The translations under genes were made by a program, and so were the position numbers. Below, piece by piece: positions 1 to 64,000 of a DNA stretch of 64,000 bases (within the stretch, counting starts at the first letter, position 1; each line of letters starts with the position of its first letter). Where the stretch lies: NCBI GenBank assembly GCA_032718475.1, contig JAUCBJ010000981.1, forward strand, positions 1 to 64,000, in the 5' to 3' direction. The notes beneath the pieces were generated by a model, which saw nothing but the letters and a program-made list of their open reading frames with translations, did not search any database and was not told the origin of the DNA. The stretch comes from Nemertoderma westbladi. Taxonomy: Eukaryota > Animalia > Xenacoelomorpha.

Positions 1-1111
1 AGGGGAAATTCGACGCAAATAACAGCTGATTACTCTCAAAAATAAAACTGTAACCTGTTCTATTGTGTTTAGTTTATAGTTTTGGTTAAAATATCGTGCC
101 ACTGTAACCTACTCATTTCCCTAAATTGAGATTTTAACATTGAGGCGGGATATTAATTCGCCAAGGCGGGTTTTGCGCCCGTTTCCACCTGTCTCCGAGC
201 TTCAAATATTGACTAGCACATTGTTTGTTTTTAATGGTGAACGCAGATGATTAATTTTATTTTGATATTCATAGCATTTTATATAAACTCTTTTCTCTTG
301 GCTGTTACCTATAAGGCATGATATCCGCCACGCTTACTCTCTATACTACTCTATGTACTATTAGTATGATAATGTTTAACCATCCGAGGCAAAGAAAGTT
401 TTATATTGCTTCCAGACAAGGATTTAATGGGGAATTCAAATCTCTTTTAGTTCTCGAGTTTTCCTGGAATATCTGTCTTCCAATCTGTTTGTCAAAATTT
501 AAGACAGACAAACAGACAACAGACCAACGGACAGACTAGATTCCACCAAATATTAAAACTGACATCGGAAATGAATTCAACGACCCCGAAAACCCCCATA
601 AATATAATTTTAGCTCGGTGTTGTGCTCCCTTCCTGTCAGACACTATTAACCAACCAGACCCCATACAGGCAATTTTACGCGGGAAGGTTTGAAATTTGA
701 AGGCAATTACCTCTCAATTAAATTTTTTCACACGAAAAAATACTACTCCTCCGCCGTTTTTTGCAATTTTTGATTTATATGAAAGGGAACTTCATAAGCT
801 TCAATAAATTTCGACCTGTTATCTTGATTTTATAATAATCATTATTTCATTTATTTCAACGCAACACTAATACAATATAAGTATTATGGTTGGAGATACA
901 GTATACGTCACCAATATTGATTTCACCATTAATAACGACTATGCACAGTATGAATCATGACATGTTCCATAGATTTAGTAAACCACACAAACCACTGGTT
1001 TACGGGGCGGCGACAACGTACTACAATGGTGTTTATGTTCTACAACATGGATTAACAAGCCATATACTGTATAACAATATATACCTACAGATATTAATAA
1101 ACAGCACTGGA

Positions 1112-1363
1112 GAATAACTAGAGTGATAACCTGTAACAACAGCAACCGAGAAGCCAATTGGCGGGGGTTATTACACAGTTCCATTTTTGATTAGTGTTTA
1201 TTATTATACAGTACTATGCTAAGTTGACATATTTGTGGGAATAACTTGAGTGATAACCTGTAACAACAGCAACCGAGAAGCCAATTGGCGGGGGTTATTA
1301 CACAGTTCCATTTTTGATTAGTGTTTATTATTATACAGTACTATGCTAAGTTTACATATTTGT
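1112..1363. repeat. 127-bp tandem duplication in the LINE 3' UTR
   Basis: gaataact(a/t)gagtgataacctgtaacaacagcaacc... starts at 1112 and again at 1239, nearly identical. Confidence 0.9.
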
Positions 1364-1966
1364 TCATGTTCACATGTTTTGTTATCGTATGTACATCGTA
1401 TCATATTTACCTCGTTTTTATCTTAATTATTATTACCTATGATAAATTTTGACGAGATTTGAACGCATAGAATAAGAATAGTGCTAATTTCCTTGTGATT
1501 GCCTGAGAGTATTTGATAGCAGAAGCTTGAATTTGTGGGGATTGGGACGTTGATGATACCAATTGTCGATGTACTTGGTGCGGAGTTCCGAATATTTGGG
1601 ACAAACGAGTGCAAAGTGCAGTTCGTCTTCTATTTGGTTCAGGTTACATAGTTCGCAAATTCTTTCAGTTCGCGGAACCCTACGCCATCGCCCGGCCTCA
1701 ATTTGCAATTGGCTTTAGGCTGTCCAGATACGGTTCGGTTCCAAAGCTCCTTTTGCTATATAACTGTCCTTTAGGGGATCCGGCCAGAGCTGACCACCAT
1801 CCTTGCACAAATTGGTCTTTGATAATTTTTTTTACTTTGAACAAAAACTGGCGTTCTGAATTTATCGCTTGGTCTTGCCACACCCAGGGTAAACCCAGAC
1901 TGTTTATGAGGTCCCTTGTAAGTGACACCCAGTTAACCACTGAGTTGTCGTTCAGTACATCCTGAT

Positions 1967-2241
1967 TGTCGTGCAATATATTATTTTATCCACTTATGAG
2001 ATCATACCTCACACTTACATTAATTGATTTACTGTGCAAACAATATGATACAAGTTACAGTACCACTTTATGTGCCAACATGTGTTCGACTCATACTATA
2101 ATTAATTTGATATATGAAGTATTGAGGTGACGGGATTTGTGTAGATTAATTAACATTTATATTATCAAGAAAACAGTAAAGTTTTACATTAAAAGATCAT
2201 TTTCCATTACAACCAAGTAATTGGTTGATACATGTACGACA
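1967..2241 (+). repeat. 5' LTR of the BEL/Pao element
   Basis: Identical by eye to 8431-8705; TG...CA termini. Confidence 0.97.
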
Positions 2242-2251
2242 TGGCGCCCGA
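2242..2251 (+). promoter_or_regulatory. Primer binding site (tRNA-Lys-like)
   Basis: TGGCGCCCGA directly after the 5' LTR matches the first 10 nt of the tRNA-Lys(UUU) PBS. Confidence 0.75.
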
Positions 2252-2341
2252 TAAAAATTTATAATTGTATTTAAATTGAGTAATTTATTACATTTGAGTA
2301 AGTTCACTGGTATTATTGAAACGGCATCATCATCATTCATC

Positions 2342-5300
2342 ATGGCAATGTCGGAAGAAAAGGAATTGCGTCAACTACGTGGATCAAGGAAGGGCATTCG
2401 GTCGGCTACCACAATCTCCATCGACTCCATAGAGGACGACATTGGCACTCTCAACATTGAAAGTCGAACAAGTAAGATAGCGACACTCGAAAACTACAGA
2501 GAAAGACTAAACATTATTAACGAAAAGATTTGGTCACTGATGGAAGATGACATTGTAGAAACTGACACTGAAGGTGCAGTGAAGTATGAGGTTAGACTAT
2601 CTGACACTATCACTAAACTCAAACTCTCAATTTCCGGTGCTAATTATGCAGATTATCAAGGTACTGTAGTACAAAATCAGTCTGAGATTAATGAAAATTT
2701 TGTACCGGTACAGCCAAGTAACGTTCCTACATTTCATAGTAGTAGTATAGTAGCGCGTTCTGTCTTGCCAAAATTACAACCACCAAAATTTAATGGTAAC
2801 CCTCTCAATTATTGTGGCTGGAGGGATGCATTCCAATCAGCAATTCATGATTCTGGGCTTCCAGATGTGCTAAAATTACAACACTTAATACAAAGTTTGG
2901 AGGGACCAGCCAAATCAGTCGTAGCGGGACTTCCTGTAACAGGGGATAACTACAGTATAGCTATGTAATTATTAAAAGAGCAGTTTGGGCAGGAGAGTCG
3001 AATAATAAATTGTCACATTGAACAGTTACGTAACATTTCACATAGGTTAGGCAAAGCGAGCACCCTCCGACAAGTTTATGATACCTGCACATCAAATATA
3101 AGAGCATTGGAAGCATTGGGGGTTACAACAGTTGAGTACCAAAGAATAGTTATTCCAGATATTTTAAGGGTACTATCAGTTGATATAACAAAACTGTTGT
3201 TAAGACACACAGAAAACAAGGTTGATAATTTAGAGTGGGTAATGGCACAGCTGAAAATCCATTTAGCCACGGAAGATGCTGTAGCGGAATTATCTCAAAG
3301 CAATAAAGCAGTTTATGGAAGTATTAATCAATCATATGCAATGCCAAGCGCATCAGCACTGGTAGTGTCGAATTCAGCAACTAATAAATATACAAATAAC
3401 AACTACAGAGCAAACAATATGCAGCGTTTTGATACCCGAAACTCACGCCAGTCAGAGCAAACGGTATCAAACTTCTCCAGACCAGCATCAGCAGCAATGC
3501 CCCACTGCGTGTATTGCAAACAAGGACACTACTCATCAACGTGTCACATAATAGCAGATGTTGAACAAAGGAGGAATTTTTTAACTACAAACAATCGTTG
3601 TTATAAGTGCCTCGACAACTCTCATCAAATACGACATTGCAGAAGAAAGAAACCGTGTTACATATGTCACTCTCACGGTCACCACACATCGATTTGTAGA
3701 AAAAACACCAAGCCAAATCCAACACATATACAAGCACCAGTAGTTATTACAAACACTGAATCAACAGAACCAATTTCAGGATTACAAATGGTCATGCCAC
3801 ATTGTGACGAAACAGATGGTGACGTTCTTTTACAAACAGCAGTTGTACGCTGTTTGCTTGCATCAAATCAGGAGTGCATCATTAACATATTATTTGATCC
3901 AGGCGCACAAATTACATTTATAACAAAACGGTTTGCGGATAAACATTATTTACCGTTGTGCGGTAAACAAGGTAGTGAGGTAGGAGGTTTTGGAGGTGTC
4001 AGCACAGAGCCAAATATTTATGATGTCACTCAGCTGACTTTAATTTTACGTGATGGTTCTATGAAGAATATTAAAGCATTAATAACACACAATATTTGCC
4101 CACCACTAAAGGCAGGGATTGGAAATAAAGCATGGAAAGAAACATGTACATTAGACTTACAAGCTTCGGAGTTGGCTGATCCTTCAATAAGTATTCCAAA
4201 TAACGGAGGTGATTTCATTATCGATTTGTTGGTGGGAGCCGATCAGTATTGGAACTTGGTTTCCGGGTCAGAGTTGAGAGCAACTAACTCTGATCTTGTG
4301 GCACTGGATAGCGGAGTGGGTTGGTTGCTTTCGGGAAAACTTTCTTACAATACACATTTAAGTCATTCTAACCCACACAACATTGGATCTTGTATGTCTA
4401 TCATCACTAAGATTACAAACACAGATTCAGATACATTAGATGAAAATGAAAATGACGTAATTTTAAAATTACTGCAAGCATTCTGGACATTAGAAAGTAT
4501 AGGTATAACTTCACCCAATGACTTTGATGACCCTAAGAATGTTTTAAAGGAAATAGTATTCATTAATGGAATGTATTCCGTTTCATTACCATGGAAGTTA
4601 GCACCTAGCAGTTTGCAGGACCACTATTGTCTGTGTCTTAAACAACTAGCATCATTAATACACAGATTACAGAAGATGGGCATTTTACAAAGATATCATG
4701 ACGTCATAACGGATCATCTTTCCAAAGGCTATATCGAACCAGTAGATCATAGGGAACCAATAAGTAAGGATCAAGTAGTACATTACATTCCACATCATGG
4801 GGTGTTGAGAGAAACTCGATTAAGCACAAAATTAAGAGTTGTATTTAATGCATCAGCTAGAACATTTCCTACCGACCTATCATTGAATGATTGTTTAGAA
4901 TCTGGCTCGCATTTATTTCCAAATTTGTGTCATTCATTGCTACACTTCAGGCTTCACAGCATAGGAATCACTGCCGATATTGAACAAGCCTTCCTACGCT
5001 GCCAGATAAATGAAAATGATCAAAACTGTTTACGTTTTTTGTGGATTAAAAGCTGCTCAGGCATTGTTATTGAAGAAGCAAACATTCAGGCATATCGATA
5101 CACAAGGGCTCTTTTTGGGCTCACTTGTTCACCTCATATTTTGGGAGGGATTGTAAAGCACCATTTGGACATTGAATCAAAAAGAACTGATCTACAACAG
5201 AGTGAAAGGGATGCTATTGAGAAGTTGCGTGAGATTCATGTGGACGATTTATGTTCAGGAGCCAATTTGGTAGAAGAAGGTAGATTGTTGCAAACAACAT

Positions 5301-8152
5301 GTAAATCTATTTTAGGACGGGCGGGATTTAAAATTAGACGGTGGACCACAAATAGTTGTGAGTTACAAAGAATGTTTAATACAGTTGAAGAAAGGGCAAG
5401 CAACTGTAATAATCGCATAGCAGAAAGTATAATTGAGGAAGATCAATCATTTGCAAAAACGAATCTCAGTTTATCACCACCTCAAACGAATACTGTAAGA
5501 CGCGTGCTTGGTCAATGTTGGGATTTGTCAACAGATACACTTGGCTATGACGTTTTGCCAGTATATAACTTTATTGCAACTCTCCCTTTAACAAAAAAAG
5601 TCATTCTTCAACTTTCAGCAAGGTTGTACGACCCTCTTGGTTTACTTTCACCATTTACGGCTCAATTTAAGGTCATGTTTCAAGAACTTTGTAAGACTAA
5701 AGTAAGTTTAGAGTGGAATAGTCCATTACCAGATCATATGGTTAAGGTATTCAAGAAATGGTTAGAAGATATACCTCATATAAATAATATAACTGTGCCA
5801 CGATATCTATTTGATACTACAAGAGACATTGCTACGTTTGAAATACACGGATTCTCAGACGCTAACAAATATATTTATGCAGGTGCAGGTGTGGCATATA
5901 TTCGCACAACTTACACAGATAACACATCAAGTGTGAAACTATTAGCATCGAAAGCAAAGGTTAACCCAGTACCAAAAAAGGGAAACTCTTTGGGTACACC
6001 ACGACTCGAACTCTTAGGAGCACTCATTATGATAAGATTAATTACATTTGTCAAACAAGGTCTAAAATTACCATGCAAAGTTTACTTGTGGTCAGATGCA
6101 GTAGATGTAATTTACTGGATAAAAGCGACTAGTTCAAACTGCAAACAGTGGGTTCAATCCAGGGTTACGGATATACGTTCATTAACTCAACAATTGAAAG
6201 GCCAGTGGCGGTTTTGTCCAGGAATACAAAATCCGGCCGACTTACCCACAAGAGGTATGACAGCAGAACAACTCATAAAGGCAACTACTTGGTTCAATGG
6301 CCCAAAGTTCTTAAGCGCAGAAGAGGAAACTTGGCCAAACAAATTAGTTATAGATCCAATAGAGGTATCCCAAGATTGTCTAAAGGAATTCAAATCATCC
6401 ATTGTAGCTGTTACGACCATTAAATCATCCGATGAAGTTATTAGCAATTGTTTCCCATACTCCAATTATAGCAATCATACTGTAATTATACGAAAGCTTG
6501 CGTGGGTGCTCAGGTTTGTGAGCAACATTCGGGCAAGCATACACAAACACCAGCTTTCCCTAAGTGTAGTTCCTTCGGCAGAAGAAATGACTCAAGCGGA
6601 AATTACACTACTTCGAATGATACAATTAGAACATTATAAACCAGAATTAGAATACTTGCAACAACCGAAACGTGGTCGATGTCCAAACATTATTAAGCAA
6701 TTAAACTTATTTATTGACCACCAAGGTGTATTACGCTCCAAAGGTAGAGCACAGACCCCATACTTAACATGGCAGGCTCAAAATCCAATACTACTCCCAC
6801 CGAAAGATCATTTCACTAAGCTAGTAATTTTAAATGCTCATCATAAAGTTATGCATTCACGTGTAAGAGACACGCTGGTACAAATACGGGAAAGATATTG
6901 GATCCCCCGAGCACGTCAAGTCATTAAGAATGTTTTACGAAACTGTGTAACCTGTAAAAGAATACAAGGCAGACCTTATACAAAACAGGAAACAAGTCTT
7001 TTGCCCATTGAACGCATGACTATCGACACAAGTCCCTTTACTAATGTCGGGATAGATTTTGCAGGACCAGTGATGGCAGTTAGATCTCTTTCCGATCTGA
7101 TCGGTTCAACATTTAAGGTTTATATATGTCTGTTCACTTGTGCCGTAGTAAGAGCAGTGTACTTGGAACTCGTGACCAGCTTAAGTGTTGCAGCATTTAT
7201 CAGTGCATTCCGGCGATTTATAGCAAGACGTGGAGTTCCAGCATTAATTTTTAGTGACAATGCTTCTACATTCAAACGATCAGCAGTAGATATCAAACTC
7301 TATAACAAATTTCTTGACAGTGACATAGTACGCAAGGAGTTTGGAGAACTCTTAACAAAATGGGTATTTAATGTAGAATGCTACCCGGCGGCATATGGCT
7401 TTATAGAGCATTTGGTCGGTGTGACCAAAGGAGTTCTTCGCAAGACGTTAGGGAGAGCAGTTTTAACTGAGGAGGAAATTCGTACTGTACTTACATCATG
7501 TGAGGCAGTTGTTAATAGCAGACCACTAACCTTTATTTATAGCGACAGCAAAGAAAATTACCAGATATTGACACCCAGCCATTTCTTGGTAGGAAAAAGA
7601 CTTTGTGCACTTCCATCCCCTACTGTAAAATCAATTAATCTAGATTTGTCTCGAACGAATCTTATAAATCGACTTAAATATCAAGAAAGAGCGTCCAATT
7701 TATATTGGAAATTATTTCGAGAAGAATACGTCGCAGAACTTCGGCAACACCATCGTTCCCAAAATCACAATAACAGAAACACAATCATCCCTAAGGTTGG
7801 AGATATGTGTTTACTTCTTGATGAAAAACTTCCAAGATGTCTCTGGAAGTTGTGTATGGTTAACAAGTTGATAGTAAGTCGTGATGGAGTTATTCGCGCA
7901 ATAACAGTAAATGTTGCTGAAAGAGGTCAGGAAGCAAGACTTCTTACTCGTTCCATACGTCATGTTATTCCATTGGAAATAACAGCGGACAAACCAACTG
8001 ACACGACTATTAAACCAGATAAAGATAATCTCAAGCCAGTTCCAGTAGACAATAAGATAACAAACGATGAGACAGCGATCATAGCTCACAATTCTCGTCT
8101 TTCACGCTTGGCTAAGAGAAAAATAAAACCAGGATTTTACAATGCAAAATAA
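2342..8152 (+). pseudogene. BEL/Pao gag-pol polyprotein with one in-frame TAA at 2966-2968
   Basis: ORFs 2276-2968 and 3107-8152 are in the same frame. Motifs: LPKLQPPKFNG capsid-like region, triple Cys/His knuckle (CVYC..H..C, CYKC..H..C, CYIC..HH..IC), protease LFDPGAQ, RT (ADIEQAF, HVDD), Pao RNase H (HGFSDA), integrase (IDFAGP, SDNASTF) and a BEL-type C-terminus. Confidence 0.93.
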
Positions 8153-8430
8153 TTACATACAGTATTGAACAAATTCGAGTTGGATTATGTAACTTTATTA
8201 TATATTTAGTGAATATTTGTGTGTTCTACTTAGTATTATACTAGTGCGTTATTGTTTATATAGCGGAAACGTATGTAAGTTTATGTAGTTCTGTAAATGA
8301 AAATTACTTTCAATTTACAATTATGTACTGTATAATTTATTTATTGTGTTGAGGGATAAATCATATCAGTACAGTAGTGTTATGTAATTATTTTATTGAT
8401 TTAGATTTTGCATGATATGCAAGGGAGGAG

Positions 8431-8705
8431 TGTCGTGCAATATATTATTTTATCCACTTATGAGATCATACCTCACACTTACATTAATTGATTTACTGTG
8501 CAAACAATATGATACAAGTTACAGTACCACTTTATGTGCCAACATGTGTTCGACTCATACTATAATTAATTTGATATATGAAGTATTGAGGTGACGGGAT
8601 TTGTGTAGATTAATTAACATTTATATTATCAAGAAAACAGTAAAGTTTTACATTAAAAGATCATTTTCCATTACAACCAAGTAATTGGTTGATACATGTA
8701 CGACA
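8431..8705 (+). repeat. 3' LTR of the BEL/Pao element
   Basis: Preceded by the PPT and followed by TSD CTGAT. Confidence 0.97.
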
Positions 8706-11362
8706 CTGATAAAGAAGATTGTACATTTGTTTTAGTAACCGGTTATCTGGCAACTTTATTATGCGCGTCCAAAATTTTACAATGTAAAATTTTCGACGCA
8801 AGGCTAAAGGTACCGCGCCACTTTCCCCGTATACCATAAAATTTGGTGTACTGCGCTTTATTCCTAAAACCCTTTTAATGAATCCCAAATGGACACGTTC
8901 GGCAGCCGGTGCCATGTGAAAGCCCCACACCTCTGATCCGTACATAAGTATAGGTAATATTAAACATTCGAATAGTCTGTATCGCAATTCGAATGTAACA
9001 TTTGGGAAACAGTTAAGGTGCCTAAAAAGTGAAAACAGTGCTTTCTGCGCCTTTTCGGCAAGCACCTTTTGGGCAGTTGAGAATTTCCCTGTGGTGGTAA
9101 AATCGATTCCCAAGTAAGTATATTGGGACACCACCTCGACTACCTTTGATTTATAGAACCATTTATTACTTAGGGTGCCCCCTTTTCTAAACACTATAAT
9201 CTTTGTCTTTGCCAAATTTACCTCAAGAGACCAGTAATCCGCAAACGAACCCAATGTGTCCAAAGATGTCTGCAGTTTTGTTGCGCTATTTGCCATGAGA
9301 ATGACGTCATCAGCGTATAATAGGAGGAACAACTGTAGATGACCTACATGTAGACCCTCAAACCCAACAGCTGCCAATTCCACCTCCAAGTCGTTCAAGA
9401 ATAGAGAGAATAGAAGGGGGGATAAAGCATCCCCTTGCATTACCCCTACAAGTATATCGAACTGATCGGAATAATTACTGTTCCACCTAACCCGAGCCTT
9501 AGCTGCGCTGTAAATGCTCTTTACGATTCCGAAGATTTTTCCTCCAAAGCCTAAACTACCAAGTTTTATCCAAAGGGCCTTGTGGTTAACGCTATCGAAC
9601 GCACGACGAAAGTCAACGAAAGCGCAGTATAATTTATTCTCAGATTGTTTTGTGAAGTGGGAAATAAGACCATGGAGAATAAGAATGTGATCAGTCGCTC
9701 CGTTACCTGTTCTGAACCCACCTTGGGCTTCCGATCTAGCACCTGTGCAATCGGCCCACCATGTCAGTCTTGCGTTTATAATTCCTGTGAAAAGTTTACC
9801 AACACAACTCAGAAGCGAAATTCCTCGGTAATTACTCGAATCTAGCCTGTCTCCCTTGTTCTTATATATCGGGTTAATTAGTGCGGTCGCCCATGCCTCC
9901 GGAAAATATTCTACATAAAGCACTGCATTGAATAATACAGTCAAGGTGGGGGTTAACTGCTCTTCACCTTCCATTAAGAATTCATTAATTAGTAAGTCTA
10001 TACCTGCTGCCTTACCCCGCTTTAGTCTATGGATAGCTAATTTGACTTCCTCTTCAGTGAATGGTTGGGATATATATGATTCTAGAATGGATTTACTTTC
10101 TTGTACATTGATATTAACTCTAGGTGGTATTCCCATATCTTCAAAGTTGTTTGTATTGCTGCTACTTAAGTCACTGTAATATTTATAAAACTCTTCAACA
10201 CTGGGGGATACCATATTAGCGCTACCTTTACCACTGGCGTTTGCTAGTAGTTTCCAGAATTTTTTTGTTTCGGAAACCCTAGATTTTTCAAGTAGCTGTG
10301 ATTGGTCCTTTTTGTAACTAATGCGTGCTTGCTTCAATGACTTCCGATACGTGTTGCGTGCAGGGGTCATTGCCCTATGAGATTCCTCGTTCCTAGTGCG
10401 CTTCCAGTTTGTCACGGCTGTTTGAAATAGACATCTGTTATTTCGACAATCATCATTGTACCACGGGTGAGATACTCTAGACGAATCATTTGTAGCGCTC
10501 AGTTTGTTAGCGGACGCAAAATATTTGTCAGCCACCCCTCATAAACTATCACATAATTTTTCTGCCGCACAGTCGATATCGTTTTTCTCTATTTTGCCGC
10601 AAGTAACTAAGTCAATCACATCGTCTAACTTAGCCTGGAATTCAGGTGAAGCTAAGTCTTGTTTAAATTTGGACGAATATTTTTCTTTCCAGAAGTACTT
10701 TTTGTTATTGTTTATAGTAGTCCCTTGAGTATCGGACTGGTTAGTTCTGGGTGAAGTTTGTAGCTGCGATATAGTGTTACCTGTAATAATATTTCCCCAT
10801 TATTTAAAGAAAATTAGAAAAAAACATAGGTTTTATCATTTTTTTTTTAATTTTGAATTTTTTTTCACAAAATTGCCAATTTTCAGAAATAGAAAATGAA
10901 AATACAAAAAGTGGTCGAAAAATATGATGAAAATTAACATGCTGGTTCCTAAAATGTGGTATAGAAAAATAGAAATGGAAAAGAGTGGAGGAGAGCCTAT
11001 TTAGCGAAATTCTTTAAAACTCGTGCCAGCCGCTAGAGGGCGCTAAAAAAATGTTATCATTTAGGTACACATAACGTGGGATTGGTGTCCCAGTTAGCAG
11101 ATTTTCGAACTCGAGATCACACCCTCCTAGTAGCAGGAGGCGGAAAAACCATCCATCAGTTGGTGAATTCATTTCGGTGCTCCACATTGCACTATATTGA
11201 AAATTTTTCGAAAGATAATCTTAGAAGAATGAGTATACTATTATTGAGAGATCTTTGCATACATTTATAAAAAAAACCTTGACAGTTTTTCCGCATTTAT
11301 ACATAAATACACCTAAATACATAAACTATTTATAAAATATTTGAGCTTTTATTATAACACAC

Positions 11363-11556
11363 CTGTCCAGAGACATAATGAAAAGATTGAATATGCTGGC
11401 AGTAGAGACAACATAATCTATGCATAGCCACATGCGACATGCGATTGGACCCAAATCCCAGTGATCATGCAAGGTGTATGCGGCACTGATGGGCATAACC
11501 AATCCTCCAACAATACAATCAGCAGTGGCTAGGCTCAATATAAACGTGTTTCCAAC
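11363..11556 (-). CDS. Exon of an aminergic class A GPCR (histamine H1 receptor-like), TM2-TM3
   Basis: Encodes VGNTFILSLATADCIVGGLVMPI...WLCIDYVVSTASIFNLFIMSLDR, with the amine-binding Asp in TM3. Acceptor TTGCAG| (phase 0); donor AG|GTGTGT splits the DRY motif (phase 2). Confidence 0.93.
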
Positions 11557-12129
11557 CTGCAAGATAAAATATGAGGAGACATAATATTGATTGAAAGTTT
11601 CTTTGGAATGAATTGGGTTATGAAAGAATGTCGTATGTCCTAGTTCATGGGCTTGAAAACCAACCCCAGGCTATTAAACAGAAATATAATACTTTTACCA
11701 AATTACCTTTGGGTAAACTAATAAATGGGTAAAATTCTTATTGATAAGAATTTTCCTCATTTTTTGGTTTACGTTAAGGTAAACCTTCATTGTTGAAGAC
11801 AATGAAGAAGCTACAGCGTTCATGAAAGCTGATGCCATAGGATGATATTGGGTACAGGTTGATCGCTCCTGTCACATATCTGTAGTGTTGTTTCTGCAAG
11901 GTGTTGCTCTGTGTACTAAACCTTGACTATTGGTATTATGGGATGTGATGCTAACCCTTTACTCACAGGTAATATCATGGTCATAATACATCATATCATA
12001 TCATATCATAATCATATCATAATACCATATCATTGATATCATCCAGTCCTCAGCCTTAGAGGTAAGCAAAGAACTATATCAAGGACTTATCCAGTTCCTT
12101 GCATATGGCCTACTATACCAATGTTGGCT

Positions 12130-12340
12130 TGCTGCATTACAGCTGCATTAATTAAGAATGCTGTGGCGGCTAGTCACCAAAATTGCGCCGCCACAACTCC
12201 CTATCACCCATGACTTTCACAAGATCATCCGCATTTCCAGGGCCAGTGTCCTTTAAGAGGCGTCTCAAGAAAGTCATGGGCTGTCTACTATTCTTATCTC
12301 CACATGAGGCCGCCAAAGCACAATCACTGGCTGGTCCTCA
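12130..12340 (-). mobile_element. RTE LINE 3'-end fragment
   Basis: Reverse complement resembles 41290-41520. Confidence 0.8.
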
Positions 12341-13169
12341 CTGTGATTGAATTGGAAACAAATAAGTTGTAGCCAGTTCCAAAAAAAGGTAACCGAACAT
12401 TATAGATCTTTTCGTGAAATCTAATTGATCTCGATTGCTGTAAAACTATACAATATTAGATTATATTATTATCATTATTATTATATTATAATATTAATAA
12501 TAAATAAACAGTAATATAATATATTACTATATATATTATTATAAATTAGATTATTATTATTATATTTGAAACAGAGATTGTTTCACCCCCCTCCTCCTTG
12601 CGGGGTCGGGAGGTGAAACTTAAGGGAATTAAGATTTGTTTAAATTAGGATTTGTAATTTTTTTTTGGTTTTCGGGTGGGGTGGGGAGGGGGGGGTTCAG
12701 CTCCAACTACCTCAATAATGACACTATATACCAGAACATGGTGTATTTGTTTTTGGGCAGAGTGTCGTAATTACTTGTTTATCTCTATTGCTTGATGTTT
12801 GTCTAGTGTGTTAATTTGATCTCAATAAATAAATTACTTTGTGGCATTCTGTCAATAAACTAAGTGGCTGTTATCTACCGTGGTTTGGTTAGTGTATTTA
12901 TTAACTTTAAATGAGTTGTATATGTACATGAGTACATGTGTTACATGACATACAGCATATTGCATATTTAAATTATAATGTGATTCGAGTTATGAATACG
13001 GTGTTGATTTGGTATGCAGGCAGACATGCCTACTGCTACAGAAAGAGTTCCAGTAATTCTGTTATAATTCTGAATTCCTGGATGATTGAGATCAGATGCA
13101 AAATAGGTGATATCCCAGAGGAAAATCTATAATTGATACCAAAAATTGATTCTGCTTAAAATAGCTCAC

Positions 13170-13288
13170 CGTTTGAAGTCGCTTTACAGTTCTTATCGCG
13201 TATATGACCAATGCATTAGCAGCTGCTGTTAGGAGAGATAATACACCCAAGAGAAGTCCGACCAACACCATTCGTAACATGTTACCAC
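13170..13288 (-). CDS. Exon of the same GPCR, TM1
   Basis: Encodes GNMLRMVLVGLLLGVLSLLTAAANALVIYAIRTVKRLQT. Acceptor CTACAG| (phase 1); donor ACG|GTGAGC (phase 0) joins in frame to the 11556 exon, giving LQTVGN. Confidence 0.9.
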
Positions 13289-14806
13289 CTGTAGAGGACA
13301 ATTATCTATGGTATTTTGGAGGAAGAATTATATCAAAGCTTTGGTGGCTTTGTATCAAAAATTGTATATACAATTATAAATTTTATAGTTTGCAAGCCAT
13401 TGAGTTACAATTGAGATTTTAGACCATTTCGCCAAATTAAATAAATGAATAAATATGCTCAACAAAGCGATATCTCACAGTCGTTTCTTTAATACATATT
13501 TGTTTGACTTTAAGTTTCATAATTGTTTTTAATTAATAGTCCATTGTTTTTATTATGAATGGGAGAATCTTTTAGGCTCGTTAACCCAAGGAATGCCTGT
13601 TCACCACCATGGGGGATTGTTTTTATTATGAAAACCAGATTAGACCATGTCCATATTCCACTCCCTAGCATACAAATCCTACATATTTTTTTCTGTAGTA
13701 CTTTTTTAAAATTCTGATATTGACATGCAGAAATTAAAGTATCTCGGAATGACGGATTCCTGTCAGTTGTATGCAGCGATGGATAGAATTGTGCCAGTAT
13801 GGAAATTTATACAAAGTGTCATCTGTGGTGAGAAGGTTCAGGTTGGTTCGGGTTGTTATATGCAAATTCTGACAAATGAAGTGATATGAGAGCGCAGAAA
13901 AAAATTTGACTTACTAGATATTTAGAGCAGAAATTCCGGTTTTCAAAATAATAGGAATGCCTGCCCAGAATTTAAAAGTGAATTTGATTAACTTAGGCGA
14001 CATTTCCGGGACATTTTGGACTAACCTTTGAATTTAAATAGGAATCTTGATGTAAATTGGTTGTCTGACAGAATACATGTTAATTACAATCACTATGCAT
14101 TTAGAATCAGCGAGGGGATGTGTTCAAGGTATCAAGAAGCTATTTGCTCTGAATAATTCTTGATTCTTGTCTAACCACATAATATAGATGGAATGGAAAT
14201 ACAGACACACACCCCCCTACGCCTACACACCCACACTAGTTATCGTAGACGAGGTGGGGGGGGGGGGGGGGGGGGGGGGGGACGCAAATCCCATCTTGGC
14301 GAATTAATATCCTGCCTCAATGTTCAATTCTCAATTTAGGGAAAGGATCAGGTTACAGTGACGCGTTTTTAACCAAAACAATAAACTAAACACAATAGAA
14401 AAGGAAACAGTTTTATTTTTGCGTCCAATTTCCCCTGGAGAGGGATGAATTTTTATGGCGTCCAGTTTCCCCCCTATTTGAGTTATTGACAGTAGACGTA
14501 AAGGAAAATACAAAATAGCCCTGGACGTTGATTAGCTATGCTAATCAGCGGTCTAATATGTTCAGACATTGGATGGCCTGGTTGGTTTCTAGAATTATTC
14601 TACTGCCTAATATATTACCGGGATGATAGGCAGGGTTCATGCAATACTGTTGCAATAGAATACCGTTTTACTAAGGATATAATCTGGTCCTCTAACTGGG
14701 ACCCCTTTCGTTCTGGGGTGGGGACGCCCTTGAGTGCACTCCACTGCGACCTGCACCTGGCACCAGGGGTACAGGACAGTAGATGTGCGTGCAGCATAGC
14801 CAATGG

Positions 14807-14931
14807 TTATAACTTTATTTGGGCACAGCTTTGCAAGGTGTCCAGGTGGGATCGAACTGGTTGCTGACGTCATTGCCGACTTTGCAAAGCTGTGCCCAAA
14901 TAAAGTTATAATAATATGAAACCGCCCAATA
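14807..14931. mobile_element. Fold-back copy of a SINE-like repeat
   Basis: 30-bp perfect inverted repeat (14807-14836 / 14882-14911), flanked by direct repeat ATAGCCAATGGT; homologous to 34536-34612. Confidence 0.65.
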
Positions 14932-15039
14932 ATAGCCAATGGTGGTGCATATACTTCAGTGTAGGTATGGGTGTTGGGCCATATATCTAGAATGGCAAAC
15001 CAAGGTGCGGTATTGCACCTCCTACCCCGAATATGGATT

Positions 15040-16900
15040 ACATTACTAATGCGGATGTGCGGCCACTAGATGCCGGTGGAATAACAAGACACAATTGACC
15101 TTACAGGCGTTAGTTATCTCCTGACCAACTGCCTATCTTACCACATGAGAGAGAGCGGCCAACAATTCGGTGAGTTCCTTTCCTGATGACCTTTCTTGCC
15201 CAAACTCTGGGTCACATGGGAGAGTTACTATCCTGTTCCACAATGACAACCAAGTCATTGGTGACCCTTGTTGGAAATAATGGAGCTACCTAATGCGTAA
15301 TCTTTACACCACACAATAGTATAATATAATTCAATAAGTGGCGCTCTAAACTGGCAGCTGGCTTGGTCAATCCCTACAGAGAATCGCCCTCTGATTTATC
15401 ACCCTCCCATTATTGCCATCTGATTGGTCTGCTAAGAAGGTGTGCCATCCAGATTTTGTATAGATACACTAACTTTTGCCAGAAACGCCAGTTGAGTGAT
15501 TTGTTGAGCCTGCTAGATAGTATGCTCAGCAAGTCAGCAAGTAGTTCTACCATTGCTTGGTCAGCTATTCTTCGGTAAAACCTAGCCATCGCATTGTATC
15601 TCTACTGTAGGCTGTTACTGGTAGTGGTATAGAATAAATATGTTACTTACTGTAGAGAATGAATGTTCTTTGGCGGCTGAATGTTGTTTAAGTTATATAG
15701 TAGTACTGATATAGTAAGAAAATTTATATGGGTAACCTTGACAATAATGCTCGTTTCTTGTATTTCTGAAGAAAGTAATGCATCAGAAACCTTGCACAAG
15801 ACGCAGAGTTTTTTTAGACTCTACAAACCTGATGCAAGTCATTGGACTATCCTCAGTTAATACCCTAACTCTCAGGTCCCCATAAAGGACAAGGGGGGCT
15901 GTCTGCCCAGGGAGATAAGCTTTGCTTTAGTGCAGTGGGTATTCAAGTGTACCGAATGCAGACTGGTCAGAATGACGATCTTCTGATTAAGGACGCCTGG
16001 GGACAGTAGGCAAATTGCCCTCGCATCAGCATATGATAGTAGCAATATGGTAGAATTGGTCTATATTGATGAATCCAACTGGACATATGCAGCTTTCGAC
16101 AAAATAGACCAAATCTCCAATCAATTCATCCATTGCCATTTCTCATGTTCCGCGGCTACGAATTTTTCTAAGCTGGTTTTGATTGTGTGATATTCTCAAA
16201 CTAGTGTTGCCCCAGTAGAGGTGGACAATTTATACATCGCCAGTATCCATAGCTCCTCAACATTGCCATGGGTCTTCTTGATAGTGTCACCCGAAATTCA
16301 GTTCTTCTTCAGGACTTTAAATCTGGAAATGGGTTGTTCTTGGCTGGGACCCAGTTAATAAGTGAACTGAAATGCTGTTGACACATACTGGACCCTGGTC
16401 ACAAGTTCTATATCGTTTCGTAAGAAATACAGGAGCTCTGTACATGACTGTACAGGATTTACTCTTCGCACCTTCACCAGTGATCATTCTCATTGTGGCT
16501 AAGGTAAGACTTAGTCTCCATGTTGGCAGAACTAAAAAATCTACCTTGTCACAGCATGATTGGTCCCCTATATTGCAACAGCCCAGTATGAGATCAAGCT
16601 TCATACGAGCAACATGTATGAGAAGACCCTTGCATCTGCGGCAAAGGATCATTGTGAGGGCTATGTGCCCTTCACTGAGGCACGTACGGCAGCAGCTGGA
16701 GAAACAGTTCCTGTATACCCTCGAAACAGAAAAAAGGCACCCTGGACAGACCACCGAATTTGAAAGTGCTGAGAGAATCTCACTAAGGCACTGAGAGATT
16801 CCCGACTCAAACGGACTTCAGTGCTCGAGAATGCAGTTAAGGCTGTATATAGGTCCCTGAACAGGTAGTACAGTATAATCTACAGGAGCTTATCAACCAT
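15040..16900 (+). mobile_element. Degraded RTE-type LINE: 5' region plus APE endonuclease and linker
   Basis: Remnants AVGIQ(E)xR, GxxIGLL, VAKVRLSL..HDWS, ETVPVYPRNRKKAPW; homologous to 36840-37393. Contains an unaligned stretch at about 15290-15850. Confidence 0.65.
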
Positions 16901-18419
16901 CAGGTTGATGCCATCAATGATGCTGATGACAGCAGGTAATCATTCCTGGCATAGAAACCAGCTGGTGACCAGCTGATCGCCTCAATGGTTGGAAGGCCCA
17001 TTTTGAAAAGCTCCTAAACATTGACAGGGTATAATTGCCTGAAACTTTATAGAAGTAAAAGTGTCTGAGTCTGCACTTCCAGATATTCCGAATGGCGAAA
17101 TCCAGGCTAGTCACTGGTCAGATTACCACATTGAGGATTCCAATCGGTACTATGGATCTGCATATAAAGCGCAGCTATCCCAGCCACGTATTCAAAGTTA
17201 GGGACCTTCATTGGGTGGTGAGAATATCGAAATAAATAAATTGGAGTTGATATCGAAAGCCCTAATCTGATTCCGGAGTTGATTCCTGATCTCTAGTTGA
17301 ATATCTACCACACTTCTCACATTCACTCTGGGTTCGGACAGGGAAGCTGCTGTTGGAAGATCCAGTCAAGTGATGAGGCGATGAGTCAAGTGATGGACCC
17401 CAGAGGAAGTGTCATAAATACAAATGCTTGTGTGCCTTACAACTAGTATTATTTCTTATACCAACTAGTCCTAATGTGCATCTCACCAATACACCAAATA
17501 AGATACACACAACTACATTGTGAACAACGTACAACCAATAAATCTTACTAAGTAGCAAATACACTGATAGAGTAGTTAGAAAGAGGTGATATTTGTTGTA
17601 GAACTACACTCTAGGAATGAAATCCACATCCAATATCGACATGTTAATTACACCAATAAAACCAATAACACCAACATCTGCTCACTCTACAGTTAGCATT
17701 AATCAGCATTAAACATTAATCATTATCTATACCAAATCAAGGCACCTGTACACTAACTAAAGCTACTCATCGATCTGTGAAGGCCCACTTCCGAGCACAA
17801 TATATTGTCCCCTTCTACTGTATAACAATGGTTACCTCCTAATTACTGGAAGTATGCTATATCCTCTACAGTATACAGTAATAACCACCTCCATATAATC
17901 ATTGCACTTAATTTGGGCTTTAGTCAATATCGATATGCAGTTTCTCACCCATGTAACTCACCCATCTCTCCCATACAGCACACACTCTCACATCCTACCA
18001 TATCTCACTTGACAGCCAATAATACGTTCTCCGTTATTACCCATCTAATATCATCCTTTATTGGTTTTGGTACTATCATTCATTCAATACACTTAATGTG
18101 CAGTCTGAAATGTTGGTCTGCAGGTAATGTGCACATAATGGTTTTCCTAACCATTTATGTCTTGGGTAGTACACCGCAGTTTTCAGTATCATAATAGTAT
18201 CTTGTAACCATAGAGCACTGCTTAAGTTGGGTTGGTGTGATGCTTGTATCCATACTTGCCTACTTCCACTTATATACTACATAAACGTTTGCTTTCAATG
18301 TAAAATGGAAAAAACAAAAATAAAATATAAAGTATAAATAAAGCTTTATTTTACTATTTTATTATTACTTCTAATCATATTTGCTATTATTATATTTCCC
18401 TGTTATGTGGTGTATGTAA

Positions 18420-19890
18420 GATTATGGTGTCCATTCTAGCAGACTGCTAGCTGGTCGTACATGTCTTCAAATTTTTTGCACCTATCTTACCACTGAGTTT
18501 GAATTCTACGGTTCGAATTTTGCCATCCTTTCCATGGTGGAAAGCGACAATTCTGGCCATGTACCATATGCTTCCCAGAATTGTATTGTCAGTGACTATG
18601 ACGAGGTATCCTTTCTGTAGGTCTTGTCCTTCCTTACCCCATTTATGGCACTTATGATGTGTTAGTAGGTAGGTATTCTCGAATCCAGTGGTCCCAATAT
18701 TCCATCGAGATGGCATTGGCAACCTTCCATGACTGCCTGGCATCAATATCGTTCTTGTCAGAAGGATTGATGATAATTTGCACTGGTCGCTCCTGCAGTA
18801 AGTGGGATGGTGTTAAGGGGTCTACTATTAAGGATTCAGGGTCATTGTTGAGTGGACACAGCGATCGGCTATTGAGAATCTCCTCACGTTTTGCCATGAC
18901 ATTATTGAACACATCCTCTGTTACGGTATGATGGTCATCAGAATCGTCATGCTTCTCTTGGCACTCCCTAGGCCTACTAATCATGCATTCTACGAAGCTG
19001 AGTGTGTATGGTGCATATGGTATATACATTCACCATGACACTTTGTTTCCTAATAGCTGTTATGGCAGTGGTGCTATTGAGGTTATCAGAGTACAACTTA
19101 TCTAGGTGTCCCCCTCTTCTGTTAATAAAGGCGATCAGCCTTTATGTTGCTCAAGATCATTGAGGCATCTATGGCATCTTCTATGTGACAGTATTGCATA
19201 CGAAGATGAAGCCATACGATTTTTGGTTTGTCATTGTCCTTTATCAGGATTTGGTCAATCAAAGCAATCATATCAGCACCTGTGTGCGTGAATGGTAGTT
19301 GGTATGTCTTTATCCTTTCTTCTAGGAGGAGGCCATGAGTTTCCAAGCTCTTTGTCAATGCTGTTTCAGACATGTGTTGCAGTGTTGAGATTATGGGTTT
19401 CAGTAGGCCCAGTACTTTCTCCCCATTTGCTCAGAGTAGAGTTTTTCCCTCCATGCAAGATCTTTGTGTGTTCGTCCCAAATAATTTGTTTTACTATTGA
19501 GGATTCGGATGAAAGGATGATAGGTCATGGTGGTATTATTGATGTCAGGTAAGTTGGCTTGAACTTCATTAAAATGAATTCAAAGTTTAATATAATTTTT
19601 CGAACTTCCTTCCCCCCTGTTTGATGATTCCTTCTATAGTATTCCCTGACACCATGCCCGTGTGGTTGTATATGAGGAACACTTCGCCCCATGTTCTGTA
19701 CTATCATCTTATAGATAGGGATATTCCTAGGTTTGACTTCTCCGTTGTACCATAGGAATCATTGACTGTCACTATAATTGTTGGTTATGTTTACCATGTT
19801 AAACATTACCTGAATGTCGCATATAAATGCAAGCTTTCCATAACGAAAGCGAAGGAGAACTTCGATGCCAGTGTTGTATATGTTGGGTAG
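18420..19890 (-). pseudogene. Degraded, internally deleted BEL/Pao pol
   Basis: Integrase C-terminus (EEILNSRSLCP...PLTPSHLL...YWDHWIREYLPT, GKDGKIRTVE) and an RT remnant (VLLRFRYGKLAFICDIQVMF) near 19800-19890. Confidence 0.85.
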
Positions 19891-20219
19891 TATAATTAAT
19901 ATAATAATAATAATAATAATAATACGAATAATTCAATAATATAATTGTGTCTAAGGCAATTTTCGTGTCATGAGGCTATTTTTCGAAATTAAAAAAGACA
20001 CTTTAACAATTTTTTTCGAAACGTATTTTTTCAAATCCTAGGGTTGAGCTGCGTCGATTGATATCTTTCATTGATGGATGAGCTATAGCTTCGGAGGATT
20101 TTACATGAAATACATACATACATACACCCATACATACAGAATACTTTAACAGTAATAAGCCCTAACGGCCTTCTAATAAGCTCATTATTTAACAACCTCC
20201 ATGATGAAGCGGTGATGAT

Positions 20220-20590
20220 ATGGTTCTTGCTGAAACTCAAGCTATCTCACTCTCACATATTTCTGGCTAAAACTGATACAATTTCATAAAGTAATGTCTA
20301 CAATTGACGCTTTCTCACATTGTTCTGGCTAAAACTGACGCTATCCCACATAGTTCTGGCTATAACATATACCACCTCACATAGTTCTGGCTAAAAATGA
20401 CGCTATCCCAACTAGTTATGTCTTCTTACATGTATCTAGCTAAAACAGATGCTATCTTACATGGTTTTGGCTAAAACAAACCCTATTTCACATAGTTCTG
20501 GCTAAAACTGATGACATTTCACATAGTTATGCCTAAAATTGATACTAATCTCACATAGTTATGAGAAAAACTGACGATATCCCACACAGC
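20220..20590. repeat. Diverged ~31-bp monomer repeats (CACATAGTTCTGGCTAAAACTGACGCTATC-like)
   Basis: Repeated cacatagtt..ggctaaaactga motifs at about 31-bp spacing. Confidence 0.8.
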
Positions 20591-20811
20591 TATTTTCCAC
20601 ATACTCATTATATTAACCGCGATTTCACAAGTACCCTTTGAAATCTATTTGCATGGTTCATGCAAAATTTCATCAAAATGGTTAGCGCCGTTTTTGCTCT
20701 AGGTCAGTAGTCAGTTAGCCAGTAGTCAGTAGCCAGTAGTCAGTAGCCAGTAGTCAGTAGCCAGTAGGCAGTAGCTTTTTTTTCTTACAGTAATCAAGTC
20801 TAACGACTTTC

Positions 20812-23800
20812 TAACTAATCTCAAATAGTTAGGACAAAAACTGACACTGAAAATTGATACTAATCTCAAATAGCTAGGACACAAACTGACAATATTCCAC
20901 ATAGTTATGCCTAAAATTGATACTAATCTCAAATAGCTAGGACACAAACTGACAATATTCCACATAGTTATGGCTAAAATTGATACTAATCTCAAATAGT
21001 TAGGACACAAACTGACGATATCCCACATAGTTATGCCTAAAATTTATACTAATCTCACATAGTTAGGACACAAACTGACGATATCGCACATAGTTATGCC
21101 TAAAATTGATACTAATCTCACATAGTTAGGAGAAAAACTGACGATATCCCACATAGTTATGCCTAAAATTGATACTAATCTCACATAGTTAGGACAAAAA
21201 CTGACGATATCCCATATAGTTATGTCTAAAATTGATACTAATCTCACATAGTTAGGAGAAAAACTGACGATATCGCCCATAGTTATGTCTAAAATTGATA
21301 CTAATCTCACATAGTTAGGAAAAAAACTGACGATATCCCATATAGTTATGCCTAAAATTGATACTAATCTCACATAGTTAGGAGAAAAACTGACGATATC
21401 CCACATAGTTATGCCTAAAATTGATACTAATCTCACATAGTTAGGAGAAAAACTGACGATATCGCCCATAGTTATGTCTAAAATTGATACTAATCTCACA
21501 TAGTTAGGAGAAAAACTGACGATATCCCACATAGTTATGCCTTAAATCGATACTAATCTCACATAGTTAGGAGAAAAACTGACGATATCCCACATAGTTA
21601 TGCCTAAAATTGATACTAATCTCACATAGTTAGGAGAAAAACTGACGATATCCCACATAGTTATGCCTAAAATTGATACTAATCTCACATAGTTAGGAGA
21701 AAAACTGACGATATCCCACATAATTATGCCTAAAATTGATACTAATCTCACATAGTTAGGACAAAAACTGACGATATCGCACATAGTTCTGCCTAAAATT
21801 GATACTAATCTCACATAGATAGGAGAAAAACTGACTATATCGCACATAGTTCTGCCTAAAATTGATACTAATCTCACATAGTTAGGACAAAAACTGACGA
21901 TATCCGACATAGTTATGCCTAAAATTGATACTAATCTCACATAGATAGGAGAAAAACTGACGATATCCCACATAGTTATGCCTAAAATTGATACTAATCT
22001 CACATAGTTAGGACACAAACTGACGATATCGCACATAGTTCTGCCTAAAATTGATACTAATCTCACATAGTTAGGAGAAAAACTGACGATATCGCACATA
22101 GTTATGCCTAAAATTGATACTAATCTCACATAGTTAGGACAAAAACTGACGATATCCCACATAGTTATGCCTAAAATTGATACTAAACTCACATAGTTAG
22201 GACAAAAACTGACGATATCCGACATAGTTATGCCTAAAATTGATACTAATCTCACATAGTTAGGAGAAAAACTGATGATATCGCACATAGTTATGCCTAA
22301 AATTGATACTAAACTCACATAGTTAGGAGAAAAACTGACGATATCCCATATAGTTATGCCTAAAATTGATACTAATCTCACATAGTTAGGACAAAAACTG
22401 ACGATATCCGACATAGTTATGCCTAAAATTGATACTAATCTCACATAGTTAGGACAAAAACTGACGATATCGCACATAGTTCTGCCTAAAATTGATACTA
22501 ATCTCACATAGTTAGGTGAAAAACTGACGATATCGCACATAGTTATGCCTAAAATTGATACTAAACTCACATAGTTAGGAGAAAAACTGACGATATCCCA
22601 TATAGTTATGCCTAAAATTGATACTAATCTCACATAGATAGGACAAAAGCTGACGATATCGCCCATAGTTATGCCTAAAATTGATACTAATCTCACATAG
22701 TTAGTACAAAAACTGACGATATCGCACATAGTTCTGCCTAAAATTGATACTAATCTCACATAGTTAGGAGAAAAATTGACGATATCGCACATAGTTCTGC
22801 CTAAAATTGATACTAATCTCACATAGTTAGGAGAAAAACTGACGATATCGCACATAGTTAGTTATGCCTAAAATTGATACTAAACTCACATAGTTAGGAC
22901 AAAAAAAACTGACGATATCCGACATAGTTATGCCTAAAATTGATACTAATCTCACATAGTTAGGACAAAAACTGACGATATCGCACATAGTTCTGCCTAA
23001 AATTGATACTAATCAAAACTGACGATATCGCACATAGTTATGCCTAAAATTGATACTAAACTCACATAGTTAGGACAAAAACTGACGATATCGCCCATAG
23101 TTATGCCTAAAATTGATACTAATCTCACATAGTTAGGAGAAAAACTAACGATATCCCACATAGTTATGCCTAAAATTGATACTAATCTCACATAGATAGG
23201 AGAAAAACTGACGATATCGCACATAGTTATGCCTAAAATTGATACTAATCTCACATAGTTAGGACAAAAACAGACGATATCGCACATAGTTCTGCCTAAA
23301 ATTGATACTAATCTCACATAGTAAGGAGAAAAACTGACGATATCCCACATAGTTATGCCTAAAATTGATACTAATCTCGCATAGATAGGAGAAAAACTGA
23401 CGATATCGCACATAGTTATGCCTAAAATTGATATTAATCTCACATAGTTAGGACAAAAACTGACGATATCGCACATAGTTCTGCCTAAAATTGATACTAA
23501 TCTCACATAGTTAGGAGAAAAAACTGACGATATCCCACATAGTTATGCCTAAAATTGATACTATTCTCACATAGATAGGAGAAAAACTGATGATATCCCA
23601 TATAGTTATGCCTAAAATTGATACTAATCTCATATAGTTAGGACAAAAACTGACGATATCGCACATATTTCTGCCTAAAATTGATACTAATCTCACATAG
23701 TTAGGAGAAAAACTGACGATATCGCATATAGTTCTGCCTAAAATTGATACTAATCTCACATAGATAGGAGAAAAACTGACGATATCGCATATAGTTATGC

Positions 23801-24185
23801 CTAAAATTGATACTAAACTCACATAGTTAGGACAAAAGCTGACGATATCGCCCATAGTTATGCCTAAAATTGATACTAATCTCACATAGTTAGGAGAAAA
23901 ACTAACGATATCCCACATAGTTATGCCTAAAATTGATACTAATCTCACATAGATAGGACACAAACTGACGATATCGCACATAGTTATGCCTAAAATTGAT
24001 ACTAATCTCACATAGATAGGACACAAACTGACGATATCGCACATAGTTATGCCTAAAATTGATACTAATCTCACATAGTTAGGAGAAAAACTGACGATAT
24101 CCCACATAGTTATAACTTACATTGATTCTAATCTCACATACTTAGGACAAAAAAATTGAACATATCACACATAGTTAAGTCTAAA
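20812..24185. repeat. Satellite of 63-bp units (32+31-bp dimer), about 50 copies
   Basis: Unit CACATAGTTATGCCTAAAATTGATACTAATCT + CACATAGTTAGGAGAAAAACTGACGATATCC; 21-aa periodicity in the ORF track. Confidence 0.97.
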
Positions 24186-25796
24186 CTGACGATATATAAT
24201 GTGATTATCGCTAAAACTTATGTTATGTCACATGGTTCTCAGGACATAAATGTAATTTGACCAGTAGATATCTGTATAAGTGACTAAATTGATAGTTAAA
24301 TCATTAAAATGTTTTTTCTGTGATTAGATATCCTGAGTATATATGTAATCACACTTCACAGAGGAAATTTGCATTGGTTATGCATTGGTTTCAAGAGCAC
24401 ACACCTCTGTCATTAAATTTAAGAGACCACTGACAGCTGTCAACTGTTACTTAATTTAATTTAACGTAGAATTAAGATTACAATTGACTAATCCTTATTG
24501 CCTCCAACGAGAAATTCGTGTAACTGCAGTGCATTAAATTAGGGTAATAACATAGTCCAGTCAATCGGCTACTCACTGAAAGGGAGCCCTGAAAAATAGC
24601 AAGAAAGCAGTACTAGTTTAGGTACTAGTTCGCCATGTCGACACCTCTGTCTAATTTTGTACTACTTTTTGTAATTTATAAATATTCTTTAATTCTTCTT
24701 CTAAAATTAAAATATTATGTCTGATACGTGCACTATTTATTCAGGAAATCAAAAAATATTGTTTATTTGTTGTAAGTCACTTTTTTTGTCAAAGTCGTTA
24801 ACAAGTTTGACAAAAAAAGAACACTTTTTTATCAACAAAAAAAGTAATGCTTCCATGACATGAATAATAATATTGCATTTAAATGGATAATAGATTAAAT
24901 AGATAATTTATAATACAGTACTAGCTAGATTTTGACAATTTTTTTATAAATGTTATAGAACACGCATTGGCTATCAATTTTGATAAACATTTTTGTTATA
25001 GAACACTTTTTTTGTTCTAGAACATATTTTATATTTTTTATACTAGCTAGGTTTTTCTACTTTTTCATAAATGTTATAGAACAAGTGTTAGTTGTCAATT
25101 TTGATAAATATTTATTTTCTTGAACACATTTTTTTTCTCGAACATTTTTTGGAAAAAATATCATACTAATATCAGTAGGTCAAATATTTGTTCTTAAAAA
25201 AAAAACCTCATTATAAAAGTGTTAGTTATCAATTTTGATAAATATTTCTGTTCTTGAACATATTTTTTTCTAGAACATTTTTTTGGAAAAAATATCGTAC
25301 TACTGTCAGAAGGTCAAATATTTGTTCTAGAAAAAAAAACCTCATGATAAATGCCATTTTATATTAAAAAAAATGGTCAAACTATGGGTACCCAAGGTAT
25401 AGTAATGCCCGTATTTCACTATGGAAGAAGCTTCGATGGACGATGTTTATGCTGAACTAGGCCCAGATAAAAGTGAGAGAAGACTTACAACAAATAAAAG
25501 GGCGTAAGTGGTGGCAAAAAGTAACATTTTTTTGTCTTTCTTTTGTAGTTATAAAAAAAGCCTACTTTAATTTTGCCACCACTTAACTAGTTATTATTTG
25601 TGGTAAGTCAATTTCTTTCTGAAATTCGTTAACAAGTTTGACAAAAAAAGAACACTTTTTGTCAACAAAAAAGTAAAAATGTTTAATTAAATTTCAAAGT
25701 CATTTCCATGACATTGATTTTTTATACTAGCTAATTTTTTATAAATGTTATAGAAGACGTGTTAGCTATCAATTTTGATAAATAGATCAAATAAAT

Positions 25797-26389
25797 TGTG
25801 ACGGGATCAAGGGATCCCGACCGGTTTGTTGAACTACGCGTCACCGCGATATTGAGAATGGGAAAAGTTTGTTGTTATCTCTTTGATTCTTTAGTAATTA
25901 ATATCAATCAAATGAATAGTCAATAATAGCACAGTTGTGATGGATAATGTATGTGTATTGTATACTGGTAATAGGATAATAGGTGATGGTGACGGTGACG
26001 GTGGAAAACATCACCGGTCTGTACTGAACTGAATGACTGAGTAAACTGACTAACTGATATAATTAACTGATAATGTATGTATTCATTCCTACATTACTTT
26101 GGCCTTTGTCCAGTGGATACTTTTCCCGGCTCCCATTGGTTGATGACCTACTTCACGCCTCTCACCTCTGTGGGAGTGCATCCCCCCCCCCCCCGCTGTT
26201 GGTTATCTGCCCTCTCGAGGTGGTTTGACCTCTAACCTCCCTTTGTGTGGCTTTTGGGGTGTATGTTATCCCCGTTATTGGGCGTGATACGAGATTGGTT
26301 GTTATCAATCTCGTATCTCCAATATTGCTGAAAAGGGCGCCACTTCCCAACTTTATGGGGGTAATGAGGCGGAATTGTATCCGCTCACA
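25797..26389 (-). mobile_element. Solo LTR related to the LTRs at 48323 and 54656
   Basis: TGTGA...TCACA termini, flanks TAAAT/TAGAT (5-bp TSD with one mismatch), and colinear motifs shared with the 549-bp LTR. Confidence 0.85.
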
Positions 26390-26521
26390 TAGATTTTTGT
26401 TCTAGAAGATATTTTATTTTTTTTGTTCTAGAACACGTTTTTATATATTTTTTTTTAGTACCGGTAGCTAGTTTTTCTACTTTTTTTAAAATAAATGTTA
26501 TAGAACACGACGTCACCCTTC

Positions 26522-27648
26522 GGTACTACTATGTTATGGGTACCCACTTTTTAAACAAATTTTTTCATATGAAAATGGCTTTTATCATTAGGTTTTTTGT
26601 TCTAGAACAAATATTTAACCTTCTGCCAGTACGATGGTAGCTAGTAATTTTGATTTTGTGTTAGCTAGTACTTTTTATTAGCTAATGAAAAAATTATAAT
26701 TGAAAAATTGAAAAAAAAATTTGACCAACTTTTTTTGTAAAAATGTATTTTATTATGAGGTTTTTTTTATTTAGAAAAAATGTTTGACCTTCTGACAGTA
26801 CTGTAAGATGTTAGCTAGTACTTTTGATTTTGTGTTAGCTAGTACTATTTATTAGCTAGTAAATGTAAGATATACCGGTAATTTAATTCTCAATTATATA
26901 TTTGCATGGAATAATTTATGAGTCATGGTGTAGATAGTAATTTTTATTTGATAGTCAAAGTAGCTAGTAATTATTCACTAGCCATTTTTTCTATATTTTA
27001 TACAAAATATAGATGTCAAAATAGAGTTTTTACATATTTTACTTATTTAGGTCTATTTTACTTATTACTAGATTTATTAACTTTTTATTAATTGCGAGAA
27101 TATATTGATGATATGGAAATTGTCTAAATAAAAGGGGCACTACAAAAATGTCTTTTGTAATTTTAAGATCACTAGCTACCTTTAAAAACACTACCTGTAG
27201 CTACCATAATAAAAAATAATAGCTATCCTCTCTCAGAAGGCGAAAAAATTTATGTTCTAGAACGAAAAAACCATCTTGATAATATCCTTTAACATGGTCC
27301 AAAATATTATTTTGTAATTTTAAGATCACTAGCTACCTGTAAAAAAAGCTACCTTAATAAAAAATAATTGGTAACCTCTCTCAGAAGGTGAAATTTATAT
27401 TCTTGAACGAAAAACATCATGATAATATCCAATAACATGGTAAAAAAAATTAGGTACCAAAAATGTGGTTTTGAAATTTTAAAAACAGTAGCTACCTAAA
27501 CGAAATCACTAGCTAGCATAAAAAAAATAATAGCGAACATCTAACAGAAGATGACATTAATGTTCTAAAACAAAAAACCTCAAGATAATAGCCATCAACA
27601 TTGTCAAATAAATGGTCAAAAAGTGGGTACCCATAACATAGTAGTGCC
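26522..27648. mobile_element. AT-rich non-autonomous DNA transposon/fold-back element with ~30-bp TIRs
   Basis: GGTACTACTATGTTATGGGTACCCACTTTTT at 26522 and its reverse complement (one mismatch) ending at 27648. No clear TSD. Confidence 0.7.
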
Positions 27649-27929
27649 TAAATCGATATAATTCTAATTATTTTTGTATTAGAATAGTGTATATTTTTTA
27701 TTTTTTGTTCTAGAACTCTTCACTGTTGCCATGGTAACCGAAATAAGGAATATTATAAAATTGAAACTAGATATTTTGTAATTCAGATACGACTTAGTAC
27801 GATTTTTTTTTAAATTTACTAAAATAATATTTAATTTACTAAAATTACACTTTTATTTACTTTATTTTTGTAGGAGACCTGATAGACTTTCACATTTACA
27901 GCGGAATCATATTTTGTTTAGCAAAAAAT

Positions 27930-30420
27930 TAAAAATCACTAATTAATGTAGAGTTAAGAGTTATTTTGCATGGGGTCTTTATGGTAGATGTTGGGTCTGT
28001 CGCGACATTGGAGTGGATGATCGACGTTTCCGAGATGTTGCGGCGCACCGGACGATGTGAAGCAGATCGGCAACCTCGGAGGCAGAAGAGAGTGGAGTGG
28101 AGCAAAGCAAAACTCAGTTTCCATCGCACCCAGGTTATGGACTGACAGTATCGCAGTTCCTGCATTTCAGCCAGCTTGTGAGCCAGACGAGGGCCAAATC
28201 GTTTGCCAATGGTGTCATGCCCACAAACGTAGTGAATATCATAGGAACAAAGTTCCCGTGTTCCACTTCTCTCACCCGCTCCTCATACTTGCGGATCTTC
28301 CGATCCTCATCATGATAGCGGTGCGCCGCCTCTAGGGACATAGCTGCATTTGTGTTGGCTAGCGGGTTGAAGGCTGACACATCGATAAACGACCTCTGAA
28401 AGCAGTTGCCCCAGAAGCCACTCATCCACACGTCCAATCTAGACTGTTGGTCTGTGGAGGTGGATCTCAAGGCGAAATGGTCGCCCATCAGTGGCTGGAG
28501 CATGGGCTTGACAGCCACATTATGGGACACCTCAGTCAGGGTGTCGGCCAAAAAGTCGCGGATCTCATTGTGCCTGATGGAGGGAAATCCCCCCGTGGGG
28601 CACAAAAGGACGTATGAAGGAGAAAATCGCACCCCCCCCCCCCCACAAGCACAATGAGATGGCAGACTTCATTGCTTACATCCATAACACAGGCAGAGCA
28701 CATCGCGGAACTCCTCTTTGTCCAGGTGTGTGTCCTGCAAAGTCAGAGGCTTGCTTTTGAGCCAGGACAATGTGCATTTCTTTGACGTCAGCTCACAGAG
28801 CTTGCGATGTTGTGGGGAGATCTTACCATACGTTTTTTTCAGCTTTTGCTGCTGTCTCCACCAACGACTGCACCTTCACCAGAGTCACTGCATGTTTCTG
28901 CAGTTCGCGGACTGCTAACATGGTATCCGGAGATGCACACAGGAAGGGTTCGCAAATGCAGCGGGAGTTATTGTACTGGGCGCTCAAATTGGACGGAACT
29001 GGAACTCCCAACCCACCATAGTGAACAGACAAAGAAACCAGCTGTCGCTCCTCGTGGGAGATACCTGGATGGTCAACCAGGCAGCTGAGGAGTTGGGTCA
29101 CCAATTCTTCTAATTTCCAGAAATGAACTGTGGCGCTTGGGATGACGTGGGACATGAATTGCCACCGACACGACAGGCCAAATACCAACCCTGTATAAAA
29201 TGCGTATGCACAGTGTCGGTCAACTGTGGCAATGTCGGTGAGGCGGTCCACCTCACCAGAGAACTGGTCGACCTTGTTGGCGATGTACTGACGTCGGAAC
29301 TCTTCAGTACCAGCGACTCCACCGAGGAGTTCATGTCCCACTGAAATCACGCAGATACCCATAATGGCAAATAGTAACTCTGCCTCATTGCGCTTCTCCT
29401 CCTTCACTGTAAGGTGGCACTTTGACAGAAAGTAGCCATACAGTAGGCCTCTCTTGGATACGACGTCCCAGAACTTATGGAGCATGGGGAGTTTCCCTGC
29501 CGCATTTCCATCACCCGCAAACCACTGCTGTTCGGCCCCACATGCATCATCCAACTCCACCAGCAATGGCATAATTGCCATGGCTACGGGGTCCCCCTGG
29601 GTGGTCCCCTCCTCCGAAAGCAGGGTCTCTCCTCCAACAAACAGCCTCATAGGGTGGCTGTAGCAGTTAGTAACAATAGCCCGGAGCGCTGGGCACACAT
29701 AGCGGATGTCATGTATCGCTGCCTGCCGATTCAGCACATTAAACGCATTAGTGGTGTTGATCTGTAGCAGCGCATTACAGTCCTCCTCTTTGAATGCATC
29801 GCTGAGGCTGTGTATGGCATACTCTATCCCAGCCTTCTGGCCGAGACAGAGTTGTGTCTCTCCGCCAACTGTCTGTAGGTCCTCCCAGATATAGTGGATG
29901 ACCGATTTCCCAATGACACAGCTCAGCACCTCACCAATCCTGATGGGTCGTACGCCAGGGTTCTTGTCGAGTACCAGTAACCAGGCATTGAAGAGCATAG
30001 ACACAGCCTTTGGAGGGACCACTGTCTGCGCGATCTGTTTGGCCCACCCTGCTACCTGGTCACACAGATCAGTTGACTGGCTGTGAAACTTGGCCATGAG
30101 GTGATTCCACCCCTGAACATTAAGTCCAGAAGCGCCCACTGCGTTTCCCTTCATTCACAGTAGACTGGCGACTACTACCTGGCCATCATTCCCCTCAAAT
30201 ATCACTCCATGGTGCTCTAGGGCACCTCAAAACTCTGTGATGAGGGTCGAATCGTCCTCTGGTTGCGCTGGGGGGTGTTTATCTCGCAGTAGTGCTTTGC
30301 ACACAACCTTGGTGTTGCCATCCTTGTCCTTGAATGCATCATTAAGTTGTGCCAAGGGCTTCCCCCGATTGAGTTCACTAAGGCATCGTTTTCGCAGCTG
30401 ACACATTGCCAGTCACCATA
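27930..30420 (-). mobile_element. CRE-like non-LTR retrotransposon copy A (RT plus restriction-like endonuclease), degraded and 5'-truncated
   Basis: LDKNPGVRPIRIGE, EGTTQGDPVAMA, degenerate YADD; then CPTGGFPSIRHNEIRD and SRLDV..GFW...FIDV endonuclease motifs. Confidence 0.85.
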
Positions 30421-30439
30421 CCACTTAAGCTAACTTAAT

Positions 30440-30585
30440 TCGATTTAGAAAATCTGCAGAACTACAGAATAGAAATACGATTTAGTAAATCTGCACAACT
30501 ACAGTACAAAAATACGATTTAGTAAATCTCCACAACTACAGTACAAAAATACGATTTAGTAAATCTTTACAACTATAGTACAAAC
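30440..30585. repeat. 37-bp minisatellite, left block
   Basis: AGTACAAAAATACGATTTAGTAAATCTGCACAACTAC about 4 times; the same motif recurs at 34040-34170. Confidence 0.9.
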
Positions 30586-30586
30586 A

Positions 30587-33500
30587 TTTTTTTTACTTAC
30601 TAATTGATATTATTACAACAAACAAATACAAACAATAAAAAACACAAAACAAACAATGGCTCTAATACCCACCACCAGGAAACAATCATACTTTAAAAAG
30701 AAAAACTTTTAGGTAGGAGCGGGAAAAGTCCAACAATATATATTATTTACAGTTTTATTTACATGGCTAATGTTGGGAGACCGGCCCCGTCCTCAAATCC
30801 CAGACCGCTACGCCACCTCGTGCGAGATCCACGCAGGCAGTGGGACGTACCGCAGACAATGGCGAACTACACTCGTGTGCGGACCCATCCCATAATGGTG
30901 GCGTAGGGTTTACCCCAGCAGCTGTGAAGTTTGGTGGCGATAATGCGGATCAGCATGTTCGCCTGCGGTGCCAACACTACGTCACACGAAGCCACGAAAG
31001 GTGAGAAGTCGCCGCGACGAGCTGCTACAGCAGCCGCGTACAACCGCTTCTTCTCATCTTCCGTAGCCTCGAGAATGGTCATAGGAGCACGTTTAGCGTA
31101 AGACTCGGCGTCAATGTTGGTTGACCTGATATCGATCAATGCCTGAGCCTGTGTGTTAAATGTGCCCCTAATCCCTACATCGCAACGCAGCCCTGCTCCA
31201 TCACCATCCTCCATCTGCTCCCTCACCACCGGCTCCAACATGACATTGCGCGGCCCAAACGCCAATGCAGCAAGGTCACCCACGGTGTCGCGCAACTCAC
31301 TGTGGCACTGGATGACATTCTTACAGACGATTCTTACAATTCAAACCGTGGTTCAAATCAAAGGCGGCCCCGCATCCGTCGCACCGACTGGGAATGCCGA
31401 GGAGGGGTCTCCCGTACCGAACTGCCACCATATCGCAGAATTCTCGTGGGGAAAGGTCATACTGGAGGTCAGCACGGGGGAGAGAAGAGATCCAGCTGCC
31501 GGTTTTGTACTCCGCTGCTCGGCGGATTGTGTGGCAGCGGTGTTCCGTCAATGCCCCCAGTGCCTCCTCGAACTCGGAAATCTCAGCCAGCTTCCTGGTC
31601 TCACCATCCTCCTTCCTTGCCCTCACTAAACATTCCCAATGAGCTGAGAGATCAAACTCCTCTGTTCCAGCCATCGCACCACAGAGAAATCGGGTCCCTC
31701 GGGTTGAGACGAGGTACGACGGGTCGGCCTCGGATACCAGGTTTCGCAGACCCATACCTCCGCGTTGTGGGGACAAACTGAAGAGTTTGCGCTCGTCCGG
31801 CGTGATGGACCCTCCGAGCATGGCAGGGAGAAACCATTCGGCAATGGCAGTTTCAAGGACGGTGAATTCCTCTTCGCAGTCAGCGGTGACCCTCTGTATG
31901 TAGGCCCACTCGCGCTGCAGCGAGCAAACCATGTCTGAGAAGGCCGCCTGCGGCTGGGAATCCGCCATGGTTGCCAACACGTCAGTCGCATCTACCCATG
32001 CCGCTACCTTCGCCCGGACGAACTGGCGCTGCTCTCCTGCACTCCCGAGGAACCCACTGAGAAATCGGTGTCCTGTGACCACTTTTACAGGGTGGTCACG
32101 GAACACTCTGCGGGCCTCATCTTCATATTCCAGGGCTACCACCAGGTAGCACTTCGACGGCTCGGGATTGTAGCCAAAGGATGGTCCAATGTCGATCAGC
32201 CTCTCGAACCACCGCAGTAAGTTGGCGAGTTTGCCCGCCCCGGCCGAGTCGTCGGCGTACCAGCTCTCGCGAACCGAAGGTGGCGGATCAACTGGAGGGC
32301 TCCGGTGGCATACATGAGCATTGCCAGTGGGTCGCACTGAGTTACGCCCTCCGCACTGAATATGATGGTATCCGTCCCCTTCATCACAAGGATGCTGTGA
32401 CCACGGTAGCTATTATAGAGGAATGTGGAGCAATGTGGCCACAGGCAACGTGTGTTCCACAACACAGCCACCCGGTTGAGTGAGTTGAATGCGTTCGCCG
32501 CGTCCACCAATAGCACGCCCCAACCCTAGTCAGCGTTGTCCTCAAAGAGTGACGACATCGAGTGTATCACCGCCTCAACTCCGGCTTAGGTCCCCGCGGA
32601 CAGCTGTTCGGCGCCACACGTGATGGTGACATTGTCCCCTGTGATCATGGCCATTGCGCGGGCCATTATCCAGCGAAGACACTCCCCGATTCCGATAGGC
32701 CGCACACCCGGACACTTATCCAGCGCAATAAGTCGGCCAGACATCAGCGCACGGAACGACTCCCATGAGACGACAACGTTCGCTAGTGTGCGGGTGAATG
32801 CAGCCACAGTGTCACGAAGTCGCTCGCTGTGGGCGCCATAGTGGAGCAGGTAAACCCGCCAGTGCGTTGAGTCGCTGCCAGCGGGCCCACTCCCACCGTG
32901 GGGCCGCCGAGCGACATCCTCAATGTGTGCCGCAGTCACATCGACATCGACTTTAAGTGGCAGCTCGCTACAATGGATGGTTGAGTCCGAGTTGGGAGGA
33001 GCCGCTGCAGGGTGTTTGTCCTGTACAACATCGATGTCTGCTTCTGGTTCCAGAACTCCTCCTGAATCTCGTCCCATCACCCAACGGACCGCGCTCCTAA
33101 CCTTGCCCTCTAGCATGAGCCTCATGAACACTCGGACAGTGTGGCCGATATCCTTATCTGAGGGCTGAGTTCCACTGTGCCTCCCTGAAGAATGCAGAGA
33201 GGAGCCGCACCTCCTGTAACAGAGTGTCTATCTCGCTGGAGCACCACATCACCACCCTGCGGCTGATAAGGCGGCGAATATCGGCTGCCTTCGCGATCTT
33301 CGGATCTCAGTGAGTGATCAGTGCATCAGCCATCATCAGTCATTCGGAATGAGCCAAGGCGTCCCCCCAACTGAGTCCCGCCACCAAGTTCCGGACCTCG
33401 GTGTCGAGGAGAGACACGACATCCCTTCCAACGGAACCACCTGGAAGTCTGTATCGTGATCCCTGCAGCTGGGTGACTCTGCGCCACTGGTGTAGTAGGT

Positions 33501-34040
33501 GGTCAGGAGGAGCCCCTCTGCCGCTAAGTGGTGCACCAAAAGCTCTTTCCATAAGACCTTCAGGGTCTACACTCTGTGGAGGACCTGAAGCACCAGGTAG
33601 CCAGAACTGATCGAAAGTGTCCATAGGTTTGACCCTGCTTCTGTTTGGAAGGAGTGTGGAGCCAACTCCTGACAGTGGCGTCCGTGGGTGGAATCTGTTG
33701 ATCGGTGGCGTTTGTGGGCGGCATCTTTTGAAGAGTGGCGTTTTTGGGCTGCTTCTTTTGAAGAGTGGCGTTTTTGGGCAGCGTCTTTTGAACGGTGGCA
33801 TTCGAGGGTGACGTCTTTTGAACGGGGGCGTTCGTGGGCGGCGTCTGTTGAACGGTGGTGTTCGTGGACGGCGTCTGTTGAACGGTGACGTTCATGGACG
33901 GCGTCTGTTGAACGGTGACGTTCATGGGCGGCGTCTGTTGAACAGTGGCGTTCGTGAGTGACGTCTTTTGAACGGTGGTGTTCGTGGGCGGCGTCTGTTG
34001 AACGGTGGCATTCGTGGGCGGCGTCTGTTGAACGGTGGCA
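30587..34040 (-). mobile_element. CRE-like non-LTR retrotransposon copy B, near full length but frameshifted
   Basis: YRLPGGSVGR N-terminus, ALDKCPGVRPIGIGE, LLVDAANAFNSLNR, GVTQCDPLAM, WYADD, CDGCG..HGLNCK zinc finger, LRCDVGIRG..LIDIR endonuclease. Short A-tail (T run at about 30587). Confidence 0.88.
33672..34040 (-). repeat. 30-bp tandem repeat (~12 units) in the 5' part of CRE copy B
   Basis: GCGTCTGTTGAACGGTGGCGTTCGTGGGCG units; 10-aa periodicity in the minus-strand ORFs. Confidence 0.9.
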
Positions 34041-34170
34041 GTACAAAAACACGATTTAGTAAATCTGCACAACTATAGTACAAAAATACGATTTGGTAAA
34101 TCTGCACAACTACAGTACAAAAATACATAACTAACAGTAAATCTGCACCACTACTAAAACAGTACAAATG
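34040..34170. repeat. 37-bp minisatellite, right block
   Basis: Same unit as 30440-30585. Confidence 0.85.
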
Positions 34171-34507
34171 ACCTAATATCTCTAAGTATTATTTCCAACC
34201 CTTTAGCTACCCCATCAACCCATTGATTTACCGCTGCTACACTAAGCTGGTCCGCTTCGACCGAAGTTATCTTATATATCGCTCTAACACCCAGGGATGT
34301 TATACTTAAGCTTTCTAGTATTTTACGTCTATGTAAATCATTCTTTCTTGCTACTGATTATATTAAATTGAATTGTGGAATATGACCAGCTTCTACACAG
34401 TATATTTATTTACAGTATATAAATTTATATTATATTTATTAATAATAACTTAATAATTACTTTTATCGACCTAAGAATCTTTTATAAACATAGCACCAAT
34501 AATAAAT

Positions 34508-34630
34508 TAGAGCGTCAGACTTTGAACCCGGAGTCCACCAGTTCGATCCCACCTGGACGTCATCGCCGACTTTGCAAAGCTGTGTCCAACAAAAGTTATA
34601 ATAATATGAAACCACTCATTCACCCATAAC
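34508..34630 (+). mobile_element. tRNA-derived SINE-like fragment
   Basis: TAGAGCGTCAGACTTTGAAC...GTTCGATCCC (tRNA-like head, B box); body shared with 14807-14931. Confidence 0.55.
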
Positions 34631-35799
34631 ACCAACAATAAACAATTTTTTCGCGCACCATCCCCATTGAAGTGACGTGCTACAATCAACAACTTACCTG
34701 TATCACTGTCATGAACGCCAAAGTTCGGTGGTTCGATAGTATATGAATAGTTTAACATCATGAACTCTATGGAGTTGCAATAAGCTGAAAGTAATAATAT
34801 TTAAAAATATTAGCTCGATCTACTAAAAAAGTTAATCTATATTTAATCTATATCAGTCTCCCTTAACCCTATTAGTACCGGGCTAAAAAATGTTGTACAA
34901 ATAATTGGGGGTGGGGGGTGATGGAGGGGGGGGGGGGGGGGGTCATATTGACCCCCTTCTAAAATATACAATTTTTAACGTAAACGTCTGAATTTATTAG
35001 TACGTAGATTTCAGATTTCACTAGTCTGAATCAGACAGGAAAAAAATTTCGAAAAAATTTACTGGGATGGTTATTTTTCAGTACCAACATTTCAAGTAAG
35101 TGAACAATTTTCAAAAAATTTGAGTGACAATTTTCAGCTAATCATTTTTAAGTACATGTTTTCTGGGGCGCTGAATCCATTGGAAAATATTTAAAATGAG
35201 CTGATTACTATAAATGGCAGTTTTAGTCCACTACATAGGATTGAAAAAAAAGTAACCCGCACTTTTCAGTTTGAACACACAATTTTAATTCACTTATACG
35301 ATGCTAAAAATTAACATCTTAAGGTTTTCTGGGGCGCTGATTCTAATGGAATACATTTCTAATGCTCCAGATCATTGCTACTCGTATTTTTCGGCGTAAT
35401 ATGGCAAATTTTGATGGTAGCACAAAATGTCATACCCATCACTAAAATTTCACCAAGTTTGAGACGTTCAGTGCTGTTTTATGATTCCATCTGATTCAGG
35501 ACCCTCATAACGCAAGAAACAAGATGATACTATCTATTGATCGATTTGCTTATTTTCATAAATTTGGTGCTGGCACAACAATTTTCACCCACCGGCAAAA
35601 TTATGTTTCAAAAACTCTTATCCAATTTGTACTTATTCCATAGAATTCAGAACCCTCACAAACCCGTATAACGCAAGAAACAGGGTGACATAATCAATTG
35701 ATATATTTGATGGGTATCAAAATTTGGTGCGCTCTTAATAATTAATTTAATAATAATTAATAATTATTAAGAGTGCTCTTAATTAATAATTTATTATCT

Positions 35800-36023
35800 A
35801 GAGCTCACTTCATAATTCTTGATTTGATTGGTTGGACTGAATTGGTGGGAAGTTGAAATGCATACAGAGTAAGCCAGGTAACGGTTTAGGGTAGAACCGG
35901 TACGCTAATTAATTATAAATCTGTTACCGGTCTGCGAGTGTATAGAATAAATGAGATCAGGTATTTTGAACTTCCCGCTAAATCAGACCAACCAATCAAA
36001 TCACGAATTATCTAGTGTGCTCT
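35800..36023. mobile_element. MITE with ~45-bp imperfect TIRs
   Basis: AGAGCTCACTTCATAATTCTTGATTTGATTGGTTGG versus CCAACCAATCAAATCACGAATTATCTAGTGTGCTCT. Confidence 0.75.
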
Positions 36024-36839
36024 TTTCATAATGTTCTGGATACATTTTTTTTAATGTGCCTTTAGGAGATCCGTAGGTTGAGGATTTTTTTGCAACTAAT
36101 TTATGAATAACATTTATCCTCAGGGTAAAGTGTCGTATGTGTGGAACTTATTTATAAACTAAATGTATTATCCCCTGCTGTGACTAATTTAATTGTCTGG
36201 ATGCATTATCTGTATTCCTACCACAACACACTGAAGTCCGGCGTTATGACAGCAAACCAGTTCCTACAGTTTATGGTTCATATTATGTCTGCATGCTTAT
36301 TGTAAAATGGTACATTAGGCTGGAGGCCTTTCATTGTTCAAACAGTTTTGATTTAGTTTGATCTACAACTAATTGAAAGTGACATTAAATCGGACTGGAA
36401 TTATTAGAATATATTTAACTTCATTGAATGCCTCTGCTTTCTCTTTTCAAAATATCCATGATATTATTTTTTCGAATATTGATCTGATATTGCAGAATGT
36501 ACTGCATCTATAACGACCACATTGGACATCATGGCATAAAGATGTTACACTCGATAATATCACTAATACTGTTGTAATATTGATAATACCCAGATAAGGT
36601 ATTCACATATAGTATGTGGGGGTGTATGTGTAGGTGTACTTTTACATGTATGGCTGGATAACTAGAGTATAGTCTGGACTAATTTTACTAGCAAAGAGTT
36701 TCCCCCACGGATGATATTAAATCCTCCTAGTTAACCTCGGGATCGATATCATTCTAATTTGTTCTACCCGCTAATTTTATACCTCGTGTATCAACTCTGT
36801 ACGGCCCTACGTACGTACAGTCTATTAAACACAATAACC

Positions 36840-37393
36840 CCCCTCTGATTAGTAATGCGGACTATTAGAGGCCAGTGGAATTTTGACACAATTGGCCTCA
36901 CAGGCGTCAGTTTTCTCCTGACCGACTGCCTGTCTTACCCCCTACTGGAGTGAGAACAGCCAAAAATTATTTGAGTCCCTTTTCTGATGACGTTTCTGGC
37001 TCAAACCGTGGGTCACCAGGGAGGCCAGATTGTGATGGGGAGAGGGATTCTGGAGTTGGAGGCTACTCTCATGTTCCACCCCGACCAACAAAGCCATTGG
37101 TGAATGAATCTGAGGGAAGTCACTAGACTAGCCTCAGTAAACACCCTAACACTCGGGTCCCCAATGCGACAAGGTGAGCTGACTGCCTTGGCAGATAAGC
37201 TTTATCTTAGCGCAGTAGTGGGTATTCAATAGCACCGAATGCAGACTGGACAGACTGATAAGGTTCTGATTAAGGGCATGGGGGCGGTTGGCGACTCGCC
37301 CTCGCATCAGCAGATGATAGTGGCAATGGTGGAATTGGTCTATTGATGAATCCAACTTAACATGCAGCATTGGACAAACTAGACCAAATCTCT
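36840..37393 (+). mobile_element. RTE-type LINE 5' fragment (UTR plus start of APE domain)
   Basis: AVVGIQ*HR and GNGGIGLLMNP remnants; homologous to 15040-16125. Confidence 0.65.
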
Positions 37394-37846
37394 AACCGCA
37401 TCACGTACTGGTTCAGTATGGGTACACCCCTCACCAAATTGAATCTGTTTTTTTTATCAATTTTGTCTGGATATATGTGGCTAACGACTAATTGAAATTA
37501 GCTTAATATATAATTGTCTGGATATATGTGGCTAACGACTAATTGAAATTAGCTTAATATATAACCGCATCAGGTACTGGTTCAGTATGGGTACACCCCT
37601 CACCAAATTGAATCTGTTTTTTTAATCAATTTTGTCTGGATATATGTGGCTAACGACTAATTGAAATTAGCTTAATATATAATTGTCTGGATATATGTGG
37701 CTAACGACTAATTGAAATTAGCTTAATATATAACCGCATCAGGTACTGGTTCAGTATGGGTACACCCCTCACAAAATTGAATCTGTTTTTTTATCAATTT
37801 TGTCTGGATATATGTGGCTAACGACTAATTGAAATTAGCTTAATAT
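37394..37846. repeat. 169-bp tandem repeat (~2.7 units), each with an internal ~50-bp duplication
   Basis: AACCGCATCA starts at 37394, 37563 and 37732; TTGTCTGGATATATGTGGCTAACGAC... occurs twice per full unit. Confidence 0.92.
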
Positions 37847-38639
37847 GATATATTCTAGAACACAAATGAAAACGTATAAAACTATAATCACTTCTACCCT
37901 TATATATATTACGGGATTAACCCTGTATCCCTTCAAGAATCCCAAAACCAATATATCACCTTATTAGCCATCAGCCGTATAACGGCAGTAATTATCACCC
38001 TACAAATAAGGGTACTGTTACCTATATAGTAAGGTCAAGGTAGCAATAGGGTCCAGCAGCCAAACCAAAGAAGTATCACGTGGTTGCGCAATCTATCATA
38101 TGTCATACAGTAAATGTATTGTGCATATATATATTCCTTTCCCAGTGTACATAGATTGTATGGGGAGAACCCTTCGCGATCCTCCAATTATTGTGTTATT
38201 GTCCAGCTGAGAGAAAAACAGTAATCAATTACTTTAATTAAGCGATTTAACCATACATAAACTGCTGCCACCTAATGAGATTAGTGGCATGCAGAACCAA
38301 TCATTACATTACAAATTCTGATTCTTAGCTCTCCAGTCTGTGTGGTGCCATTGTTTACACAAGCCCTGACTCTGCGGCATTTACCTCCTTGTGCGTGCGT
38401 CTGTTTCTTACTTTTATACTGTCATTAACCATTATATGCGAAGATAAAAACAAACCCAGTTGAGTTTTCACTGTGATCCAGAGCTATTAAGACCCCTTCT
38501 ACCAGTTATACTTCATTGTATTTCCACCCTCATGGTATCTAGGACGCAAGCAACTCACACTACATCTACCAGCCTATATCCCATGACAATATACATATAC
38601 ATCCCATTTACACCTATACATAGGTTATGTGAACGCACC

Positions 38640-38890
38640 CTTAAACACTAATTATGTATATATTCAAATATTAAACACTAAGTATGTATATATTCAAATA
38701 TTAAACACTAATTATGTATATATTCAAATATTAAACACTAATTTGCTTTTTTCTTTTTGCTTCTGTCAAAAATCTTTGCTTTTTTTTGCTTTTTGCTTTT
38801 TTGCTTGCTTTTTTGCTGCTTTTTGCTTTGCTTTTGCATGTATATATTCAAATATTAAACACTAATTATGTATAATATTCAAATATTTAG
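38640..38890. repeat. 30-bp minisatellite interrupted by TTTGC low-complexity sequence
   Basis: TTAAACACTAATTATGTATATATTCAAATA x3, then a further copy after the T-rich block. Confidence 0.85.
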
Positions 38891-39953
38891 TTATAAAAGT
38901 GTTAATAATTGTTAAATGGTTATAGTAGTACAGGCTCCAGCCTATGACCCCATAGGAATTTTATATATAACTGAGTTACCCTACATAGATGTATAACATC
39001 TAGTACAGATCTATAGTACGGATATGGGACATTAAAAAAATTTGGGTAGACTTCACGAAATGGTTGCGCTCGTTTTTTAGGTGGTCTTAAACATAGAAAC
39101 GGAGAAAATTGCCATAGCAACAGCTCTTATAGTAGATATGACGAGTTAAAATTTAGGAAAGATTACTATTTTGGATATGAAGAATTAAATGGCATATTTC
39201 GTTTTTTTTAAATACAATAGCAACCACGTGAAAACTACCTTCGAAGTTAGCAGTATTGACAATATCCTTAGCAATGGGCTTTAAACGGGTGTAATGCATT
39301 TCCAGTAGTCGAAGCGTCATCGGATCAGAGTCAACCACCAATATATCAACTCTAAGGAACAATATGCACAACTTGCTTGCTTGCAGTTGCCATGGCAATG
39401 GGTTACTTTGGCTAGAAACGGGCTCTATATTAGCTGTAGCGTCATTATATCAACCTCCACCCCAACTATATCGAGTATAAGGAAAAATAAGCAATATGTT
39501 TCAGTTTCTAGATGCCAAGGCAACTTGTCAGAATTGTCAAAAAAGTTGTTTTCATATCACTTAGTTGTTTGACTACATAAAAGAGCGAATTTTGAAAGAT
39601 AAGTGAGGTTTACATGTTACGTATATTTAAGAGATATTACATTAGTCATCACTTATGCCCTACTGTAACATTCTTAAATAAATGAAATTACATTGTGTTA
39701 AGAATTGCAATTACGACAGTAATCAGTGCACATAACACCGTTAGGCCTGCAAGAACAGTGCGCATGCCAGCCGCTAAGGGGCTACATATGTAATAAACGT
39801 TGCTTCAAGCTAAGTTCTATTCAAGCTAAGCTCAGTTCAAGGTAAAACTTAGCATATATGTACTAGATCATGGTCAGCGGTATACATTTCTTTCTGTGTA
39901 ATTGGTTTGTAAAAATTAAAAAATCTATCTGAATGCACCTGTAAGGTGCATGG

Positions 39954-40048
39954 AATGCCTCATTTTAGAGGATGGAGGTGAGGTGCATGCCTCATTTTAG
40001 AGGATGGAGGTGCATGCCTCATTTTAGAGGATGGAGGTGCATGCCTCA
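39954..40048. repeat. ~27-bp tandem repeat x3
   Basis: ATGCCTCATTTTAGAGGATGGAGGTG repeated. Confidence 0.85.
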
Positions 40049-40506
40049 CTTTACACTAATTTACACTCCTATTTAGGGCAACACAAAACACTAATCCAAA
40101 TCAAAGCAACCTATCGAATTGCGTTGTAATTTATCCTATGTTTCTCGACCTTTTGTCAAGTCTGATTATAATTTTGATATTTATTATTTTCTGTTCATTC
40201 GGGTTCATAAATTTTCAGTCTATTTATCTGTGGCCGTATGTGAGTAAATTAATTACCGGAAGCAACACCAGCAGTTATAGTATTTGCAACGTAATGACGC
40301 AGTGGGTGGAAAGAAATTATGTGACAATTCCTGAATTCTGAATCTCTGAATTCTGATATCACTGTGTATTCAGCAATCTCGGGTAACGTGAATCAAAGGT
40401 CCAAAGTTCAAAGCATTATTACTATTACTCAGGAGGATATCTTAATTCGAAACAAATGAGTATGGTTAGTGCGATTTGGAATAACATTGTAAAAGTTTAT
40501 ATAAAA

Positions 40507-40549
40507 TCCGGAACGTTTCGTATAGTTACTTTACACATCATCAGCCGAA
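40507..40549 (-). ncRNA. Minimal type I hammerhead ribozyme motif (Penelope-type)
   Basis: Minus strand reads UUCGG-CUGAUGA-U-GUGUA-aaguaac-UAUAC-GAAAC-GU-U-CCGGA: stems I and II pair and stem III is palindromic. Confidence 0.65.
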
Positions 40550-40614
40550 ATAACAGTATAATTATGACTAAAGAAATACAGATAAATGTATTAAATAGAG
40601 ACTCTAAAAGTGAA

Positions 40615-41539
40615 GATGTCCTTAGATCATTGTAATGATGATGGGGTGATGATAACTCCACCTACTGGCTCCAGAAGTCGAGGAAATCCTGCCAAGTACC
40701 TAACTGATCTAGACTTTGCTGATGACTTAGGAGTACTCTCAGAATCATTAGAGGGAGCCCAACGGCTCCTCAGCTCATTAGAACATGCTGCTTCTAGTGT
40801 TGGTCTTTTTATTAACTCCAGAAAGACCAAAATTCTGACAGTTAACTTTGAAAGTCCTCAGCAAGTCTCTGATCGGATGAGCATAAGCTCAAAGGATGGT
40901 ATGCTTGAGCATGTGGGCGACTTCTGTTACCTGGGATCATGGATCCGGAAGTCAGGTGAGGACCTTCGAATACGTAAGGGAAAGGCATGGGCAGCCTTGA
41001 ATAGGCTTTCCAGGATTTGGAAGTCCCCGAGAATTAATCGAAAACTTAAGGTCCGATTATTTAGAGCAGCAGTAGTTCCAGTACTCCTCTACGGGAGTCC
41101 ATGCTGGGCTCTAACTGCTGAGGACACCAAATATCTGGATGGCACATTCACAAGAATGCTACGCCGGGTTCATTGTGTCAAGTACAATGCACACATCTCC
41201 AACGAGACACTATATAACATTGGAGGTGTCTCATTGGTTCCCCCAAGCTTGACACTAGAACAAAATCGCCTCCGCTTTGCAGGACATTGCTTTCGCCGTG
41301 AGGACCAGCCAGTGCATAATCTTGTACTTTGGCAGCCTCATGGAGTGAATAAGCATGGTGGACAGCCCATGACTTTCTTGAGACGCATCTTAAAGGACAC
41401 TGGCCTTAAAGATGCGGATGATCTAGCAAATGTCATGGGTGATAGGGAGTTGTGGCGGTGCAATTTTGTTGACAAGCCGGCACAGCATTCTTAAAAATGC
41501 AGCTGCAATGCAGCATGCCGATCCTAGTAGTAGTAGTAG
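40615..41539 (+). mobile_element. 5'-truncated RTE LINE with (TAG)n tail
   Basis: DLDFADD, FCYLGSWI, RLRFAGHCFRREDQP. (TAG)n at 41526-41539; TSD TAAAAGTGAA at 40605-40614 and 41540-41549. Confidence 0.93.
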
Positions 41540-42469
41540 TAAAAGTGAAACGGAATGATAATTATGTTTATTATATTTCAACTTTTCGATGTGGGTGCCA
41601 CCTCAAAATTTGGTCCCCAGCAGAAATTTTTTTGAAATTTTCGAATTTTACAAGGTCATTTGTGAGTTAGTAATTCTTTATGTTGGGGCTTTTTTTTATT
41701 GATTCTGATTCGTATCGAGCACTCTACTACTCTATATAAGTATGTAAGGGAAGTTGTACGTCATTTTTGGTGCACTAAAATTCGGGTGTGGCACTCCAAA
41801 TTTTCAAAATTGCAATATTTGTTAAATACTCCGAAGTTTTGATTTCCATGCATTTTTATGGTTTTTCTGGCCTGCTTAATCGATTGAAAGTAATATCGAA
41901 GATTCAATTCTTAGTGGTACATCATTTTTGGTGCACTAAAATTTGGGCATGGCAAGTAGGCTTACTTCAAATTTTCAAAATTACGATAATTACGATTTTA
42001 TTATTAATTCGGAAATGGAATATAATCACATTCGATTCAGGGTAGTGAAAAACCTACTAATGCTAGCCAACAATGCCACACTATCAGTTTTTATAATATC
42101 TAAAAATTTGTATATTTGTCCTGGGACTACTTATATTTTTCGTGAAAATTATTATACCCACCTTATAAAATTTTCATTTTTTTGGATTTGAAAATGTTCT
42201 TCGATAATTTTTTCACCTACAGCCTAAATTTCGTAGGATTTTATTGGATGATTACAAAAATACAGTGGGGGGGGGGGGGGGGGGAATCTACCCACCGCCA
42301 GTGCTGCTAATGGTCTAAACACCCCAGTGGTAATGGGGTTTAATATTAGAATAGTAAATAAAGAACGACAGATACAATACTGAATTAATTATTATACTGT
42401 AATGACATTGAGGACCGTACATAGGTGAAATACAAATACAGAATTTTTATAGAAAATATGCAACAGGTA

Positions 42470-43614
42470 AACACGAAGTGGGGCCTTCGCGCAGCACGTG
42501 AAATGAGTTAATGCTAAGTATCAACTCGAAAGGATTATAAAAACATAGGAGAAGATTTTCCCGGAAAACGTTAACCCTCTAGCGGGAGACTGGGTAACTG
42601 AAGAAGGAAGGATTAGTTTCCCTACAAAGCCACAGCCTATGGTCTATTACATATCTACCAAGTTTCCGATTGACGGATCATAAATAACGAAATGTTGGAA
42701 GGTTTTCACTTTCATACATTTAGCCCTCTAGCGGCATATTAAAGAACTACGGATCGATCACCTTCCTCACAAAGACGAGGCATGTGGTCTAGTACATACC
42801 GGTACTGTATATTCCAAAATTCAGCTTAAATAGATTAAGATCAAGGAATTCGCGAAGGTTATCACTTTCCTACATTTCGCCCTCTAGCGGCAGACTCGAA
42901 AACTCCGGACCGATTACTGTCCACACAAAGACTTAGGATGTCTTCTAGTACATATATGACAAGTTTCAGCGTAATCAGATCATAAACAACTAAATGGAAG
43001 AATAATTTCACATTCGGGACATTTCGCCCTCTAGCGGCAGACTGGAGAACTGCAGACAGATTAGCCTCCTTTGAAATTTACAGCTAATGGTCTAGTACAT
43101 ACTTCCCAAGTTTCAGCTTAAACGGATTAAAAGCAAAGAAATGGGTGGCCATTTAATGTTTAGACATGTGGCCCTCTACCGGCAGACTGGAAAACTTCGG
43201 ACCGATTACAATCCACACAAAGACTCAGGATGTCATCTAGTACATATATGACAAGTTTCAGCGTAATCAGATCATAAACAACTAAATGGAAGAATAATTT
43301 CACATTCGGGACATTTCGCCCTCTAGCGGCAGACTGGAGAACTGCAGACAGATTAGCCTCCTTTGAAATTTACAGCTAATGGTCTAGTACATACTTCCCA
43401 AGTTTCAGCTTAAACGGATTAAAAGCAAAGAAATGGGTGGCCATTTAATGTTTAGACATGTGGCCCTCTAGCGGGAGACCATTGCACTGATGGTGTCTGA
43501 AAGTCTCTCAAAAATCTCAACTTTTGCTCATATTGATACCTACAAATTTTCAACTTGGCAGCTTTAAATCCGACAAAGTTATTAGCATGTCAAAATCGTA
43601 ACGACGACGACAAC

Positions 43615-43664
<50 letters not shown>

Positions 43665-43745
43665 AACTATTTGCATAAATTGACCCACCCCCTAACAGTG
43701 TCAATTCGCTAAGGCTCCGCCAACTTCGTGGCTCGCCCCACACAA
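42470..43745 (+). mobile_element. Helentron/DINE-like non-autonomous element with ~146-bp internal tandem repeats and a (GAC)n tract
   Basis: 5' CACGAAGT is the inverse of 3' ACTTCGTG; seven repeats centred on CCCTCTAGCGG; (GAC)n at 43600-43665; 3' end CGCTAAGGCTC..CTTCGTGGCTCGCCCCAC is shared with 44315-44349. Confidence 0.6.
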
Positions 43746-43869
43746 TTCAGTGATTGGGCTGGAATAGCAATACTGGTTGCCTCTATTACAATTCCTCTCA
43801 GGTTAGTCTACAGCCACAACTCCCAGCAGCTAGCTCCACACCAGCAGAGACTTGACCAATAATGGGAAG

Positions 43870-44351
43870 GATTAAATTTGTACTCAATAATTGTGCGGTT
43901 TAATTACGTTTAGATCAATTAAAGACACATTTATTAAAGCAAATCACTTAAACTAATTAAAAACTATAATAGAATGGCGTATGGGGATTATATCTGTATA
44001 ATTTTTAAGTATAATTATTTAAATCTTATACTGTAAAACAATTAATTTCCTTTAAAAGGCAGGTTGAAAATGGCGTTTTCACCGCAATCAACTTAATTAA
44101 CTAATTAACTGCTATTATCTTAGCTTCTCGAAGGCCACACGGAAATTCTACTTGGAAAATTTCTAAACTTTTGCCAAACAACATGTGTACCAAGTTTGGA
44201 TAGATTTCATCAAAGATTGGCCGAGTTATTAACGTTTAAAATTGAACACGACAGAACGACAGAACGACAGAACGACAGAACGACAGAACGACAGGTTGAT
44301 TAATGGTACCACTACGCTAAGGCTCACTCACTTCGTGGCTCGCCCCACATT
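43870..44351 (+). mobile_element. Second Helentron/DINE-like element with a (GACAGAAC)n tract
   Basis: Same 3' end as the 43710-43742 element; 8-bp repeat at 44250-44293. 5' limit approximate. Confidence 0.55.
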
Positions 44352-44434
44352 ATAAGAAAAATATTAGAAGAAAAATTAATTAAGTGTACCAGTACCAATG
44401 TATGTATTTGTATAGCTCAAACAGTTAGTAGACT

Positions 44435-45878
44435 TAAAGTATGCTTCTTTGACACTACCTATAGAAACAGGGGACTTCACACCTGCCGAACTCCAAAGAA
44501 GCATTAAAAGCATGTCCAATAATAAAGCGAGTGGATTAGATGAAATCCCAGCGGAGGTATGGAAAACCGGAGTGCTAAATAGACCATTATTGAATGTTTG
44601 CAACCGGATGTTAAAAGGGGAAAAGCCACCACCAATTGGACTAAAGGTCAACTAAAGCGTCTCCCCAAAAAAGGAGACCTCGGCATACCAACAAACTATC
44701 GTGGGATCTGTCTGCTTGTGGTAGCTGCCAAAATATACAATAAAATGATTCTATATAGGATTAGGCCTCACATAGAGAAACTACTGCGTAAGAGCCAAAA
44801 CGGATTTCGACCAAGTAGATCAACAATAGCTCAGATACTTGCACTACGGAGACTGATTGAAGGAATTAAGTCAAAGAATCTCCCCGCAGTCATGACTTTT
44901 GTGGACTTCAAGAAGGCATTCGACTCCATCCATAGAGGTAAAATGCTTGAAATCCTAAGAGCTTATGGAATACCAGAAGTAATTGTTGCTGGCATTGGAT
45001 TGTTATATTGTGACACAGAAGCGCAGGTACTCTCACCAGATGGTGAAACTGAGTTTTTCTCAATCCTGGCTGGCGTACTGCAAGGTGACACATTAGCACC
45101 ATTACTATTTGTAATTGTGCTGGATTATGCAATGAGGACGGCCACAAAGGGTGAAGATCTGGGATTCACACTTCAAGAACGCAGAAGTGATATCCGGCAA
45201 CTACAGTCACAGACACCGACTTTGCGGATGACATCGCCCTGCTCTCTAATACGCTAGCAGATGCACAGCTTCTACTAAATAAGGTGGAGAGGGCTGCTAA
45301 GGAGGTTGGATTGCATATAAATGCTACCAAGACCGAATTCATGACCTTTAATGTTGATGGAGACTTGACAACCATTGATAATAATCAACTAAGGAAGGTC
45401 GATGACTTCCAGTACCTTGGATCATGGATAGAGAGTAGCAAAAAGGACATAGAAGTTAGGAAAGCAAAGGCTTGGGTAGCTCTATCAAAAATGGATACCA
45501 TCTGGAAATCAGATCTCTCCAGGCACCTGAAGACTAAGTTCTTTCGAGCCACAGTGGAAAGTGTAATTTTATACGGGGGTGAGACCTGGAAACTATCTGG
45601 ACTGTACTAAATCACATTGGAGGTGTTCAATTAGTCTCCCCTAGCTTGACACTTGAACGGAACCGCCTCCGCTTTGTAGGACATTGCTTTCTCCGTGAAG
45701 ACCAGCCAGTGCATAATCTTGTGTTTTGGCGGCCTTATGGCGCGAATAAGCATGGCGGACAGCCCATGACTTTCTTGCGACGCATATTAAAGGACACTGG
45801 ATGATCTAGCAAATATCATGGGTGATAGGGAGTTGTGGCGGCGCAATTTTGTCGACAAGCCGGCACAACATTCTTAAT
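44435..45878 (+). mobile_element. RTE LINE (RT domain, frameshifted) joined to the 3' end of a different RTE family
   Basis: NYRGICLL, FVDFKKAFDSIHR, GVLQGDTLAP, DFADD, FQYLGSWI; 45613-45878 matches 41217-41494. Confidence 0.88.
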
Positions 45879-45885
45879 GACACGA

Positions 45886-46436
45886 AGGAACATGTTGTTT
45901 CTCTGTTTCCAAATAATTTTACTTGCTTGATATTGGTCTGTCAAAAACATAATTCGTTCAACTCAAAATTATATTTAAGAGACCGGATCATGCTGAACAT
46001 GGTTGTATAAAATGCCTTCCTATTATTTTATTTTTATTATAATTAGCAACCATGCACTAGACAAATTATCTCATATAGTGTTGCTAAGGAAATGATTGCT
46101 TATTTGATCTGGAATGCAATACTATTTTGTTTATTATGTATGTGTGTGTGTGTTTAACTGGGTTTTGGTGTAGTTAGTTTGATTAACATGTGTCCTGCAC
46201 GGGTTAGTGTAGCTGATGAGCCAAATCCCGGCGAAACACATATGCAAAAATGTAACCAATGTGATAATTTTACTTACAGTATTTAAACAGGGTTGCGCTT
46301 TGTGTCCCTGCTTAAATAAAACGATGACTACTTACGGTTGAACAGATAGGAACATGTTGTTTCTCTGTTTCCAAATAATTTTACTTGCTTGATATTGGTC
46401 TGTCAAAAACATAATTCGTTCAACTCAAAATTATAT
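45886..46436 (+). mobile_element. Retrozyme/Penelope-like non-autonomous unit with 89-bp direct terminal repeats and an internal hammerhead motif
   Basis: Direct repeats 45886-45974 and 46348-46436 (period 462); CTGATGA-GCC..GGC-GAAAC at 46213-46237; followed by (TA)n. It interrupts the RTE 3' tail, which resumes near 46455. Confidence 0.65.
46208..46246 (+). ncRNA. Degenerate minimal hammerhead ribozyme motif
   Basis: TGTAG-CTGATGA-GCC-aaatccc-GGC-GAAAC-ACATA-TGCA; stem III looks like a CpG-decayed GAAACGCGT. Confidence 0.55.
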
Positions 46437-47759
46437 GTAATATATATATATATAATGTAGCTGCAATGCAGCATGCCGATCGAAGTAGGGGCCGCATTCA
46501 GGCACATTGAAGCCATCATTAGTCTCTACTCTACATAATAATTTACAGTAATTGAGAGCTCACCTTCTTGCTCAAACTAATGTTGTTGACAGTTATAATG
46601 AAACATCATTATAATTTCATATTAATTTTCTAATATTTTCACTTATTGTCAATTATAAATTATATAAATTTTAATGCATAATGTATTTAATTTATGTATA
46701 GTATAAGAAATAAGAAATATATATTTTTTTATAAAATTTATTATTGAAATATCAACTTCAATGTTGAGGGACTTAAATAACTATGTTAATTATTTTAAAA
46801 TGTTGTATGAATCATTAGATAATAAAATAGTAAAATTTGGAATTAATGATATTTTCTCCATCAGATATACCAACATTCTGAAACTACGGACTTTCTTTCA
46901 GCAGCTAGAAAGACATTCCACCCAATGAAAATGCGAGAAAATACAGAATAAATTTCAGAAGCAGAAAGTGAACTTACCTAATGATCAACCATCTCCCCAA
47001 TTGATTGGCTAAAGCTACACTAATACATTATATATTACATTATATACATTATATATCAATTATATTATATTGCACAAGTAGTACTTATATTTGAACTATA
47101 TACATTTTTATAATCAATAATAAATTATTAGTCTGTCTGTAGAGATAATAATTCACTTATGACCCTCCGCCTCCATATTACCCCCAACCCCATGTCCTGG
47201 AATATAGTATCTTTATTATGTGATACAAATTGTAATTATTGATACACTACTTTTATGCATTCTTAAGGATATCAAGAAAGTAGTTTGGGCTCCTGACTTA
47301 GTAGTGGATGAGAGCGCCTTTTACACAGCAGTTACTGTTTTAATTAATAAGGCACGATTTCACATCCACCAGAGGATACAACTCAGCTATTTTATCCAAA
47401 TTCTTATATTTCGATATTATATTTTTGAAAAACATGGATGGTAAACATTCTATTATAACCAATAAACCACTATAAAATTTAAGAATAAAAAAAACTGATG
47501 TGTAACTGGTTCAATGTCGTGAAGACGTTTTTTTAAACGCTTGTATCTAATCATCGGACTTTTTCAAAAAACGTCTTTCTAAAGATAGGAGAAAATAAAA
47601 TTTGTACTATACTACACTATATAAAAACTTTTCTGTTTCAAATGTCATGATCTCATGAAGATTTCTATAATTTGTTTAGGTTCATGAAACTAAATTAAGA
47701 CACACTACATGACCTCTCAACTCTGTTCATAGCTGGCAATATGTATTTCCTAAGTTGGT

Positions 47760-48322
47760 TATTAGGTGACATTATATTAGTAATATCACCTTCTCAACTG
47801 TAATTGGTAAAAAGCCACTTTCCCCATTTTCCGCTGGGTAGTGCAGGGAATTGCATCCGCTTACACTCCCCCCATGCTATCTTCCTGGTGAGAAGATAGC
47901 ATCAACCTTAAGTGCGCTTCAATTCCGCTGGAATCCAATCTAGTATTGGATGTGGGGTGGAATTTTCTTCTCGGGGTCAGCTTTCCAGACTGGCCCCCCT
48001 GGGTCTGTTTTCACTACCCATCCTTGGTACATCTGCGAGCTAAGTTGTACCAAGGCATCTGGCGTCTCTGTTTTAGACGATCGCCCTCACCCCTCACACA
48101 ATTTTATGTGTCGGACTTTGTTGTCCGTTTCTCTCTCACTAATCCCATAGGACTTATCCCCCTCCACGCTCGCTCCCCACTCTTGAATCTCGCACTCTTT
48201 ACTTCCCAATACCCCAACACATCCTCCCCATGCTCCTCCCACACTCAACCCATCTCATTCTCACTCACTTCTATTGGGCTTCACATTCTCGTTTATGCCG
48301 TCGCACTCAAGAAGTGAGGTCC
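47760..48322 (-). mobile_element. Older relative of the Gag-only LTR element: 3' LTR remnant, PPT and adjacent internal region
   Basis: ...GGAATTGCATCCGCTTACA-CTCCCCCC-ATGCTATCTTC... is colinear with 48850-49200. Confidence 0.8.
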
Positions 48323-49259
48323 TGTGACGGGATCTACGGATCCCGGTTTATCCGTTGGGTTTTCTATCCACGCGTCCCCGCCGTGTGTGAAAGGTAAAAG
48401 AGTTCTGATGTTCGGTAATATGTATAAAGGTATAATAGTCTGATATAGCACAGTATAGTATGACACGGTTACCGGTAGATAAGTATGATGGCGGTAGCGG
48501 ACGGTGACAGAAGTCCCCGTTCCACCCTACTGATCTGACTGAGTAAACTAAACTGAATAGGGAAGCACCAACAGGTAATATATGTACTGCACAGTTGGCC
48601 ATATTACTGTACCTAGTCGATGCTGTCCCCCCATTGGCTAATATCCCACTTCTCGCCCTTTCACCTTCCCTGGTGTGTTTCCCGTTGCCCCTGTTGTTCT
48701 CTCTCTGTTAGGGGTTTGGCCCCTGACCCCTATTGTGTGTGTCTCCTTTGGGGCCTATTGTCCCCGTTTACTGGGCTGACACGAGGTTGATTGGTAATCA
48801 ACCTCGTGCTCCCAATATTGATCAACGGCTTACTTTGTGGGTTCATGTTAGCGGAATTGGATAAGCTAACACTCCCCCCCATGCTATCTTCCCGGTGAGA
48901 AGATAGCATCCACCAAAAAGTTCGCTACAATTCCGCTGGATCCCGATCTAGTATCGGGTGTGGGGTGGGTTATTTTCTTTCGGAGCCGGCTTTCCGGGCC
49001 GCTCCCTATGGGTATGATATTGCTACCCTCTGGCGTTTCGTGTCGGGCCGATCGTGCGCTTCTCTCACACAACTTTTGTTTCCCCAACACTTTCGCCCTG
49101 ACTCTACTCTTCCTCTCCTCTCTTGCTCTAACTCTTGGACTTCCCTGTCCCTCACTCTTCCTCTCACTTCTCCCCACCCACGCTTGAATTGCGCCCACAC
49201 TCTCTCCACACTATCTCCATACCACCTCTCGCTATCTCTCTTGCCCTCCCTAAGGCCCT

Positions 49260-50695
49260 AATCTCTAATGCTACCCCTGTGCTATCATACCATCTACCTA
49301 CTGCTTACTAACTCTAACTATCTAACTCTACTAACTACTAACTCTACTCTCCGCTAACTCTCACTACTTCTGGCTCTAACTAAAGCCTCTAACTTTCTAC
49401 TAACTCTAACTAGAACTACTAAGTCTAGCTAACTCCTACTAACTCTCTACTTCTACTAACTCTACTTGACTCATCTAAGTCTACCAACTCTCTAGCCCTT
49501 TAACTAGAACTCCCTAACTCTACCCACTCTTCTAACTACGTGGCGCTTGCGGTGCCAACAACCACTCTACTATCTGGCACCCTATGTGCCCTTCTACTAC
49601 TCAACTACCTCTCTAGCTCTACTACCTGGCACCCTATGTGCCCTCTCTGCTCTACTCTACTACCTGGCACCCTATGTGCCCTCTCTACTACTCTACTCTA
49701 TCTCTAACTCTCTAACTCTACTACCTGGCACCCTATGTGCCCTCTCTACTACTCTGCTCTATCTCTAACTCTCTAACTCTACTACCTGGCACCCTATGTG
49801 CCCGTCTCTACTATTCTACTCTATCTCTAACTCTCTAACTCTACTACCTGGCAACCTATGCGCCCGTCTCTACTATTCTACTCTCTGGCACCCTATGTGC
49901 CCTCTCTGCTACCTCTAACACTCTACTCTACTACCTGGCACCCTATGTGCCCTCTCTACTACTCTACTCTATCTCTAACTTACTTCCTTTACATCCACTC
50001 GCCTGCACGTGACGCTCTGAATGCCGGCAGAGTGGGTACGTTAATTATGTGAACTACTACTAACTCTTACTAACTCTACTAACTCTCTACTAACTCTACT
50101 AACTCCACTAACTCTCTACTAACTCAACTAACTCTACTACTAACTCAACTAACTCTACTACTAACTCTTTTTGTGCCCGGCACCTCTTGTGCCCGGCACC
50201 CACCCTAATTAACATACCCTGCTCTTACATCAAACACGTCATCACGCCCGTGCCCCACTAAGTTCAGCGCATTCCCTACTAACTCTAACTACGTGGCGCT
50301 TACGGTGCCCACAACCCTCTACTGCTACTACTTTCTTTCTAACTAACGGTACTACGTACCCTCTAACTAACTCTAACTCCACTAACTAACGGTACTACGT
50401 ACCCTCTAACTCTTACTCTAACTAGCGGTACTACGTACCCTCTCACTACTCTAACTCCACTAACTAACGGTACTACGTACCCTCTTACTAACCTAACTAA
50501 CGGTACTACGTACCCTCTAACTAACTTCTCTAACTCCACTAACTAACGGTACTACGTACCTTCTTACTAACTTCTCTGACTCTACTCTTACTAACGGTAC
50601 TGCGTACCCTCTAACTCTTACTCTCTAACGGTACTATGTACCACCCTCTAACTAACTAACTAACTAACTAACTCTTACTACCTAACTTCTACCTA
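49260..50695 (-). repeat. Low-complexity (CTAACT/CTACT) region with two arrays of short palindromic hairpins
   Basis: GGCAC-CCTAT-GTGCC x8 (49576-49951) and GGTAC-TAC-GTACC x8 (50348-50642). Confidence 0.9.
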
Positions 50696-50727
50696 CTCTA
50701 TTATTTAATTATTTTCATTAATTTTAA

Positions 50728-53700
50728 TTAAATAATTATTTTATATTTTATGCGTGGGAAGGGCGTCTCGCCCTCATTCCCACCCCCCTCAGTCCAAAAC
50801 TTTGGACGACTAAACACTCTCAGGTGCCCCTTCTTCCGGTAGGCACTCTCCCGCTGCCCTCCTATACGTCCTCTAACTCTTCGCCACACTCTCTTCGGTG
50901 CCACCTTTGCTGGCCTCCCCCTTCGTATGTGCGCTGGCATTAAAGCCCTCGACGACCCCCGCTCGTCCCTCGGTATACACGGCGTCTGCCCGTGTAATGC
51001 CCCCTCGCACTGTGTCAGTCCTGCGTGCGTATGCAACACGCCTCCTTCTACTTTCCCGACTCCTTTATGTTTGCTCATGGGCTTCTCTGCCCCTGGTTTA
51101 GTCCTTTCATATCCTCTCCCTTTCCAGCACTCTCCGGATCTGTGTCCTTTTACCACACATCGATGACATAGTCCGTTTGCGTCTGTGTAGGCTACACGAT
51201 CTCGTTTGGGCAACGCTTGCCAGTACTTGCAACTCCTGGTCTTATGGGTTCCGTCCCGATGTAATTGACATTGGAATCCTGGATTATAGCGTTTCCTGTA
51301 TAGTCCTTCACGTATCGCGCTTAGGTTTATATGTACCGATTTAGTGTTTCGATTGTCTAGACTCGGCCTACTGGGTATATTGGGATTATGTTTATTTTTG
51401 GTGTTATTTTCTTCCTGTCCCCGCCACGGTGTGGCCCTGCTACCAGCTAACTGTGGACTAGCAGTCCCCTGTATGGCCGCGTGTGGTAGTGACTGTCCGC
51501 ACGACCTGCTCTCGTCCAGGGAGTTCGATGTTCTTGCTCCTATCGGGGTATATTGTCGATATTGTGATGGGGGAATGTCACCCTGTCCCCCCCCCCCGCC
51601 GGTATGTTTGGTACTGGGGTTGATGTTAATATATTGGGGCCCATACGTCTATCTCCAATAACTCTCCCCTCCCCTGGATATATGTTATGTCCCTGTGTAT
51701 TATAGTCATGCTGCTGTACCGATATAGGCCTACCTACCTCTCGCCTACCTACCGGTATGTACTCCGCGACTTCCGGGTTTAATCCCGTCGTTCGCGCTAC
51801 CCCATCGCCTACTCTATCTCTCCCAGCATGGCCTATAATAGTATGTGCAGTAAGGCCTACAGTATGTCCTGCAGTCTGCATGTGCCCTTTCGAACCGAAG
51901 TTTATTCTTCGCGAATCTCGAATCTCCCCGCGACTACTGCACTCTCGATCGGCAGCTATATCCCGTCGGGAAGCTTCTCTTCGATCCCCTCTCCTGTTCT
52001 CGACTTGATATCGGTACGTCCTGTACCCCTCTCTTGGCGTGCGGTGCGTTTCTCCGGGGCGACGGCAATCTCCCGAAGTTCGACCCCACTGACTCCCTAA
52101 CTCCATCTCTACTATCGACGGTCCGCTATCTGTCCTCACACTCCTATCGTTCGTGGCGACACCTTTTCTACTATCTCCTCTTCTTCTCTTTTCAGTGCAG
52201 TATTCCGGCTCATGAGATCTCTCGTCGACCTCCCGGTTAAACTCCACTGTTCTTCTTCCCTCTTCTGATCGGGCTCGACGCTTCGCCTGCCCTCTCGCGA
52301 CGTCAACCTGCCTCTCTCTGCTCGATCGCACGCCGCTGGGGATACTCGCAATCCCCCTATTACTCTCCGTCGCCGGGTGTTGCGGTTTACCTGATTCGGC
52401 CCGCGCATTATCCGCTGACGGCTGTGGGACACTCTCTGCCCCCCCTCTCTCTCTACTAATCTCTCGCGGTGGGGTGCCCGTAGCCCCCCCCCCACCCGCC
52501 ACTTCTAACTTCACTATCTCTTACTACACTTCTGCGTCCCTCTTGTCGGACATTCTCTACCCCCCTTCTCTCGCCACTAATCTTTCGTGGTGGGGCTCTT
52601 GTAGCCCCCCCCCCCCCCCCCACTCGCCACATCTAACTTCACTATCTCTTACTTCGTCTCTACACCCCTCTCTAGTCGACGCACTGTCTTTACTACGGCT
52701 GGGTCTATTCACCCCCGCCTCTCTCTCTACTACTGCGTGGCCTATCAGGCCCACCTCGGGTTGGCTCAACCCCGCTACCTCCTGCCTACCAACTACGTGG
52801 CCTACCAGGCCGCCGTCGGGTTGGCTCAACCCTGCCACTTCCTGCCTACTAACTACGTGGCCTACCAGGCCACCGTCTGCCGGGTTATGTACGTCCGACA
52901 CGCTCATATTAATAGCACCATTCCCAATATTATTTGTTAAATCAATTAAATTATTAGAATTTGAAACGGGATTATTATTTAAATTATTTAAATTACTTAG
53001 ATCACTACTATTCTCTAAACTTAAATTATTATTCGAATTATTTTGCGGGTTTGAATTGAAATTATTATTTAGAGTATTTGTATTTAAATTTAAATTACTA
53101 CTACCCGGTAAAATATTATTTCCTGTAATAAAGGGATTAGGGTTATCTACTACGGTACTATTAATATTAACTATTTCTAACGTACTACTATTACCCCCCC
53201 CCCGCCCGTACGGTTACTATGTGCACTATACGTGTACCGCACGCTCTGTTCCTTTTCCTCTCGCTCTGTGCTTATAAGTGGGGGCTCACTCTCTGATATT
53301 TCCAATCGCGCCAGTTCTAGTCGGCGCTTCTTTAGTTTGGCTTGATATTGCGCAAGCCCGCCTAGCACGGCATGCAAATCATCCCGCCTGCGCTCACCCT
53401 CTATCCCCCTCTCTCGCATATTCTGCTCGGCCAACTCTGCCTCTCTCGCAAGCATCTCAAGCCGCCTCGCCGGCTCGCTCTCTACTCCCATCTCTCGCTC
53501 TCTACACTCCTTGGCTCTCTCTCTACACTCCTCGGCCCTCTCTCTACACTCCCTCTCCAACTCTCCTACCTTCTCTGAGAATGCGGTTTCCTCTCTCAAT
53601 CGTCTCTCTAACTCATTCTGCTCTGTCGCAACCATTTCTAATTTATACGCCATGCGTTCACTCTCTCGCACCCGTCTTTCTTTTACGGAGGATGTAGCAG

Positions 53701-54490
53701 ACTTATCGGTTGCGACGGACTCCCGCCGCCCCTCCGTCCTACTAACTTTCCCCCGCCTCCCGGAACTTCCTCCAACCGACGAGACCGAATCCTCGGAGTT
53801 AACCTCGGATTCGCCCTCCTCAGGTCTCTTCCAACCCACTAATTTTACTCCCCGGGCATCGACTAAGTATGGCCCTATGTACACTACGCTAGGTTCCATA
53901 CCCCCACATTCCCATAGTTCAATCAGTTCGTTGGCAACCTCCCTCGCTCTCTCCTCGGCTAGTTCTCTCTGCCCAGAACACACTAGGTGATCAAAGTATC
54001 TGTTCGACTCACCTAGTCCTTTTGTCATCTTGACCTCGTCTATCCTCGCCCCCTCCTTGGCCTCCTTTAGTAGTTCCCGGGTCGCGTTGTAGGCCCGTCG
54101 AAGTCGATCAGAAACCCCGACGTCCTCGTCGCCGACCTCTCTTCCGTCTCTCCGGGTCCGACGTCATACCGACGGCCCCACCGTCGCCGTTCCGGTGGAC
54201 CGTTCGTCGTCCTCGGCCTGTGGCTGGCCGGCGACATCGGTACGTCGACCTTCACTCCGCGTCGACTCGTCTTTCTCCCTTTCGACTCCCGACTCGTCCT
54301 CTCTTTGTAGACGACCCCCCACATCTTGGTTCGCCGGGTCGCTCGTTATCGACGTGGCGTCAACGTGCGTCGACGTGGTCGGCGTAGCATCGACCGGCGT
54401 CGTGGGTTCGTATCGTCTCGCCGTGGCCTCGCGGATCGTTAGATCGTCGTCCGGGGTCCGCGGCGGTGTCGTTCCTTTCTCTCGACTCAT
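50728..54490 (-). pseudogene. Gag-like ORF (~1250 codons when joined): N-terminal domain, coiled coil, Asn-rich and Gly/Arg-rich tracts, BEL/Pao-type zinc knuckles
   Basis: ORF pieces 54164-54490, 53177-54028, 52557-52907, 51540-52514 and 50728-51213 join across one TGA and four G homopolymers. The C-terminus has CQLHRDGTHKTRSC...LCHRCVVKGHRSGEC. Confidence 0.75.
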
Positions 54491-55559
54491 CTTTGTCTTT
54501 GGTGGCTGGCAGCCACAGTCTGTCAGTTGGTTGGATCTAGTTCTATCACTGTCAGACTGTTAGGGCAGCTGCTAGGATTCTATCAACTGTCAGGGCAGCT
54601 GGGCGGATCTGATTCTGTCACTGTCAGGGCAGCTGGGTGGATCTGATTCTGTCACTGTGACGGGATCTACGGATCCCGGTTTATCCGTTGGGTTTTCTAT
54701 CCACGCGTCCCCGCCGTGTGTGAAAGGTAAAAGAGTTCTGATGTTCGGTAATATGTATAAAGGTATAATAGTCTGATATAGCACAGTATAGTATGACACG
54801 GTTACCGGTAGATAAGTATGATGGCGGTAGCGGACGGTGACAGAAGTCCCCGTTCCACCCTACTGATCTGACTGAGTAAACTAAACTGAATAGGGAAGCA
54901 CCAACAGGTAATATATGTACTGCACAGTTGGCCATATTACTGTACCTAGTCGATGCTGTCCCCCCATTGGCTAATATCCCACTTCTCGCCCTTTCACCTT
55001 CCCTGGTGTGTTTCCCGTTGCCCCTGTTGTTCTCTCTCTGTTAGGGGTTTGGCCCCTGACCCCTATTGTGTGTGTCTCCTTTGGGGCCTATTGTCCCCGT
55101 TTACTGGGCTGACACGAGGTTGATTGGTAATCAACCTCGTGCTCCCAATATTGCTCAACGGCTTACTTTGTGGGTTCATGTTAGCGGAATTGGATAAGCT
55201 AACAGGTCCATCCAATGTCTCATCCTCCTTTTTCAGTCAATTAGTCCCCAGTCCCAGTAGCTAATTGGAAAAGGTTATATCTGACTATAGTACATATATT
55301 ATAGTTTCTTTGATTGCTTCTTTGATACATTGATTGATTACCTACGTATATACAAATTGCACTCATGTTAATTGCACTTAGGAATTATTTGTACTGGTCT
55401 GTCCATGCGGTGCCTTCTAGACACGTTGACATAGCTTGTAATCAGTCCTAAAGTTCTATGTTGCTCCTCCTGCACCCTCCGGGAACCATCTCAGTCCTGC
55501 CTGGGTCGCTTCCTCCCTTCCTGTTTACTCTTGAGGCTACTCATCCTCGCTGATACCGT

Positions 55560-57497
55560 CTTACCTCTTATTTCTCAATCTGGGGTTTTACCTATAGGTC
55601 TAAGCGATCATTTTATAGTTTTTTGCACAAGAAAGACACAAAAATCTTTTTTCGGGGATCATAAAACAGTAACAGTTAGGTCTATGAAAAATTACAGCAA
55701 GGAACGCTTTTTAAGTTTGTTAGTTCATTCTGACTGGGAACCCTCTTTTAAGGCCGCTGACATTAACCATGCGTACACTGTTTTTAAAGATATATTTCTA
55801 AAGGTACTTAATACTGTAGCTGTAGCACCAATTAAAGAAATTAGTCTTAAACAACGCACTGAGCCCTGGATGACCTCGGGTATTCTTAGTAATATCATAG
55901 AAAGAGATAACTATTTGTATAAATTTAGGAAATACCGTGTTTTAGCTGATTATAATAATTACTGCAAATATAGAAACCTTGTCCAACGGGAAATAAAAAA
56001 AGCGAAATCTGAATATTTATACAACAAAATAAGTGAGAATAAAGATAATCCTAAAAGTCTATGGTCTACCCTAAAATCTTTAGGTTATAAAAACCTTAAA
56101 TCTAAATCGAATATTGTTCTGCAAGATAACGGTGAGCTGATTCATGATTATACTCTAGTTAGTAATTTATTTAATAATTATTTTACTAATGTTGCCTCTA
56201 ATTTAGTTAAGAAGTTACCGTTATCAAGTAATAAATATAGTATAGGGTCCGAAACTCTAAATAATTTTTATTTAGAAAAGTTACAAAATTCTGAAAAGTT
56301 ATTTTTAAAACCCATTTCTGAGGATTTCGTTTTACAAAATCTACTTAGCCTATCAGCCTCAAAAAGTACCGGTCTAGACCTTATACCTGCCCGTTTTCTT
56401 AAGGATGGTGCTGAAGTACTTAAAGTGCCTATTACTTTTATTATTAATTACTCTATCGTAGCTAATGTAGTACCAGACGAACTGAAATTAGCTAAGGTTG
56501 TTCCTCTGTATAAAAAGAATAGTAAAGTAGAACCCTGTAATTACAGACCTGTTAGTATCTTAAGTGTTGTATCTAAAATTCTAGAACGTTCTGTTTTTCT
56601 ACAGCTGGAAGCACATCTTAGTAGGCTAAATCTGATCTATGAACATCAGTCCGGTTTTCGTAAATAATATTCTACAGACACCTGTCTTATTAACTTAACT
56701 GATACAATTAGATGTAATAACGCAAAGGGTTTAATACTGGTATGGTAATGTTGGACCTACAAAAGGCTTTCGATACTATAGATCACGAAATTCTGCTTGG
56801 TAAGTTAGGCATGATGGGTGTAGGTTCTATAGACTGGTTCAAGTCCTACCTGTCAGACAGAGGTCAAACTGTAGTCATTAGCAAATCGCAGTCTACTGTA
56901 CAAGAGATTACCTGTGGTGTACCGCAAGGTAGTATCCTCAAGGTAGGTCCTCTGCTTTTTTATGCTATGTAAATGATATGATAAGTAGTATAGATCCCGA
57001 TTTTAAACTCATTTTATATGCCGACGACAGTGCTCTTATTTTCTCTCATAAAGATCCTATCCATATTTCCCAAAAGTTAAGTGCAGTTCTAGAATCCTGT
57101 AATGAGTGGTTGGTTGATAATAAGCTATCCATTCACTACGGTAAGACTGAAATTATTTTGTTTGGTTCCAACAGAAAGTTAAAGAAGGTAACTAAGTTTG
57201 AAGTCACTAGAAATGGACATAAGATTGAAAATAAAAAGGAAGTTAACTATTTAGGCGCCACATTGGATAACTGCTTATCAGGAGAAAGTACAGTGAAAAA
57301 TATTTTCTCGAAAGTTAACAGTAGGCTTAGGTTTCTATACAGAAATAAAAATAGTTTAAACACCGACTCCCGCAAGTTAATTTGCACTTCTTTAATACAG
57401 TGTCACATGGACTATGCATGCTCTTCTTGGTATGAAGGCTTAACCAAACAGCTTAAATGTTAAGTTACTTTGCTCTTCTTTAATACAGTGTCACATG
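55560..57497 (+). mobile_element. L2/Crack-type LINE fragment (APE end plus RT), frameshifted
   Basis: [54 protein letters not shown]. Confidence 0.9.
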
Positions 57498-59750
57498 GTT
57501 CCTTGGGCATGGGTGTTATTAACTCACGGTATCGCTTCGCAGGTGGTCCCACTGAGTGTTCCTCCTGTTTCCCCCTGGTAGCGTCCCACAAGATCATTTT
57601 CATCGCATGCGGCATGTGTTCCGCCAGAAAATCCCTGAATTCTATCCTATTTTCTGGTGACTACCTATCCAGATATCTTTGGGTGTTGATGACCCCTCCG
57701 TATGATGCCGCTGTCGCTACCTCCTGATACGTGAATGGTAGTCTCCTCTTGGTAATCTGCTGGTAGGCTTGTAGATTAATGTTGAAGAAGCCCCACCGGA
57801 ACTCCTGGGCCTTCATCCTTTGCCTTGTCATGACTCCGACAATGGCCCACTCCTCGAAAATGCGAAACTTCTCCTCGTCCTCCATCCTGTTACACTAGCA
57901 CTCAAAGTGCCCCCTAAACTTGCTCTTCGAACACCTGTGGTGCAACCTTGGGCATGCGCCCATCCTCTGCATAGACTCGCGGCAGTAAAGACACGCCGTC
58001 CCCTTCTGGTAACGGTACAGACAGTTCTTTTGCTGATTCACTTGAATCACCACGCGCATTTCCCATCGACATCTGTGGGGCATTTACTGCCCCCCCCCCC
58101 CCCCTCTCGTCGCTAACTGGTTGCGGTGGGGTGTCTGTAGCCCCCCCCCCCCCCCCCACCCACCAATCACTTCTCACTTCGCCCCCATGCCCGCGTTTTC
58201 CTCCAGTCGACACGTCATTTCTATATATATCTCCCTGCGTTCGTTCGCCTGCATTTCTCCCTGCGCAACCGCGCGGCCTTGTAGGCCCGCCCGGGCTAGG
58301 CGTATTACCTGTATCACCAACATTCGTTTTAATTATACAGCCACTAGCTTCACCCTGCTGATTTGTTATATTATTACTTGCATTATTTTGATTAATTTCA
58401 CCGGAATTATTTATAATATTATTATTTACTGTACCCGGGTTATTATTTAAATTATTTTGATTATCTGGCGCACCAATATTTACATTATTATTAATCAAAA
58501 CATTATTTCCTGCAAGAAATGTTTCATTAGTATTAGGGTTATCTACTACGGTACTATTAATATTGATGTTTTCATTAAACATATTGTCATTACCACCCCC
58601 CCCCCGTCTGTCCGGTTGCACCAGTTTTGGGTCTGTTGTCTGGCACCTATAAGTGGCGTATTAACAAAGGTTTCCATCACCCCTGGTTCCTCATAAATAC
58701 TTCCCGAACCAGCCTCGCTCTCTGATAAACCCATTTTTGCCAGTTCTAATCGCCCGTTTTGCTTCGCCTGATACTGCATTAACCCCCTCAACTGGGTATG
58801 CATATCATCCCTCATACGTTTACCCGCTCTCTCTCCCTCTCTATCGTCTCTAATACTCTGATCAGCCTCCCTTGCAATCCTCTCAGCTTTCCTCGCATCT
58901 CGCTCTTTGCGCTCGTTCGTTTCTCTCTCAACCCGTTCTCTGCGCTCACTCATCCCCATCTCCTCTCATTCCCTATAATTTCTCGCCACCTTCTCGGCCC
59001 TCTCTTTGCACTCTCTCGCTAGTTCCCTTTCCCTTTCTAGCAACACAGTCCCCTCATCCAGCTGTTTCTCTAGTTCCTTTTGGTCTAGCACGACTATGTC
59101 TAGCTGACATGCCAGATCTATCTCTAACACCCTTCTTGCTTTCGCGGAGGATGTAGCGGACTTTTCGGTTGCGACGGACTCCCGTCGCCTGTTCATCCTA
59201 CTGATTTTGCCATGCTTACTAGCATTCCTACTAACCAATGACACCGAATCTTCGGGGTTAACCTCGGGTTCGGCGTTGTGCGGATCCGCCCACCCCACTA
59301 ACATAATCCGCTCGCATCCACTAGATAGGGCCCTACATACACTACACTAGCTGCCACCACTTTGGATCGCCACAATTCAAACAGTTCTGTGGCTACCCCC
59401 CTCGCCCTCTCACTTGCTAGTTCCCCCTGCCCAAATCAGACTAGGTAGTGGAAATGTTTGTTGCACTCACCTAGCCTCTGGTACAACTTGGGCTGGTCTA
59501 CCTTTCCTCCAGTTTTAGCGTCCTTTAACAACTTCCTCGTGGAGTTGTACCCTTGTTGCAGGCGATCACTCGTCCCGACGTCTTCCTCCTGGGACCTTGC
59601 CTCCTCGTCCGCTGCCGTACCGTCGGTCCCACCATTGCCATTCCGGTGGGCCGCTTGCCGCCTTCAGCCACTGGTTGGCTAGCGACTCCGGTACCTCGTT
59701 CGCCGCTGTGATCTCGCGTCGACTCACTCCCCTCTCCTCCTGGCAGTGAA
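57498..59750 (-). pseudogene. Degraded Gag-like ORF homologous to the N-terminal half of the 50728-54490 protein
   Basis: EVNPEDSVS...RRESVATEKSATSS matches EVNSEDSVS...RRESVATDKSATSS; GLMQYQAK..RLELA matches GLAQYQAK..RLELA; NINSTVVDNPN is shared. Confidence 0.85.
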
Positions 59751-60038
59751 TTATTTTTAATTTGAGATTCTAGATCAGTTTTTTCCACTAAATTCAGCCA
59801 GTCAATAGTTATCCTGATTAAATTACAAATTACTGTTCGGTTCGTCAAAACAATATTTCCGGAATTTCCTGTATAAAATAAATATTTTTTTTAATTTTTA
59901 ACCCACATGATCCGCAATAAGATTCTGTGCCAGTAAAGATTCCTGTAAACATGATCATTATTGAACATTCAGTAATCCTGTAAAGTGTACCAATGTGTTA
60001 TTAGTAAATGAATGGGAAAAAATTCCAGGACTGCTCAC

Positions 60039-60117
60039 CTGAAGGTATTACGCAATCCCATGGTCCACCGCTATAAGGCGCTAAATATAAGTTGTTAGGT
60101 ATTTTAGAATGTACCAT
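60039..60117 (-). CDS. Candidate first coding exon of the GPCR
   Basis: ATG in AGAATGG context; encodes MVHSKIPNNLYLAPYSGGPWDCVIPS+G; donor AG|GTGAGC in phase 1 matches the phase-1 acceptor at 13288. Lies in non-repetitive sequence. Confidence 0.35.
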
Positions 60118-60848
60118 TCTGTAGGCATTGCAATATTTTTATTTTATTTTGCTGTTGCGGACCGGTAGACTGCTGTGTTGGTTTCTGGTCAGACATTGCC
60201 TGATTGCTGCATTGTGCTGTTGTGGTTGTGGAACTACGGCAATACCAGCAGGTACTGCTGCTGTGCTGGTCTGGCATTTTGACTACCAGTTGCAAGAGAA
60301 TCAGTTGAGAAATAGTCAGGTGCTGTACCAACAATCATAGACCTCTTGCAGTATGCAGTTTCATTGTGCTGTGGTGTTACAGTGGTGTGAAACTATGATA
60401 TTGAAACTGAACTACAGCAGTAGAGTTCCACACAATTCGGAACGGTTAACACTTATTCCAGAAATTAACAACTCTGGACAAGCAACACCAACTCTGTAAA
60501 ATCCCTGCTGCAACCTACGGAAAGTTTTATTTTCTGCACCGAAGACTGAGCCAGGTGCAAAAAATCCTGCAACACCTTGGTTCAAAGCTGCACCAGCAAT
60601 TCAAAAATCGCACCAAGCTCAGCATCTCTATCATTGCTGATGCTACTTGACCAGAATTGGTATGGTTGACTATTTCTGATCGGGAGATACTCATAGTCAT
60701 TAGTTTTTGTAACACTACTGACAACCTCTAGCTAGGATATGGATACTGGCATATCAATTGATAATTTAGGCTAAAGTTGTAGATACCAATTTCCTACTGT
60801 ACATAGTTCTGTAAATTAACATATATACTGTACTGTTGGTTGTGTAAT

Positions 60849-61670
60849 TACTACTACTACTACTACTAGGTCGAGCGAACTCGGACAGTGGAAATGAGAA
60901 CCTTCCAGGCTCCCCGATTCTCTATAGTTGTCGCAATTTCGTTTCTCCCAAGTTCAGCATCCCTTTCAAGTTGATCTATTTATGTTATTATGGCTGGTCA
61001 TTCACAACTACACTTTCCATGCATGAGTTGGTTGCCAGAAAAGTAGATCTGGTATGACCTCGTCTTTACTTCGCCAGCAGTGCCCACTGAATCTTAATCT
61101 ACGTTCACGGAGGGTGGTTGATACAGGTGGTATTGTACCATAAAGCTCGGTGTTTGTCATGTGTTGTCTCCAGCTGATGTTTAGGGCTGCCCTTAGTAGT
61201 TTTGTGTAGCAACCATCAATTTGTTGTTCAAGTGATTTAGTCAGTGTCCAGGTCTCACCCCCATAAAAAATACACTTTCCATTGTGGCTCGAAAGAACTT
61301 AGTCTACAGGTGCCTGGGCTGGAGAGATCTGTTTCCAGATGGTATCCATTTTTGATAGAGCTACCCAAGCCTTTGCTTTCCTAACTTCTATGTCCTTTTT
61401 CTACTACTCTCTATCCATGATCCTAGATACTGTAAGTTGTCAACCTTTCTTAGTTGATTATTATCAATGGTTATCAAGTTTCAATCAACATTAAAAGTCA
61501 TTAATTCGGTCTTGGTAGCATTTATATGCAATCCAACCTCCTTAGCAGCCATCTCCAATTTATTTAGTAGAAGCTGTGTATCTGCTAGCATATTAGAGAG
61601 CAGGTAATGTCATCCGCAAAGTCGGTGTCTGTGACTGTAGTTGCTGGATATCTACTACTTCTGCGCTCTT
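60849..61670 (-). mobile_element. 5'-truncated RTE LINE with (TAG)n tail, same family as 45170-45590
   Basis: Reverse complement matches 45170-45590; (CTA)n at 60849-60868. Confidence 0.88.
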
Positions 61671-61808
61671 GACTATAATTTTTATATTAACATTAACAAT
61701 GTACAGCAGTACAGCAACCTAACAAATTAGGCCTAGCTGACACCTGATGTTCTAATACAGTTTCGTAAGCGGCCCTCCCGCACTAACTTAAGTTATATAA
61801 CCCTTATA

Positions 61809-62747
61809 ATGGCTCCCAAGCCTGATGTTCAAGCCATCACAGCCAGACTGGACAACCAAGACAAGATTCTTAAGTCCCTAGCAACTGGTATCCAGAAAAT
61901 TTCATTCCAACTTATCCAACTTAGTCCAGCTGTCGGTACCAACCCAGCTGTCGGTACCAACCCGCCAACTCTTGCTGATAAAATAAACTTCCTCCGTCAG
62001 GAGAATCAGTCCCTTAAGGATGACTTAGTGGAATCCAAACGCAGTAACGACTCTCTAAGTCAGTACATTAACAGGAATAATGTGCTTATTCACAGAATAC
62101 TGGAATCCAATACAACCAGCGATTGCAAGCAGATTCTCGATATCTTAACTTCAGTTGGAATCAAACACTACCAAGTCGATGTTATCCACTGCCTTGGTAA
62201 ATCCACCAATAGAGTTGGTACCAAAAGTAGGCCAATCATAATACGATTTCTTGGCTACTCACCGACACCGAGATATAATCTATTTAGGGAGAAAGATAAA
62301 CTTCCTCCTAATGCTTACCCCTCCAATTATTTAACCCCTTTCCATTCATCCCTCCATCGCTCCACTACCTCACTAAAGAAAAAGCATATAGTCCATACGG
62401 CCTGCCCGTACAATGGCAACATATTCGTTCACCTTGGAAAAGATACTAACCCTATTCTGATCATCGACCACCAGAGTGATATCGCAAGATATAATCTATT
62501 TAGGGAGAAAGATAAACTTACTCCTAATGCTTACCCCTCCAATCATTTAACCCTTTTCCATTCATCCCTCCATCGTTCCACTACCTCACTAAAGAAAAAG
62601 CATATAGTCCATACGGCCTGCTCGTACAATGGCAACATATTCGTTCGCCTTGGAAAAGATACTAACCCTATTCTGATCATTGACCAGAGTGATATCGATG
62701 GTATTGAGTCCGACCCCAAAGCTACCAGTCATGTCCTACGCGGATGA
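61809..62747 (+). CDS. LINE ORF1-like protein (coiled coil plus RRM-like domain) with an in-frame 72-aa duplication
   Basis: LRQENQSLK coiled coil, RNNVLIH, IHCLGK...RPIIIRF; 216-bp duplication starting at 62271 and 62487. Probably transposon-derived. Confidence 0.65.
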   Translation: MAPKPDVQAITARLDNQDKILKSLATGIQKISFQLIQLSPAVGTNPAVGTNPPTLADKINFLRQENQSLKDDLVESKRSNDSLSQYINRNNVLIHRILESNTTSDCKQILDILTSVGIKHYQVDVIHCLGKSTNRVGTKSRPIIIRFLGYSPTPRYNLFREKDKLPPNAYPSNYLTPFHSSLHRSTTSLKKKHIVHTACPYNGNIFVHLGKDTNPILIIDHQSDIARYNLFREKDKLTPNAYPSNHLTLFHSSLHRSTTSLKKKHIVHTACSYNGNIFVRLGKDTNPILIIDQSDIDGIESDPKATSHVLRG

Positions 62748-63175
62748 AATATGCAGAAAGACAGAGATCGACCTTGCAACTCCATGGATCGCACCACCAG
62801 ATACTGATACCAACGTAATCTACATGAACTATCATCTCGTTCCACCACATCGGGGCAATCTGTTTCGCCTGTTAATCTTGATCAACGCGCAACTGGTGGA
62901 CTTTCCGATACTCTCTTGGCTACTCTACTGGGTCCATGCTCAACATTTCTAGCTCTAGTACCTACCTAGGCTGCACTCTGTCATCTACAATTAATCAATC
63001 AATAATAATAATTAATAACACTTTTTTCCTTTATTCTACATGGAATAGGTTATTCTATGGATTGGACTGTTGTATGTAGTGTACTATATGACTAATGTTG
63101 AATACTGGTTGGTACAACCAATATAGCTAGGGTGACGGGACCGGTATTAATAAAATTGATTGGAAGTATTTCAGG

Positions 63176-63390
63176 ATTGGGATATATATTCGATATCAGG
63201 TGATGGATGGGTTTTAAATAATAAGTGATTAATGGTATTTTTTTATGAGGATTATTTGTTATATGTAGAAATACTGTTCATATATATAGGTTTTCAATAT
63301 ATATATTGGGATATATTCGATATTAGGTAATGGGTTTTAAATAATAAGTGATTGCAAGTCAGGGTTTTTTCTGAGGATTATTTGTTATAT
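63176..63390. repeat. ~130-bp diverged tandem duplication
   Basis: ATTGGGATATAT..CGATAT..GG..ATGGGTTTTAAATAATAAGTGATT occurs twice. Confidence 0.75.
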
Positions 63391-63677
63391 ATAATTCTAT
63401 CATTTAGTTTTTTCTCACCTTTTCTTTGTCCAAATATAATTTAGGCCCCACTTCATTATATTTTTTTTTGCATCAAATATCCTTATTTTTTATACTTCAC
63501 CCATTGGAGGAGCGTTTGTGATTCTTTTATCTTTCTATACAAATTATTTTTTTTTTCTTAAGGTCTAGTGTCAGCAATAGCGGTTCGGTTTTGGTCTGTT
63601 GGTGTAAAAGTTAACATGCCCCATATTGCCAGCTGATACAGTGGAGTTTATACCCAGACGATGAAGGAATGTAGGAA

Positions 63678-63884
63678 GGTGGATGGGAATGTGGGAATTA
63701 ATAAACGCTGTTATTACCCTCCAATTGAAGGAAAAAAGCAGGTTACAGAAACAGGGTTTTCTAACCAAAACAATAAACGATTTTGTTACCTACCAATTGA
63801 GGGAAAGGAGAATGTTACCGCGGCTGACTTTTCTAACCAAAACAATAAACAACCAGCGGGCACCTTCCCACATTCCCATCCACC
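63678..63884. mobile_element. Small MITE-like element
   Basis: 20-bp perfect inverted repeat GGTGGATGGGAATGTGGGAA / TTCCCACATTCCCATCCACC around a ~72-bp internal duplication. Confidence 0.6.
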
Positions 63885-64000
63885 CACCCACCCATGTGGC
63901 AATAATAGGTTGATAAATAATTAGCATAAACATAATTATTTAAGTACTATTAGTAGTAAGAAGATTGTGATATCGTGTTAAAGTTAATTGGGAAAGCAAT

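What the first reader, a model, noticed from the sequence alone, without database searches (positions are those of the whole stretch)
48323..55204. Recently mobilised Pol-less LTR element encoding only a large Gag-like protein plus a structured non-coding RNA
Seen: 549-bp LTRs with one visible mismatch, a perfect GGTCC TSD and a PPT. The interior is about 3.8 kb of Gag-like coding sequence (coiled coil, Asn-rich and Gly/Arg-rich tracts, C-terminal knuckles) plus about 1.8 kb of non-coding hairpin arrays, with no pol remnant. I also cannot recognise a capsid domain. Known: 5-bp TSDs and this knuckle spacing fit BEL/Pao, and Pol-less elements need a helper. Inference: a satellite-like parasite that supplies its own RNA-binding Gag and borrows a helper's Pol. 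Two older relatives (25797 and 47760/57498) indicate a long-lived family.
Basis: partly seen in the sequence, partly recalled or inferred. Interest (0 to 1): 0.8.

Follow-up and report, generated by a model that had tools for sequence, protein, structure and literature searches.

The report
Gag-only retrotransposon lacking a recognisable capsid
This is a recently inserted copy of an abundant animal jumping-gene family that carries no copying enzymes and only one long gag-like gene, broken in this copy, with RNA-binding zinc knuckles but no recognisable shell domain, so it likely borrows both enzymes and shell from a helper element; gag-only parasites are known, but a shell-less one would be an unusual variant.

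Summary
Observation confirmed. The minus-strand element has 549-bp LTRs with 1 mismatch, a GGTCC TSD and a PPT. It has one gag-like frame of about 1,250 codons, broken here by one stop and four frame changes, all at G-runs, and 1,856 nt of 3' non-coding DNA. No pol trace was found.

It is a family, not a private deletion. Thousands of contigs from two studies cover gag, the post-knuckle tail, the arrays, the PPT and the LTR. The gag N-half shows dN/dS 0.24-0.36 against an older relative. The knuckle pair is BEL/Pao-like (0 of 1,000 controls reach its score), but the third box and the BEL capsid region are missing.

New here: there is no TGG-type primer site; the leader is complementary over 9 nt to its own LTR (5 of 3,000 shuffles), a lead for self-priming. 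The hairpins are real, but a separate ncRNA is not shown and no helper was found.

Gag-only LTR elements are known (TR-GAG, Bik-1/2), and this scan noted others in other genomes. Verdict: new variant of a known kind.

The parts
54656..55204 (-). 5' LTR, 549 bp, TG...CA
   Evidence: 548/549 identical to the 3' LTR
48323..48871 (-). 3' LTR, 549 bp
   Evidence: at 48821 all laid contigs (22 in X1, 10 in X2) carry the letter of the 5' LTR
48318..48322 (.). target-site duplication GGTCC, left copy
55205..55209 (.). target-site duplication GGTCC, right copy
55113..55141 (-). U3 hairpin conserved in three LTR families
   Evidence: 11-bp consensus stem, 6 of 11 pairs with changes on both sides, 0 broken, 3 sequences; window z -6.6
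54885..54915 (-). candidate TATA-like and initiator-like motifs (inferred promoter)
   Evidence: motifs at LTR positions 290 and 316; function untested
54837..54845 (-). 9-nt LTR segment complementary to the first 9 nt after the 5' LTR (possible self-primer)
   Evidence: 5 of 3,000 dinucleotide shuffles reach 9 nt or more; it also pairs inside the LTR in the MFE fold
54661..54678 (-). U5 terminal hairpin, 7-bp stem kept in the solo LTR with a different loop
54576..54655 (-). leader: non-TGG primer-site position followed by 34-bp repeats (2.4 copies)
   Evidence: copy-number variants among contigs (joints)
53204..54490 (-). gag-like N-half: disordered start, in-frame stop at 54166-54164, helical domain of about 95 aa, Ser/Arg linker, long coiled coil
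   Evidence: dN/dS 0.24-0.36 against the older relative
51598..53192 (-). gag-like middle: Asn-rich tract, 60-bp and about 120-bp internal repeats, Gly/Arg-rich low-complexity region; frame changes at G-runs
51127..51270 (-). double zinc knuckle, CX2HX4HX4C-X20-CX2CX4HX4C, BEL/Pao-like
50728..51126 (-). basic tail of 132 aa and stop; no third box, no protease motif
   Evidence: bridged by a 427-nt contig of X5
48910..50727 (-). 3' non-coding region: purine-rich (67%), tandem arrays with small palindromic hairpins (61-bp unit 49650-49884; 79-bp unit 50338-50568), then a hairpin block conserved with the older relative
   Evidence: covered by contigs
48872..48909 (-). 12-bp hairpin followed by the polypurine tract abutting the 3' LTR
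25797..26389 (-). older solo LTR of the same lineage (593 bp, flanks TAAAT/TAGAT)
57499..59700 (-). gag-like part of an older relative (68.6% nucleotide identity over 732 bp), with a different C-terminal segment
47760..48322 (-). 3' non-coding end, PPT and LTR start of the older relative, into which the young element inserted
   Evidence: contigs of other copies end at 48322 and run on (records 2 and 11)

Best explanation
This is a recently inserted copy of a high-copy, pol-less LTR retrotransposon family, likely derived from BEL/Pao, that is likely copied and integrated by the enzymes of an autonomous helper and likely packaged in the helper's shell, because its own gag-like protein keeps zinc knuckles and a coiled coil but no recognisable capsid domain. 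Shown: LTRs, TSD, PPT, absence of pol, family-wide sharing of the pol-less interior, purifying selection on the gag N-half and the BEL-like knuckle pair. Inferred: the LTR makes one genomic RNA. Intact copies make a protein of about 1,250 aa whose knuckles bind that RNA and whose coiled coil joins it to helper Gag. The conserved U3, U5 and pre-PPT hairpins and the 3' arrays are cis signals of the genomic RNA, not a separate ncRNA. Minus-strand priming likely does not use a tRNA 3' end; self-priming is the lead. This copy probably cannot make the full protein, either because the breaks are real or because the G-run breaks are assembly errors.
For: LTR identity 548/549 and a perfect TSD. No Pfam family in 6 of 6 frames; no pol hit among 120 BEL/Pao polyproteins. 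15,289 (X1) and 7,494 (X2) contigs laid on 50650-55500 and 10,550 and 3,189 on 48150-51360, with 30 of 30 bins covered in both runs. Summed depth is about 4e3-3e5 in X1 over the element against 328 in the left flank bin. Exact-match X2 contigs reach depth 1,230 (gag, 139 nt) and 1,596 (LTR, 124 nt), against about 17-46 for low-depth contigs, which suggests tens of near-identical copies (rough). A 427-nt X5 contig spans second knuckle to tail with 12 differences; a 297-nt X6 contig spans LTR, PPT and hairpins. The listed indels inside gag away from G-runs and before the knuckles are in frame (3 of 3 shown: 51835, 53114, 53134; table cut). dN/dS 0.29 over 199 codons against 0.83 and 1.2 in shifted frames. 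Knuckle pair 28.3 bits on a profile of 95 BEL/Pao pairs; 0 of 1,000 ligand-fixed shuffles reach it (max 27.7). BEL capsid-region profile: best -3.8 bits in the element against 129.6 for the window's own BEL element. Apart from the N-domain and the Asn-rich piece, the 40-residue windows hold 5-33% hydrophobic residues, against 33-47% for the BEL capsid control.
Against: No genome was available, so copies could not be counted or read full length; no contig spans the element, and summed contig depth is not a copy number. No helper was identified. No relatives were found in protein collections, so a very divergent capsid cannot be excluded. The capsid profile is mostly from insect BEL/Pao elements and its positive control is the element used to collect them. 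The fold models are single-sequence and weak outside the coiled coil (mean pLDDT 59.8 and 42.9). The knuckle margin over the best shuffle is thin (28.3 against 27.7), the triple box is not met, and the first box has His where 94 of 95 BEL pairs have Cys. Selection was measured only on the N-half and against one old, decayed copy. A one-base indel is common in the post-knuckle tail (50801), so that tail is weakly constrained. One X6 contig leaves the element right after the second knuckle, and two X5 contigs carry a different sequence behind the LTR's PPT-side end; these could be pol-bearing siblings.
Confidence: 0.68

Rival explanations
1. Ordinary gag-only element whose Gag does form a shell through a capsid domain too divergent to recognise (TR-GAG or Bik-like), borrowing only Pol.
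For: Known gag-only elements keep a capsid, and Bik-1's was recognised by structure prediction after its ORF had stayed uncharacterised (PMC12067270 passages). The N-domain of about 95 aa is helical and conserved (58% identity, dN/dS 0.24). There are no homologues to build a profile from.
Against: The only globular candidate is about 95 aa and lies before the coiled coil. The region just upstream of the knuckles, where BEL/Pao capsid lies, is low-complexity and scores nothing on the capsid profile.
Confidence: 0.17
2. The gag is a decaying passenger: the family now spreads as a purely cis-acting LARD-like element and the protein no longer matters.
For: Five breaks in a copy whose LTRs differ by one base; length variants at G-runs and a common tail indel among copies. 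The dN/dS signal could date from the older branch.
Against: In-frame indels inside gag; frames of 218-328 codons stay open between the G-runs; four of five breaks sit in homopolymers, the typical long-read error site (own knowledge).
Confidence: 0.1
3. This copy is a private or minor deletion derivative of an autonomous family with the same LTR.
For: One X6 contig diverges right after the second knuckle; two X5 contigs have another sequence behind the LTR end.
Against: Tail, arrays and pre-PPT block are all deeply covered in X1 and X2; the interior has no pol remnant; the remnants of the older relative also show none (0 hits).
Confidence: 0.05

Closest known systems
TR-GAG elements of plants (Chaparro et al. 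2015, PMC4350172; abstract seen)
   Same: LTR element with one gag ORF and no pol, recently active
   Different: TR-GAGs are under 4 kb, from plants, with Copia- or Gypsy-like Gag; this is 6.9 kb, animal, with BEL-like knuckles and no recognisable capsid
Zebrafish BHIKHARI Bik-1/Bik-2 (PMC12067270; passages seen)
   Same: animal, young, gag-only LTR family; Gag with an N-terminal coiled coil and Gly-rich part
   Different: Bik Gag (617 aa) has a predicted capsid domain and is of lokiretroviral origin; here about 1,250 aa, knuckles, no capsid found
BEL/Pao retrotransposons such as Sinbad (PMC554778; passages seen)
   Same: knuckle pair with 20-residue spacer that scores on a BEL profile; TG...CA LTRs; 5-bp TSD, as in the window's own BEL element
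   Different: no third Cys-His box, no DUF1759 capsid region, no pol, first box CX2H, no TGG primer site
Wheat RLG_Sabrina and RLG_WHAM (PMC9744471; passages seen)
   Same: whole high-copy populations lacking RT and integrase, long-lived, with variants carrying different coding segments; the older relative here also has another C-terminal segment
   Different: Gypsy, plant, tRNA-Asp primer site, helper proposed (Wilma)
Culex cqUNK non-autonomous LTR elements (PMC3286476; passages seen)
   Same: animal, near-identical LTRs, internal tandem arrays, no known master copy
   Different: non-coding and with a tRNA primer site. CM-gag of Culex pipiens ('contains only a gag gene') was seen only as a reference title.
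Tf1/sushi self-priming (PMC7175516 and PMC6317226; passages seen)
   Same: no tRNA-type site; the sequence directly after the 5' LTR is complementary to a segment of the LTR
   Different: [quoted passage not shown]

Membership tests
LTR retrotransposon | TG...CA direct repeats, 4-6-bp TSD, PPT | tested here: met
BEL/Pao | triple Cys-His box (PMC554778) | tested here: not met
   two boxes only; third-box pattern in 76 of 95 BEL proteins, absent here; first box CX2H
BEL/Pao | knuckle pair similar to BEL/Pao nucleocapsid | tested here: met
   28.3 bits, 0 of 1,000 ligand-fixed shuffles reach it; spacer 20 is the mode, 78 of 95; no Gypsy or Copia profile was run for comparison
BEL/Pao | DUF1759 capsid region before the knuckles | tested here: not met
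   Pfam 0 hits; local profile -3.8 bits against 129.6 for the control
BEL/Pao | pol with protease, RT, RNase H, integrase | tested here: not met
TR-GAG | single gag ORF, no pol | tested here: met
   one gag-like frame, broken in this copy
TR-GAG | under 4 kb, plant host | tested here: not met
   6,882 bp; BEL/Pao neighbour in the window points to an animal
TR-GAG | Gag similar to Copia or Gypsy Gag | tested here: inconclusive
   no Pfam Gag family hit; no profile-profile search possible
Bik-type gag-only elements | capsid fold in Gag | tested here: inconclusive
   single-sequence models; fold searches returned only generic coiled-coil matches; the middle pieces were not folded
Tf1/sushi self-primers | primer site not complementary to a tRNA 3' end | tested here: inconclusive
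   no TGG in the first 25 nt of the leader; host tRNAs not available (0 in window), so tRNA fragments are untested
Tf1/sushi self-primers | primer site complementary to the first bases of the transcript | tested here: inconclusive
   9-nt complement at LTR 360-368; start site unknown; candidate initiator at 316
Tf1/sushi self-primers | RNase H cleavage makes the primer | not testable with these tools
   needs cDNA intermediates
Known structured RNA family | Rfam match at gathering score | tested here: not met
   one weak match, E 0.18, 25 bits against a cut-off of 55, in the leader

The most novel reading that the evidence does not exclude
A satellite retrotransposon that has dropped the capsid from Gag but keeps, under selection, a knuckle plus coiled-coil adaptor that loads its own RNA into a helper's particles, and that primes reverse transcription from its own LTR RNA within a BEL/Pao-derived lineage: a capsid-free, tRNA-free parasite of a retrotransposon.
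Probability: 0.2. Interest if true: 0.78.

Novelty: new variant of a known kind. Interest (0 to 1): 0.48.

Why it matters
Gag-only LTR elements are usually taken to donate capsid to a shared particle. A family that keeps nucleocapsid and coiled coil under selection but not capsid would point to a different strategy: a protein adaptor that wins packaging in someone else's shell. It would give a natural test of which Gag parts select RNA. A non-tRNA primer site next to BEL-type knuckles would widen self-priming beyond the groups named in the passages I read (Tf1/sushi, Tcn1, TAR). Such elements have no Pfam domain, so domain-filtered surveys drop them (the filter is described in PMC3118150). If the capsid is merely unrecognised, this is one more gag-only family.

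Tried and rejected

Homologue searches: knuckle region 0 of 16 and 0 of 1 candidates; N-domain 1 hit among 1.84 billion representatives, an outer-membrane efflux repeat, rejected as chance; Atlas gave only generic zinc-knuckle leads under 0.9 and nothing for the N-half; PDB sequence search 0 hits for two pieces.

Fold searches: viral library 0 matches at E 0.001 or better; the wide PDB search gave generic helical hairpins, best Z 8.3, with the N-domain barely tested; the knuckle model was too poor to search (pLDDT 42.9).

LTR-end pattern: 9 metagenome loci, none alike beyond the pattern; 0 viral contigs. Pairwise BLAST of the knuckle piece with the window's BEL Gag was not significant (E 0.95). 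A DSVS motif that I recalled from some BEL Gags was in 0 of 120 BEL proteins, so I dropped it. The window's autonomous BEL element (1967-8705) has other LTR ends and a TGG primer site, so it is rejected as helper. Troyka is rejected (CG...CG ends, 3-bp TSD; PMC12440569).

No RNA holder listed (X6 is only guessed to be RNA). The older relative's C-terminal segment (57885-57463) had 0 Pfam and no significant PDB hits and stays unidentified. Pairing of the primer site with a tRNA-Asp anticodon-loop fragment is a recalled idea, untested.

Literature searches showed no listing that describes a capsid-less gag-only BEL/Pao family. Subscription papers, Repbase and supplements were not seen and may hold one.
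Full report
Observation. The element lies on the minus strand at 48323-55204. Its LTRs (48323-48871, 54656-55204) are 549 bp, begin TG and end CA, and differ at one base; GGTCC flanks both ends and a G-rich PPT abuts the 3' LTR. At the mismatched base every laid contig (22 in X1, 10 in X2) carries the 5' LTR's letter, so the difference is private to this copy or an error. The insertion is therefore very recent. It sits in the 3' non-coding part of an older relative, and contigs of other copies of that older family stop matching exactly at 48322 and run on (records 2 and 11).

The coding part. One gag-like frame runs from an ATG at 54490 to a stop at 50730-50728, about 1,254 codons. In this assembly it has an in-frame stop at 54166-54164, where the older relative has a sense codon. 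It also changes frame at all four G-runs of 10 nt or more; contigs show length variation at two of these runs (table cut). Whether the breaks are real or long-read errors could not be settled. The order is: disordered start, a helical domain of about 95 aa (low confidence), a Ser/Arg linker, a long coiled coil (pLDDT 65-96), an Asn-rich tract, a Gly/Arg-rich low-complexity region, two zinc knuckles (51270-51127) and a 132-aa basic tail. Against the older relative, 199 aligned codons of the N-half give dN/dS 0.29 (0.24 and 0.36 by part), and shifted frames give 0.83 and 1.2. So this frame was kept as protein. The three listed indels away from G-runs and before the knuckles are in frame; a one-base indel is common in the tail (12 of 34 rows shown).

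No pol, no recognisable capsid. All six frames of the interior gave 0 Pfam families at E up to 1; single pieces gave only weak zinc-knuckle hints (E 0.06 and 0.11). I collected 120 BEL/Pao polyproteins using the RT of the window's own BEL element (best 120 of 200 hits). The interior hits them only at the knuckles (best E 0.029). A profile of the 95 knuckle pairs scores the element 28.3 bits; 1,000 shuffles that keep every Cys and His in place average 11.3 and reach at most 27.7. The 20-residue spacer is the BEL mode (78 of 95). But the first box has His where 94 of 95 have Cys, and the third box (76 of 95) and a protease motif are absent. A profile of the capsid region upstream of the knuckles scores -3.8 bits at best, against 129.6 for the control, and the matching part of the element is poor in hydrophobic residues. 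Limits: the profile is mostly insect-derived, the control is the seed element, no relatives were found, and fold searches on single-sequence models were uninformative. The protein works like a BEL/Pao Gag with capsid and third knuckle missing; it fails strict BEL/Pao membership.

Family or private deletion. No genome was held, so I used public runs: 6 of 7 listed hold the stretch, from 4 studies. On 50650-55500, 15,289 contigs of X1 and 7,494 of X2 were laid, with 30 of 30 bins covered in both; X5 covered 25 and X6 14. On 48150-51360, 10,550 and 3,189 were laid, again 30 of 30; X5 covered 25 and X6 16. Summed depth in X1 is about 4,000-314,000 over LTR, PPT, arrays and post-knuckle tail, against 328 in the left flank bin. 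The tool warns that this sum is no copy number. Single exact-match contigs are a better rough guide: depth 1,230 for 139 nt of gag and 1,596 for 124 nt of LTR in X2, against about 17-46 for low-depth contigs, which suggests tens of near-identical copies. A 427-nt X5 contig bridges the second knuckle and tail, and a 297-nt X6 contig bridges LTR, PPT and hairpins. X1 may be the assembled sample; X2 is another study. Against this reading: no contig spans the element, one X6 contig diverges right after the knuckles, and two X5 contigs have another sequence behind the LTR end. The older relative (68.6% identical over 732 bp) also shows no pol in its remnants, though a LINE interrupts it, and a 593-bp solo LTR lies at 25797-26389. 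A long-lived pol-less lineage is the simplest reading.

The non-coding part. The 1,856 nt are 67% purine on the sense strand and hold 61-bp and 79-bp arrays plus microsatellite-like runs, with two small palindromic motifs repeated 7 and 5 times. Six of 15 windows fold at z about -2.5 or lower, against 2 of 32 in the coding part. The last 250 nt are conserved with the older relative: 6 of 52 predicted pairs changed on both sides, and a 12-bp stem sits before the PPT (2 sequences). An 11-bp U3 stem has 6 compensated pairs and none broken in three LTR families. Rfam gave one sub-threshold match in the leader. The hairpins are real and partly conserved, but nothing shows a separate RNA; they are best read as cis signals of the genomic RNA. 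Array copy number varies among copies (joints).

Priming. The leader has no TGG in its first 25 nt, unlike the window's BEL element. Its first 9 nt are the exact complement of LTR positions 360-368; 5 of 3,000 shuffles reach that (I looked for this after seeing the leader). [quoted passage not shown] Here the best TATA-like and initiator-like motifs lie at 290 and 316, so the segment would be internal, and it also pairs inside the LTR in the predicted fold. In the solo LTR only its core is kept. Self-priming is a lead, about one in three by my estimate.

Mechanism. Shown: ends, TSD, lack of pol, family status, selection on the N-half, BEL-like knuckles. Inferred: transcription from the LTR; binding of the element's RNA by the knuckles; recruitment into helper particles through the coiled coil; reverse transcription and integration by helper Pol. 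No helper was found, and the neighbouring BEL element does not share LTR ends or primer site.

What is known. Non-coding animal LTR elements with tandem arrays are described in Culex (PMC3286476, passages). The BEL/Pao triple box is from PMC554778 (passages). I also saw passages of PMC6317226, PMC13570524, PMC3118150, PMC12440569, PMC8556966 and PMC3601003; no supplements. Eight searches listed no capsid-less gag-only BEL/Pao family; Repbase and subscription papers were not searchable. This scan has noted gag-only or gag-protease-only LTR elements in other genomes and no look-alike of this one.

Verdict. A real, young copy of a high-copy non-autonomous gag-only LTR family: a known kind, with two unusual features (no recognisable capsid despite selection on the protein; a non-tRNA primer site) that remain unproven. 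New variant of a known kind; interest 0.48. The capsid-free, self-priming adaptor reading has probability 0.2 and would deserve 0.78.

Noticed in passing
window 1967-8705 (+): Near-intact autonomous BEL/Pao element: LTRs of about 275 bp, 99.6% identical, TSD CTGAT, TGG-type primer site, DUF1759, Peptidase_A17 and integrase domains, one in-frame stop at 2966-2968.
   Followed up: partly
window 57885-57463 (-): The older relative has a different, more hydrophobic C-terminal segment of about 140 aa where the young element has its Gly/Arg region and knuckles; no Pfam or PDB match. It could be a capsid or a swapped module.
   Followed up: partly
window about 55570-57498 (+): 5'-truncated LINE with RT remnants nested in the older relative, with a 37-bp duplication at 57374-57410/57462-57498; the edges are approximate.
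   Followed up: partly
window 36703-36813 (-): A third, more decayed fragment of the same gag N-domain (54% identity over 37 aa).
   Followed up: no
window 51128 and 55204 (laid contigs): One X6 contig (depth 4.6) leaves the element right after the second knuckle; two X5 contigs carry a PPT-like start and then a different sequence behind the LTR end. Possible sibling or helper families.
   Followed up: no
window 20755-24116: Large 63-bp tandem satellite, about 51 units, about 95% identical.
   Followed up: no
window 28135-33227 (-): Two decayed RT-like elements in tandem; they look like CRE/NeSL-type LINEs from recall only, and one piece had 0 Pfam hits. A 30-bp-type array lies at about 33670-34040.
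   Followed up: no
window 8661-10538 (-), 40595-41494 (+), 44583-45877 (+), 61243-61672 (-): Several RT-like LINE fragments, some related in inverted orientation.
   Followed up: no
window 61737-62747 (+): 336-aa ORF that looks like a LINE ORF1 (from recall; only weak Pfam hits) with an internal 214-bp duplication.
   Followed up: no
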